A stretch of DNA of 64,000 nt from Yuukianura sp. NJ FZ-2021 (lineage: Eukaryota). A model generated the notes under the pieces. It was not told the DNA's origin, searched no databases, and saw only the letters and a list, made by a program, of their open reading frames with translations. Location of the stretch: the NCBI GenBank assembly GCA_046563655.1, contig CM102284.1:1426001-1490000 (forward strand). The letters run 5' to 3'. Of this stretch, positions 1 to 64,000 are shown piece after piece. Numbering within the stretch: position 1 is the first letter of the stretch; every line of letters begins with the position of its first letter. Made by a program: the position numbers and the translations under genes.

Positions 1-65
1 AAGCAATCATGATGAATAAACTAGTAAGACTTTCGAAAATAAAATTCGTTAGCAGAGAGACATAC

Positions 66-391
66 CGTAAAGCTCGCTTATTCAAATTATTATAATCCCA
101 AAGATAGACATGTTTGTCTGCTCCAGCAGTGGCTACTAATGGATCACTTGGATGATACACAACGGCATTAATCGTAGCACGGTGAGCTCGAAAGTGCCGA
201 AACAACTGCGGTGTAGGTTCCTTTCCACGACGATACAACTTCTGAACCAATTGAGCAGCTCGGAGGGCCTTTCCTGCGGCTACTTCCGAAGATGACCAAT
301 TGTGACCTACATTCTCTTTGGAATGACCTCCCTTGTTCACCTTTGACCTTGCGGATGCCGGCGGAAGCCTACCACTTGAAATTGCACTCAT
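66..391 (-). CDS. First coding exon of a WD40-repeat protein, POC1-like; gene continues beyond the left edge
   Basis: Manual translation MSAISSGR...PQLFRHFRAHRATINAVVYHPSDPLVATAGADKHVYLWDYNNLNKRALR is one WD40 blade resembling the first repeat of POC1; GT donor at 65-64. Not in the ORF track. Confidence 0.7.
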
Positions 392-2181
392 CCTGTTCCG
401 TTAGAGTACACGATAGGTCTTTCACAGAATCAATCTGGATTCTGGAAACAAATGACAACATAAGCGAGGGGAAAAGGGAAATACTAGTTTCAAATGGTTA
501 TAATGGATATAACTTCCGAATATAAGTTGTTAATTTAAGAATTACCAACCTGACAAACCAAAGTATGAGAAGAAACGTTTGACTTATCGCGTTCGCGACG
601 AATAGAGGCAAAGCAGAGACACAATTGAAGTTACGGTCAGACTCAAATCAATCACTCAATCAATCGTGAATGAAAAATACGAAAATCAAAGACGAAAAGA
701 CGAAATGAAAAAATGAAAGTATATCAACTTCAACACAGACAAAAGAAGGCAAAAAGTAAACAAATGGAAAAATTGAGTACGTTCAACCAAATTGCAATTC
801 ATGGTTTTGCAATACAAAATTCAAACCTGAAAAAAGTTGAAAAAAAAAAATAACCTTGCTTTTTTCAGTAAAGTTGACTTGCGGAAATTCTGCAGCTAAG
901 CTGACGACTTGGCTTGGGAGCTCAAGACTAGTAACTGGCTTTTTGAAAACTTTTAATTCAAATTTAATGATAATAATAAAATATTGCCACCCAACTGCTT
1001 CACCACAAAAGCTTTATGCCTACAAAGTGAAATAACTTAAGAAATAGAGTTTATCATGTTCATAAGATTTTAGTATTATATTTAATACTAAGCAATAGTA
1101 ATAGAATAGAATAGTTTAATAATTTTTTTCTGTTTTCAGTTTTCAAAATGGAAAGTCTATTTTGTAAAAGTCATGTTTCACATTTTTGTCACTGACAAAT
1201 GGCAAAACCCAATTTTATTTAATCCACTTTATTAGTACCGGAAAACTCCCGCGCGAGGGAAAAATCTTACAGCAGCGGGATCAAGAAATCGGGTTTTCTC
1301 AAAAATTACTTCAGCTTATTACGATGAACTTTTTAAAACAATAACGCGAATAGTTTTCAAACAAAATTGTGTTTGTGAGTGACCGTTTTTGTTGTTGCTA
1401 AGTCTTGTGTACTTTTTCATAGTGTACGACATGATTTGGAGCAGTTACTTACTATCACTTCACTACTTCCTGCACATATAAACTAAACAATTTTGTTCTT
1501 ATGATGATTTAGAATAGATCGAAGTATTCATTCGGTTCAAAAACGGCCCGAAACAACTTTAAAATCATGTGAAATTTTGAAATGTACCTTACATCAGTTT
1601 TTATCACATAGAAGAAAAAGAAACTTTAACAATACTGAATAACATTACTCAAGGCCAATGTTGCGATGTTAGTTTAGAAATCAGGTTATCGATTTCGGTA
1701 AATCTTAACTAACAAAGTGTTAATCTATGACAAAATCAAAATCCTAGTTCAGTTCAATAATTATTGTTTGATTTACTTCTTATGGGTTATATTATATTCT
1801 AGCAAACTGGCTTAAATGCAGGGCTAAACGGTCCTAAAATTTTCTGAATAATTAAGTATACTTAATTCTTCAGAAAAATTTTCAGTATTTCAGTATTTTC
1901 AGTTTTTGTATCGTACCTATATGCATGATATACAAGAAGTGTGATTATCATAGCAATTACAGCAGTACATGTTCCACTAAATACAGTTTTTGAAATTTTC
2001 AGGTACAATTAAACCGATTAAGATATGATCTGATAAGATGTTTGTTGGATAGTTATTTAGACAAAAGGTGTTATATAAAGAGATCTAACTGTGAAAATCT
2101 AATCTATCTGGAGTGTTAAGGGTTTGAGTGTTAACACACTTGTGTTAATGCATTCATGCCTACATAAAGTAAAGTGGAAAG

Positions 2182-3622
2182 ATGTCCGTAGAATACGATA
2201 TCCTTGTGCTACGAATGTTTCTACAATTTGTTTCAAAATATAGGCGAATCCTTGGATTATCTTACAAGAATGGACTTCTCCTCCCACAAAAATGTAACAA
2301 TTATACGCAAGCACTAACACATTGGACTGCGCTCTTGATCATGTCTGCCTATTTTATGTTTTATTTGTGGGAAATGACACACTCTAGCACCGAACGAAAA
2401 GTAATTTTGATCATTCTGAGCATAGATGCTTTCGAAGCATTTTTTTGTCGACTATCGATTTGGTTCTACAGTGACGAAATAATTTTTATCACTAACAACA
2501 TTCTCGGAATAAAACAAAGTCTTGGTAAATTAAAAATAATACTGAACTATACCATATACCAATGAATTCAGTTTAATTGGTACATTTTAAAAATTTGCAG
2601 GTGCTGTAGTTAGCAATGAGCAAATATCAACTAACAAAGTCCGTGGATTTCTGATTGCCTCCGTAATATCTGCAATTGAAATTTGTATATTGCTTCTTGC
2701 AATTCAGAAAGTGGTGATCTATGTTCCCGCTGCAAATTCCGCAGTTACATCCATTGCGGTAATTACTGGAGTGGTTTTCTGGATGCTAATTTTTATACAT
2801 GATGCAGGTCTCCTCTGTTTACTTACCATCACTTCGCTACTCAGCTTTACGTTTTGGCTAAAGAAGTGTTGGTAATAACTTATTCAAATTCCAAAAGTAT
2901 ATAATTAACAGACCTGCCAAAAATATTGACTAAAAACAAGCAAAATATTTAAATATCTACAATATTTACTGAAAAGTTCGAATAATTTACGAAGTTAACA
3001 TTAAATAGAAAAAATATTTCGTACCAAAAATGCACGAAATGTTGTTTTGTTAACATTACAGGCATGGGGACTAAATATTTTTGGCTGGCCTGATAATTAA
3101 ATACAAATGTTATAATATATAAAAATGGTGTACAGTTTGGCTAAAAATGGATTGCCATACGAGACACGATGCTACATCTACCGCTGCATGTCCATTCTGA
3201 ACACAACACACAACGTAGCTTTCGGAACTTTTTTCGTGCCCGCCGTAAAGCTGGGAGCGGTTCTACTTCTTCTTTCGTCCGTTTGCTGCCTACTACGCTT
3301 GCGCCAATCGCTTTCAACTGTAATTGTAACTTTTGCTGCTATGTACTTTATCACTATCTCTTTGGTTATCGTGTTCGGTGCAGTTACAATGTCCAGCGCG
3401 TACAAAATTTCCAAACATTTTGTTCCAAATTTACTTGAAACTGTTATGATGGACAAGAGTATTCGGAGCGAGAAACGACGCGAAATCGGAACAAATTTGA
3501 AATCCTTTCAAGTTTTGAAGTGCACCGTGGGTAAATTTTACCACATGGAAGAAAGAGCAAAGTTAACTCTTGTCGATAACATTGTCCAAGGCATAGCATT
3601 TGTGCTGATTGCACTTAAGTAG
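2182..3622 (+). CDS. Multi-pass membrane chemoreceptor-like protein (GR/OR-like 7TM ion-channel superfamily, divergent), ~366 aa
   Basis: Exons 2182-2524, 2601-2871, 3136-3622 join in frame (1101 nt) with GT-AG introns of phase 1 and 2, the same phases as the three paralogs below; many hydrophobic helices; C-terminal LKCTVGKFY...LTLVDNIV motif. Confidence 0.6.
2909..3092. mobile_element. 184-bp hAT-like MITE in intron 2
   Basis: TIRs cagacctgccaaaaatatt / aatatttttggctggcctg; perfect 8-bp TSD ataattaa at 2901-2908 and 3093-3100. Confidence 0.85.
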
Positions 3623-4203
3623 TACTTATACTTATACTTAATTGAATTTTTCAAATGAATCTAAAAGCATCGGGCTACAAAAATCCAAAAACTTTGAAAA
3701 ATTTTCCTAATGGCAACTCTTATGGTTCAGAAAGTTATGAATAATCTGTGCCACTTAAAAGCGACTACTGGCGTTAATAAAAAAATAAGTAAAAAAAAAA
3801 AACCTTAAATTGGTTCATGTGAAAAAGCATGGAAATACAATCAGGGGAAAGAAATAATATGAATAAATTATTTCTTAAAGTAGGAATCTGTGTAAAATAA
3901 AATAAAATGGGAGTTGTATGTTATTTTTTTTCTGTTATGGTTTTTGGAACCTATTTCATTATTGAGGCACTTTGCTTGTTTTAACCCATTAAACCGATAG
4001 AATTTTAAAAAAAAGTGTTTGGTGTTGACTTACTTCTAAAAAAAGTTTGAATTTTAAGTTTCAGTTTTAAGTTTAAGGCTTTGATTGTTTGATCTTTCAC
4101 CAACAAAACGTCTTGGCTCACTCAGCAATAAAATTTCTTGAAGTGGTAACAGTTGCTGTAAAACTTAGAGGGTACAATAAAATTGAATTCGAAAAACATC
4201 AAA

Positions 4204-5907
4204 ATGATTTCAAAAGAAACGCTACGCGCTTTACGTATCGCCACTAAATTCTGGTGCTGGTTCAAGTTATGTCCTTTTCGACCTACAAAATATGCGGATG
4301 TATTTGAAAAACAAAAGCTACTTTTCACCATTGGAACCAAACGAATTTATTTTTGGGAAGCATACATGTGTCTCTGCATCTTCATTCACACCCTCGCTCT
4401 CAGTTCCTTCATTTGGGTATTACTTATGACGGTAATGGAGCCTTCGGAAGTGATTTTCACTTTGCTCCTGGGTGTCGTGGCAGTACTCATCATTTCCGTC
4501 GAATTGCTGTACGTCACTAGATACGACTACTCTTTGGCGTACTTCAATGCCCTTTTGCTTCTCAACAAAAAATTAGGTAAACAGTAAGCACAAATTAAGA
4601 AAAAACAAACGGGTATAACTTTGAAGTATCGGTGGATATCCACTTTTTCGACGACACGACTTGATATCCAGTGGAAGAAATGGACGAAATGGATGATTCG
4701 AAAGGGGCAGAGCGTTGCCCTTCGGGTTTGAATAATTTGAAAATAAAGAATTGTAATCAGAAACTTTAGAGGGACAACCGGAAATTGTGCTAAAGTAAGT
4801 TCTAATAGCAAAACCAATCGAGCAAAACCAGTTTAACTAGTTAATTAAAGTATGTAATAGCATTTAATTTCAATTTATTTGAAATTTGTGCTGAGTTTTT
4901 AAACACAGTCAATTTCTTCCAATAGATATCCAGCGGAAGTGGCAATAATTATAGGCCACTGGACATCTACGAATCCAGCAATACTGATAACTTCGCTATA
5001 ATTTTGTTGACGAACTAACTCAAGTTTATTCGTAGAATCCGAATCAAATGAAATTTGGTTTTTTAGACAACATTTTTGAGAAAAACCGGATCGAGCGTGA
5101 TGGACTCGAAGCTGTTGCGTGGCTGGTCGTCATAGTGCCGCCATTTTCATGTCTGTCATTTGGACCCGGGTATTATATGCTGCTCCAAGGAAACTGGAAA
5201 ATCATGACCGTTCCTAACTACTTTCGACCGTATTTTTGGCAATTTGATCTCTTAACAAGCATTGGATTTGGATTGGGATGTTCCACAAGTTGGTTCTATT
5301 TGATGCTCTTCTTTCTAGAAGTCCTCATCGACATCAACTCCGTGAGCAAGTGGATGACCTATCAAAACCAATGGTATGCTCGTTTGAAATTTTTTGTTTT
5401 TTGCTCATTCAATTTTGAAAAAAAAAATTGAATTGAAGGATTGCAAATGGGAAGCTATGCAGTGACAAAGTTTGGTCAGTCCAAATTGCATATCGTGCTC
5501 AGCAAATATTTCACTCTGTCTCCAACGATATTGTGTACTACGTGCTACCGATGGCGGTGAGCTGCGCAGCAGCAATCATGATTGGTTCCTGTTTCTGTGC
5601 AGTTCGCTTCAGTGCAGGAATGTCATTTCCAGCTTTAGTGAGTATAATTTCTCTGGGTGGAGCTTCATTTTTCTTCTGCTGCAAAATTTATCCACTGGCT
5701 GTGAAACATACCGAATCCTCGGAAGACTTTCCAAGGATTTACCGGCAGTTTGGAAATCCCGGGAAATCGACGCTCAAATTTCTGCGCTCATGTCGACCAT
5801 TGCGCTGGGAAGTGGGCAGTGCTTACGCAGTAAAACAGAGCACGTTCATTACACTGCTGAACGACACTGTAGTTGCAAACATCATCAACTTACTACTCAC
5901 ATTTTAA
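4204..5907 (+). CDS. Chemoreceptor-like multi-TM protein, paralog A (~382 aa)
   Basis: Exons 4204-4576, 5067-5373, 5439-5907 in frame; MISKETLR... to ...CRPLRWEVGSAYAVKQSTFITLLNDTVVANIINLLLTF. Confidence 0.7.
4630..4986. mobile_element. Degenerate DNA-transposon/MITE remnant in intron 1
   Basis: 4633-4735 (tggatatcca...aagaaatggacgaa...gggtttgaa) matches ~26420-26520; right end atccagcaatactg is near the reverse complement of cagtgttgctggat at 26412; the block is absent from the equivalent intron of paralog C. Confidence 0.55.
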
Positions 5908-7105
5908 ATATCATAGTAGAACGCAACACTACGCTTGTGAACCAATTTTACCAAAAATTTAGGTTCGTACCAATTCTTTTTGCATAGCTTAAAATGTGAC
6001 TATGGAAAACTCCGAAATATCAATTGCGTCAAATTTTGCACTGGAAACTTTAAATAATATTCAACAAATGGCTGGATTTTTCTATTTTCTTCGTTTAGAA
6101 TTTTGTGACTTATTTGTTTCTTGATTTTAGTGTTCAAGTAGCAACAATCTAACCAACTCACTTTTTTTTTTATATTTTCCATGGATACAATGGGTAGGTT
6201 CAACTACATCGGCGCAACAATTTCCACTGGTGAGTACAGCCTGGTCGCCGAAGTTTACTTCGACCGATTTTTCAATGTGTGAGGTATTCCTGGCATCGGT
6301 TTTTCCTGGCGGCCGTTTTTGCCTAGCGGCGATTATTGTGGCAGCGGTTTTTGGTTTGGCAGTTTATGACATGGAACCCTTAATACACATAATGGCTAGT
6401 TGGATATAATTATATAAACTTAATTAAGGTTGTCAGGTAAGAATAATCTCCTTTTCATTTTCTAGAAATAATTTAGTTACGTTAAGTAAGGACTTTAGCT
6501 TTTATAAGTAGTTAAAGAGATAAAGCCACAAATATCCGAGAACCTTGGAAAATTTTCCTAATACCGCTTCCTTGCTCAGAAAGTTATTAATAAATTGCGT
6601 CACTTAGAAGCGAGTAATGGTACGTGTCAATACAAAAATAGTTTAAATAATTCATGTAAGAGCCATGCATCGAAATACAATTAGCGGGAAAGGATATTTT
6701 GAAAATTTATGTACGAAACCAAATTGGGATTCGTTTAAACTAATAAAACAAAAACTGGATTTTTGAAATATTCGACTATTTGCGTAACGCCCAGTTCGAA
6801 CTTTGCTAACTTTCTTCGTTTTTCATCAACCAAGCTACTAGAATTCTTTCAAAAGTGCTTAGGAAAGTTAAAGTACTCAAAAATTTGAATTTTCGTAACA
6901 CGATTTTGAGTTGTATTCTTTTGGATTGTAAATTTGTTAAAGAACCGCAATATCTTTTGTACAATACACATCGCAAAGGTTTTTTTTTACAATATTTCAT
7001 CCCCAAACTGCTCAAAAAACAGCAACATCTCTTGCCGTTGCACCGAGCGGCTCAGGTTTAAAACTCGGTTTAAAACAATAAAATCGATTTTGAAAGAAAA
7101 TCAAA

Positions 7106-8959
7106 ATGATTTCAAAAGAAACACTACGGGGCTTGAGAGCGGCCACTAAATTCTGGTGCTTATTCATGTTGTGTCCCTTTCAACCGTCAAAAAATGCGGA
7201 AGTTTTTGAAAAACCAAAGCCACTGGTCACCTTTGGAAAGAAAAAATTTTATCTTTGGCAAGCAGCTATGGGACTCAGCATCATCGTTCATGGCACGGCT
7301 GTCATTTCCTTCATGTGGATATTACTTACGACGGTAACTGATCCACCGGAAGTAATTTTCACGCTGCTCCTTTGTGTACTGGCAATACTCGTCATCTGCA
7401 TTGAAATGCTGTACCTCACCAGATACGACTACATTCTCTCATACGTCAATGGTCTTTTGCTTCTCAATAAAGCATTACGTAAGCAATAAACCGTTGTAAA
7501 CGCCGTAAAATAAGTAACAAATTAAAAACGCAGTGCACAACTCGGATGCCGGCCAACCATGAAACGGGTACACCCCAGGCCATATAAAGTCCATCTGTGA
7601 AGGCAGATTGAAAATATGGCCATTGGTTCCGGAGTTATAGACGCGCGTAGCATGAGCGACGCCATTTTGAAAATTGTAACGTCTATAGCTCAAAACCTCT
7701 CGGTCGAAGGTCAAGGTCACCTACACAAAAGGTGTTTATGTTAATGGGATGAAAAAGTTTTGTAGAGGTCATTTTTCCGATTTCCGCCACAACAGCACTT
7801 GACCTTGACATTTGACAAGGAAGTTGTGCACTTCCGGTCAAGCCCAAAACCGATAAGGCACTTATAACCAACGTTTAGTACCAACTGTGAAGACAGAAAA
7901 TCGGTCCAGTTGTTCTTGAGTTATAAACAGACGGACAGTCGGACGGACGGACAGGCAGACAGACAGACACGGGCAAAACCATAAAGTAGCGAATAAATTT
8001 GTTATTTTATAAGCACAAATTTAAAAGAAACACAAAACTAGCATCATGTAAATGAAAATATTTAATGCAAAACTGAATCGAATATATCCACCGCATCAGA
8101 AACACCTACTTTTGTTGCTCTTTTTAGACTACATGTTTGAAAAAAGCCCGATAGAGCGTGATGGACTTGAAGCAGTTGCGTGGCTCGTGGTCGTGGCACC
8201 GCCGTTGTCATCTCTGCCACTCGGAGCGGGGTATTATATGCTGCTCCAAGGAAACTGGAACCTTATGGCCGTTCCAAATTACCTTCGACCTTACATTTGG
8301 GAATTTGATCTCCTCACAAGCATTGCATTTGGGCTCGGATGTTCCACAAGTTGCTTGTATTTGCTGCTGTTCGCTCTCCAAATTCTCATCGACGTCAACT
8401 CTGTGAGCAAGTGGATGAACTACCAAAATCAATGGTAAGCTGGTTACAATTGTTTTCCTTTTTTTTATTTTTAACAAAAACGAATTGAAGGATTGCAGAT
8501 GGGAAGCTACGCAGTGGCAAAGTTTGGTCAGTCCAAATTGCATACCGAGCTCAGCAGATTTTTCACTCTGTCTCGAACGACATTGTATTCTACCTGCTGC
8601 CGGTCGCCGTGAGCTGCGCAGCAGCAATCATGACTGCTTCCTGCTTCTGCGCAGTCCGCTTCGGCTCAGGAATGACATCACCAGCTCTAGTGTGTATAAT
8701 TTTGATTTCTGGAACTGAATTCTTCTTTAACTGGAAAATATTCGCACGGGCAGCGAAACACACGGAATCCTCGGAAGACTTTCCAAGGATTTATCGGGAG
8801 TCTGGAAATCCCGAGGAATCGACGCTCAAATTTCTCAAGTCATGTCGACCATTACGTTGGGAAGTCGGGAGTGCTTACGCAATCAAACAAAGCACGTTCA
8901 TTACACTGCTGAGCGACACTGTAATTGCAAACATCATCAACTTACTACTTGCATTCTGA
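7106..8959 (+). CDS. Chemoreceptor-like multi-TM protein, paralog B (~382 aa)
   Basis: Exons 7106-7478, 8128-8434, 8491-8959; exon lengths 373/307/469 identical to paralog A. Confidence 0.7.
7515..8004. mobile_element. Non-autonomous insertion with (GACA/GACG)n microsatellite, DINE-1/Helentron-like
   Basis: Paralog-specific intron insertion bounded by taacaaatt / aatttgtta inverted repeat; acagacggacag...gacagacagacac tract at ~7928-7969. Confidence 0.5.
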
Positions 8960-10261
8960 ATGTCACATGGATGCGGATGGATGGATGAAATTTCAAGAAA
9001 AAAAATTCAAAATTTAGAAGCAAATGCCGCCCTATTAATAAAATCTAACATTTCAATCATAACGTTCATGCTGATCTGAATTCTGAAATCAAAATAGAAG
9101 TTAAGCACGTTGTACACAAAAAAAGAAAAGAATAAATTTAAAATCAAAGCAAAATTACTAACTACAATTTTGTTGACTTGTGTTTGAGGGTTCGAGCTTT
9201 GAAATTCTTAACAATTTTAGCATAACACTAAAAAAACAAAGTCAAAATATTTGCGAATCAAAATTCCAAAGCTTAGGACTGTCTTATTACAAATTTTACG
9301 GTACACAGTTTAATCATGACTCCAAATTAATAGGTTGTGCCATTCAGTCCAGGCTGTTCTGCCACTCTCCAAACTCCCACTCCCTCCCACGCCTTAAGCC
9401 TTATTGCAGAATCCATCAAAAAAAAAAACGAAAGAGCGCATGGAACTGGGGTTAATGGTCTTGCAAATTTCACGCTTCTTTCTATTCAACTTCTTTTCAA
9501 AAGATCCATACGTGCGGTGGCATATTTAACACTTGAAAAGAAAAATTGAAATTCAACAGAAGTGAAAAACACTTTTCATGTGTCCAGACTTCCGACTTTT
9601 CAATTGTTACATTCTTTGGTTATTTAAATTTAATTACTCAATTGCGTCTACTTTTTGCGTGTGCAACTTTGTAAACAAAAACAGCCAGTGACGCGTGTCC
9701 TTTTTTCAAAAAATCTTCACACAGAAGTGTCAAAAATCATCGAAAAACGAAGTGACAAATTCGGACCAAGTTCAGTTTCTGTGCGCAAAGTGTCTTTTTT
9801 GGGTTTGTGCAAAAGTTGAACTTTTGCCAAAAAGTGTCTTTTGGGCTTTGCCAATTTTTTGCACAATATAGTTTAGGAAGGACGCTTGACTGGAACAGGA
9901 ACGAAAGAAGAGTTGAGCGATAGGAGGAAGAGGTGTTAAGATTAAGTTTGAAAACCACAAACAGAGATAAGGGCTAAGGACAAATCTCACTTTTAGTGTC
10001 ACTTTTCATTCACTTTTTAGCAAAAGTTTTACAAGGAAAATTTTTTTTAGTTAACTAGAAGTTAACCAAATTATCTCTGTTTAGCTCGTTAGTTTAGGTT
10101 AGGTAGTTAGTAGTTTGGTTTCAAACTTTTCGTGAAGTGTTTGCAAAAAGTGATTCCATTTACAAACATTCAGGTCATCTGCAAGGTTACCACAAAATAA
10201 GTGTAAAAGTGGGAGGTCAAGCTGAGGTCAAGTGAAAAGCTTGAAAAGCTAGAAACTGAAA

Positions 10262-12944
10262 ATGCTTCACAAAAAAAGCTGGTTTGACATTTTCAAAAAA
10301 TTGATTTTCCCTGTTCTGTTTGTCTTCCTAACCACAAACACCGGAAAGGTTACAGCATCGGTTACACTGGAAAACGGATTTGTAATGTTGAAAACACGGG
10401 AATCTGGAACATTTGTCGGAAGTAAAGAAGATTTTAACCTGGGCATGCGCAGTGACACGACGCAGATTGGCACAGGAACTAACGCAACTAAATCGTACTA
10501 CGCGTTTAGAGGTATTCCATATGCTAAGCCTCCTATTGGTCCGTTGCGTTGGAAGGTAAATTGGCTCTGAAATTAAAAAAATACATTTAAAAAATAAAAA
10601 TGTCTAATCACCAGGGTTGTCAAAAATAGTAGAAACGCTTACAATATTGACAAAAAAGTTTTTTTTTAAATTGGACAAAGATATACTTTGATTAACATTA
10701 AGGGTATGGGCAATAAATAAATATGTATCAATTAAAAAGCGAAAAATATTTTATTAACATTACGTGCATGGAGACTAAATATTTTTGACATTCCTGATAA
10801 TCAAGGTCATGTGACTTGTACGCAGGATCCTGAAGCACCCGATATCACTTCAGGTCCAAAAGACGCCACCAAATTCAAATCAAAATGTCCTCAGTGGGAC
10901 GCCGTCACGGCTCAGCCAATCGGAAATCCGGACTGCCTTTACCTCAATATCTTCACGCCTCGACTACATTGTAAGTACATTTCAAAAAATTAACTTGCAA
11001 AACAACTATCACCATTTTCGCACACTTTCAAATTTGAATGTGAAAATTTTGAAGTTTGAGTTCCTTTTTATTTAAAGTCAGCATAGGTCGAGGTCAAGGT
11101 CAAGAACAGTCACCTTATGACGATGACCCCAGACACGCTGTTCGGCTGCTACCAGTTCTAGTTTATGTCCACTCCAGTGACTATATCAAAAACTCCGGAG
11201 ATATTGTCCACTATGATCAATTTCTCGAAGAAAATGTCCTTCTCGTCACGTTCAACTTCCGTCTCGGGGTGTTCGGTTTTCTAAGTTCCGGGGATTCTGA
11301 GTTACCCGGGAATTATGGCCTCTTGGACCAAATATTCTGTCTGAAGTGGATTCGCAAAAATATACATCGGTTTGGCGGTGACCCCAACCGTGTCACGGTA
11401 TTCGGAGAAGTCAGTGCGCTCATGATGTCGTCTTTGACCTCTGACCTCTTCCAAGGCCTCATCTTGTTCCAATCTCCTGCGTCTATTTTCGAATCTCCCG
11501 CCAATCGTCTGGGGTCAAGGTCACGTGATTTCTACAATCAGCTTTTGAACTCCACTGGATGTTCCGCAAGAGCAACTCAAACTGAAATTCTAGACTGTCT
11601 ACATATCAAACCAGTAGAGGAACTTATAGGAAGTCAAACGGAAATTTTAAAAAATGAAAATTTCCCGGGCATTTTTGGACCGATCGAACAGCCAGAAGTG
11701 TTGCCTGAAATTCCAAGTGACCTTGAGAGGTCAACGACCTTGATCAATGGAACTGTTCCGATGATGATTGGAGTTGACGCAGTGGAGGGATTTGGCGCGT
11801 TTTTCAACTTTTACAACAAGCATTTCAAAAACAAAAATGTGGCGGACATGGATGAGAATCAACTCAAAATGTATTTGAAAAATACGCTAAGTTCAAAATT
11901 TCCAAGAATCTCCCGCCGAGCTGTGGATGAAATCTTCCAATTTTATTTTCAAAATTCAACTTCAATTGAGAAAACGTTTCTAAAGGTATACAGATAAAAA
12001 AAAAGAATATAGAACAAAAAAAAATTTATATAGAAAAAGATTTTTTTTTTGTTCAGAATTTTAGCTTCTTATGTTTTTCAGCTATTCGGAGACGTTGATG
12101 TTTACAATGCCAACTGGGATTTGGCACAAGTACTGTCAAAACGAGAAGCTGTCACTTTTTGTTACTTGTTTGAACACAACTTGGACAAGGTTGAGCAGTT
12201 TTTGAAAAGTGGGTCAGTCGATCGAGGCCACCTTCCGTGGGAAGAAGAGTACTTCCTGTTCAAAAACTTCAAAACTCAAAACCAATCGGATTCAAATCTA
12301 GATCCCGCCGATTTGAAAATGTCCAAACTCCTAGTCAAAATTTTGACATCATTTGCAGCTTACAGGTTATACACATTCATCTTGTTACACCGAGCACCAA
12401 AAAATGCACAAACGTTTAATGTTTTTTTTTCATACTTTTTGTTTTCATTTTTGTAATTTTTTTTAGAACTCCCAAAAGTGCAATATCCAAAGAGAAAGGT
12501 TTTGGAAAGTGGACTCCGTTGACAGCAGAATCGTCGGCATACTTCCATTTGATGATGGAAGGCTCGAAAATGGAATCAGTTTTTGGGCAAAAAGTAACTA
12601 AGATTTAACTAACTATAGATAAGAATTTTTATTTCAGGGGAGACTTTGTTTGATTTTGAAAATTTTGATTTTAGGAGGCAGAATTTTGGAAAATGGTCCT
12701 CTTAAAAGAGGATCCAGAAGACTTCCGGCCCGTAGACGTTCCAAACGTCCATGTCAAACCGAGTGACACGGAAGTAAGCGCGAAATCTGATTTGGCTCCA
12801 GACGGAAATCGTGAAAGCATATCATCTGAGGATAAACCTAACACTAATTCTTCCTCATCTTCTTCTTCTTTTCACTATTCTTTCTCTTTTTTCAATTACT
12901 TAATTATCACTTCGATTTATGTAGTTGGAAGACCTAAATTGTAA
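10262..12944 (+). CDS. Type-B carboxylesterase/cholinesterase-fold protein, probably non-catalytic
   Basis: Signal-like N-terminus; FRGIPYAKPPIGPLRW, DCLYLNIFTP, NFRLGVFGFLS, GNYGLLDQ, FGGDPNRVTVFGE motifs over ~6 exons; GxSxG and HGG motifs absent. Confidence 0.85.
10612..10796. mobile_element. 185-bp hAT-like MITE, same family as 2909-3092
   Basis: TIRs cagggttgtcaaaaata / tatttttgacattcctg; shared internal ttaacattac..gcatgg.gactaaatattttt; imperfect 8-bp TSD ctaatcac / ataatcaa. Confidence 0.75.
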
Positions 12945-13605
12945 AAAAGCAACAAGAGAATATCAAAAAATATCATTGATTTGCAAACTCGTACTTTGCA
13001 GATAAACACAAAATAAATACTGCACGAATGCATTTAGCTCAATACCAACCAATCCCCAAAGTGCTACACTCGTAACTGATTATGTTACAACTAAACTAGT
13101 TAATATAATATTGATGAGTTAGTTAGTTTTATAATATTATTAAGTTTTACCGTCATATAATCTGACTTTCAACGCAGAATTTCGTTACGATACGATGCAA
13201 TAGACGCCGTGTCTCATTCTCATCACATGATCACATCAAAGAAAAAGGCGCGAATTTTTTTTTCAAATTTATTGCAAGTTCATTGATATTTCAAAATCAT
13301 ATGGTGGTTCTTTCTTGTTTCTCGTTCTTTGGGTTTTGGTTTTAACATTTTCTTACGTTTTGGTTTTAACAACGTTAATTAACTGTTTACAAGTACAATT
13401 TAATTAAAACTTCATCAGAAACCGGACGAGAAGAATTAATACTGAGTCTGTATGTCAGTGAAGAGGTTGCTGAACAAGTTCTGGAATTTTGAAGTAAGAA
13501 AGAATAATAAATCAAATTCGTTGATAAACTTATCGAAGTTACCAGGGCAACACTGAATCTTGTTTGTAATGTTTTCAGGACGTTGTTTTTTCGTCGAGAA
13601 GGAAC

Positions 13606-14231
13606 ATGGGAAATCTCACTTCACAAGTATTCGGCAGAGGGGACGGAGATACGAGCGCAATGGATCGACGACCTGGATGTGACGAAGGTGGTGCCGGAGC
13701 TGCATCGGCAGTTGATGACATTGACCTCAAGAAGAATGTTGAGGAACTCGTAGGTCAAGAACGGATCGTCATCTTCTCAAAGGAGTCATGTCCATACTGC
13801 TACGATGCCAAGAATGTAAGCAGTGCCCCCAACTTAATCTGAACTCGCAGGATTTTCATTCTCTTTAATCCAATTTACTGTTAATTGCACAGATCTTTGA
13901 TAAGATGGGCCAAAAGTATGCTGTTGTGGAACTAAATCAGCATCCACAAGGAAACAACGTCCAGGATATTCTCAACGACATGACTGGGGCCAGAACCGTG
14001 AGTGACATGACCATATATGACTGGTCAGGTCAATGGCAGTTTGTGACACATTCCTTTAACTTCGTAAACTTTAACGTTTTTTTTTCATTCCAGGTTCCAA
14101 GAGTCTTTATCGATGGAAAATGCATCGGCGGTGGTACTGACACTGCCCAACTTTTCAAAAGTGGACGCCTGGAGGAGATGCTAAGTCAAGAATCCTTGGT
14201 ATCCGAATCCAAAAGTAGCCACACCAACTGA
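13606..14231 (+). CDS. Dithiol glutaredoxin
   Basis: Exons ~13606-13815, 13893-13997, 14094-14231; CPYC active site, TVPRVF and IGG motifs; N-terminal MGNLTS. Confidence 0.92.
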
Positions 14232-14655
14232 AGTCCTAGTGCTTAGCAATCTACCATTACGTCACCACTAAAACAACACAGTTTTCTAAGCAGCAAGAGC
14301 AACAATCGACCTCGCATTTCCAAAACAAACGAGAGAGCTAAACTCTAAATGAACGTTTAGTCATTCAAAATTCCAGAATAACGACGACAGCGTCTCAACA
14401 CTTTTAAGTCATCATCACGAATAAAAATCGTTTATAAAAAACCAAGTTCTGAACAAAAGGTTTATTTGATTTGGTTTAAATTGTAAAGCAAAACAAAGCA
14501 ACAGGTTAAGTTTATTAAACTTACAAACTTGTTAAGAGTTAACAGATTCTTAGTGGAAATAGAAAATTTCTAGTGATCGAATCCATCCAGTGACAAATAG
14601 GAAGCTGAATTTAAGCTAAGGCATGTTTAGAAAATTAGTTATGTTTAGTTAGTAA

Positions 14656-17600
14656 TTACATGCCTTCTTGTGGTGTACGGATATCATCAATCTTGAGAAT
14701 CATCTTGACGAGTTGTGTAGCCAAAATAATTTGTTGCTTCTTGCTATGAAGTGGCTCCAGAACATGTTGGACACTCATGTCACTTGTGCCCATGTTCTGA
14801 CAGTCAATACCCAAATTTGGATTGCCCTCCTTGACCTGACGTGCTTTCACTTCCGTAAGTGTATGCATCGGGGCCAAACCCGAGTTTTCAGCCAGTGCCA
14901 ACGGAATAGTCTCCAAAGCATCGGCGAATCCACGGTAAGCATATTGTTCCAGCGAAGAGATCTGAGGATACCAAGTCATCAATTAACAATTATTAATTTG
15001 TGATGAATTTTGAGTAACTTCCAATTTTACCTTGTCTGCCTCACGGTTGATTTCCAGGGAACATGCAATTTCAGTAGCTCCGCCTCCATAGACCACACGA
15101 GCCTCTCGAATGAAGTTCCGTACAACACAAATAGCATCGTGAAGAGATCGTTTCACTTCTTCCACGATCATTTTGTTTCCACCGCGGACAAAAATTGTAA
15201 CGGCTTTGGAATTGGGACAATCCTCGATGACAAGCATAGCTTCCTTGGCTGTTCCGAAAGTCAATTCACGGACGGTTCCTGCATGACCCAACTTTTCTGG
15301 AGTCAGTTCCTCAAACCGAGGCACGATTCTTCCACCGGTTGCAATTGCAATCAACTATAAGTAAAAAAAAAATTACACATTTAAGTAAATCAAGTAAGTA
15401 AATGGATGATTAATCAATGATAAGTCGGGGATTAACTGTGTCGTTACTCTCAGTGCAACCCAATCAGTTTGAAAGAGGAATGGGCCAATGGTTCCGAACG
15501 ACATTACTTAATTTTGCATCATGTGTATCGCAACTTCGCTTTTTCATGTAACGAAGACGTAAGACGAATGATGCATCTCGTGAACTTTGACCGGACAAAG
15601 GTAAATGAACTTAGCATGGGCACTTCCTTACCTCAATATCTGGACCTCCAACCCATCGCACAGCCGGGAGTTCATGATGGAGGAGCAAGTGATTCGCCTC
15701 GTCATCGAATCCCCATTGACAAATTGCGAGTGTCGCACCAGAGTCTTTGACTCGCTTGACAATTTCAACGAATTTGTCTTGTTCGTATTTGTGCAATTCT
15801 TTATAGTCGGCAACTGATTTGACGTCCAACTTATGCTTGGTCTTGGGTTTCGGTGGTTCAAATGGACAGGTGAGAATGGCCAACTTGACATCCTTCAAGT
15901 GCTGTAAAAAGTAAGATTACACAAATTAGCATAATAATAGTAATTACACAAGCCGAAGCTCTAGTTCGTTACAACGTTATTTTTGTTAGCATGATTTCGA
16001 TAATTGGAGGTTTTTGTTTCCATCTACGAACAAAATTGAGCCAAATGATTTGGATCAGCTGATTGGTGTCGCGGAAGGCAACTCGATTTTGCATAGTGTC
16101 TGATTTGCTCCGATATAAAAGAAAGGAGCAAGAATTCTTCTATGCCATATGTAATTTTACAAACTCCACTAACTAATTAACGAAGCTGTTAATTTCGGTT
16201 TGAATAACTCACCTTCGGCATTTGTGAATGAGAAAAGTCCTTGTCGATAATCACTCCTTTGACAAGCATTGTATCTTCAATTCTTCCTCCAACTTTACCC
16301 TGGACTCGAATCAATTCGAAGTTAACATCTCGAGCTTCCAAATCAGCAACTGACAGGACAGCTTCCACAGCAATCTCGGCCATGTGTCGATTGCACTTAC
16401 TCACGCTGAAATTCAAGCCAAGATAATGTTAAATATCGCTAATTGGGCAGTTAGTAAATGATGGATGGTGGTTTGATGTTTCGAAGAGGTCAAGTAGATC
16501 GATGATCGAATGTGTCGTTACTCTCAGTGCAACCCAATCAGTTTGAAAGGATTGGGCCAATGGTTCCGAACGACAAAGGTTAATTTAGCATCTATCGTAC
16601 CTATATGTTCTCATTGGACGGAAACGTAAGACTAAAAGGATGCATAAAGAAAAACTGAATTGATTAAAATGGACAACTGCTTACATTTTAGATCCAAGTG
16701 TAGTTTCTGCAGCTCTGATCAGCATTTCCTTCTCCTCAATTGGAAAGCTTACGGCCAAGCTCTCCAGGTAAGTAATACATTTATGAGCTGCCATTTCAAA
16801 GCCGTCGGCAATTCTAATAGGATGAATACCTGCGTAATACAGGAAAAAGACGTTAAGCTAAGCGTAACAACTACTTGGAATTCCGTCCGACATTGCTTTC
16901 TTGCCTTTGTCTAATAAAGTTTCAGCCTGCTCAAGTAGTGCTCCGGCCAAGACAACCACACCGGTAGTTCCGTCACCGATTTCATCATCCTGAGACTGAG
17001 AAAGCTCCACCATCAACTTGGCAATCTGATGATCCACATCCATCATTTTTAGAATCGTCGCTCCATCGTTGGTAACAGTGACGTCTCCATCACTTGAGAT
17101 CATCATTTTGTCCAAACCTTTCGGTCCGAGCGAAGTTCGTAGCGTAGAAGCCACTGCTTTACCAGCCATGATATGAGACTACAAAGACAACACAAATATT
17201 ACATGGAAAAATTGTGCTATTGGGGCGAAGTATGGATTTTGACGTGATATTTTTTTACACAAATTCAAGGGTGCTGAATCCGAATCTGAAAGAATTTCTT
17301 TCCGGAAATGAAGGGAAGTATTTTTTTTCGAATTTTGAAAATTGAAAGTTCCCCATAAGGACACATGTTAACTTTTTAAGAAAAAAAATCCCATTTTTTG
17401 GAAACTAACCAAACCTAACCTAAACGTTATAGAATCATTGTATAACGCTTTAACAAACCTAACCTAACCTAACCTAGCAAAATAGACTCAACACCCTATT
17501 TTCAGAAAAAATTAACACGTATCCTTATGGAAAACTTTCAATTTTCAAAATTCGAAAAAAAAGACTTCCCTTCATTTCCGGAAAAAATTCTTTCAGATTC

Positions 17601-17857
17601 GGATTCAGCACCCTTGAATTAGTGTAAAAAAAAATATTGCGTCAAACTCCAAACTTCGCCCCAATACCACATTTTTACCTATTACATTACCAACTGAACT
17701 GACTGTCATGTCTTATTGTAAGGTACTGTTTCCCATGAGTAGTAGTTACCTTGATAGCCTCATTGCCAGTCAGTCTCTTCTGTTTGTCTTGATCCTTGAT
17801 GATAATGAAGGGTCTTCCATATTCGTCAAAGGCCAAGGAGCCTGGAAACATTGCCAT
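14656..17857 (-). CDS. CCT5: T-complex protein 1 subunit epsilon
   Basis: [20 protein letters not shown] start; [42 protein letters not shown] and ILKIDD motifs across multiple exons. Confidence 0.97.
15434..15576 (-). ncRNA. Intronic box H/ACA snoRNA, copy 1
   Basis: Host-sense strand: hairpin (tgcatcat...atgatgca), H box AAAUUA, hairpin (tgtcgtt...aacgac), ACA plus 3 nt; paralogous to 16508-16645. Confidence 0.85.
16012..16146 (-). ncRNA. Intronic box H/ACA snoRNA, SNORA15-like
   Basis: 5' hairpin gcatag...ttgctcc/ggagcaa...ctatgc with pocket GAAUU / UCAGACA complementary to conserved 18S UGUCUGG-UU-AAUUC; second hairpin then ACA plus 3 nt; H box non-canonical (AAAAUCGA). Confidence 0.7.
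16508..16645 (-). ncRNA. Intronic box H/ACA snoRNA, copy 2
   Basis: Same architecture as copy 1, H box AAAUUA, ACAuuc end; 39-nt block tgtgtcgttactctcagtgcaacccaatcagtttgaaag identical to copy 1. Confidence 0.85.
17205..17679. mobile_element. 475-bp MITE with ~175-bp TIRs in a CCT5 intron
   Basis: 17205-~17380 is an inverted repeat of ~17500-17679; perfect 8-bp TSD tattacat (17197-17204, 17680-17687); GG...CC termini; central (aacct)n. Confidence 0.9.
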
Positions 17858-18090
17858 TTTGAGATTTCCTTCAGTAAATCACCTGTTTAAAAATGAACCA
17901 AAATCAATTCCTTGCCAACTGAAAAGTAACGATGTAATGTGACAAGTACCCAGGAATACAAATTGTGACGCACCTTCCAGAATCCAGATTATCGGTGAAT
18001 GACGATTCCAGAACCAAGAAAACAACGATGAATCCTCAAAATCCAAAGTGTAGAAAAGGTGGGTGTTGATGATGATGAAGAGTCGAAGAT

Positions 18091-18106
18091 GACAAAAAAA
18101 AAGGAA
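18091..18106 (-). promoter_or_regulatory. Putative TCT/5'TOP transcription start of CCT5
   Basis: Minus strand reads ttcctttttttttgtc, upstream of a non-coding exon (donor ~17947, acceptor ~17883); TOP starts are typical of snoRNA host genes. Confidence 0.45.
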
Positions 18107-18969
18107 CACGCCGCATAAGGTTGGACTAAAACCTACAATGAGTGGCATGCCGGCACCCAATTTATTTTCTACGCACACGTGGGCAAATGCGTGAAAGTCT
18201 CTTTATTTACATATTTTATAATTTAATTAAGAATTTAATCCAGATAATTATTTATTTTAATTTAATCCTATTCTATTTATTTATAAATTTCTTAACGTCG
18301 ATGATTTATAGTCATTAAGAGTGACCTGCGAATAAACGGATTATTGACCACTGTGACATAATGCGTGCTGGGACTTCGCCCAAGCACATTCAAAGGTTCA
18401 ATCGTCCTATTAACTTCTTAGCGTTAGCCATTAATAATTTTATTTAGAATAGAATAATTATTATTCTTTAGAATATTTATTCTAATGGTAATACGCTAGA
18501 AAGTTATAATATATTATGGTGATGGTGTACTGAAAACAAATAGTTCGGAAAATTTTAGTTCTTATGACTGAGGAAGTTACATTTTAGAGTTTTCGAAAAC
18601 TACGTTACTACGCTGTTACAATTCCGGAATTACCTCGGACATGTAGTTTCTCACTTACTAGTACACGTAATACTAGATGACAGTTTGTGGTATTTTTATT
18701 TTTCAAAAATTTGAATTTCAAGGACCCTGAACGCCATTAATTACGTGTATGATGTCAAACACGTTATTCATCTTACAAGTGCTCATCATTGACATCAATT
18801 AAACACCAACCATGAAAACATGACATTTCAATGTTCCATTTCTACAGAAACTGTTCAGCGTCATTCAGAAACTAACCACACGGAATAAGGTATCGGATGT
18901 CAAACGTAATAAAAAGGCTAATGCTCAATAACAATCGGGTTCCTTTGCTTCCTGTCCAATTACCAAAAA

Positions 18970-20833
18970 ATGGCTTTCTTAAGGCTTGTGGCTGTGGCTG
19001 TCGCTGGCCTCGTCCTCTTTGCATCATTAGTTTCTGCGTGGGATGAAACAGAAGACGCCAAGTCGTATAAAAATTATAAGCTTCTGCGCACATCAGTTTT
19101 AGAAGACGTGAATGTCGCCAGCACGTTAATGTCAAAACTCGATGCTACTGAAGGTGTCCATTTCTGGACATTTCCAACCGCCAAACAGACTTCGGACATT
19201 CTCGTTTCTCCAGAGAGGTATGCGCATGTGCAAAGCATTCTTGAGTCCAATTCCATCACGCATGAAGTACTCCACGAAGACATTGACAAACTGATCCAAG
19301 CTGAAAAGCCTGATATGCTGGAAAGGACTGTCCCGTTAGAGCGACAGGCTAACGGTCACAACATGGATTGGAAAACGTACCATCCTTATGCTGGTAAGAA
19401 ATGAAGTGGAACCTGGGGTACCTAAAACAACATAAGGCACATAACTTAACATAGTCTAACATTTTATGTAATTGTATGTTTTATATGAAGATATTTATGG
19501 GTACTGCGAGTACCTTGCAAGGTCAAGTCAACCTACTCCGAGTGGCGCAGTAGTTACGATGGAAGTAATTGGCAAAACTACTGAAGGTCGCAACATGGTC
19601 CTTATGCGTGTTGCATCGCAAGACAGAAAGCAGCGGAAGGCCATTTGGCTTGACGCTGGAATTCATGCTAGAGAGTAATGTTCAAAATTTCAAAATTAAT
19701 TGCACTATTTCGAATTCCAGAAAATTTCGAAATTGATATCAACTTTTTCAAAAATATTACAGATGGATTTCACCTGCAGCGGTAACGTACATCCTGAATG
19801 TATTGGTTACGGACAAGGAAAAGAGCAAAGATCTGCTAGATGCATTTGACTGGTAATAAGATAAAAATAGTCATACATAATAAAGAAAATAAGATGCATT
19901 AATATAATATAAAAGATATATTATAAATTATAATATAAAATATGCCCCTAGGCTAATCTTACCAGTGATTAACATTGACGGCTACGAGCACACGCACAAG
20001 GTAGACCGAATGTGGAGAAAGACTCGTAGGCCAAATGGGGCCAGATCCAGTAACAGACGATGCATCGGCACCGATCCCAACCGGAACTTTGCCTACAAAT
20101 GGGGCGGAGAAGGTACGAATTTAGTGAAATACATAAAAGATTAATGTAATATTGCTTACATAAGATATGTTTTCATGCATACACATAATTTAATGTACTT
20201 TGTTCATGTCCAGGGTCATCCAAAGATCCTTGTAGTGAAGTTTACTGTGGTCCGAACGCATTTTCCGAGCCAGAAACCAGAGCCGTCCGAGACGCCATTA
20301 TGAAACGGAAGTCCGACATCGCAATGTACCTCGCATTTCACGCCTACTCTCAGCTCATCCTCGTTCCATGGTCAGGTGACCGCAAAAAGCCGGCCGACTA
20401 CAATCAATTGGCTAACCTTGCCACGAGAGGGCAACAAGCCATTCGTAATTCGCAGTATGGGACTCAATACAGGGTCGGAACTGCTCCTGACCTCATCTAT
20501 GTCGCCACAGGGGGCGCTGACGACTGGGCCAAAGGTTAACATTAAACAATTCTCGACCTGAGTCACCCAATAGCCTAAGCATGACTATAATTTTATAATG
20601 TAATTAACTTAATATTTTTGACACTTCCAGCTGGTGCTGGAATCAAGTACTCCTATACGTTTGAACTTCGAGATACCGGGAGAAGTGGGTTCATTTTGCC
20701 AAAGGAACAAATCATACCCAGCGGAATTGAAACTTTCAATGGAGTGAGAGCAATGGCACTTGCTCTTCGAAATTCCATTAGAAACGTCGATGTAGAAACG
20801 GAAGACGGATTGGACCCAGCATCGGAAGAATAA
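18970..20833 (+). CDS. Zinc metallocarboxypeptidase M14A, carboxypeptidase B-like
   Basis: Signal peptide and pro-domain; [35 protein letters not shown] and FELRD motifs. Confidence 0.93.
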
Positions 20834-21361
20834 AAAAAACTCAATTGAATTCTTTTTGAAATATTTTTGAAAGTGTCTGATTAAACGGAATTCAAATTCT
20901 TTATTTAACTGTTTATTTGGAACAAAAAATATCCCCGGACTTTGAAGAAAAAAAAATTCGGTCGTAACGCGGACGGCCAGACAGACAACGTCAGACTATG
21001 AAATAGCTTTCGCTACTTAATGAAAGCGCGAGCTAGTAAGTTTCGTTTTTTTTATTAAGAATTATCCCCTGTAACACAATTGCACTCTGAAAAAAATGCA
21101 TCGTAATTGTAATTAATTCCAATGATTCGCTCAGTTGTTGGTAAAATGCCATAAATTATGGCTTACCCAACTATCAACATTCACCGATGACATAAATATG
21201 GAAAAGCGTTACATCAGCTCAGTAATCATGTCAAGGTCGCTTGTGAGAAGAACACTTTGAACCATTGAGACTATCCACACACGAAACTGCTGCCAACACA
21301 AAAAAAGCGTTCGCCCCGTAGCAATCTTGCTTTTTTCAGTAAGAATTCAATTGTTACAAAA

Positions 21362-23684
21362 ATGTCAATTTTTAAATCTCTGATCATCTGGCTAATCCTA
21401 CTTTGTTCATCCGTTTACTCAACGGATGTAATCGAAGACACAAAGTCATACAAAAATTATAAGCTTCTGCGCACCTCAGTTTTAGAAGATATGAATGTCG
21501 CCAGTACACTGATGTCTAAACTCGACGCTACTGAAGGTGTCCATTTCTGGACATTTCCAACTGCCAAACAGACTTCGGACATTCTCGTTTCTCCAGAGAG
21601 GTATGCGCATGTCCAAAGCATTCTTGAGACGAATTCTATCACACATGAAGTACTTCATGAAGACATTGACAAACTGATCCAAGCTGAAAAGCCTGATATG
21701 CTGGAAAGAGCTGCGCTATTAGAGCGACAGGCTAATGGCCACAACATGGATTGGAAAGAGTACCATTCCTATGCTGGTAAGAAATCAAGTGATACCTCCA
21801 TGGTACCTAGAACAACTACGTTACTTCAGATACCCCGAGATACCACTTTGATTTACTTTTATAAGGTACCTTGTATCAGATACGTCATATAGGGTATCTC
21901 ATAATCAGGTACGTTATATTATATAAAGTACCCGGTATAAGGTACCCTTTATAAATGATATAGAGCACTTTATGTAACACACTTTATATAACTTTAAGTT
22001 AGCATAACCTCACATTTTGCCTAACGTTATGTATCTTGCATGAAGATATTTATGGGTACTGCGAGTACCTGGCAAACTCAGCCGAACCTAGTCCTAGCGG
22101 GGCAGTTGTGACAATGGACATAATTGGCAATACAACTGAAGGTAGAAGCATCGTCCTCTTCCGGGTTGGATTACCGGACAAACAGCCACGGAAAGCCATT
22201 TGGCTGGACGCTGGAATTCATGCTAGAGAGTAATGCCCGGAATTTTAAAATACCTAAAATTTCGTCAAATTTCGAAAAAGATATAAAATTTCTCAACAAA
22301 AAAATTGCAGATGGATTTCAACTGCAACGGTAACGTACATTCTGAACACGCTGGTTACGGAAAAGGAAAAGAGTAAAGACCTGCTTGAAGCATTTGACTG
22401 GTAAAGTTTGCATAATATTCGTAATACAGATAATATAGTGTATTAATACAATACAAAAGATTACAACGTAAATATTAAATGATGTATAATAAATGATGTT
22501 AAATTTGCCTTAGGCTAATTCTACCAGTGATTAACATTGATGGCTACGAACACACGCACAAGGTAGACCGAATGTGGAGAAAAACGCGCAGGTCGAATGG
22601 GGCCAAATCCAGTAACAGACGATGCATCGGCACCGATCCCAACCGAAACTTTGCCTACAAATGGGGCGGGGAAGGTATGAATTTAATGTAATGCATAAAA
22701 CATTCATGTATAATGTAACGCTTACATCAAATATTTTTGAATTACCATAATTTAACGTTCTATATTCATGTCCAGGGACATCCAAAGATCCTTGTAGTGA
22801 TATTTACTGTGGTCCGAATGCATTTTCCGAACCAGAAACCAGAGCCGTCCGAGACGCCATTATGAAGCGGAAGTCCGACATCGCGATGTACCTCGCATTT
22901 CACTCATACTCGCAGGTCATCATCGTACCGTGGTTAGGCCAGCGGCAAAAGCCCGCCGACTACAACCAATTGTACAACCTTGGTGTGAGAGGACAACTAG
23001 CCATTAGGAATTCAAAGTATCGGACTCAGTACAAAGTTGGACCTGGTAATGGCATCGTCACAGGGGCAGCTAGCGACTGGGCCAAAGGTTAACATTGAAC
23101 TATTCTATAGCCGAGGTTCCTTGACAACGAAAAGTTTACTTCCTTTGTTGACAAAAAAAATGAAAAAAAAAATTAGTACCAACTTAATACATACCAATCC
23201 AAAAAATTGGTACCAATCCGTATGCAAAATTAAAAAAAAATTAGCTGTATTGTTATGATTAAGATGCTCCAAAGTGAAACGAAACTTTTTTTTTTTTTTT
23301 TTTTTGCGAAATCGGAAAAACATGAGGTATTACCCCACCTGTGAAAGAAAATCCAAAGTCAACAAACCTTGTCCAAGGCAGACTGTAGTCACTCTAGCCC
23401 TACGCTTCACTTTGTTTTATATTAATTGATAATATAATTAATTTTGTATTTTTGGTACTTTCCTAGATGGCGCTGGAATCAAGTACTCTTACACGTTTGA
23501 ACTTCGAGACACCGGGAGATCGGGATTCATCCTTCCCAAAAACCAAATCATACCAAGCGGAAATGAAACTTTCAATGGAGTCAGAGCCATGGCCCTTGAA
23601 CTCAGAAACATTCTTAGCAAATATGGTGCGGAAGACGAATGGAATTGTGTAATGCGTGAGGATTTGAAAAATTTAAAATTTTAA
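21362..23684 (+). CDS. Zinc metallocarboxypeptidase M14A, tandem paralog with altered S1' pocket
   Basis: Same exon structure; GIHARE|W, NRNF, HSYSQ and FELRD intact; [10 protein letters not shown] replaces [11 protein letters not shown]; last exon starts 23467 and ends TAA 23682-23684. Confidence 0.9.
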
Positions 23685-24172
23685 GAATTTTTTTTTTTAT
23701 TTTAGTTATCACAAGGGATGTCAAAGAATATCAACCAACCCGCTTAAACACTTACTGGTAAGTTGCTGTTAGGTTCACTTAAAGCCGCTAATGAATTATC
23801 ATGTACCAAAACCTTTAAGTTATTCATAGAAACGAAACATCGAAATGCAATCAGCGAAGAAAGGATATTTTAAAAATTCATGCACGAACACAAATAATTG
23901 AGATTGGTTTCATAAAACTAAAAGGGGTGGGATTACGGATGTTTTATTTTCTCGGTTTTGTTTTGGAAATATTTCGCACAACGCTCAATACGAACAGTGA
24001 TCGGTCGGCTGAAGTTCAGCAGTTTTCATTTTTGAAAATTTTTGCACGAAATCGAAAAACCCAAGTTACTGGACAACTTCTTGTAGAAAAACATTTTTTC
24101 TTTACGAACCTTGGTTTGATCTAAAACTTCGGGAGTACAGCAAAATTTGTTTTGATAAAAAAAAGTATCAAA

Positions 24173-25500
24173 ATGATTTCAAAAGAAACGCTACGGGCCC
24201 AGGTTATAGCCACTAAATTCTGGAGCTTATTCGTGTTAAGTCCATTTCGACCCACTAAAAATTCGGAATATTTTGAAAAACCAAAGCCTTTTGTCACTCT
24301 TGGAACCAGAAAAATTTATCCTTGGCAAGCAGCCATGTGCCTCAGCATGTTCATTCATGGCACGGCTGTCATTTGCTTCACGTGGTTATTGCTTACAACG
24401 GTAATGGCTCCGTCGGAAGTGATTTTCACGATGCTCATGGCTGTACTTGGAATACTCATCACTTCTGTGGAATTGTTGTACGTCACTAGATGCGATTCCT
24501 CCTTGTCCTACATCAATGGCCTTTTGCTTCTCAACAAAAGATTAGGTAAACAAAAAAAATCAAAACACGAAAAATTTCGTGTTTAATGTAAAAATTTACC
24601 TAATGAATTATATTCACCGAATAAGAATTTCAGAAACAATTGAAATTTGTCGGTTAGAAAATATTTTTGAGAAAACCCGGATCGAGCGGGATGGACTGGA
24701 AGCTGTTGCGTGGCTTGTTGTCATGGCACCGCCGTTGTCATCTCTGTCACTTGGCTCTGGATATTACATGCTGCTCCAAGGAAACTGGAAAATCATGACA
24801 CTACCAAAATACTTCCGACAGTTCATTTGGCAATTTGATGTCTTATCAAGCATTGCATTTGGGATCGGATGTTCCACAAGTTGCTTCTATTTGCTGCTTT
24901 TCGGTCTCGAAGGGCTCATCAACATCAACTCTATGGGCAAGTGGATGTCCTACCAAAACCAATGGTAAGGTGGTTTGAATTTTTTTTTTTTTGCTTCTTG
25001 AATTTTGAAAAAAAATGAATTGTAGGAATGCAGATGGGAAGATGAAGATACGCAGTGACAGAGTTTGGTCAGTCCAAATTGCATACCGCGCTCAACAAAT
25101 TTTTCACTCCGTCTCGAACGATATTATGTTCCACATCCTGCCGGTCCTTGTGAGCTGCGCAGCAGCAATCATGATTGGTTCCTGCTTCTGCGCAGTTCGA
25201 TTCGGCGCAGAAATGTCGTCACCGGCTTTAGTGAGTGTAATTTTGATGGGTGCTGCTGCATATCTCTTCTGCTGGAAGAATATGCCACTGGCTGCGAAAC
25301 ACACCGAATCCTCGGAAGACTTTCCCAGGATTTACCGGCAGTTTGGAAATCCCGGGAAATCGACGCTCAAATTTCTGCAGTCATGTCGACCGTTGCGCTG
25401 GGAAGTTGGCGGCGCATACGCAATCAAACGAAGTACGTTCATTACACTGTTGAGTGACACTGTAATTGCCAACATTATCAACTTACTACTCACATTCTGA
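24173..25500 (+). CDS. Chemoreceptor-like multi-TM protein, paralog C (~384 aa)
   Basis: Exons 24173-24545, 24658-24964, 25026-25500 in frame; clearly paralogous to the genes at 4204 and 7106. Confidence 0.7.
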
Positions 25501-26001
25501 ATGTCAAAGATGGAGATGCAATTCCAAGAATAGTTCAAAGAATAGAAGAATAGAATAGACTCAGTGTTGTATAATTTAATTGTCGCGTAGTTTTTTTTCG
25601 TTTCAGTGAAAGAAACTGAAATAAATGAAAAAAACTAAAAAAATGAAAGAAAATGAAAAAAGTGAAATTAACTGAAAATTTCAGTTAATGCTTTTTCTCA
25701 TTTCACTGAAACAAATTAAAAGAAAGTGAAAGCAATTGAAATATTTCGTTGAAATATCTCAGCTTATCAGTGAAATAAATTAAAGAAGCTGAAAAGGTTT
25801 TTTCGTTTAATGTATTTCTCAGTTTTTTTCATTTTTCACTGAAAAGTGAAATATTTCAGTTCTTAGACTATCGTCATTTGATAGAAGAATCAAAATTGGT
25901 GTATTACAATTATTAATGTAACCATAATTTACTGTTGTGTAAACATTAAAAAAGTGAAAAATCAAAAGAAAAAAAAGTGTGACACAATGAAAACGTTAGA
26001 C

Positions 26002-26985
26002 TATGGAGGGAGTATGGTGGCAAAATTATTTTAAAGTTTCGCGCGTTAAAACATGTTCCGCCAATTAAAAACTAACGTTTTCGCGTATTACTTTAATGCG
26101 CGAAAACTTTTTTTAATTGCAGTAATTTTAAATTGCAGAAAAATTTTAAACGGGAAAAAGTCTAAGCGTACGTTAACGGAACGTACGCTTAGGAAACGTA
26201 CGCTTAGGAAACGTACGCTTAGGGAACGTACGCTTAGAAAACTTACGCTTAGAATGCATGTCCAATAGAAATCACATTACCAGAACTGATCAGAATTAGT
26301 ATTCTGTAAATTATTATTTATTGTCTATTATTATTTATTACCTATTGTAAACTATAAAACACTTCATTTCTCATATGCTTTGTAAGGTTTTCAAAAATGT
26401 GTAGCCCCATACAGTGTTGCTGGATATCCAGTTTTTTGACATTGCGTCCACGGCTGGATATCCACAGGAAGAAATGGACGAATCCAGAGGGGTGGAGCTT
26501 TGCCCGCGGGGTTTGAAATACTTAAATCCAAAAAACTTAAGGAATTCAAAATACCGTACAAAAACCAAGGAAATGTCGTTTTTGTAAGAGTTTTAAATAA
26601 ATGCTTAATTTTAGCAATAAAAGAAACCCTTTTAAAATAAAATAAAAGAAAAAGATCCAATAACAATAAATAATAATTTACAGAATACTAATTCTGATCA
26701 GTTCTGGTAATGTGATTTCTATTGGACATGCATTCTAAGCGTAAGTTTTCTAAGCGTACGTTCCCTAAGCATACGTTTCCTAAGCGTACGTTTCCTAAGC
26801 GTACGTTCCGTTAACGTACGCTTAGACTTTTTCCCGTTTAAAATTTTTCTGCAATTTAAAATTACTGCAATTAAAAAAAGTTTTCGCGCATTAAAGTAAT
26901 ACGCGAAAACGTTAGTTTTTAATTGGCGGAACATGTTTTAACGCGCGAAACTTTAAAATAATTTTGACACCGAACTCCCTCCATA
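26002..26985. mobile_element. Foldback/MITE element with ~320-bp near-perfect TIRs
   Basis: 26002-~26325 is the inverted repeat of ~26663-26985; arms carry 15-bp tandem units (cgtacgcttaggaaa); flanked by direct repeat ttagac(tat) at 25996 and 26986. Confidence 0.92.
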
Positions 26986-27831
26986 TTAGACTATACAAAC
27001 CCTGCAGGTTCATGAGATCTGACAAAAGGAGATTTAGATAAATAGTAGAATTTTGAAAAACTATCAAATGTAAAAAATATGTCAAAAACAGAAACTAGAT
27101 CAAAATTTTGAAAAAAGAAAATTCTTTTCTATTCACTTTCTCTTTGGTGTTTCTGCAGAAGACGTCGATAAATCAATATACAAAAACGCCTTGTTCGTTA
27201 CAAAGCAACAAAAGGGAATCCAACTTAAAAAAATTTCGAAGTTCCAGAGAAAATTAGACACGATTCCTAAAACTGAAAATTTGTTTGGACTTGTTGGCAA
27301 AACGTCAAAAAAAATACGTAAATACCTACTAAAAACGTAAATTTTTTTTTTCATAAATTCGGCTTAAATATTTTATAAACAATGTAATATGTAACTACAC
27401 TCGTTTGACATGCCTTGTTATGACGTTGTAGAAATTTTGTTTCAAATAATTTTCTTTTTCAATTTTTAATAATTAACGTGATTCAACAATAGAAAGTCAT
27501 CCTTTACTTAGGAGCAGCGGAAAACACTTTGACATAAAGTTAAAATCTTGAAATAGAATTTAACAAGGCACCGTGTAATTAACGTAAGGAAAGGAAAGCC
27601 AGCAACTTCTGGATAATGGATAAGGCACTTAACGGGATTTCTAATTATAACTATGAGTCGTACTGAATTTTGGCTGCACTCAAATGGAATTTCAGATACA
27701 CAAACACAAAGCACACTGATTTTAAACCAACGGTAACAATAACAGTATTTAAGCTAAGGAAATTGGATTTGGAAAACAACAGTTATTCTGACGTCACTCG
27801 TTATGTCAGTTAGTAGTCCAGAGAGACGTGT

Positions 27832-28485
27832 TTAGCTGCTTGCAGCGGCAGCACCGACAAGACACGCGAAACACACGAAGCAGCAACAAAAGGAGATGAT
27901 AATACAGGAGAAGATGAAGATGCAGATGATCAACCAGTATGAAAAGAGGAAGAGCGTAGCGTTGCAATAATTGACCGCAGTAGTACCTCCAACAACAACG
28001 TCAGCTACAGTTGGCTCGAAGTGGACAATCGGAGCCAAACGGAAGACAATGATACAGAAGTAAATGAACACTCCCAGTTTGACCAATCGGACGAGAGTGA
28101 GGAAGTAGTAGCAACCACGGTCAGCAGCCGTTTCGGTAGTCGTATCGTCCTTGGCCGTTTGAACTCTGCTTCGTCCTTCGAAGATACTCAAGAAAATGGC
28201 CAAAGATCCGGATGCAATGAGAACTGGGGCCAAATGGGGGTCAGCAGGGCAGTTAGCTTCATCCAAGTAGATGATCCCAATGACAATGCAGGCAATGGAC
28301 ACACAATTGACGAGTGCCAACAAGATCAAAGCGAAGAACAAAGAACAGCACACGGCAAAGCATCCAGCGGCAGCTCCTGACTTGGGCTCCCTGCCTCGCA
28401 AAATTGTTGTGCTTTGACGAAAGAGCAACACCTTGGGCTTGAGCGGAGTTGCCGCGTCTGCTTGTGACTCTGGATCCATGTTCAT
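27832..28485 (-). CDS. TMEM272-like four-TM protein
   Basis: Four hydrophobic segments; IGIIYLD..CP..P.L...LIASG and YCNATLFLFSYW motifs; Cys-rich tail. Confidence 0.75.
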   Translation of the reverse strand: MNMDPESQADAATPLKPKVLLFRQSTTILRGREPKSGAAAGCFAVCCSLFFALILLALVNCVSIACIVIGIIYLDEANCPADPHLAPVLIASGSLAIFLSIFEGRSRVQTAKDDTTTETAADRGCYYFLTLVRLVKLGVFIYFCIIVFRLAPIVHFEPTVADVVVGGTTAVNYCNATLFLFSYWLIICIFIFSCIIISFCCCFVCFACLVGAAAASS

Positions 28486-30609
28486 TTCTAGAAGCGAATA
28501 GGAACAAAGTTTATGAAAAGGTTAATATCTGTAAGTACACTTTGTCGATTAATCTATTAATGATGCTTACCTTGCTTCTGAAACTTAAACGTCAGCTACT
28601 TCCTCGCTCAATTTCACAATTTCTGCTTCCGAATACAAGTTTCGTCTCAGAAAAACTAAAAGTGAAATAAGTTAATTAAGTTACGGTTTAACTAATTTAC
28701 CTTTGTACGCTTGTATCTAACGCACAAACAATGCAGATTCACACATTCTCACCCAGTTCTTGGCTTACCCCTTTACTTTCCTTGTGTTATCTTCTTGTCC
28801 TTGGGGATTAAATTACACGGTGTCAATCTTAGTTTGTGCAGAAACCAGTTTATGAATTGGCGGTGACCCTGGCCAGACGGAGCGGAAAAGTGAATCCTGC
28901 GTGACGTCCAACAACAAACAACGGAATGATGGAGTTTGGTACTGATTCAAGGACTGTGGCTGGCTGATGATGATGAACGATGAAGAGCCTCTGCTGAATT
29001 CTTTTAGTTTTGGACATATGGGCTGCCTCTCTGCAAGTTACAAAAATAAGTTTTATCTGTCTACCCGTTTGTTTGTGTTGATTTTTTTGGTGGAGATAAT
29101 CGCGTTTTCACATTTCATCTGGCAAGGCAGTCTCGGCCTTTTGGTTATATTTCAACCGCATGCGATTGGATGCCAACAAAAGAAAAGTTAACAAGAGTTC
29201 CTCTGGTCGTGGTCACACATATTTTAACATTATATTTGTAATAACTTATTATAAATATCAGTTCAAAATTTTTAAACTAGTAATGAATTTGAGCGTTCCA
29301 CAGATTGACCGCCAACCGTGCTACGATCCCAGCTACATCAAATTTTTCCACTATTAAGTCCCAAATTCTTGAAATGAATCACTGTGTGAAGAATAAAGCG
29401 ATATGTCAGGTACTTTTCTTGTTTATAACTTTTTATTTACAGAATATTAATTAATGCAAAACTCGCATTGCATTATGTATCTAGCGCATTATTTGCATTA
29501 TTATCATTTAAATTATTCACGTTATTATTAGCTGTTATATTTAATTAACATTCTATTTAATTATTATCATATCACATTAGTTGTTCAAACGACACAAAAT
29601 CATAGAAAGTTTCGAATTGTTTCAGTCTTGTAAGCTCAGAATAGTAACTGTACCGTTCATATTTTTTGCCGTTTCTCATATAGCGCTCAAGAACTCTATT
29701 GTGGTCAAATCTGCACAACATCCCCGAAACTGACATGCTAAGCCTGTACTACTTAATAGTTTCGAGATGTGTCACGTAACGCTAACCACACAATTGGAAG
29801 ATTAGGACTTAGAAACGCTCTTGCTATTGTGTAAGCTTTGGTCCAGAGAGCAGAGCGTTCCGTCCTTGGCGTTTAGTTGAAATAATTTTGCATCTATCGC
29901 ATCTATCTCTTGCACATTGAATCACAAGAGATTACTAATTGTAGTAATTTCCATTGCAAATTGTAAATTGCAGTCCTATTAGACGAATTTATCGTCCTAA
30001 TAAATTTAACTATGAAAAATATTGTAAGGCTTCGCTTAACCCTATGGAGTACGTAACGGGTCTCCCGAAAACGCAGATAGCTCTGATTCCACGCATGAGT
30101 CGGTTGTTAAAATTCAAACATGTCACGAAATAATTTTTTTCAAAAGATTTGAGAATTCATAAATTCTTTTGTGGTATGTACAGTTTGGCCTAGCGTTCAT
30201 TTAGCTTTTTCTTTGTGAATGTAAAACACTAACAAAACATAATGTGAATAACCAAAATCATATGATATGTGTAATGCAGAGCTAAATTACTTGATAATTT
30301 ACTTTTAATTACTTTAAATTTGAAGCCTCCCTATCATTCGTAGCAAGTATACATTCAAGTTAGATTAACTTCAGAACAAAATCGTCTGCAAGAACTAACA
30401 GTAGTAAAAAAAATTTTTTAACGCAGTTTCTTCAGCAGTTACCGCAATAAAATCAATCGACCAACGACTCAAAAAATTTTTTTAAAAACTGGCCGTTCTC
30501 AAAGGTTAGACGAAAAGTTAAAAAAAATTTAGTTTAATTAGTACAATTTTCTTCGTACCATCTAAAATTAATTTGGGTGTGTGATTCGTTTGACTTCGCA
30601 GAGTTCAAT

Positions 30610-30861
30610 ATGAAAATTTCGCAAACGATGTCGCTCGTGATTGCACTGTGCATAGTTTCTTGCACAATCAAGACCACTAGTTGCCATAGACCGATTAAGG
30701 AACCGGTGGAATGCTCTGCACTGTACTGTACTTGTATTAGTTCATACCTTGGCGGTTGTTTTCCACAAGATTTTCAAGTTCCCGCCAGTCCAGCCATGGA
30801 ATCTGCCTGTCGTGACATGTACGAATGTCCAGACTCTAAGATTGTCTGTTGTCTTTCTTAG
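30610..30861 (+). CDS. Small secreted cysteine-rich peptide (83 aa)
   Basis: Acceptor ttcgcag just before the ATG; hydrophobic signal peptide; mature part with 8 Cys ending in CCLS; AATAAA downstream at ~30929. Confidence 0.75.
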   Translation: MKISQTMSLVIALCIVSCTIKTTSCHRPIKEPVECSALYCTCISSYLGGCFPQDFQVPASPAMESACRDMYECPDSKIVCCLS

Positions 30862-31261
30862 AAGCTTTTAGTAATTTTTACAGTAACTAAGTTCATAAAT
30901 TTGAAGGAGTTTACGAAATTGTGTCAGTAATAAATAACATAAAGTGTGCGTGTTGTTAGCAAATTGCGTGAGAAATTTCCATTAGTCTTTGAATCTTAGA
31001 CCATCCAAATAAGGAAACTTCAAATTCAACCGCCATTTCAAACCACTTTCCTACATGTTTCAATTGCATTTTTTGAACAAGGTGACTTTTGACAAGCTTT
31101 TAAAATAATTGAGACAAAACGGAACTAAAAACAAATTGGTCAATCAGAACAATTGAATTGTAATGGTATAAAAACGACATTGGCGTGACCTGGTACAAGC
31201 AGACACAAGTGGTTCACGTCCTTGATGGAAGTTAAGGTCAAGTGACGAAGTGACCCTGACA

Positions 31262-34200
31262 ATGGCCAGGGGTATTAAAATTTACTCCCGGGAGTTTTCA
31301 AATTCAACTCAAAAGCCGGCGGGAAAAGAATCCTGTTGTAACCAGCCCTGGTGTTGGTACAATCCGCGCCAAGATTCTCTACTTGTCGAGTACTGTCAAG
31401 AAACTTACCTTCATGGACTCAAATTTGTCGGTAAATTAAAAAATTCAAAGTGTTAACAAATTTTTTTAGAAATAAAATACAGTTTTTTTTAAAGTAGCAC
31501 ACGCCACCACACCGAACGAAATGCTCCTACCCCAACTACTGCGAAAGAAACTTTTTTCCGAAATTGAATTGGTGTGCATTAGTGTATAACATAGGCACAA
31601 CATACTTACAACATAAGCATAACATAGGCATAACATAAGCACAACATAGGCACAACATTGGCATAACATAGGCATAACATAAGCATAACATAGGCATAAC
31701 ATAAGCACAACATAGGTACAACATAAGCACAACATAGGCACAACATGGGCATAACATAAGCACAACATAGGTACAACATAAGCACAACATAATCTAACTA
31801 ACAGGAATTTTTTCCTTATTTTGATCTTTTCATTTTTCTAGTCTTTTCTTATTTTGGCCTTTTCACTCTTTGGCCTTTTCACTTTTTGGTCTTTATAATT
31901 TTTGGTCTTTTTCTTTCTGGCCTTTTTACCTCTGACCATTTCACTTTTGGCCAAATTGTTTTGGCCAAATTACATGGAATGGTTTAATGTTGTGTTTTAT
32001 AAATTTTAAATTAAATTTTTAGCACAACCATCACGCCACCTACTGGAGAGAATATTTTGGTTGATTTCGTTTATCGTTGGAGTGTTTATTGCGGGATATT
32101 TAATTAGCGACGTTTGGCGAAAATATCAATCAAGTCCCGTAATTTTGGCATTCAATCCTCTCGATCTATCCATTTCAAAAATTCAGTTTCCGGCTGTAAC
32201 CGTTTGCAATGTCAACAAGGTTCAGAAGGACTTTGCTACTGAAATTGAACGGTATTTATTATAACATATCTAAAATAAAAACGTTAAAAAGCAACAATGT
32301 AAACTTTCAAAAATGTGAACATTCATAATGATAATGCTGCAAATTTGGCTGTATTTGCCTCAGGCGATTGCAGGCAAGGCCTAACACGGACCAGGATCAA
32401 GAGGACTACTATGTCATGAATTCTGTTTGCACTTCAAAACCAACTTTTGCAAAAAGAATTCCAGAAGGGAAGCAAGTATCTTTTAACCAATCGAACATGA
32501 AACCTCCAGCAAATGCCTCTGCGGACTACGTTGCCGACTTTTTGCACCGGGTACCTTCAAAATTTTGTTTTCAAAAAAAAAAAGCAAAAATTTATTTTTT
32601 TTTTTCAAATTTTTAATTTCATTTCAAATTTTGTAGGCTTCACAACCCTGTAGCGAGATGGTGCAACGCTGTAGTTGGTCTGGCAAAGAGTTCAATTGTA
32701 GCGAACGTTTTTTCCCGGTCATCACGGAACTCGGAATTTGTTGTTCCTTTAACCTCATGCCACTTTCTCTTCTACTTAAATTGTAAAATTAAATAAAATT
32801 TATGTTGTATCGTATTACTTTTTATGCAAAATTGTGAAAATGTGTAGAATCAAAAACTTTTTTGAACATACTTTTATCCAGCCCCGTAACATTTGAAACT
32901 AAAATGTCGGAGAAGGAACAACAGGAATTAAATAGCGAAAAGAAAAAGTGGAAAGAAATTTCGAAGTTGGGACTTCAGCCGGATGACATTACAAGCGAAT
33001 TGAATTTCCCGCGCCGGCAGTATCAGGCAGGTCAAACGCATGGATTATCAATTCTTCTTTTCCCGGATCTGGACAACTATTTTTGCACGGCTTCAGATTC
33101 AACCGGGTTTCGCGTAAGCTTGGAACATCAAGACTACGAATTTTTTTTCTTTTTTTTTTTGAAATTTTTTTTTTGAAATAGAAATTGTTCATTCTCATTT
33201 AGGTTGCTTTTCACTCAGCCATAGAGACTCCGCATGTGACTGAATTCGGAATGGCAGTTCCGCCTGGGGCAGACATGTACGTCGAAGTTTATCCAGAAGT
33301 CACCGTTACTCAACCAATTGTCACCAAGTTCGCAGTTGTAAGTTGTAAAGTATCAAGCGAATTGTGGTACGTTCAAATTTTTATAGAAAAACTCAAATTT
33401 TCTGAATTTTGAAATTTGTTTTTTACTTTGTAGTCCGACCGTCACTGCTACGTTCAAGGCGAAAAGAAATTGAAATATTACAATTACTACACGCGGCTCA
33501 ACTGCATCGACGAATGCGAAGCAGATTTGCATCGACAAAAATGCAACTGCTCATGGTTTTACGAACCGCGTAAAAAACATTTTTGAAAAATTATTTGTTT
33601 TTGAAAACTATGGAAACCTTTTTTTAGAATCTCTTACGTTTCATCCTTAGGTGACAACTCTAGTGTCGTGTGCGTACCAAACGAAAAAACTTCGAGTTGC
33701 AGCGTATTTCCAGAAGGTCAAAATTTGTTGCTGGAAATTTAAACTTTTATGGACGTTTAGAGCTAAAACCTTGAAAAAATGCAATTTTTTATTGGTTAAA
33801 ACTTACAGATGATGCAATTCTAAACGAACAATGTCCACACTGCCTTCCGCTCTGCACTCAAATCCAATTTGGAATTCAATCGTCCCTGGCCGGTCTGCTA
33901 AATCACACAAATCTTTGGAAAAGTGCGGAAGAAATCCAATCAAACAGCATTCCAAAATGGTGAGGCAAGATTACTTACAAAAAAAAAGTCACACAGTTTA
34001 AGTCAAGGTTTCTGGACAACCGAATTGTATTTCCTACAACAGGTTGTTCAATAACTCATGATTTCCAAAGATCGTACTTCAAAGGAAACCCGTTACAATT
34101 CTGCACAACTTATGTTTAAGTTTTTTTCTATAATTTTTTTTTCCTGGTCGACTTTTACTACAAGAAAAAAAAACACAAAATTGTCATAGAATTGGATGTC

Positions 34201-34968
34201 AAGAAGAACCGATTTGATTTTTTGAAAAATGTTGCACAGTAACCCCCGAGTTATTAGACAACCTGTTGTAAAACAAACAACAACGCTTTTTTGTTCATTA
34301 ATTAAGACAAACATTAAATTAAATTTTTCAAAAAAAGAAGAAAAAAAACTTTCAAAATGCAAGAAACGTTCCCAGTTGAAATTACAGAACATAAGGACGT
34401 ACATTTTTTATTTCCAAAAATTTTGATTGGAAACTTGATACTTTTTGCAGGATTGGAAAGCCCGTTACGATTTTGAACTTGTACTATGGCGTCGACGCAG
34501 TCGTGCCGAAGCAGCGCCAAGAGCTCTACGGCTCAACTGACTTGTTTGGTAAGGTCAAAGGTCAAATATTTTTGAATAAGCATTTATACTAAAATATTTA
34601 ATGTCTAAATAGCAAATACCGGAGGACTGTTGGGCCTTTGCCTTGGATTCTCAGGCTTGAGTGCCGTCGAAATTTTGTACTTTTGTACAATTCGTCTTTG
34701 GTTTAGAAAGAAAGGTGGAAGCAAGAAATTTAGAAAAAACTTAATGTGGAATTTCAGTAAAGCGTATATTTGGATGACCGGGTCAAAAGGTCAAAGGTCA
34801 AAGGATTGCTATAACAGAACATTGACACTGGACAAGAGCAAAATCCCGTTTTGTGGACAACCTCTTTCCAGCATATCAGAGCATGTCAATCACATTCAGG
34901 TTAAAAGTAAAACTGGGACTATGAAGACAGATTTTAATTCAAGAAATATCTATGATGGCAAACACTAA
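31262..34968 (+). CDS. Pickpocket / DEG-ENaC sodium channel subunit
   Basis: ETYLHG pre-TM1 motif, FPAVTVCN, Cys-rich thumb exons, TM2 NTGGLLGLCLGFSGLSAVEILYF with GxS filter; ~12 exons. Confidence 0.92.
31586..31791. repeat. 11-bp-period minisatellite (gcataacatag / gcacaacataa) in ppk intron 1
   Basis: Directly visible tandem array; source of the spurious MLCLCYAYV ORFs. Confidence 0.95.
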
Positions 34969-35396
34969 AGATTTTTAAAAATCAAAATGTTTAGTATTAG
35001 AGTTTTGCGGCAAAAATATACTCCGTAGCTTTTGAAAATTTGCAACAAATTGATTTTGGAAATAAAATAAAAAAAATACATTTTAATTTTATTTATGATT
35101 AAACACTTACGATATGTGTATTTAAAAAAACCTTAGCAGCCATTACTAGTTCAGTTATGAAATTCGACAAAGTACAAGCAATGGCTTTGACGCTGAAAAT
35201 TAGCGTTGAAAATCTGAAGTGACAGGCTCGTCTTATCTCAGATTTTTATCAACGCGAAATTTGTAGCGACAACAAATTTTATCCAAGTTCACACCAATTT
35301 TTTGTTGAAAGATAAGATTGCTGAATTTTTTTAACATAATTTTCATTTCCACTTTTTTTTTGTTCTTGCAGTTGAACTAATTTTAAGTCCTCGGCA

Positions 35397-38300
35397 ATGG
35401 AGGGCAAGAGTTTCGTTTTTTGTTCTTTTGCAGTTCTGCTGCTGACTACGTTTTCCGTACAGATCAATGCGCAAATTAGTAAGGTTATTCAACATTTCGA
35501 AATCTGTTCAAAATGCTTCATATTCTCCATTTTGCAGTAAAATTGATATTAAACAAATTTTAATGTTAATTAATTTTAATCAAATTTAAATTTAGGCCTG
35601 TGCACATTTGATACTGATGTAACTGATGGACAACAACAGCTAGATGTAAACGAAGAAACAGATGCACAAACTGAACTTGGAAGGTCATAACTTTTTATTT
35701 ACTTTTTTACATTCACTTCTTCTTAGTAAAAAGCTAACAATTTTTGAAATTACGATTAACAGTTTTTATCTCCTTTATGATGGAACTTTATCACATTTTC
35801 TGTTTTGTCACAACTTTAATACACAATGTTAATAGATTTATGTTTTTAAAACATTTTTTTAAAACAATGCATACTTTTTGATTTTATCAGCAGAACAATT
35901 TTTAAGTTTTCTGACTTTTCCAATTTCATTCTAAAAATGAGATGAATCAGTCTAGATCCAGATATTTTATCCCGAGATACAATGTTGAGATATAATTTTC
36001 TCCCAAGATATAATTATATATAATAAAATAGTATATACAATTATTATAAACTATATATTTTTTCTCAGGTACCCTGCCGTAGGCAGCGTGACTGGCGTGA
36101 CAGTGGCTTCAGACCATCCAGATTATTTGCAATTTGCTTTCGATCCCGATAGTAAAGAACTGGTCGTAACGCTGCTCCAGGAACTCGGTGTTTTTCTAGA
36201 CAACGATGTCGCTCGCCTATTGGCTACTGTCACTCCGATATGTTCTATAACAGAAGAAGTCAGACTTCCAGTAGCATTTACCATCAACATACTCGATGTC
36301 AACAACAAACCAATTGAATTCAACGCCGACAATTTCCCCATCACAATTCAAACTCCGTGGCCAGCCGGGGTTCCTATTAACTTCAACGTTCCCATATTCG
36401 CAACCGATAATGACTATGAATTGGCAAATGCAGACGCCACTTTTACATCGGATAATCCTGTCATCATAGAAATTGTTTCTACGCTGAGTCAACCTGCAGA
36501 TGGCGGCCCCAAGTTTCGTCACGACCTGCAACTACGTCTGCTAGATCCGCAGTTGGGTGGATTAGCACAACTAGATGTTACGATAACAGCTACTTCAACT
36601 GATACATTACACACAGACACAACAGTAGTTTCCTTAACAGCAGAAAAGACTAACACGCAACCGCCAAAATTAAGTTCAACTTTGTACCAAACCAGAGGTG
36701 TTTGGGAGGACATTCCACCGCAAAATTCAAATGTTGAGTTGGACATTACTATTGGAGCAGAAGATCCAGAAGATTCAACATTTGTATTTGCAGTTGCCGG
36801 GCCACAAGGGCATTTTGTTAATATTGACGCTGCAACTGGTCAATTGACATACAATGTAATTGATCCTTCAGAAATTTTAGTGTTACGCAATGGAGTTGCA
36901 GTCATTCATCTAATTGCCCGAGAAACTACGACCGAAGCGCTGTCGTCAACGGCAACTGTGCTAATTTATTTTGCAGCTCCTGGCACCACAGGTTAGGCTA
37001 AAAGGCAAAAAGAATTTCACTCTTCACACAAAGAAACTTTGCAACTTTGACCTTGAAATCCGCTTTTGATCCTAATTTTTAGAATGAAATCAAAATTTTA
37101 CTCTAAATTTTAGAACGTTGACCTTGAAAGCAAGACTTTGACTTTGAATTTACTACTTTAAAATCGGAATCATGACTTTGATTTAGCATCAGTTTTTGTA
37201 AACTTATAACTTATACAATGTTTTGTGTAAATTTTTTTCAGTGTGCAACTACCCGCCAAAATTTGAACAAAATATTTATAAAACACGAACTCCGGTAGAG
37301 ACGCTTCCAGAAGCGGGAGATCCCGTGGATCTGGATGCGCCAATCACAGCACAGGATGCAGAAGGGACGCTATTCATTTACGAAGTTGCAACGGGAGATC
37401 ATGCTCACTTTGTAACTATTGATAAAACAACAGGAGTATTGAGCTACACGGACATTACTGAGGAGGAGGTTGCAGCGTTGCCAAGTGGAATTGCAACAAT
37501 TGAAGTAATTGCACGCGAAACTACGACGCAGGCGCCACTACTTTCAGCGACAACAGTGCTTCTCTATTTTTCGCTTCCAGAAACTTCAGGTATACATTAT
37601 GTTTTCAAAAATTAATTTTGTGCTCTATTACACTTTTGAAACCTAGACCTTGAGTTTGACTTTGACTTTCGAAAACTTTGACCTTGAGTTAAAATTTTTG
37701 ACGCTGAGTTTAAAACGTGGCGGATTTTTTTTCTAGATTTGCCCCCCGATTTTGACCAAAATATTTACGAAACCGCAAACCCGGTTGAGACTTTACCAGA
37801 ATCGGGAGAACCCGTTGATATAAACCCTCCAATCAGAGCCGTAGATCACGAAGGAGCGGTATTGGACTACACAGTCGCCGGACAGCATGCGCACTTCGTA
37901 AAAATTGACAGTGCAACTGCTGTATTAACGTTTACGGAAATAACAGCTGATGAGGTTGCAGCGTTGCCAAACGGGGTTGCATCAATCGAAGTAATTGCAC
38001 AAGAAACTGGCACGCCGGCTTTACTAGAATCATCGGCAACTGTACTCATATATTTTTCACTTCCAAACGCAGGTATTTCAACTTAACATTTCGAACATTA
38101 ATTTGACCCTATAATTAAGTTGACCCTAGAAATATTTCGAACCTAGTTTTCATAATATGAACAAAACCAGTCTATTTGAGTCTCTGCTTTTTAGAGCGCA
38201 ACATGCCGCCCGCATTTGAACAAAATATATACGAAACAAGTCAAATTGCGAAGTTGCCAACAGTAGGAGATCCGGTTGTGTTAGATACTCCAATCAGAGC

Positions 38301-40537
38301 AGTAGATCCCGAAGGCAAGGTGTTGGTCTACGCAGTCGCAGGACCGCATGCGCACTTCGTAGCTATTGATAGTGCAACTGCTGCATTAACATTTACGGAA
38401 ATAACAGCTGATGAGGTTGCGGCGTTGTCAAACGGCGTAGCATCAATAGAAGTAATTGCACAAGAAGCTAGCACGGCCGTTTTACTGCAATCATCGGCAA
38501 CAGTGCTCATTTACTTTTCACTTCCAAACGCAGGTATTTCAACTTAACATTTAGAACATCAATTTGACGCCAGTTTTCATAATTTTAATAAAACCGCGCT
38601 ATGTGTGCCTGTTTTTTTTAAAGAGAGCAACAAGCCCCCAGAATTTGAACAAAATATTTACGAAACGAGTCCAATTGAGACGTTGCCGACAGCGGGGGAT
38701 CCTGTTGTGTTACATCAGCCAATCAAAGCAGTAGATCCTGACGGTACAGTATTGGCATACACAGTCGCAGGGCCCTATGCGCACTTTGTAACTATCGATA
38801 GTGGAACTGGGGCATTGACTTTTAACGAAATTACAAATGCGGATGTCGCAGCGTTGACAAACAGCGTAGCTTCTATTGAAGTAGTCGCGCAAGAAAGCGG
38901 CACGCAAGAATTATTAGAATCATCGGCAACAGTGTTGATATATTTTTCACTTCCGTCTATGACAGGTAAATGTAAGGTGAATTTGAATTTTTTAGAATTT
39001 GTGAATTAAAACGCTCCTTTGTTTTCAGATCCAAACTTGGCGCCATATTTTGGACAAAGTATTTACGAAACTACAAATCCAGTTGAGACTTTGCCAGAAC
39101 CGGGAGATCCAGTTGAGATAAACCCGCCAATCAGAGCAGTGGACCCCGAAAGTGCAGCATTGGTCTACACAGTGGCAGGAGTGCATTCGCACTTTGTAAA
39201 TATTAATAGCTCAACTGCTGTATTAACTTTTACGGAAATAACATCAGAGGAGGTTGCGGCGTTGCCAAACGGGGTTGCATCAATCGAAGTACGTGCAACA
39301 GAAAGTGGGACGCCGATTGCACTAGAAACATCGGCAACAGTGCTCATCTACTTTCAGATTTCAGACGGTACAACAGTTTTCGCTAATTTTTTTTGAAAAA
39401 TATTGATTCAAAAAATATACAATATCTTCTTTTTTTTTTCAAATATTCAACAATCAAATGCTGCTTGTCCACCTTGCACCACAGAAGAATGTGAAGGTAA
39501 AACTGCTATTTGTTTTCTATTAAATGAGCACATATTTTTGGTGTACGACTTTTTTTTTTAAATTCGATTTCAGAAACGATTGGTTTCATCATTGCACTAG
39601 CCATACTTGCTCTCCTGTTCGTCATTGCTCTTCTTGTGGCAATTTACTTTTGGTAACAGATCATAACCTATGTTATTTAAAAAAATATCCAATTTTTTTT
39701 ATAGCTTAATTTTTTTTTTCTGTTTTAGGCATAAGCAGAGGACAGTGTCATCGTCCATGTCAAACTTGATTCGAGTGGATGACGTCGGTTTGACACCTCC
39801 TCCGCCGTTCATCGAACAGTGGGAAGACACCGCTCGGAAGTTTTCGGAAGTCAAACTCGGGAACGGTCTCTCTGACGTCGGAAAGATTCCGACGTCAGAC
39901 GTCGGCGTAGTTGCAGTAGCGCAGCTCTATGCTCCAGATAACCCTGTACAAGAAGCCGTCAACACACCGGTTGTGAATGGTAAAAGCGGCAACGGCGCAG
40001 TTTACGGTAAATTCAAAATTTGGGTTTGTGTTTTTTGAATTTCAACATATTTTGGAACACTTTTCTCTTTTTACAGACATGACGACGGATCCAGAAGAAG
40101 AAGGAGAGTATGTTGACCGAGATGTGGTAGAAAGACCGCCATCTCCCAAACCCGACTACCGTTTGAAACCGGACTTCTCCGTTCAAATTCAAGATGCTGT
40201 GCAAGTTTTTGTAATTCCAGATTCCAGTAGCGACAGTGAAACTGATGCGGACCAAGAAAAACATGAGGCTGAAGTCGCGACTGACGTTCAAGACATAGAA
40301 GTCAGTTCCAAAACTCCCGAAAAAGTGGAGACTGTCACTGAAAGTAACAAAAATGACGACAGCAATACTGCGCATGCCTCAGAAGACGCTGAAAAGGAAT
40401 CCAACAGCGAAAGAAGTGACACTGAACGGAACAAAGCAGTTGGCTCAGATGCCAAAAGTGCTACTGATTGGGAAGTTCTGCGCAACGCAGAAATCGAACC
40501 TGAAAAAGTTTTAGAATCTGAAACTGAACGCCTATGA
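35397..40537 (+). CDS. Cadherin-like single-pass membrane protein with exon-duplicated repeats
   Basis: Signal peptide MEGKSFVFCSFAVLLLTTFSVQINA; ILDVNNKP, ATDND, NxPPxF and AxDPE motifs; six similar ~115-aa domains; TM IGFIIALAILALLFVIALLVAIYFW (~39575-39652); acidic cytoplasmic tail. Confidence 0.82.
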
Positions 40538-41058
40538 ACTCAAAATTCAACATAAGAAAATAAATTTACATTTAAAATATGAATTAATTAAAAAACTGTT
40601 TTCATGTTGTGTCAGTCATTAACTGTTGGACGAGTTTTTGGGAGTTCATAAACAGTTTAGACCGAAACGGTATCTAAATTCAGAACACCCCTTAGAAAAA
40701 TTATTTTGAAATTTTCAAAAACTATTCCGTTACACTAAAAAATTACCTTCGTATCTTTGTTCACCTTTACAAAAAAGCTTTACTTGCCTGACAAAAACCA
40801 AGCGACTTTAGAAAATTTGAAGGATTAGTTAAGCCGACTAAACAATACTTGGAAAAAACAAAGCAAAGGGCCAGATATTGTTGAACTAAGCGTTTGTTCA
40901 CCTTTTGTTTCCTTTGAACTGATAACTGATTTCCAACTCGTGGACGTTTTCTTAAAAAAAAATTTTTTTGAACCAAACGAATTTTGAAAAAAAGTTATTC
41001 ACTTGCAAGTTTGAAGTCGACTTACAAACTCAGAGCTCCGAAAATCAGTCAATTGAAA

Positions 41059-42329
41059 ATGGAGCTGAACAGTAGTGAAGTCGTATATCCGAAAGGGGAG
41101 GCATTCTACGTAAAGTCGAATCTGGAAATCACTCCCGGCTCCTGCAGCGCTCAGAACGGGAAATGGAAACTGTACGAGAACACAACCGCACAGACGATTA
41201 CCATCCAGTTGCTCATGAACCGAGGCGACGGTAACTTTAAAAACATTTCTTTGAGTTCATTAAATCGTATTCCTCAACCAAATTTATTTTTTTTAAACTA
41301 CAAGTTTTTATTCCACTTTTTTCTGACGTTTGCTTGATTTTAGTTCCGATACGAGAATTGACTTTTGGACAACATTGGGAGAACTGCATCTATCTTTATG
41401 AAATGGGCAAAGCAGACGATAAAGGAGAAAAAACGATTGCATCGTACCATGCCGTTCTTACGGCTATTGAACAAAATGTGATTGTTCAAGACTTTGTATT
41501 GGATTTGCCGAAGCACGGTAATTATATGTCACAAACAACAAATTTTCTTTTGCTTGATTAGAGTTAGTTGATGTTATTAAAGATTCAAATTAATATTCTC
41601 ATTTAATTTATATTTCAGATTACGCACTTCTGAGACAGTTCTTGATCAATTACGAAGAAAAAGGATACATCTATTCCCGCGTATGACCTTTTTTTGAACT
41701 TGCGCGCATTAATACTTTATTTTATTAGTACCACAACTGTAAAAACAAGGTGTACCACTCTGAGTCACCCCATAGTTTGTAGGATGCTGATGGTTGTCAT
41801 GCGTAGTGTCTGAGTTGACCATATTCTTCATTTAGTAACAAAGTTAAAAACGTCTATTACGCACTTCTGAAGTTAGGCATTTTCAAATAACGTGGTTTGG
41901 TATGACAGACTAGGGCATCCGTATTCAGAGGATTATGATAAATGCATAATGGGACTTACAGCGCAGGCATCTTTACACATCAGGAAAAAGCGATACAGAT
42001 TAGAATACAAATATAATACTTAAATTTATCACAATATCATTTATTTACCACAGTTTTTTTTGTGATTCATTTAGACGGAAATGGTAGACTATAGGCTGGC
42101 ACGGCTCGGAGGAGTTTTACCGCCAATGGTACATGGGCCACCGCAGACTTCATCTAATCCAACGTTCCAGATGGATCCCCAGCCCAACTTACTCTACTCA
42201 CAAGCCGGGAATAGTCAAGGACTGAACCCGAGCAGACAAATGCAATCTGGTGCACAAGGTGATACGGAGGTCGCTGCTTCAGCTTCTGTCGTCGACGCAA
42301 GCATTCAGGAGTTTATTGACCAACTCTAA
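41059..42329 (+). CDS. Uncharacterised protein family X, copy 1 (~220 aa)
   Basis: Exons 41059-41230, 41344-41517, 41619-41680, 42075-42329 in frame; homologous to the genes at 48391 and 51389 (W.L, FG...NCIY.Y, YHA...A, Y..L..FL...GYI). Confidence 0.7.
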
Positions 42330-42654
42330 ACAGCCAGGATTTATCTACACAATGTGCTAATTTCCCATTAAACACAAGTAATAATAGTGTATCTCAAAGA
42401 ATTTCAGTGACCTCAGGTCAATGTTCAATAGCAAAAGGTCAAGAAATTGTAAAATAGGTTACATAAAAATTGAATCACTTCTGTCAAAATAAAAATTTTC
42501 CTTCAAACTCAAATTTTACTTCGTTTGTTGGAATTATTTCTAACAAGATTTAGAATTTGGAAAGTAGCTTCACGTTAAGTTTTATGAAGTCAAGTCGGTT
42601 GCCACATTCGCTTTCGCTTAGTATTCGTTCTTCATATAGGATGTAAAAGGTCAA

Positions 42655-43020
42655 AGCACTTTCATACTAAAAAGATGAAATTTAAAATGATCCCCAAATG
42701 TTGTTGGAATAGATTAACTTAACTGCAAACGTTGCTTACTCGATTTTTGTAGCACCAATGCGGCAAGTATCGAACTATTCGAATTGGGAATAAATGCTTG
42801 GCAAGACTAGGAATGGATGTGAACGTGTTCTCAACGATGAGAGCCATCACCCGATCACGAAAATCACAACGCGAGGCTAAGTCAATGGCCACAGCTCAAC
42901 CTAATGAAGAGTTTATTTTAAATCAAATGCTGAATGATGTTCAAATGGAACAACCCGAAGGTCACAAGGTCAAGTATGTTTAGTCTGCAAGTGACCTCCC
43001 AAACAGAATCACTCGATTTC
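42655..43020 (-). pseudogene. Duplicated, intron-retaining ABHD13 fragment with nonsense codon
   Basis: Near-identical to ~53503-53760 and ~53857-53885 including intron sequence; GGA>TGA in the GRSLGG elbow (agctcaacc vs agctccacc). Confidence 0.9.
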
Positions 43021-43192
43021 TCACTAAATCGGTCTGATTTTGTTAGAAATTCTTAAATATGCTAGTTGTAGTAAGTAGTTTTGTAAATATTTGGAAGTTT
43101 TAGTGGATGTTTCATTAATATTTTGGTGTTGTTGGTAAATATTTTGAGCAGTCTATCATTAAGCGTCTGTGAGAAACAAAAACGACTAAAAA

Positions 43193-45480
43193 CTAAATCA
43201 ATTTATTTTTGTATTCAGCCAAGAGTTCTCTGCGCAGGAGTTTCCCTGAGGGTGCTTTAGGAATTGAATTTACAAACTCAATTCCGCCTTTCAAATTTTT
43301 GTAAGTAGAAATTAAAGGTTCTAGGTAGGAATGTACAGCCTGTTCAGTCAAACATTCGGATTTTCGGACAATATAAGCACGCGGAGCTTCGCCAAATTGC
43401 GCATGCGGCACTCCAATCACAGCAACATCTTCCACGTCCTCATGCGCACGGAGGAAATCCTCCAACTCAGATGGAGCCACCTATGTTTTTACATAAATAA
43501 GAACATTTGAACTGATTTACTTTAATGTATAAGTTAATAATTATTTTAATAACAAAATAGTTATATTACAATTACCTGAAATCCTTTAACTTTGATTAAC
43601 TCCTTGATTCTGTCCACAATGTAACAATTTCCATTGTCATCGTAGTACGCAATGTCTCCAGTGTGGAGCCAACCGTCGACGTCTATTGTATTCCTCGTTG
43701 CTTCTTCATTGTTGTAATAACCTTTCATAACCTGTTAAAGTTAAAGAACTTAGAAAGCTAACCTAAGTTTTCAAAAATTTTTAAAGTTTCGGATTTCAAA
43801 ATTTCAATTTTAGTTTTCGAATTCCTACTGCACTTACCTGTGGTCCTTTGATAACAAGTTCTCCTCTGGCGTTCCGTCCTAACGCCTTTCCCGTTTCCGG
43901 GTCAACAATTTTTGTTTGTGTATTCGGAACAGGAACGCCGCAGGAACCAATCACTTGATTGCCGAGTTTTGGTATCAGGATATGCGACACTGTAAAAAAT
44001 AGTAGGATAAAAATATATAATTTTTTATTATTTTGAAAAATATTGAATTGAAATATTTTTGTCTTGCCTGGTGAAAGTTCTGTCATGCCATAGCCTTCCA
44101 TGAAGTAAAACTCTTTGCCTTTCTTTTGCATCAAACCTTCAATTAACGCACGTCCCACCGGAGCTGCTCCCACCATAATGGATTCTACGCTGTCCAATTC
44201 CTTACGTCCATAGTCATCAGAGTTATTGATGAGAGCCACCAAAGGTGGGACAAGGTGGAGCACCGTGGGGCGGTGGCGCCGCACCGTCGCCAGAAATTCT
44301 TTTGACTCAAACTTCGAAATACAAAGTGTATGAGCTCCTTGATGAAGTGCCCAGCTCAAGAACACCATCAGTCCATACGCATGAAAAAACGGTAGCACAC
44401 CTACAACATTTCAAAAAAAAAATTCAAAACTTTGTTGCCCATGGACAACATTTCAAAAAATTTCAGAAGAACATTTGTTTTGAAAAATTTTTGGGGTTTA
44501 CCCATCGCCCGAGGCTGTTCTGATCCTAGTCGAGGTTGAGTTGCGAAAATTGGCGCCGAAACTTGAAGTAAATTTGCAACCAAATTGTAATGTGTGAGAC
44601 AAACGCCTTTGGGTGGTCCCGTGGTTCCGCTTGAAAACGGCAGCAAAACAGTATCTTCGAGGCTGCTTTTTTCCGTGACCTTTGGAAAAGTCACAGAAGA
44701 CGGGTCAACTTGGATCATGTCAGCATAAGAATGACAACCTTCGACTTTTGATCCAACGCAAACGATGAACGGTTTACGGTCACGTGAGGCTGGAGACAGC
44801 GCATGGGCTTTACGTATTCCAGGAATAAATTCTGCAGTGCTCACTACCCCTTTTGCACCGGATATGGTCAACTGCCTCTCGATTTCGGCTGTATTTCACA
44901 AGTATACACAAAAATTCTAGTAAAATTTTTTGATTTTTAAAACATTTTCATGTTTTTTAAATTTTGAAATTTACCGGGAGTGTAGTTAGGGTTGACCGGA
45001 CTTGCGATTAGACCGGCCTCCCAAATTCCAAACTGGACAGAGGCGTACTCCGGTATGTTTTGCAGAACGATACCAATGACGTCACCGGGTAGAAATCCTG
45101 CTTGTAGTAACGCAGCCGCAAAACTTCTACTTTGCCGAAACACTTCACTGTAAGTTAACCTTTGACCTGTAGTCGATTCCTGCATTCCGGTAAACAAACA
45201 TTTTTGATTGAAATTTTCAAAAACAAAAAATTTTTTAATCTAAAATAATTTTTCAAAATCTTACAAAAGCTATTTTGTGACTCCAAGGACCCATTGTAGC
45301 CTGTAAGTACTCTGGCACAGTTACGCCCGTAGGAACGTCAATATCTGGCACTGGAGACTTGACAATGTACTGCTCATGCTCATGCGCAATTGACGATCGG
45401 AGTGTTGAGTTCCAGCGCATGCAGCATCGTCTCTTGACGTATCTCACCGCCCAATGTTGAATCCAAGCCTTACTTGTCAT
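43193..45480 (-). CDS. 4-coumarate-CoA ligase / luciferase-like acyl-CoA synthetase
   Basis: [11 protein letters not shown]-loop, [34 protein letters not shown] and KAPSGK motifs; ~6 exons. Confidence 0.93.
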
Positions 45481-46170
45481 TTTAACTTTTAAGTTTTTGT
45501 GTTTACTATTTTGAAAATTTCGAAAGGAAACTTTCTAACTTGAAAATTTTAATGTGTAAGTTTTTACAAGTGTTTTTACATATGTGTTTACTTGTGCTAC
45601 GCTTGTTGTCAGTCACTGAACTGTTTTTGGTTGATCTTCAACTCACAAAATATCACTTTTAATCACTCACGAACTTTGACCTCGCACTTAATCTGTATTC
45701 AGAGGTATACTTTTTGAATTAAACTATGACGCTAGTAAATAACTGGGGCGCAATAGTAAATTTATGTTAAGCATATATAACTGATGGAGCTCAATTTTTA
45801 TGTGTAACAATTAGTGTATCAACGAATTGTTTTTTCTTTAATAAAACCCGATTTATTGATTAACCTGTTAAAGGAGAACCAACTTCATTGTTTACAAACC
45901 TTGAGTTTATCCTCGAAACATTGGAAAAAGTACCTAGAATTTGCAAATACGAAAAAATAATTTTTTTAGATTTTGTGAAAACCTTTGTTAGAAAAGTTTT
46001 TGTTAGATATTTTCATGTTAGTATAGTTCAGTATTGCCTTCATTCAAAATTTGGGAATGTTTTGTCATTTGTTGTCTGTGCTATCTACCATACAATTTAC
46101 ATTATTTATATATTGAATTATTAATTCACTAGTAAATTAGTAAAATACTAAGCTATTTAATAAAAGTTAC

Positions 46171-46777
46171 TCAAATATGTATTCCTCCTTGAAATCCACC
46201 GAGATGAAAGTGGTTTGGATGAAAGTGATGATTGTAACCATGGTGATGATGATGTGCAAGTGCAAAACTTGCTCCAAATGGTCCAACCTCATACGGAGCT
46301 ACGAAATGAATCACGGGATTTAAAATTTTGAAATCCACATTTTGAAAAACGCTAATGAAACAAAACGGAAGCTTTATTGTTAAAATTTTTGAGAACTACC
46401 GTAATGAGTCTGTCCTAGAAGGTAACCGCCGCCAAAGAACTGGTGACCGAGATGGTGACCTCCAGAAAAACTAAACGGCGGGTAGCCACCACCGAATAAG
46501 CCAGCGAATGCCACTTTGGCATAACCCACTGAAAACGTGTCTTGCGTCGCCAGATCATGCGTCTTACTTTGCCCCCCAAACGATTTGGTGTCCTGGTTAG
46601 ATTTTGCAACTATTTTATGGCCTTGCGCATGCCAAAAACAAACAGTTGCCAATAGAATTAGCTACAGGAAGCAAAATCCAAACACGTTCAATTTAAAAAC
46701 CTAAAACCTGTTGAAGTAAGTTTTGTTTTTTAATTAGTTACCACAAGTAGACGCTTAGTCACTGTCCGTGGTTCCAT
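46171..46777 (-). CDS. Secreted Gly/His/aromatic-rich low-complexity protein
   Basis: Exons 46777-46742, 46661-46400, 46298-46171 splice in frame: MEPRTVTKRLLVLILLATVCFWHAQG-HK...DLATQDT...GGGY...AHHHHHGYNHHFHPNHFHLGGFQGGIHI*. Confidence 0.8.
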
Positions 46778-47318
46778 TGCGTTTTCAAAGTTTAGTACAC
46801 TGCAACACCTACCTCAGATTCAAAAATTCAAGTGAACATTGATATCTTAAAATGAAGCCACTTTTAAGATCCACATATTGACATACTAGATTCAGTTAGG
46901 AAGAAAGAACAAACAGGAATTTGAATTTAACGAGACGACAACATGATGTAACCAGAAGTGTGTATGAATTATGTCGCAAAAATTTTAAACTTTGATATGT
47001 CAAACTTGTTTTAATTTTCAGATCCACCCTCTCTTTAACAATGAGATTTATTTGTAGTGCTGTTGACGATTGATTGTTTTCAAATTTTCTTGAATAAAAT
47101 TTTCCGCTCATTTAACATCAACTCTTCCTACCTCTAACGGTAACCGATTGCTACAACAGATTTGGAAACACCAAACAAAACAAAGAGAGATGAAGCAACA
47201 TTTTTAAGTATTCGTAGATTTGTTGTTCATTTTTTTTTATAAAAGTAAGTTTATTCTACTCTCGATTTTCAATTTTTTGACAAAATTTCACAAGAAAAAA
47301 AAATTGTATAATAAGAGA

Positions 47319-47912
47319 ATGGTAAGGAAGTTAGGAAGGTCATATGCTTTTCAAAAGGAAATTCAATTCCTCTTAACAAAAGGAAATTCAATTTCTAAAA
47401 ATTCTAAAATAAACTTTGTGACCTTTGACCTTACAGGAGGTCGCCACTCCCCAGGAAAGGGCCGATCGCCTCAGTACTCTTCCAGGAGTCTATGGACTCA
47501 TCATTACAAACCGCGTAAGTTCTAATGCTAATACTTTACTAAATGTGCCCTCTTTGAGTTGACCTTTGACCTTCCAGGAAGGTCAACCTCTGTTTACAAG
47601 CATGGACAACACGGCAACAATGATGAGTGTGGCCAACTTCTCAATTATGGAACAAATGGCAACAGCCATTGCCAGGGAAGTGGATCCCTCCGACTCTCTC
47701 AACGTTCTGCGCATTCGCTCTCGTCGATTCGAAGTGATGATCAAACCAGGTTACAACTTCTAAAAAATCACAATTTCAGTGACCTCAGGTCAAAGGTCAA
47801 ACGAAAATAATTGTTGATTTTAGATCCAAACTATGTCATCTACGTAATTCAGCGAATTCCGCGTCCAAATTCTTTGAATCCCTGGGGCAAGGCAGTTCGC
47901 AGAGAACATTGA
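47319..47912 (+). CDS. Dynein light chain roadblock/LC7-type, divergent, intact copy
   Basis: ATG|GT micro-exon then EVATPQERADRLSTLPGVYGLIITNR|EGQPLFTSMD...REVDPSDSLNVLRIRSRRFEVMIKP|DPNYVIYVIQ, matching the roadblock consensus (GV.G.I..N.EG.P..STMD, DP...L..LRIRS...E.M..PD..Y...VIQ). Confidence 0.88.
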
Positions 47913-48390
47913 CCCCAAGCTTCTTCAACTCTGAAAAAAAAAGTCAAGACTTTAAAAAATAGTTGAAATCAAAATTGAATTTGTTCATTCAAAATAAAAC
48001 AAAATCAATTTTTAATTCTTTTACTTCATTTTTGGAAATATGTTTCTAAAAAGTTTTAGAATTTGGAAAGTAAGCTTCACGTCAAGTTTCACGTGAGGCC
48101 TTCACGTCAAGAATCCGAAAATTCAAAACTAGTTAACCATTTTTCTGCGAAGGTCTTCATTTATACTTAGAAAGACAAAGCCAATAGGGACAGAAACAAC
48201 TCTGTTTTAGATAGCGTTGGTGTCCCTTTTTGGTTTGAACAGAAATAACTGCTTTCAAACTTGTAGAATTTTTTAAACAAACCGTTTTCAAGGAAATGAA
48301 TTTTTCAAAAACAATTCATTTCCAAAGTTGAACTTGAAAAGGCATCGTCTCGGTTTTAGAGTCGCATTCTAAACACTTGATTTCTGAAAA

Positions 48391-49725
48391 ATGGGGACAC
48401 CAACGAATGAGAGAGAATTAATATACGGAAGAGGACGGTTGTTGCATGTACGTTCTTCCATGGTACTATTTGGCGACGTTAATGACGTCTACAACGGACA
48501 ATGGAAGCTACTGCTTAATCGGACTTCACGAGAGATGATTTTTCAACTGCTTTTACCCAACGGGAGAGAAGGTAACACTAAACATTAGGAACTTTAAAAT
48601 GACATTCAGTGTATGCTCTTGTACAGCGTCAATGTTCCGTTATAGCAATCTTTCGACCTTTGACTTATTGACCCGGTCATCCAGAGTTGCGAATTTTTTA
48701 AATGCCACATTGAACCTTTTCTAAATTTCTTGTTTCCACTTTTCCTTCTAAACCACTAAGGAATTGTACAGAAGTACAAAACTTAGACGGCAATTAACAC
48801 AGAGAATTTATCCACGATTTATAATTAAAAGAGGAAATTGTGGGTATATCAAAGATTCATTTTCAAATTGTGACAAACAAGTTACTTAACTGCTGCTTTC
48901 ACCAATTGGCTATTTTTTGATTTTTGGATGTTAATTCTCTTTAATTTTTTAGTTGTAGCATTGGATTACGCCTTCGGGCTACACTTGGGCAATTGTATAT
49001 ATACATATCCGTTGGACGAAACTAATTCGAGTGGTCGAAAGATTCGTGCGACCTACCATGCTACGATCAGAGCTATGCGAGGCACGCAAGGCGTTGAGGA
49101 TCTTATATTTCACTTCGAGAAAACGCGTAAATGAATATCACCTACAATTCGAGTTTAATTATTCTATATTCAGATTTAGCACCACTAATTCTTTAAATAT
49201 TTATGGAACTGCTGTTTCAGAATATGAAATGCTGAAAGAGTTCCTGCTTGACTTCAACGAACGAGGCTATATTCATAACGAGGTATGACTTACTTTCAAT
49301 CCTTCTCTATTTTTATTTGTATTAATTTGAAGCATAACGTAACAGAAGCAGGTGAAGTCAAGTTGCAGGGGACTTTAATGAATTAACAACGCAGCGCGTT
49401 CACCGAACAGATTTGAACTTATTAATATATATTTATTTATCTGTAGTTACATAATGTGTGCTTTTATTTATGGGTTTTTTATCAGTCCGAGATGAAGAAA
49501 TTCAAAGTGGAGTCGTACCAGCTCGTAAACCAGCGCCCAGCAGCAGGCTCTGCGCATGCGCATGAGAGAGGAGGCGAATCTGCACCTACATCAGCACCGC
49601 CGAGCCAACGAGCATCTTTCGTAGAAGCTGGATCCTCTTCCCGTGCTAACTTAAACACTTTCAATGTGGAGCCTGTACATGTTGATCCTTTCAATGTGGA
49701 TCCGGTCAATAGATGCTGCCAATGA
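48391..49725 (+). CDS. Uncharacterised protein family X, copy 2
   Basis: Exons ~48391-48571, 48952-49125, 49221-49282, 49486-49725; same intron positions as copy 1. Confidence 0.65.
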
Positions 49726-50346
49726 TGGAGATCTGCAATTGGATTTGTACTTAAACATGGGGTTGCCCGGTAAAGATGATGAAGACATAGCGAGGATTTT
49801 AGGGGATTCTAGCTAAGAATGTTACGTTTATAGTAACGCTTTTGTAAATTCGTCAAATACGCATTTCTATAATTAACTAATACAAAACTAATTCAACTCA
49901 TTGTACTCAATCACCAAGCTGCCCGTGATTTATTTTCCGATCGAAATCTCGATCTTAAAATGTCAAAATTCGTTTCAGGTGTGTGGGTTCAACCACCTCT
50001 AATTAAGATTAAGTAAATAATGTGATGAAGTACAGCTTACAATTTGGTTTCTCTTGAATGAAATTTTCCACATAATTAATAACAACACTTCCAACCTCTA
50101 CGGTAACTAATTTCTAAAACAAAATTAAAAAAAAAATAAACAAGACAATAACAACTGAAGCAATATTTAAATATTTATTCGTAAAGTTCCACGACACAAC
50201 ATTATTGAGTCTCCAATTACTCCATTCATTTTCTGTTCATTTTTTCCATAAATCTCAAGTATAATTTACGCTTTCAGTGGTTTTTCAATTTTCGATATAA
50301 TTTCTGACGGAAAAAAGTAGGCATTGAAGTTGGATATGAAAGCACA

Positions 50347-50934
50347 ATGGTGAGTTACGTACGTCGTGAGCTTAGGAGATCCGAAATTCAATTCCGCAAA
50401 ATCCTCAAGTAAACTTTGTGACCTTTGACCTTTGACCGCTCAGGAGGTCGCCTCTTCTCAGGAAAGGGCTGATAGTCTCAGTGCTCTTCCAGGAGTTTAT
50501 TAACTCATCGTCGCAAACCGCGTAAGTTCTAATGATAAATACTATTCTAAATCTCATGGAGTTGACCTTCGATCTCTTGGTGTTGACCTTTGCCCTTACA
50601 GGAAGGTCAACCTCTGTTTACAAGCATGGACAACACGGCAACAATGATGAGAGTGGTCAACTTCTCAATTATGGAACAAATGGCAACAGCCATTGCCAGG
50701 GAAGTGGATCCCTCCGACTCTCTCAACGTTCTGCGCATTCGCTCTCGTCGATTCGAAGTTATGATCAAACCAGGTTACAACTTCTCAAAAAATCAAAATT
50801 TAAGTGAGCTCAGGTCAAAGGTCAAACGGAAGTTGTTACTTTTAGATCCAAACTATGTCATCTACGTCATTCAGCGAATTCCGCGTCCAAATTCTTTGAA
50901 TCCCTGGGGAAAGGCAGTTCGCAGAGAACATTGA
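50347..50934 (+). pseudogene. Roadblock paralog with premature stop
   Basis: Exon 2 has TAA at 50501-50503 where the intact copy has GGA; exons 3-4 are almost identical to the intact copy. Confidence 0.8.
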
Positions 50935-51388
50935 ACCCAAGCTTCTTCAACTCTGAAAAAAGTCAAGACTTTAAAAAATAAATGAAATCAAAATTGAATC
51001 CGTATAATCAAAATAAAAACAAAATCCTTTTTGTTTAATTCTTTTTGTTTTTTGGAAATACGTTTCTAAAAAGCTTTAGAATTTGGAAAGTAAGCTTCAC
51101 GTCAAGAATCCAAAAATTCAAAGCTAGTTAACCATTTTTCTGCGAAGGTCTTCATATATACTTAGAAAGACAAAGCCAGTAGAGGACAGAAACAACTCTG
51201 TTTTAGATAGCGTTGGTGTCCCTTTTTGGTTTGAACAGAAATAACTGCTTTCAAACTTGTAGAATTTTTTAAACAAAATGTTTTCAAGGACAGGATTATT
51301 TTTCAAAAACAATTCATTTCCAAAGTTGAACTTGAAGAAGCTTCACCTCCGTTTTGCAGTCGCCGTTGAAACACTTGATTTCAAAAAA

Positions 51389-52503
51389 ATGGAGACAACA
51401 ACCAATCAGAGACAACTAGTATTCAGTAGAGGACGAGTTTTGCACATACATTCTACGTTGGCACTATTTGCCGACAGTAACGACGTCTCCAATGCAAACT
51501 GGCAGCTCTTCGTGGATGACAGTTCACGAACGATAATTCTTGAATTACTTGTACCAAGCGGGAGAGAGGGTAACGCTAATAAAGGTTTCACAAATTGACT
51601 ATTTTTTGAGTTTTGAAAGTTAATTCTCTTTAATTTTTAGTTTTAGCATTGGATTACACTTTCGGTCTTAATTTGGAAAATTGTATCTACACCTATACGT
51701 TGGACAAAACGAACAAGAGTGTTCGGAAGATTAGGCCGACCTACCATGCTACGATCAGAGCAGTGCGAGACATTGGAGCCATTGAGGATCTTATTCTCGA
51801 CTTGGAGCAAACGCGTAAACGAACCTCACCAACAAATCCTATGTTCAGATTTAGCACCATTAATCTTTTAAAAATTTATTGAACTGCTATTTCAGAATAT
51901 GAACTGCTAAAAAACTTCCTGATTGACTTCAGCCACCAATGCTACATCCACAGCGAGGTAGCACATATTTACAATCATGCTCTATTATTAAATAGCTTTC
52001 GCTATTCGCTTGTGAAGTCAACTTACTGCAGGAGGCTTTAATGGCTAAAATCTAATCAATTCACAGCGTTCACCGCTTAGCACATCGCGACAAGCGAAAC
52101 ATGCTTGAACTTATTATATTACTTATATCTATATTTACTTATCTGTAGCTACAAGAGGCTTTTTATTCATGATGGTTTTTAGGCTGACATGAAAGCGTTC
52201 AGATTGGATTCTTACAATTGGGCAAACCAGCGCCCAGCAACGTGCTTTACGGATGCGCAGGAGAGAGCAGGCGCATCTACAAATGCACAAGCACCGCCGG
52301 CACAAAGAGCGTCTATCGTAGAAGCTAGATGCTCTTCGTCTCCTAACTTCAATGCTGTCAATGTGGATGCTGTCAATGTGGATGCTGTCAATGTGGATGC
52401 TGTCGATGTGGATGCTGTCAATGCGGATGCTGTCAATGTGGATGCTGTCAATGCGGATGAGATGTGGAGCCTATGGACTCGAACATGGAGTTGCCCAATT
52501 TAG
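51389..52503 (+). CDS. Uncharacterised protein family X, copy 3
   Basis: Same four-exon layout; last exon contains (NVDAV)n. Confidence 0.65.
52351..52458. repeat. 15-bp coding tandem repeat (aatgtggatgctgtc) x~7
   Basis: Directly visible; a shorter degenerate version lies at ~49663-49710. Confidence 0.95.
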
Positions 52504-52568
52504 ATGCTCGAGACATAGCCAACATATTAGGCGGTGCCAACTAGGAATATTACGTCTATATTAAGGAT

Positions 52569-52785
52569 TCCTCCGACTCGCACAATGTTCTGCGTATTCT
52601 CTCTCGTCGATTCGAAGTTATGATCAAACCAGGTTACAACTTCTGAAAAATCTGAAAGTTTAAGTGAGCTCAGGTCAAAGGTCAAGCGGAAGTTGTTGTC
52701 TTTAGATCCAAACTATGTCATCCAACGAATTCCGCGTCCAAATACTTTGAATCCATAGAGCAAGGTAGTTCGCAGAGAACATTGA
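52569..52785 (+). pseudogene. 3' fragment of a third roadblock copy
   Basis: Only the end of exon 3 and exon 4 remain; small deletion and TGG>TAG. Confidence 0.85.
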
Positions 52786-53106
52786 CATCAAGCTTCTCCA
52801 ACGCTGAAAAAAGCTAAGACTGGAAAATAAATGGAAGCAAAATTGAATATGCACGTTCAAACAAGCCTAAAAACAAAATCTTTTTTTTAATTCTTTTACT
52901 TCGTCTTGTTGGAAATACATTTCTAAAAAGTTTAGAATTTGGAAAGTAAGATTCGCGTTAAGTTTTACGAAGTTAAGTCGGTAGCCACATCTGCTCAGGA
53001 TTCGTTCCTCGTGTAGAAATTAAAACGTCAAAGGTCAAAGGTAACTTTGAGCGAAAGGTCAAACAAGGTCAAAGCTGAAGATGACCTTTGCCTGACCGTG
53101 GCCATT

Positions 53107-54985
53107 TTAGACAATGTTGTCAGTGAACAAAGACGAAGGTTCCTCCACTTTGGAAGGCGTAAATGTTTGAGATTGCGGGAGATTTGGACTCTGCTCCACC
53201 ACCTTCATAGGAAAAATAATTTTTAGTTGAAATTAATTCAATATTTAACTAATTAGTTATTTAGTCTAAAGTATTTCTATATTATCTTTTTCATCCTGAC
53301 CTTTGACACAAAACCGGAGATCTGACTAATGTAGCCTTTGACTGTCCAAGTGTCATTGTGTGACCCCTGGGGAATTCTCACTAGCTCCTTCCACGGTGCA
53401 GTACAACGTCCGTGGAGCTCAGTCATCATGCGCGGTGGAATAAGGTCATCCTTAAGGCCAGACACAAAGAGTGAAGGGCATGTGACCTTTACAACCTTCT
53501 GGGCACTTTCATACTAAAAAAGATGAAATTTTAAAAATGAGCACAAAATGTTGTTGGAATTGATTAACTTAACTGCAAACGTTGCTTACTCGATTTTTGT
53601 AGCACCAATGAGGCAAGTACCGAACTATTCGAATTGGGAATAAATGCTTGGCAAGACTAGGAATTGATGTGAACGTGTTCTCAACGATGAGAGCCATCAC
53701 ACGATCACGAAAATCACAACGAGAGGCTAAGTCAATGGCGACAGCTCCACCTAATGAAGAATTTACATTTAGTTGCATGTTAGGTTAAAACTTACTTACA
53801 GCTCTCCAGATTCTGCAACGTGTTCAACAAACACATGAAGTATTTTCACTTACCGAGTGACCTCCCAAACAAAATCACTCGATTTGAATCTAAGTCATCG
53901 CGACCTTGAACAAACTTAAATGCTGCCTCAGCATCACGGTAAAACCCGGCTTCTGACGGACTTCCCTACACCCGGGAAAAAAGTCAAAATTCAGAAACGT
54001 TTTCAAAATTGTTTTTCAAAGATTCAACAAATCAAGTGACCGCTAAAATTCTGTGGAGTTCCTTGCCTCAGATAATCCATAACCTCGATACTCCACCAGG
54101 AGAATATTGCAGCGTGTTCTATTGTACAATTGTCGTGCATTTTCCAATCTGAAAGAACAAAAACACAAAGCCCAATTCAATTTAACAAAAAATTGTTATC
54201 CGTTTATGCAGAAAGGAAAGTGTTACCGATGCCCAATGTTTCCAGCGTTTCCGTGAAAGTAGATGATCACAGGAGATGCAGCTGGTTTCCCTTGTTTGAT
54301 GAGGTACGCGTGTAACTTGACTCTATCTGAGGTATGAATGTACACAGTTTCATACGGCAATGAAAGTTGACTCGGTGAGGGCACGTACACACGAGACTCT
54401 GGTGGAGCTTCTGGCTGATATAGCAAAGTGTCAGAAAAATGGTAGCCAAGACCTATTCAAAAAAAAGTATAAAAAATTGATTGATGCAATTACACTAATC
54501 AAATTCTGTGAATTCAGTAGCACCCTGATTTTGCGGCAAGAATTGTGGGGGAATAAACCGTCTAATTATTCTATTGTTGATTGACCGCCGACAATTCGAA
54601 AAGAAGTTCATAGCTGCAGGCGATCTATGGGTTATTCTGGTTCTCTCTTGGCCGCAGCCACCACTTATGTGACTGGAAACTTCATAACGAATTGACAAAG
54701 AAAGAGTGAGAGGCATAACAATGACAGATTCGCGGCAAACGCGGTTGGTTGGCATAGCAACTGAGAATGCTGAACTCTTTCTTTGCTTTATCGTCACAGT
54801 TTCCAATTGAACTTACTGAGCATAGCTATGAGGGCAACGAGGTAGGGCAGCAATCCACCGTAGTACCATGACGCAAAGAAAATGATTATGGCAAAGGACG
54901 AGGCTAGCTTCCATAAATTGGTGAGAAGTTTGAAGATAAGTTTAAACAGTGTCTTAATCAAAGCACGTCCTGTGTGAGATACCAT
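53107..54985 (-). CDS. ABHD13: Alpha/beta hydrolase domain-containing protein 13
   Basis: N-terminal [53 protein letters not shown] and GSHNDTW motifs; start taken as the first in-frame ATG. Confidence 0.93.
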
Positions 54986-56097
54986 TGGAAAGAAGGAAGA
55001 TGTCTTCGGAAACAATTTAGAATCAAGGTTCTCTTCTGAAGAAGTCTTTGCGTCGTCGTCTTTTAGGAATGGCTCTGAAGCTTCAATGGCTTCCTCACGG
55101 TTAGTATCTTCCTAAAAAGATCAAACCAAATTAACATTCTGTTTCGCCTGCAAAGACTTCATACGATTATATTAAACTAACGTTACTCCAACCGCTTCCA
55201 GAAAGTAACCGCGCGAACATGTGTGGCCTTAAGGATCTCGCCGAAAAAGCTCATAAGCTGACTAGATTGATCCTTCTTGTCAACAATACTGTCAAGTCCA
55301 GGTTCGGCCCGAGGTTAATTTTGGTAGTAGGAACAAGAAGCTCTACGAACTCCGTCGTATCCACATTTTCGGCAAAATATGACACCTGTAAAAAATAGAA
55401 ACCCTGATTAAACATTTCAACCAATAGTCATATCACGTAAGAATTTAATTAAGTTATGGAATTAATTTACACGAATTCGAAGTTATGCCACGAATTCCAC
55501 GGACCGAAACCACACCATCAGCCCAAGTCAAATATCGAATACTAACTTCTACACTTACCAAACGTCTCTCACAAAGGAATTAACCAATTACTTTTTAAGT
55601 TAACTTATTCGAATGAATAATCAAACAGCTGATTTAACAGTACAACAACAGAGTAACACTCAAAGATTGGTGGATATTAAGGTTGCCTGGGCCTTATTGT
55701 AGCCGGTGTACTGCATATTTCTTGCGGCTGCAAGGTGTGTCAACGCTTTAGTAAGGACATACGTTGGTATTCCTTCATAATATTGGAACATAATTAGCCG
55801 CATGGAATAGCTGCTACTGAATATAAAACGCACAATTACGATGTAATACTAACAATTATTACGGGTAAACCATACGTCAACCGAGAAATCGGATTGAAAT
55901 GCATCTGACTATTCCTCAGAAAGTACACAACTTTGGATTTTTTGCGCCTGCAGTCGGATTCTAATACTATTCAGACTTTTCGGAGGGTTAGTGGCCAGCT
56001 GTTGTATACATTTGATTACTATTTAGTCGGGTGAGTGCAACGTAAATTAAAAACTTAATTAATTTAACTCGGGTTTAACTGCTTTACCAATTGAACA

Positions 56098-58893
56098 ATG
56101 AGCAAGACCAAGATAAATATTATATCCCTGTGTGGTCTTAGCAATATGCGGCCATCGAAAACTACTTTGCCAGTACCAGCGGATTCGGCGGAATGGAAGT
56201 TGTATATGCAAAAGGCTGAGGATATTTGTTCTGTGAAATCCCGCCTAATCGAGCTGGAGAGTTCAGTGGCTCCAACGTTCCAGAAAGTCAAAGACTTATC
56301 CCGGGCTCAAGTAAGAATTAAGTTGGTGGTTTTCAATTTTTTTCTATTTAGCACAAATTTATAAAGAATCGACGTAACTTGCTGGGAAACGGTTGCTGGC
56401 TTTTTCCTTGCTGCTGAGTGCTGACCATATGCTATCTACTATTACTACTATTGCTTATTGGCTCATGCTTGTTCTGACGAAAGTGTTGCTAGAGAGTTAA
56501 ATTCATTGATTATGTGATTACTTTAGATTTCACAATATCTGAAGTACAAATCGCCTGGAGTGGATCTGGAAGCCGGTAAGTTCACGCTCTTGATGGATTG
56601 GCTAAAAGCGGACTTGCCTGGCCGTTCGTCTTCCGTCTCCGAATTGCTTCAGGAAATAGATCTTCCTGGAATTTTTCAAACGCATCGCCTTGTGATGGAG
56701 AACGAGTTTGAGCATGGGCTCCTATCTGATAATGTAGGCTGCCTCAAGGTGTACATGAATTTGCTCAAACAGCCTCCCACGCCAATGCCCTCGACCAGTA
56801 CTAGAAGTATTCCAAATATTAGTGACACTCCTACAAGACCAACCGTTCAACAAGCCGCCACAAGCTCCCGAGCTGTTAGGACTTCCTCAAGTCCTCCGAA
56901 AAGACAAAAGGCAAATCCTCCATCAACCGGAAGTCAACACGATGTTGTTCCTACGTCAACGCCTGTACTTCCGTCTCAGCCCGAAGGACAACCGCCCCAT
57001 ACTTCTCCTCAACGCCAAGTGAGGAAGCCCCCAAGATCTAATTCAAGTCCGTTAAAAAATAGTCCTTCACGAGTTGCATCTAGACCAACTACAAACAGTC
57101 CATCACCTCGGACACGGAGTCAGGCAGCAACGAACGCAAAGAAGAATTCAAATGAAGCTTCAACTCCTAGAGTATCAAGGCTAAGTGCCTCGTCAAGTTC
57201 CTCTTCTTCGTCAAATTCATCTTCTTCGAGGGACTCATCTTCAGCTTCATCCAGTGCCAGTCCGAGTCCATCGAAAGGAACTCCCACCACCAATACTCCA
57301 AAACCCGGGTAAGTATAACATTTGCAAGTTCATGCCTCATACAAACCCCAACCCCAGCCTGACACTTTCCCAATGTCTGTAATATTTCGTTTCTAATTCC
57401 AGCTCAAACACACTGCCACAATTGGCGAAGAGACGCGGAAGACCGGTCGGAAGACGCGGAATCGGTAGGTCGGGGACCACCCGAAGGGGTGGTCCCCTGC
57501 CGCGGAAGAGGATGCTAGCAGTTCGTTGTTACCAAGTGCCTGCAAAGCGAGCTGCACAACTGAAAAAGCTAGCCTTGGAGGATCAGCGAACTAGTTCTGC
57601 ACAATCATCGTCACCCGAAGTACGAGAAACTCGTGGAAGTCGTAGCAGTGGAGGAGCTAACAACTCGGACGAACAACGTGACTATTTGTTCTATGAGAAT
57701 CAGGAACGACGTGGTCGGTTTCTTTATCGGTTCGACTGGCAGGTAATGTAAAACAATTAATAATTCTGAATCAAGGTTTAATTCCTTACTTCCTTTGGTT
57801 GAAACAGACGAAACAATCGACGCAGCTGTACAAATTTGAAACTCCGCGGGAGTACTCTGCCACTGTTGCAATTGGCAACGAACTGTACGACCTCGGAGGA
57901 ACAGAGGTAAAGTTCAAACCGAAGTTTGGTGACTCCGGGCAGGGGTCAAACTGTGTCGAGATTTTCGGTATTGGAGGAGACCGGTTTCGACGACACGGTC
58001 CACCAATGCTGGAGAAACGGAAGGAATTCCCATCGTGTTTTCTGGATGGCTATCTCTACGTTGTGAGTTTCTCAATCAATTAATTGTTTGTTTTTGTCGT
58101 TTCTTGTCTTATTTTACTTAATTAACACAACACAACTCATATTAAGTTTTTTTTTTTTTAAAAAGATTGGCGGCTGTTTCTCTGACTCTGCAACCAATTG
58201 CTGTGAGAGACTGAATGTATCAGAGCAGGATTCACTTGAGGAATGGGAAAGGCTGCCATTTTTAGTCGAACCGAAGGGTGCACATACTGTGGTGACAGTC
58301 GACGACAAAATTTTTGCAGTGAGTTTACAATATTTTTTTAATTGAGTAATTTAGTTAGCAAAAGTAAAAGTTACCCGACATCACCATTGATTACGTTCTT
58401 CAGATTGGTGGCATTGGGCGTGAAACGTTCAGTTCTGTGGAAATGTATGATGGAGGACCAAGATGGACCCATGCTGCACCACTCACAGATGCAAGAGGAA
58501 GACATGCCTCTGTAGTTCTGGATGGTCAAGTGTTTGTCTGTGGTGGAGAGAATGAGAATGAAGATGCAATTAAGACTTGTGAGCTGTATGATCCTGAGAT
58601 TAATCGCTGGACCTCGCTTCCTTCTATGAATCACGATCGATTGGATTTCAGTAATGAACAATAAAATTCAAAATTCTAAATAAGATTCATGTTTCACTTT
58701 TGATTTTACAGATCTTTCTGTCGTGGGTGGTCGGATTCTGGCTATCGGAGGCACTTCGGATGAAACACCGAAAGAAATTGATGCTTATGATCCGAGAGAA
58801 GGGAGGTGGGAATTGGTTCCTTGGGAAAGGGCACTGCATTCTACTGGCAGTTTTTACAATGCAGTGAGTCTGCGCATGAGAGCTGAAGGCTGA
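56098..58893 (+). CDS. Kelch-repeat protein with partial BACK-like region and long Ser/Pro/Thr-rich linker
   Basis: Kelch GG/Y/W motifs (VFVCGGE...CELYDPEINRW; ILAIGG...YDPREGRW); FTLLMDWLKAD...ELLQEIDL is BACK-like; KRRGRP motif; ~7 exons. Confidence 0.8.
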
Positions 58894-59761
58894 GAGTACT
58901 ATATATACCTTCTGATTTGAGTTCCAGACAGCTTAGCATTGGTAACGTTAAGGACTTTCAGCATTTTTTGAGCGAAGACAATTCAATTGCAAAAAATGGT
59001 GTTAAAATGCTGCTATTAGTTAAGTATTTCAAGGTCGTTCAAAATTTGGAGTCTCCACAACGTTAGAACTACAGCAGAAGGCTGAGGCAGAATCGAATTC
59101 CTTGCATTTTTTTTTTCTAAAAAAGATTTTAGTGGCCTTACATAAAACGTCGTTCAAAAAAAAGACTATAGATTTCAGTGTACTTAAACATACACTTTCT
59201 TCAAAAAATAGTTTAGTTAAACCTGATTAGTTGTTGGTGTATGAGTGAATATTTTAGGTACTTACTGAAATTCCTACTTGATATTTTGGAAACTTTAATA
59301 CTCTGAAGTTTCGAAACTTCTTTGGCGTGTAAGCACGATCTGAAATTTATATAAAATTTAAAAAAAAAACATGTTTGAGGTAAAATATGATATTTTAGGT
59401 AGTTATTTATATTTTTAATAAAATATTTTCAATATTTCACCAGAATGTACACACTCTTGCTGGGGCTTCGCCCCAGACCCGTTCAACGGTACTATTGAGA
59501 ATTTAAAAAGTCTCTTACGACCACTTAAGATCACAGCACCAAAAGATAGAAATTGCGACTTAATAGCTATGTCCCAGAAATGCCTATTAAATATTATAAT
59601 GTATAATATATATGAGAAGTGTTTATTCAGCAAACCATAGTCGAGCGTGTTAAAAGTTAAGCTAGGCAAGGTAAATCGAAGAGTCGTAAGTTAAAGAATA
59701 TTTACAAAATACTTTTTAAATCGGAATTTTAAAAGTCTTTAAGTTTTCCGAAATGCTGACA

Positions 59762-62700
59762 CTAGTCCCTTGCAGTGTTGTTCCAAAGTAAGTCAACGTA
59801 CAACCGAGCGTTGACTTTTCTAAATTTGTGTCCCACGGCCTTCACTGTTTCCTTAACAGAAAATGAAATGTTTTTCATCATACTTTTTCTGTGATTTTCA
59901 GTTTCCTGTTGTTCCTCATCGTGTTTCAACATTTGCAAAAACAGCCACGCGTTCACTTCATCTTGCGTTTTGGGTGACTGGTTAACACTGGTCAAAAATT
60001 CTGTTTCCCATTCAGCCAATGTAACTGGACGTACAGCTTCATCTCCCTCAAAGAAACCTTGAAATCCAACTTCTCTTCCGACCAAGTGGAAAACGCGTAC
60101 CGAACATCTCGATTGCGCAGGCGGGAGTTTGCTCAATTCCACGATTGTCTCTGATACATTAGCATCAACAAAAGGAAGACGCAGATTCACCCAGGGATAC
60201 TTCTGCAGTTTTTTGCAAGTGACGAGGAATCCGGCAATCGCATCTGAGCGATTAACTGCTTTCGTGATGGTATGAGCTCCAATTTGCCCAATTCTGTAAA
60301 TGTAGGCAACCAAACCACGCTCAACTGCTCCCCAAACCAGTTGCTCCGACACCCACTTGGATTGTTCATAGGCATTCATCATGTTTGACGGATTTACTTC
60401 CGGTGGGATTCGATCCTCCGCCGCCTCGTAGATGGCGGAAGACGGATCCACTATGCTATCAAACACTCCAACGGTGGACATGAAGTGCATCTGCTTTGAA
60501 ACTCCTGAAAAGAAAAAAAAATGTAAATTTTTGAGAACGTATAATTTATGCTTTCAAAGAAAAACTGGTATTTTTTCTTTGTTTTAATATCTGTTTGGGC
60601 CAAAGTTTTGAAAAATGCTTCTTCTTCTTTATACCAGTGTCGTCTTTGTCGTGTTTTGAAATATCATTTTGATTTGGTGTCAGTGGCGACGCTAACATTC
60701 AAATTCGCTCTTCTTCTTACCTATTATAGCAAACTGAAGAATGTTTTTGGTCATTTCAACTGTAGTTTCTCGGAGTTGTTCGTAGCTTTTCATGAAGCTG
60801 ACTTCTGCCGCCGAGTGGAAGATGACCTTGACCTCTTGCGCTAACTTCTCATAGGTGACCTTGTCTAATCCGAAATTCGGTTTTGTCAAATCTCCCGCCA
60901 AACAGTGAACCCGTTCTAGTCCAGTCACGAACTGCCTGGAGTCGTTTGAATCCAAAGTGTTCATTAGACGGGTGTTTGCTGCGTCGTCGTTTGGCGCTCT
61001 CACGATCGTAAAAATTTCAGCGTCTTCATAAGCTTTCAGTGCATCCATAAGCAAAAGCGGTCCCAAGAATCCTGTTGTTCCGGTAATCAAAATCGCAGTT
61101 TGTTGGGGCGGGGCTTGAAAGTCTTCCGGAAGTTGAATTTCAGCATTGAAGTTAACCTGAGTAGACTCTTGTATGCCTTTTGCCAGTCCGCTCGGAGACA
61201 GCACATGTGCAAAGTCCTTTAGAACTGGAACTTTCACAAGCAAAAGCGGACTTACGTCCTGTATGTTTGGTTCCAGTTTGCTCAGTTTTTCTAAAACAAT
61301 GAACATCAGAACTGAATTTCCACCGATGTAGAAAAAATTGTCGTTAATCTCGATTTCTTCGGGATCAAGTTTGAGTACTTCTGCCCACACGGAACGGACA
61401 GTCAGGAGCCAATCAGAAACTGGTGCATCCTGTTTCGGTAACAGAGCGACGTGATTGGTCGGATCCTGGATTGTATGTCGTCGATTGGCCAGTATTTCCT
61501 TCAAGTTGGCTCTGTCAATTTTTCCTGATGCAGTTAGTGGCATTTCGTCCAGAAAAATTATGGAGCGTGGAATGGCGTGACGCTGAAGGCGTTCGAGTAA
61601 AAACACGTCCAAAACGGATCGCTCAGGTTCAATTCCACCTTGGTGCAGAGTATAAAATGCAAAAATTTGTTTGTTCGTATCATCTCCACTTGCACTATGC
61701 GCCAATACAACAACTTGGCGAATCCCAGGAAAGCTGCTTAAAGCAGATTCGATTTCTCCGAGTTCGAGTCGAATGCCGTGAACTTTGACCTGGTCGTCTT
61801 CCCGCCCTGTGACAAAAAGTTCACCGTCTTTAGACCAATATCCGCAGTCTCCAGTCTTGTACAAAGGATTGACGTTAGGATCGAATGGATTTGGCGTGAA
61901 TACTTGAGCTGTTAGTTCCGGTTGCCAATAGTAACCATGCATCAGCCCTTCACCAGCTACATAAATGTCGCCAACCACGTCGGGGTCAGTGACCTTTTGA
62001 CCTTGTTCGTCCAGAATGTAAATCAGAACTCCTTTGGCCGGTTTTCCCACACTCGTCGTCACTGCCGTTCCTTTGGATATCCGGCAAACCGCCGCCAAAA
62101 ACATCTCCGTTGAACCATATACATTGTACACCGTGAAATTAGCTTCGTCCATTCTGATTCGTTGTGGATTGAGTCGTGCACCGCCGACAAAAACCCAACG
62201 AAGAGTCGTCATTTTGTCTACATCTTTTGCCATTAGGAGTTCGAGCAGAGGTGTCGGAAAAGCGGCGGCGGTAATACCACGTTCAGTAATCCATGACCGG
62301 TATTGATCGATATCGAGCTTCACTTCTCGTGCCGGTATGACCAGTGTACCGCCTTTTGTGAAAACTGGCCAGATATCGCATAACGACACAATGAAACTTA
62401 TGGAGACTCCCATGGCACTCCGCATATCGCTTGTGAATGTCTCCGGATCTGTTTCTACAAGCGTTTCGATTGCCGCGACAACAGAACTGTGCCGAACTAG
62501 CACAGCCTTCGGGGTTCCTGTCGATCCAGAAGTAAACAAGCAGTAGGCGACGCCTTCCAGCGCTTCAGCGTCTTCTTCATAAATTTCTTCAACGTCTTTG
62601 TTGGTTGCTGGAAAAACAAATGACGTTTAAAAAAATGGTAAGGTTAGGCTAACACTAAAAATTTTTTTGAAAATAATTTTTAAAAAATTTCACACGTTTT

Positions 62701-63143
62701 GGTGACGATGGTATCCCAGCACAACTCATCCATTCCAGATTGTCTTGAGTGAAATGAAGATTTGGATAAGCATGTCCGAATTCAGTGTTCAGAGTGTCCC
62801 ATTTGACTTGTGTCGTTACAACTGGCGGGAAATTGAGCATCTTTAAGCATTTCTGGACTTGGGCGCCAGGGTAGTTGTCATGGAGAACTACAACAATTTT
62901 GTTGACATAGAGCGTTGCCAGGGATGACACTATGTATTTGATCCCTCCAGAAACGAGTGACACCACAAATGGATTCCGAGTGAATCCGAGTTCATATTTT
63001 TTTGCAAATGCTGTCACTTTGTCGTGCAATTCTGCGTAAGTCCAACTCCGATTGAATTCATCTTCCACAGCGATTTTAGACGGAAACGCTTGCACGGTTT
63101 GTTCAAAAATTTCCCAGATCGTAGATTCTTTAACAGTAGTCAT
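59762..63143 (-). CDS. Single-module NRPS-like enzyme: adenylation - thiolation - thioester reductase (A-T-R), ~1025 aa
   Basis: Exons 63143-62696, 62607-60721, 60504-59762 join in frame (3078 nt). A domain: FTSGSTGTPK, NVYGSTE, YKTGD, GREDDQVK..G.RLELGEIE, SGKIDR. T domain: FFYIGGNS. R domain: TGTTGFLG, HSAA, YEQSK. Confidence 0.93.
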
Positions 63144-64000
63144 CCTGAAAGTGGTTAAAAATCGCTTGAAACTAGCTTTTAAAAACTGGAACTAAAAAAA
63201 AAATTTTTTTTTGTCGAAATTTAGAAAACCTAGCACACTTTCTTTGGATTGCATCGTACCGTTGCAAGGTTTTGTTGCACGTCAGAATGTAATTATGTAA
63301 TGGATTGGAACGGGTTTTATTCACAAAAAAAAATTTTTCAAACACTCAGAATGTTTCTGAAACTTCAAAAGCGGTCTTAAGCGATAACAAGGCTTTTTAC
63401 GACCTTTATACTCTTCTTATACAAAAGAAAGATAAAAATTGGAACCTAGCCTTACTAACGACAAAAGAATAAACATAATCTTTCTTAAACCAAACTGTTC
63501 AAACATCAAGAACTGAAAAAAATTGGACTTTGTTTGACACAGATACTCATTGTCATTACAAGAAATTTTATACAAGGCTATCTAAATTTAAAAAAAAAGT
63601 TTTTCTTTTTAAATTTCACAAAATAGAAAAACGAGATTTTTGATGTTCAACTTATTTGAATAATTTCAAAATATATCATTGTCATTTTTCCTCGTATTTT
63701 TTTTATAATTTTTTTCACAAATTGTTTAATTTAAGTTAGCTCACATAGTATGTCCAACTTGTGTGCCAAATCAAAAACTCCGTTTATATGTGCTGAGTAT
63801 TGCAAATATATAGCTGACGATGTTTCACAGAAATGTTATAGTTGGTATAACTGCTCTGTTATTATCGTGATGAAAAACGCGTGAACTTTTGACCTGAAAC
63901 TGCTAACCTAATCAGGGCAAAGTCAACACAAGCTTATAAAACTCCGTTTCAGTGACTTCCACAACTCTCAGTAGATATTCTCTAATGAGGTTCCAGAAAA

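Follow-up and report, generated by a model that had tools for sequence, protein, structure and literature searches.

The minus strand of the window (the whole stretch of 64,000 nt that was analysed) carries an intact, intron-bearing gene for a protein with an adenylation (A), a carrier (T), and a thioester reductase (R) domain, and this gene belongs to the nuclear genome of a springtail (Collembola). It is best explained as encoding a single-module A-T-R carboxylate reductase of bacterial-type ancestry, obtained by an old horizontal transfer, a reading which we consider likely. At least two forms of the A-T-R gene, 46% identical to each other, have arisen by divergence.

The gene consists of three exons (63143-62696, 62607-60721, and 60504-59762) joined by two GT-AG introns. 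The coding sequence (CDS) joined by script comprises 3078 nt, has its only stop at the end, and encodes 1025 aa, starting with the ATG at 63143 and ending with the TAG at 59764-59762. A TTTCAG resembling a splice acceptor directly precedes the ATG. The exon and intron coordinates and the spliced A-T-R frame of about 1025 aa proposed in the first-pass annotation were all borne out on the minus-strand sequence. Both introns are AT-rich against a GC content of 0.457 in the CDS. Another candidate donor for intron 1 is located in phase at 62725 and would shorten the protein by 10 aa; the donor may thus be 62695 or, alternatively, 62725. The features of the gene are as follows.

62696..63143, minus strand: exon 1, 448 nt, start ATG at 63143-63141; holds the N-terminal portion of the A domain, where residues 13-110 match positions 1-99 of the Pfam AMP-binding profile (E 2.9e-10)
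62608..62695, minus strand: intron 1, 88 nt, from GT at 62695 to AG at 62608; phase 1, GC 0.23
60721..62607, minus strand: exon 2, 1887 nt; remaining adenylation domain, carrier domain, and N-terminal half of the reductase
60505..60720, minus strand: intron 2, 216 nt, from GTAAGA at 60720 to AG at 60505; phase 1, GC 0.31, inside the reductase domain
59762..60504, minus strand: exon 3, 743 nt including the stop TAG at 59764-59762; codes for the C-terminal half of the reductase, Tyr824/Lys828 included
59622..59627, minus strand: AATAAA (TTTATT on the plus strand), putative polyadenylation-type signal 135 nt 3' of the stop
61520..63107, minus strand: adenylation (A) domain, residues ~13-512, with intron 1 within; Ile222 at the Asp235-equivalent position, A10 Lys512
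61277..61399, minus strand: carrier (T) domain, residues 553-593; PP-binding E 2.2e-06, Ser581 codon at 61315-61313
59837..61087, minus strand: thioester reductase (R) domain, residues ~657-1001, with intron 2 within; nucleotide-binding GTTGFLG at 659-665

The Pfam AMP-binding profile is covered from 1 to 99 by exon 1 and from 158 to 384 by exon 2 (E 3e-42), and exon 2 also matched AMP-binding_C and PP-binding. The NAD_binding_4 profile is parted precisely by intron 2, with positions 1-123 on exon 2 and 130-238 on exon 3. Among the NCBIfam models, TIGR01733 (amino-acid adenylation) was found on exon 2 with 253.7 bits, and TIGR01746 (thioester-reductase) on exons 2 and 3, the latter covering profile positions 129-345 of 371. 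A single NAD_binding_4/TIGR01746 domain follows the carrier and ends about 24 aa short of the C-terminus. The protein combines the A, carrier, and SDR-type thioester reductase features of single-module NRPS-like A-T-R enzymes. The core motifs A3, A5, A7, A8, and A10 (Lys512), the carrier Ser581, the reductase GxxGxxG at 659-665, and Tyr824/Lys828 were found, and the carrier GGNS motif with Ser581 aligned with GGHS/GGDS of the bacterial relatives. The earlier statement that all core catalytic motifs are intact holds for the catalytic motifs but not for the amino-group-binding Asp of A4, which is replaced by Ile222. The best solved relatives of the A domain are the amino-acid-activating domains LgrA, ApnA, and McyA. 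The R domain matched the terminal thioester reductases of MxaA, Mtb Nrp, CAR, and AusA; the MxaA reductase was the best solved relative of exon 3 (E 5e-11), and the CAR R domain matched the N-terminal half (E 6e-13).

The neighbours of the gene in the window are ordinary animal genes: Kelch (Kelch_1, E 1.9e-16, as annotated at first pass), M14 carboxypeptidases, carboxylesterase, CCT5, and WD40. The description of an intact, intron-bearing microbial-type A-T-R gene amid ordinary animal genes is thus supported. In a 26-row tree, the CCT5 of the window fell into one clade with those of the springtails Orchesella and Allacma (SH-aLRT 100). A carboxylesterase exon of the window matched eukaryotic clusters only in the Protein Atlas, which gave no finer placement of the host. 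The tblastn search with the spliced protein found just its own three exons in the window (E <= 1e-3), without a second copy; an AMP-binding gene at 43.8-44.9 kb is an unrelated gene of the acyl-CoA-synthetase type.

That the gene stems from bacterial or fungal contamination or from a contig misjoin, as the microbial-type architecture and the bacterial best matches could suggest, is highly improbable. The GC3 of the gene (0.42-0.47) lies inside the host-exon range of 0.34-0.55, and its RSCU correlates with that of host exons at r = 0.65, where half-splits of the host exons gave 0.80; contamination is unlikely because base and codon composition match the host exons. Two phase-consistent AT-rich GT-AG introns, one of them splitting a domain where the profile is continuous, and the AATAAA signal past the stop also speak against it. 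The DNA-run evidence comes from Logan contigs, with window sequence carried by five DNA sequencing runs and, among the runs listed, by no RNA run. No single Logan contig runs unbroken from the 3' flank of the A-T-R gene to the Kelch gene, the breaks being at 59116-59155 and 59448-59457, which might be read as a misjoin. However, contig X2 record 12 joins the 3' flank (59458) to the gene (59810), and further contigs cover the stretch up to the Kelch gene except for gaps of only 40 nt and 10 nt, at low-complexity or repeat sites. In addition, Kelch and reductase sequences are both present, at 3-9% divergence, in a second organism from another study. There, the three listed coding pieces (1340 nt) contain no gaps and the four listed flank pieces (~2370 nt) contain 41. 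Three of the five coding differences listed in the DNA-run comparison are synonymous, too few to show selection. Joints between ~58143-58164 and 63193-63213 were discarded, since A/T runs at both sites explain them as artefacts; one of them (table 5 of the analysis) had merely 20 letters on its shorter side.

The search of 5.8 billion proteins gave 6727 matches at E <= 0.001 among 7999 candidates scored, of which 120 were listed. Among these 120, the only close relative is P0001 (46-50% identity); the rest share at most 37% identity over the aligned parts, and A-T-R proteins about 28-32%. All 18 organism-named matches among the 120 (lowest listed 208 bits) are bacterial and none is eukaryotic. 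No annotated arthropod or springtail protein ranked above the listed bacterial matches, even though the database contains springtail, mite, and insect proteomes; the gene is not one of a pan-arthropod family, a point in support of the first-pass interpretation. In the Protein Atlas, the nearest cluster was bacterial A-T-R (0.97) versus 0.89 for a fungal A-T-R cluster. Of 5618 candidates in the search among shorter proteins, 503 matched at E <= 1e-10; identity reached 41% at most in the 120 listed, none of which was a fragment of a close relative. A representative search with exon 2 returned 192,085 matches at E <= 0.001, but since they were ranked by summed scores, and the 150 listed were all giant multi-module synthetases (4872-7864 aa), it is uninformative for relatives. 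The scan of metagenome contigs gave 144 pattern matches at 18 loci, all with 26-40% identity, and no family member among them.

The top curated models across A, T, and R were those of AusA (252.7 bits, exon 2 residues 4-626) and MxcG (248.8 bits, residues 12-626), with scores far under their equivalog cutoffs of 2500 and 2300. The TIGR01733 scores (253.7 bits on exon 2 and 22.7 bits on exon 1) are below the cutoff of 317.4. The Lys2 model TIGR03443 reached 198.5 bits on exon 2 (best stretch 335-626) and 44 bits on exon 3 against a cutoff of 1030, and the carboxylic acid reductase model NF041592 reached 110 bits, on the R region only, against 1300. Glycine betaine reductases (ATRR) have an A-T-R-R architecture with two tandem reductase domains, and the springtail protein has one. 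The mollusc Fmt-A-T-R type does not fit either, as AMP-binding begins at residue 13; no same-strand ORF of at least 60 aa was present upstream of the gene up to 64000. Ebony has a C-terminal amine-selecting domain after A-T, and AASDH (ACSF4-U26) has PQQ-like repeats; the reductase is the only C-terminal domain found in the springtail protein.

An ancient transfer of the gene from bacteria is likely, because bacterial A-T-R proteins come next after P0001 (at ~30% identity) and no named match is eukaryotic. The nearest relatives are outside animals, and the gene is integrated in host DNA with host gene features. In the tree of 47 A-T-R proteins, the springtail pair (the window protein and P0001) was placed on a very long stem (1.51) outside every named bacterial clade; where it joins P0009/P0023, a possible long-branch artefact was flagged. 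The horizontal acquisition proposed at first pass is favoured by the named matches listed (18/18 bacterial), while this tree assigns the pair to no named bacterial clade. The tree leaves out fungal, mollusc, and other eukaryotic A-T-R enzymes, and therefore the bacterial origin rests on match ranking and family-model scores. The long stem and the lack of a settled place among bacterial proteins, together with merely ~30% identity to any bacterial protein among the 120 matches listed, could also indicate a eukaryotic A-T-R gene of old vertical descent, related to Lys2, glycine betaine reductase, or mollusc Fmt-A-T-R, that was lost in most animals. An intron common to forms only 46% identical implies long residence in eukaryotes, and Suring et al. 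(2023) argued that the scattered distribution of NRPS in animals may reflect old acquisition and loss (PMC10531068). Such vertical descent is nevertheless unlikely: the 120 best matches include no named eukaryote despite the arthropod proteomes in the database, the Lys2 model scored below both AusA and MxcG and far under its own cutoff, and the protein has neither a second R domain nor an N-terminal formyltransferase.

The alignment of P0001 to the A-T-R protein extends over 800 aa with 46% identity and includes the start Met. Its homology ends at the same residue as intron 2, and the P0001 frame stops 21 aa later; intron 2 is therefore older than the split of the two forms. Intron 1 is missing from P0001, whose frame reads through that region. 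Diverged contigs (80-95% alike) stack on the A-T-R gene and not on its flanks, and loose contig ends cluster just outside it (59456-59487 and 63194-63222), a pattern to be expected if several copies lie in different contexts; the springtail A-T-R family thus probably has several copies. The same pile-up, along with the loss of the conserved Asp235, could mean that the window copy, as one paralogue of a multi-copy family, is unexpressed or in decay and has no function of its own. This is improbable, given 1025 open codons in a genome of ~38% GC with every catalytic motif present. The change from Asp to Ile is common to the 46%-identical relative, hence old and retained and not a sign of decay, and the CDS indels among the rows listed (a further 55 rows exist) preserve the frame (+9 at 61193 and a +1/-1 pair at 62303/62306).

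The position equivalent to Asp235 (A4), set by alignment to LgrA, is Ile in both springtail-type proteins (Ile222 in the window protein, and P0001) and Asp in all 45 bacterial A-T-R matches. The Asp235 to Ile replacement and the hydrophobic pocket suggest a non-amino carboxylic acid as substrate, and so the A domain probably acts on a carboxylic acid other than an alpha-amino acid. Because about 7 of 10 pocket positions differ between the window protein and P0001, the substrate may not be conserved within the family. Alternatively, the enzyme would activate an amino acid and release an amino aldehyde dimerising to pyrazine- or piperazine-type products, like bacterial and fungal single-module A-T-R enzymes. 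The A domain does fall into the amino-acid adenylation class by TIGR01733 on exon 2 alone, its best solved relatives activate amino acids, and nitrogen heterocycles are found in defensive secretions of some springtails. We regard this route as quite unlikely, since neither family member has the Asp that would pair with an alpha-amino group and the summed TIGR01733 score (253.7 + 22.7) stays under the cutoff.

For the preferred reading, that of a transferred carboxylate reductase, the ancestor was most likely an enzyme of the bacterial amino-acid-adenylating A-T-R type that entered the springtail lineage by old horizontal transfer and would then have acquired spliceosomal introns, host-like composition, and a polyadenylation signal. 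If the gene is expressed, the A domain would adenylate a carboxylic acid, probably not an alpha-amino one, and the acid would be loaded onto a phosphopantetheine arm at Ser581, installed by the host's own PPTase. The R domain would perform reductive release with NAD(P)H to an aldehyde, possibly continuing to an alcohol. The domestication proposed at first pass is putative, and a role of this product in defence or signalling is speculation. We put forward only tentatively, as a possibility that is rather doubtful, that the window gene and P0001 form part of a springtail-restricted multi-copy reductase family, derived from a bacterial amino-acid-activating A-T-R enzyme, in which the loss of Asp allowed a hydrophobic non-amino acid to be used, that the aldehyde or alcohol serves a cuticular, pheromonal, or defensive compound, and that it would be the first arthropod A-T-R pathway.

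Among known systems, the bacterial stand-alone A-T-R proteins (among them P0004, P0006, and P0016, from Chryseobacterium and cyanobacteria) have the same domain order, a length of ~970-1070 aa, and the core motifs, and they are the best full-length matches listed, with 28-32% identity over 97% of exon 2. Their Asp235 equivalent is retained and they have no introns, whereas the springtail pair carries Ile and forms a long separate branch. The terminal modules of AusA (aureusimine) and MxcG (myxochelin) are alike in A, T, and R, and the springtail R domain resembles the solved reductases of AusA and MxaA, but the springtail protein is a single module without a condensation domain. CAR, fungal Lys2, and the glycine betaine reductase ATRR share the chemistry (an adenylated acid, a carrier thioester, and NAD(P)H reduction); the CAR model covers the R region only, the Lys2 model mainly T-R, and ATRR has two R domains versus one here.

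The mollusc Fmt-A-T-R enzymes of the bursatellin/oxazinin pathway are animal-encoded and intron-bearing, end in a thioester reductase, and have bacterial proteins as nearest homologues, with an ancient transfer suspected (PMC11869996). As described there, they possess an N-terminal formyltransferase, act on tyrosine, and are located in a gene cluster. The springtail protein starts at the A domain and is without the amino-binding Asp, and no tailoring genes flank its gene in the window. The first-pass annotation had set the protein apart from Ebony and AASDH, and its C-terminal domain is indeed a reductase; its uniqueness was overstated, because both mollusc Fmt-A-T-R and glycine-betaine-reductase homologues, that is, animal NRPS-like enzymes with reductase ends, have been described (PMC11869996).

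Springtails are already known for transferred NRPS and PKS genes (PMC5490193 and PMC10531068). According to these articles, the springtail ACV synthetase belongs to the same host group with the same proposed horizontal transfer into Collembola, and activation of springtail NRPS by a single host PPTase has been proposed. ACVS, as presented there, is a three-module, condensation-domain-containing NRPS that forms a tripeptide, and the springtail A-T-R protein is a single-module reductase. No description of a springtail A-T-R enzyme was found in the literature searched, which stopped short of the supplementary cluster tables of PMC10531068 and PMC5490193.

As a discovery it is no first-order surprise, since NRPS/PKS transfer into springtails and mollusc A-T-R enzymes have both been published. 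The gene extends the biosynthetic repertoire encoded by animals with a different chemistry, the reductive release to aldehydes or alcohols. Among arthropods, springtails are the best-known case of microbe-derived antibiotic-type biosynthetic genes, with ACV synthetase, IPNS, and many PKS clusters. The change from Asp to Ile in both forms offers a testable case of a transferred amino-acid-activating enzyme that may have been re-purposed, and the A-T-R gene, which can be cloned, provides a concrete starting point in the search for a springtail natural product.

Direct reading of the minus strand confirmed the coordinates and the open spliced frame of the model proposed in the first-pass annotation, in which three exons and two GT-AG introns encode a 1025-aa protein with adenylation (A), carrier (T), and thioester-reductase (R) domains.

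Predicted structure of the reductase gene (window positions)
63143-63141, minus strand: start ATG (direct sequence reading)
63143-62696, minus strand: exon 1, followed by GTGTGA (intron 1 donor)
62695-62608, minus strand: intron 1, phase 1, GC 0.23, ending TTTTTCCAG at 62608
62607-60721, minus strand: exon 2, followed by GTAAGA (intron 2 donor)
60720-60505, minus strand: intron 2, phase 1, GC 0.31, ending TTTTCAG at 60505
60504 to TAG at 59764-59762, minus strand: exon 3 (direct sequence reading)
135 nt 3' of the stop, minus strand: AATAAA (sequence reading)

The exons, joined by script, gave 3078 nt with a sole, terminal stop, and the GC content of this coding sequence was 0.457 versus 0.23 and 0.31 in the introns. 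The stop-to-stop frames of 178, 644, and 263 codons are in register with the splice sites, which chance cannot explain at the GC content of the window (about 38%). An alternative donor GT at 62725 is likewise in phase and would make the protein 10 aa shorter; its +3 and +5 bases match the donor consensus less well than those of the intron 1 donor. The 1025-aa model is a prediction that uses the donor at 62695. An acceptor-like site (TTTCAG/G, 63144-63150) lies immediately 5' of the ATG, and the read-through residues Phe-Arg ahead of the start Met are identical in the window protein and in P0001, its one close relative among the matches listed. This site may be a trans-splice site or the conserved acceptor of an intron in the 5' UTR.

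The neighbours, described in the first-pass annotation as ordinary animal genes, were identified in the window as a WD40 protein, glutaredoxin, CCT5, M14 carboxypeptidases, a carboxylesterase, an acyl-CoA-synthetase-type gene, and a Kelch-repeat gene convergent with the reductase gene. In a tree of 26 CCT5 proteins, the exon composite of the window CCT5 (five exon blocks) fell within a clade (SH-aLRT 100) with Orchesella dallaii and Allacma fusca, both named springtails of that tree, and this clade was sister to insects; the host of the reductase gene is therefore a springtail. The GC3 values of the three reductase exons (0.42-0.47) were within the 0.34-0.55 spanned by 17 segments of host exons, and codon usage correlated between reductase and host exons with r = 0.65, versus 0.80 between halves of the host exons. 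This composition makes contamination, or arrival in the very recent past, unlikely.

Several other features of the window were recorded. The M14 carboxypeptidase genes form a tandem pair (18922-20539 and 21269-23092) with near-identical propeptide exons. A carboxylesterase-family exon (11053-11997; COesterase, E 4.7e-55) carries GEVSA where the nucleophile motif of the family is expected, and its product may be a non-catalytic esterase-like protein. Long Ser/Pro/Thr-rich low-complexity frames (56527-57751), upstream of the Kelch repeats on the same strand, are candidate Kelch exons; the frame 56527-57309 had no Pfam match. A multi-pass membrane protein is present as several paralogues in tandem (2173-8959 and 24125-25500), with exons starting MISKETLR... 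and ending ...ANIINLLLTF; two segments were scanned with Pfam, of which 3116-3619 gave a sub-threshold Tetraspanin match alone (E 7e-4) and 5437-5904 gave none. An array of exon-sized repeats (35989-39396; at least six, each about 125-135 aa) has the pattern ...PPxFEQNIYET...HFVxIDxxTGxLT...ATVLIYF..., reminiscent of cadherin-like repeats; the first and longest block had no Pfam match at E <= 0.001. One frame of 52135-52470 translates as (HIDSI)n, a 15-nt minisatellite.

In the Pfam analysis, AMP-binding was divided between exon 1 (profile 1-99) and exon 2 (profile 158-384, E 3e-42), and AMP-binding_C and PP-binding were also found. Intron 2 falls between NAD_binding_4 profile positions 123 and 130, so that splicing rebuilds a continuous domain. 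NCBIfam assigned an amino-acid adenylation domain to exon 2 (253.7 bits) and a thioester-reductase domain across exons 2 and 3. The closest solved structures were LgrA, ApnA, and McyA for the A-T part; those related to R were a type I PKS reductase, the M. tuberculosis Nrp reductase, MxaA, carboxylic acid reductase (CAR), and AusA. The protein has one R domain; neither a condensation domain nor an extra N-terminal domain is present. The top full-span NCBIfam models were AusA (252.7 bits) and MxcG (248.8 bits); scores were lower for Lys2 (198.5 bits) and CAR (110 bits, R region alone). Scores of AusA, MxcG, and the other full-length models were far under the equivalog cutoffs, and membership in CAR, Lys2, or AusA/MxcG was rejected because of these scores. 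Glycine betaine reductase (ATRR) was rejected on the single R domain and mollusc Fmt-A-T-R on the lack of the extra N-terminal domain; Ebony and AASDH were rejected because the reductase is the sole C-terminal domain found.

Relatives were sought by a word-indexed search with exon 2 against 5.8 billion proteins, and the best 120 of 6727 significant matches were considered. P0001 (805 aa, from an assembled public run) was 50% identical to exon 2 and the single such match among the 120. The listed matches after it reached at most 292 bits and comprised A-T-R proteins with 28-32% identity over 97% of the query and C-A-T fragments with up to 37% identity over part of it. All 18 organism-named matches among the best 120 were bacterial, spanning Bacteroidota, Cyanobacteria, Actinomycetota, Myxococcota, Chloroflexota, Acidobacteriota, and others. 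The database covers proteomes of springtails, mites, and insects, so an arthropod homologue with as little as 35% identity should have taken second place in the ranking. A shorter-protein search and a metagenome contig scan gave no further family members among the matches listed, and the listing of an exhaustive representative search with exon 2 was dominated by giant synthetases. In the Atlas, the nearest cluster was bacterial A-T-R (0.97), and a fungal A-T-R cluster scored 0.89. P0001 and the spliced protein share the start Met and 46% identity over 800 aa. Their alignment runs unbroken through the intron 1 position and breaks off precisely past the residue at which intron 2 starts, the P0001 frame ending 21 aa on. 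The simplest reading of this protein alignment is that P0001 represents a eukaryotic relative with intron 2 and without intron 1.

The origin tree comprised the spliced protein together with P0001 and every bacterial match listed that has a reductase domain (45). The window protein and P0001 were united (SH-aLRT 100), with a stem length of 1.51 substitutions per site. This pair was inside no named bacterial clade and joined two proteins without an organism name, a join flagged as a possible long-branch artefact. Judging by how the matches rank, by the model scores, and by the lack of a counterpart among annotated arthropod proteins, the gene was probably acquired by an old transfer from bacteria.

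The stretch was matched by five DNA runs, four of a single sample and one of a different organism in a separate study, whose contigs were compared with window positions 54000-64000. Contigs of the second organism covered the Kelch gene (57731-59008, about 3% different) and pieces of the reductase gene (59941-60487, 60728-61093, and 62741-63167, 3-9% different), with 0 gaps in the 1340 nt of these three coding pieces versus 41 in about 2370 nt of the four listed flank pieces. In every run, diverged contigs (80-95% alike) stacked on the reductase gene and not on its flanks. In run X2, one clean contig (depth 209) covered 54216-57228, and summed depths over the reductase gene were about 290-990, summed contig depth not being equal to copy number. 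Loose contig ends clustered at 59456-59487 and 63194-63222, boundaries at which a dispersed repeat (short and palindromic) and an A/T run also lie. The stacked contigs and the clustered ends suggest several diverged reductase copies in different contexts. The listed coding-sequence indels were frame-preserving (+9 and one +1/-1 pair). None of the run contigs bridged the Kelch gene to the reductase gene without two small breaks. The palindrome, GCTGGGGC-TTC-GCCCCAGAC (59458-59486, 275 nt downstream of the reductase stop), looks like a dispersed genomic repeat; in all four runs, many contigs matched at these ~30 nt alone and were unlike the sequence on either side. An X2 contig (depth 51, shorter side 83 letters) joins 62542 to 62694, omitting 62543-62693, that is, intron 1 and 65 nt of exon 2. 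Compared with the spliced mRNA, the net loss is 21 codons, in frame; the contig may come from a paralogue that, like P0001, lacks intron 1, or be an alignment effect. Within 60534-60716, contigs of all four runs omit 154 or 183 nt of intron 2, and these seem to be other copies or alleles with a different or shorter intron 2 and still alignable exons.

The claim that all core catalytic motifs are intact held, with A3, A5, A7, A8, A10 (Lys512), the carrier Ser581, GTTGFLG (659-665), and Tyr824/Lys828 all present. At the specificity position in A4, the Asp is replaced by Ile222. This position is also Ile in P0001; it is Asp in LgrA and in 45 of the 45 bacterial A-T-R relatives among the matches listed. 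The A4 Asp, Asp235 in GrsA numbering, pairs with the substrate alpha-amino group. The remaining pocket positions, assigned via motif anchors on an alignment of 47 A-T-R proteins, carry small or hydrophobic residues (V, C, A, F, G, V, L, and A, then Lys512), and P0001 differs at about 7 of 10 positions. Given Ile222 and this pocket, a hydrophobic acid without an alpha-amino group (e.g., fatty, aryl, alpha-keto, or alpha-hydroxy) would be expected, a prediction with about even chances of being correct.

From its domain set, the protein would act in the manner of CARs and of the A-T-R reductases found in bacteria and fungi. The reaction order is established for thioester-reductase-terminated NRPS-like enzymes and CARs. 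A carboxylate would be adenylated in an ATP-dependent step, an acyl thioester would form on the phosphopantetheine of Ser581, and the R domain would transfer hydride from NAD(P)H, releasing an aldehyde. Some relatives, such as MxaA and the mollusc TR, are described as reducing further to the alcohol (PMC11869996). The carrier domain would need activation by a host phosphopantetheinyl-transferring enzyme (PPTase), and in Folsomia a single PPTase is described as co-regulated with NRPS (PMC10531068). No tailoring genes adjoin the reductase gene within the window.

For Folsomia candida, 36 transferred NRPS/PKS clusters are given, three of them NRPS (PMC5490193), and ACVS and additional NRPSs are described in Folsomia and Holacanthella (PMC10531068). 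The text of these two papers, supplementary cluster tables aside, does not mention the A-T-R architecture, and no description of a springtail A-T-R enzyme was found in the literature searched. The transfer of NRPS and PKS genes into springtails is already well documented; the new point on the mechanism of the window protein is the specificity change from Asp to Ile in the A4 motif.
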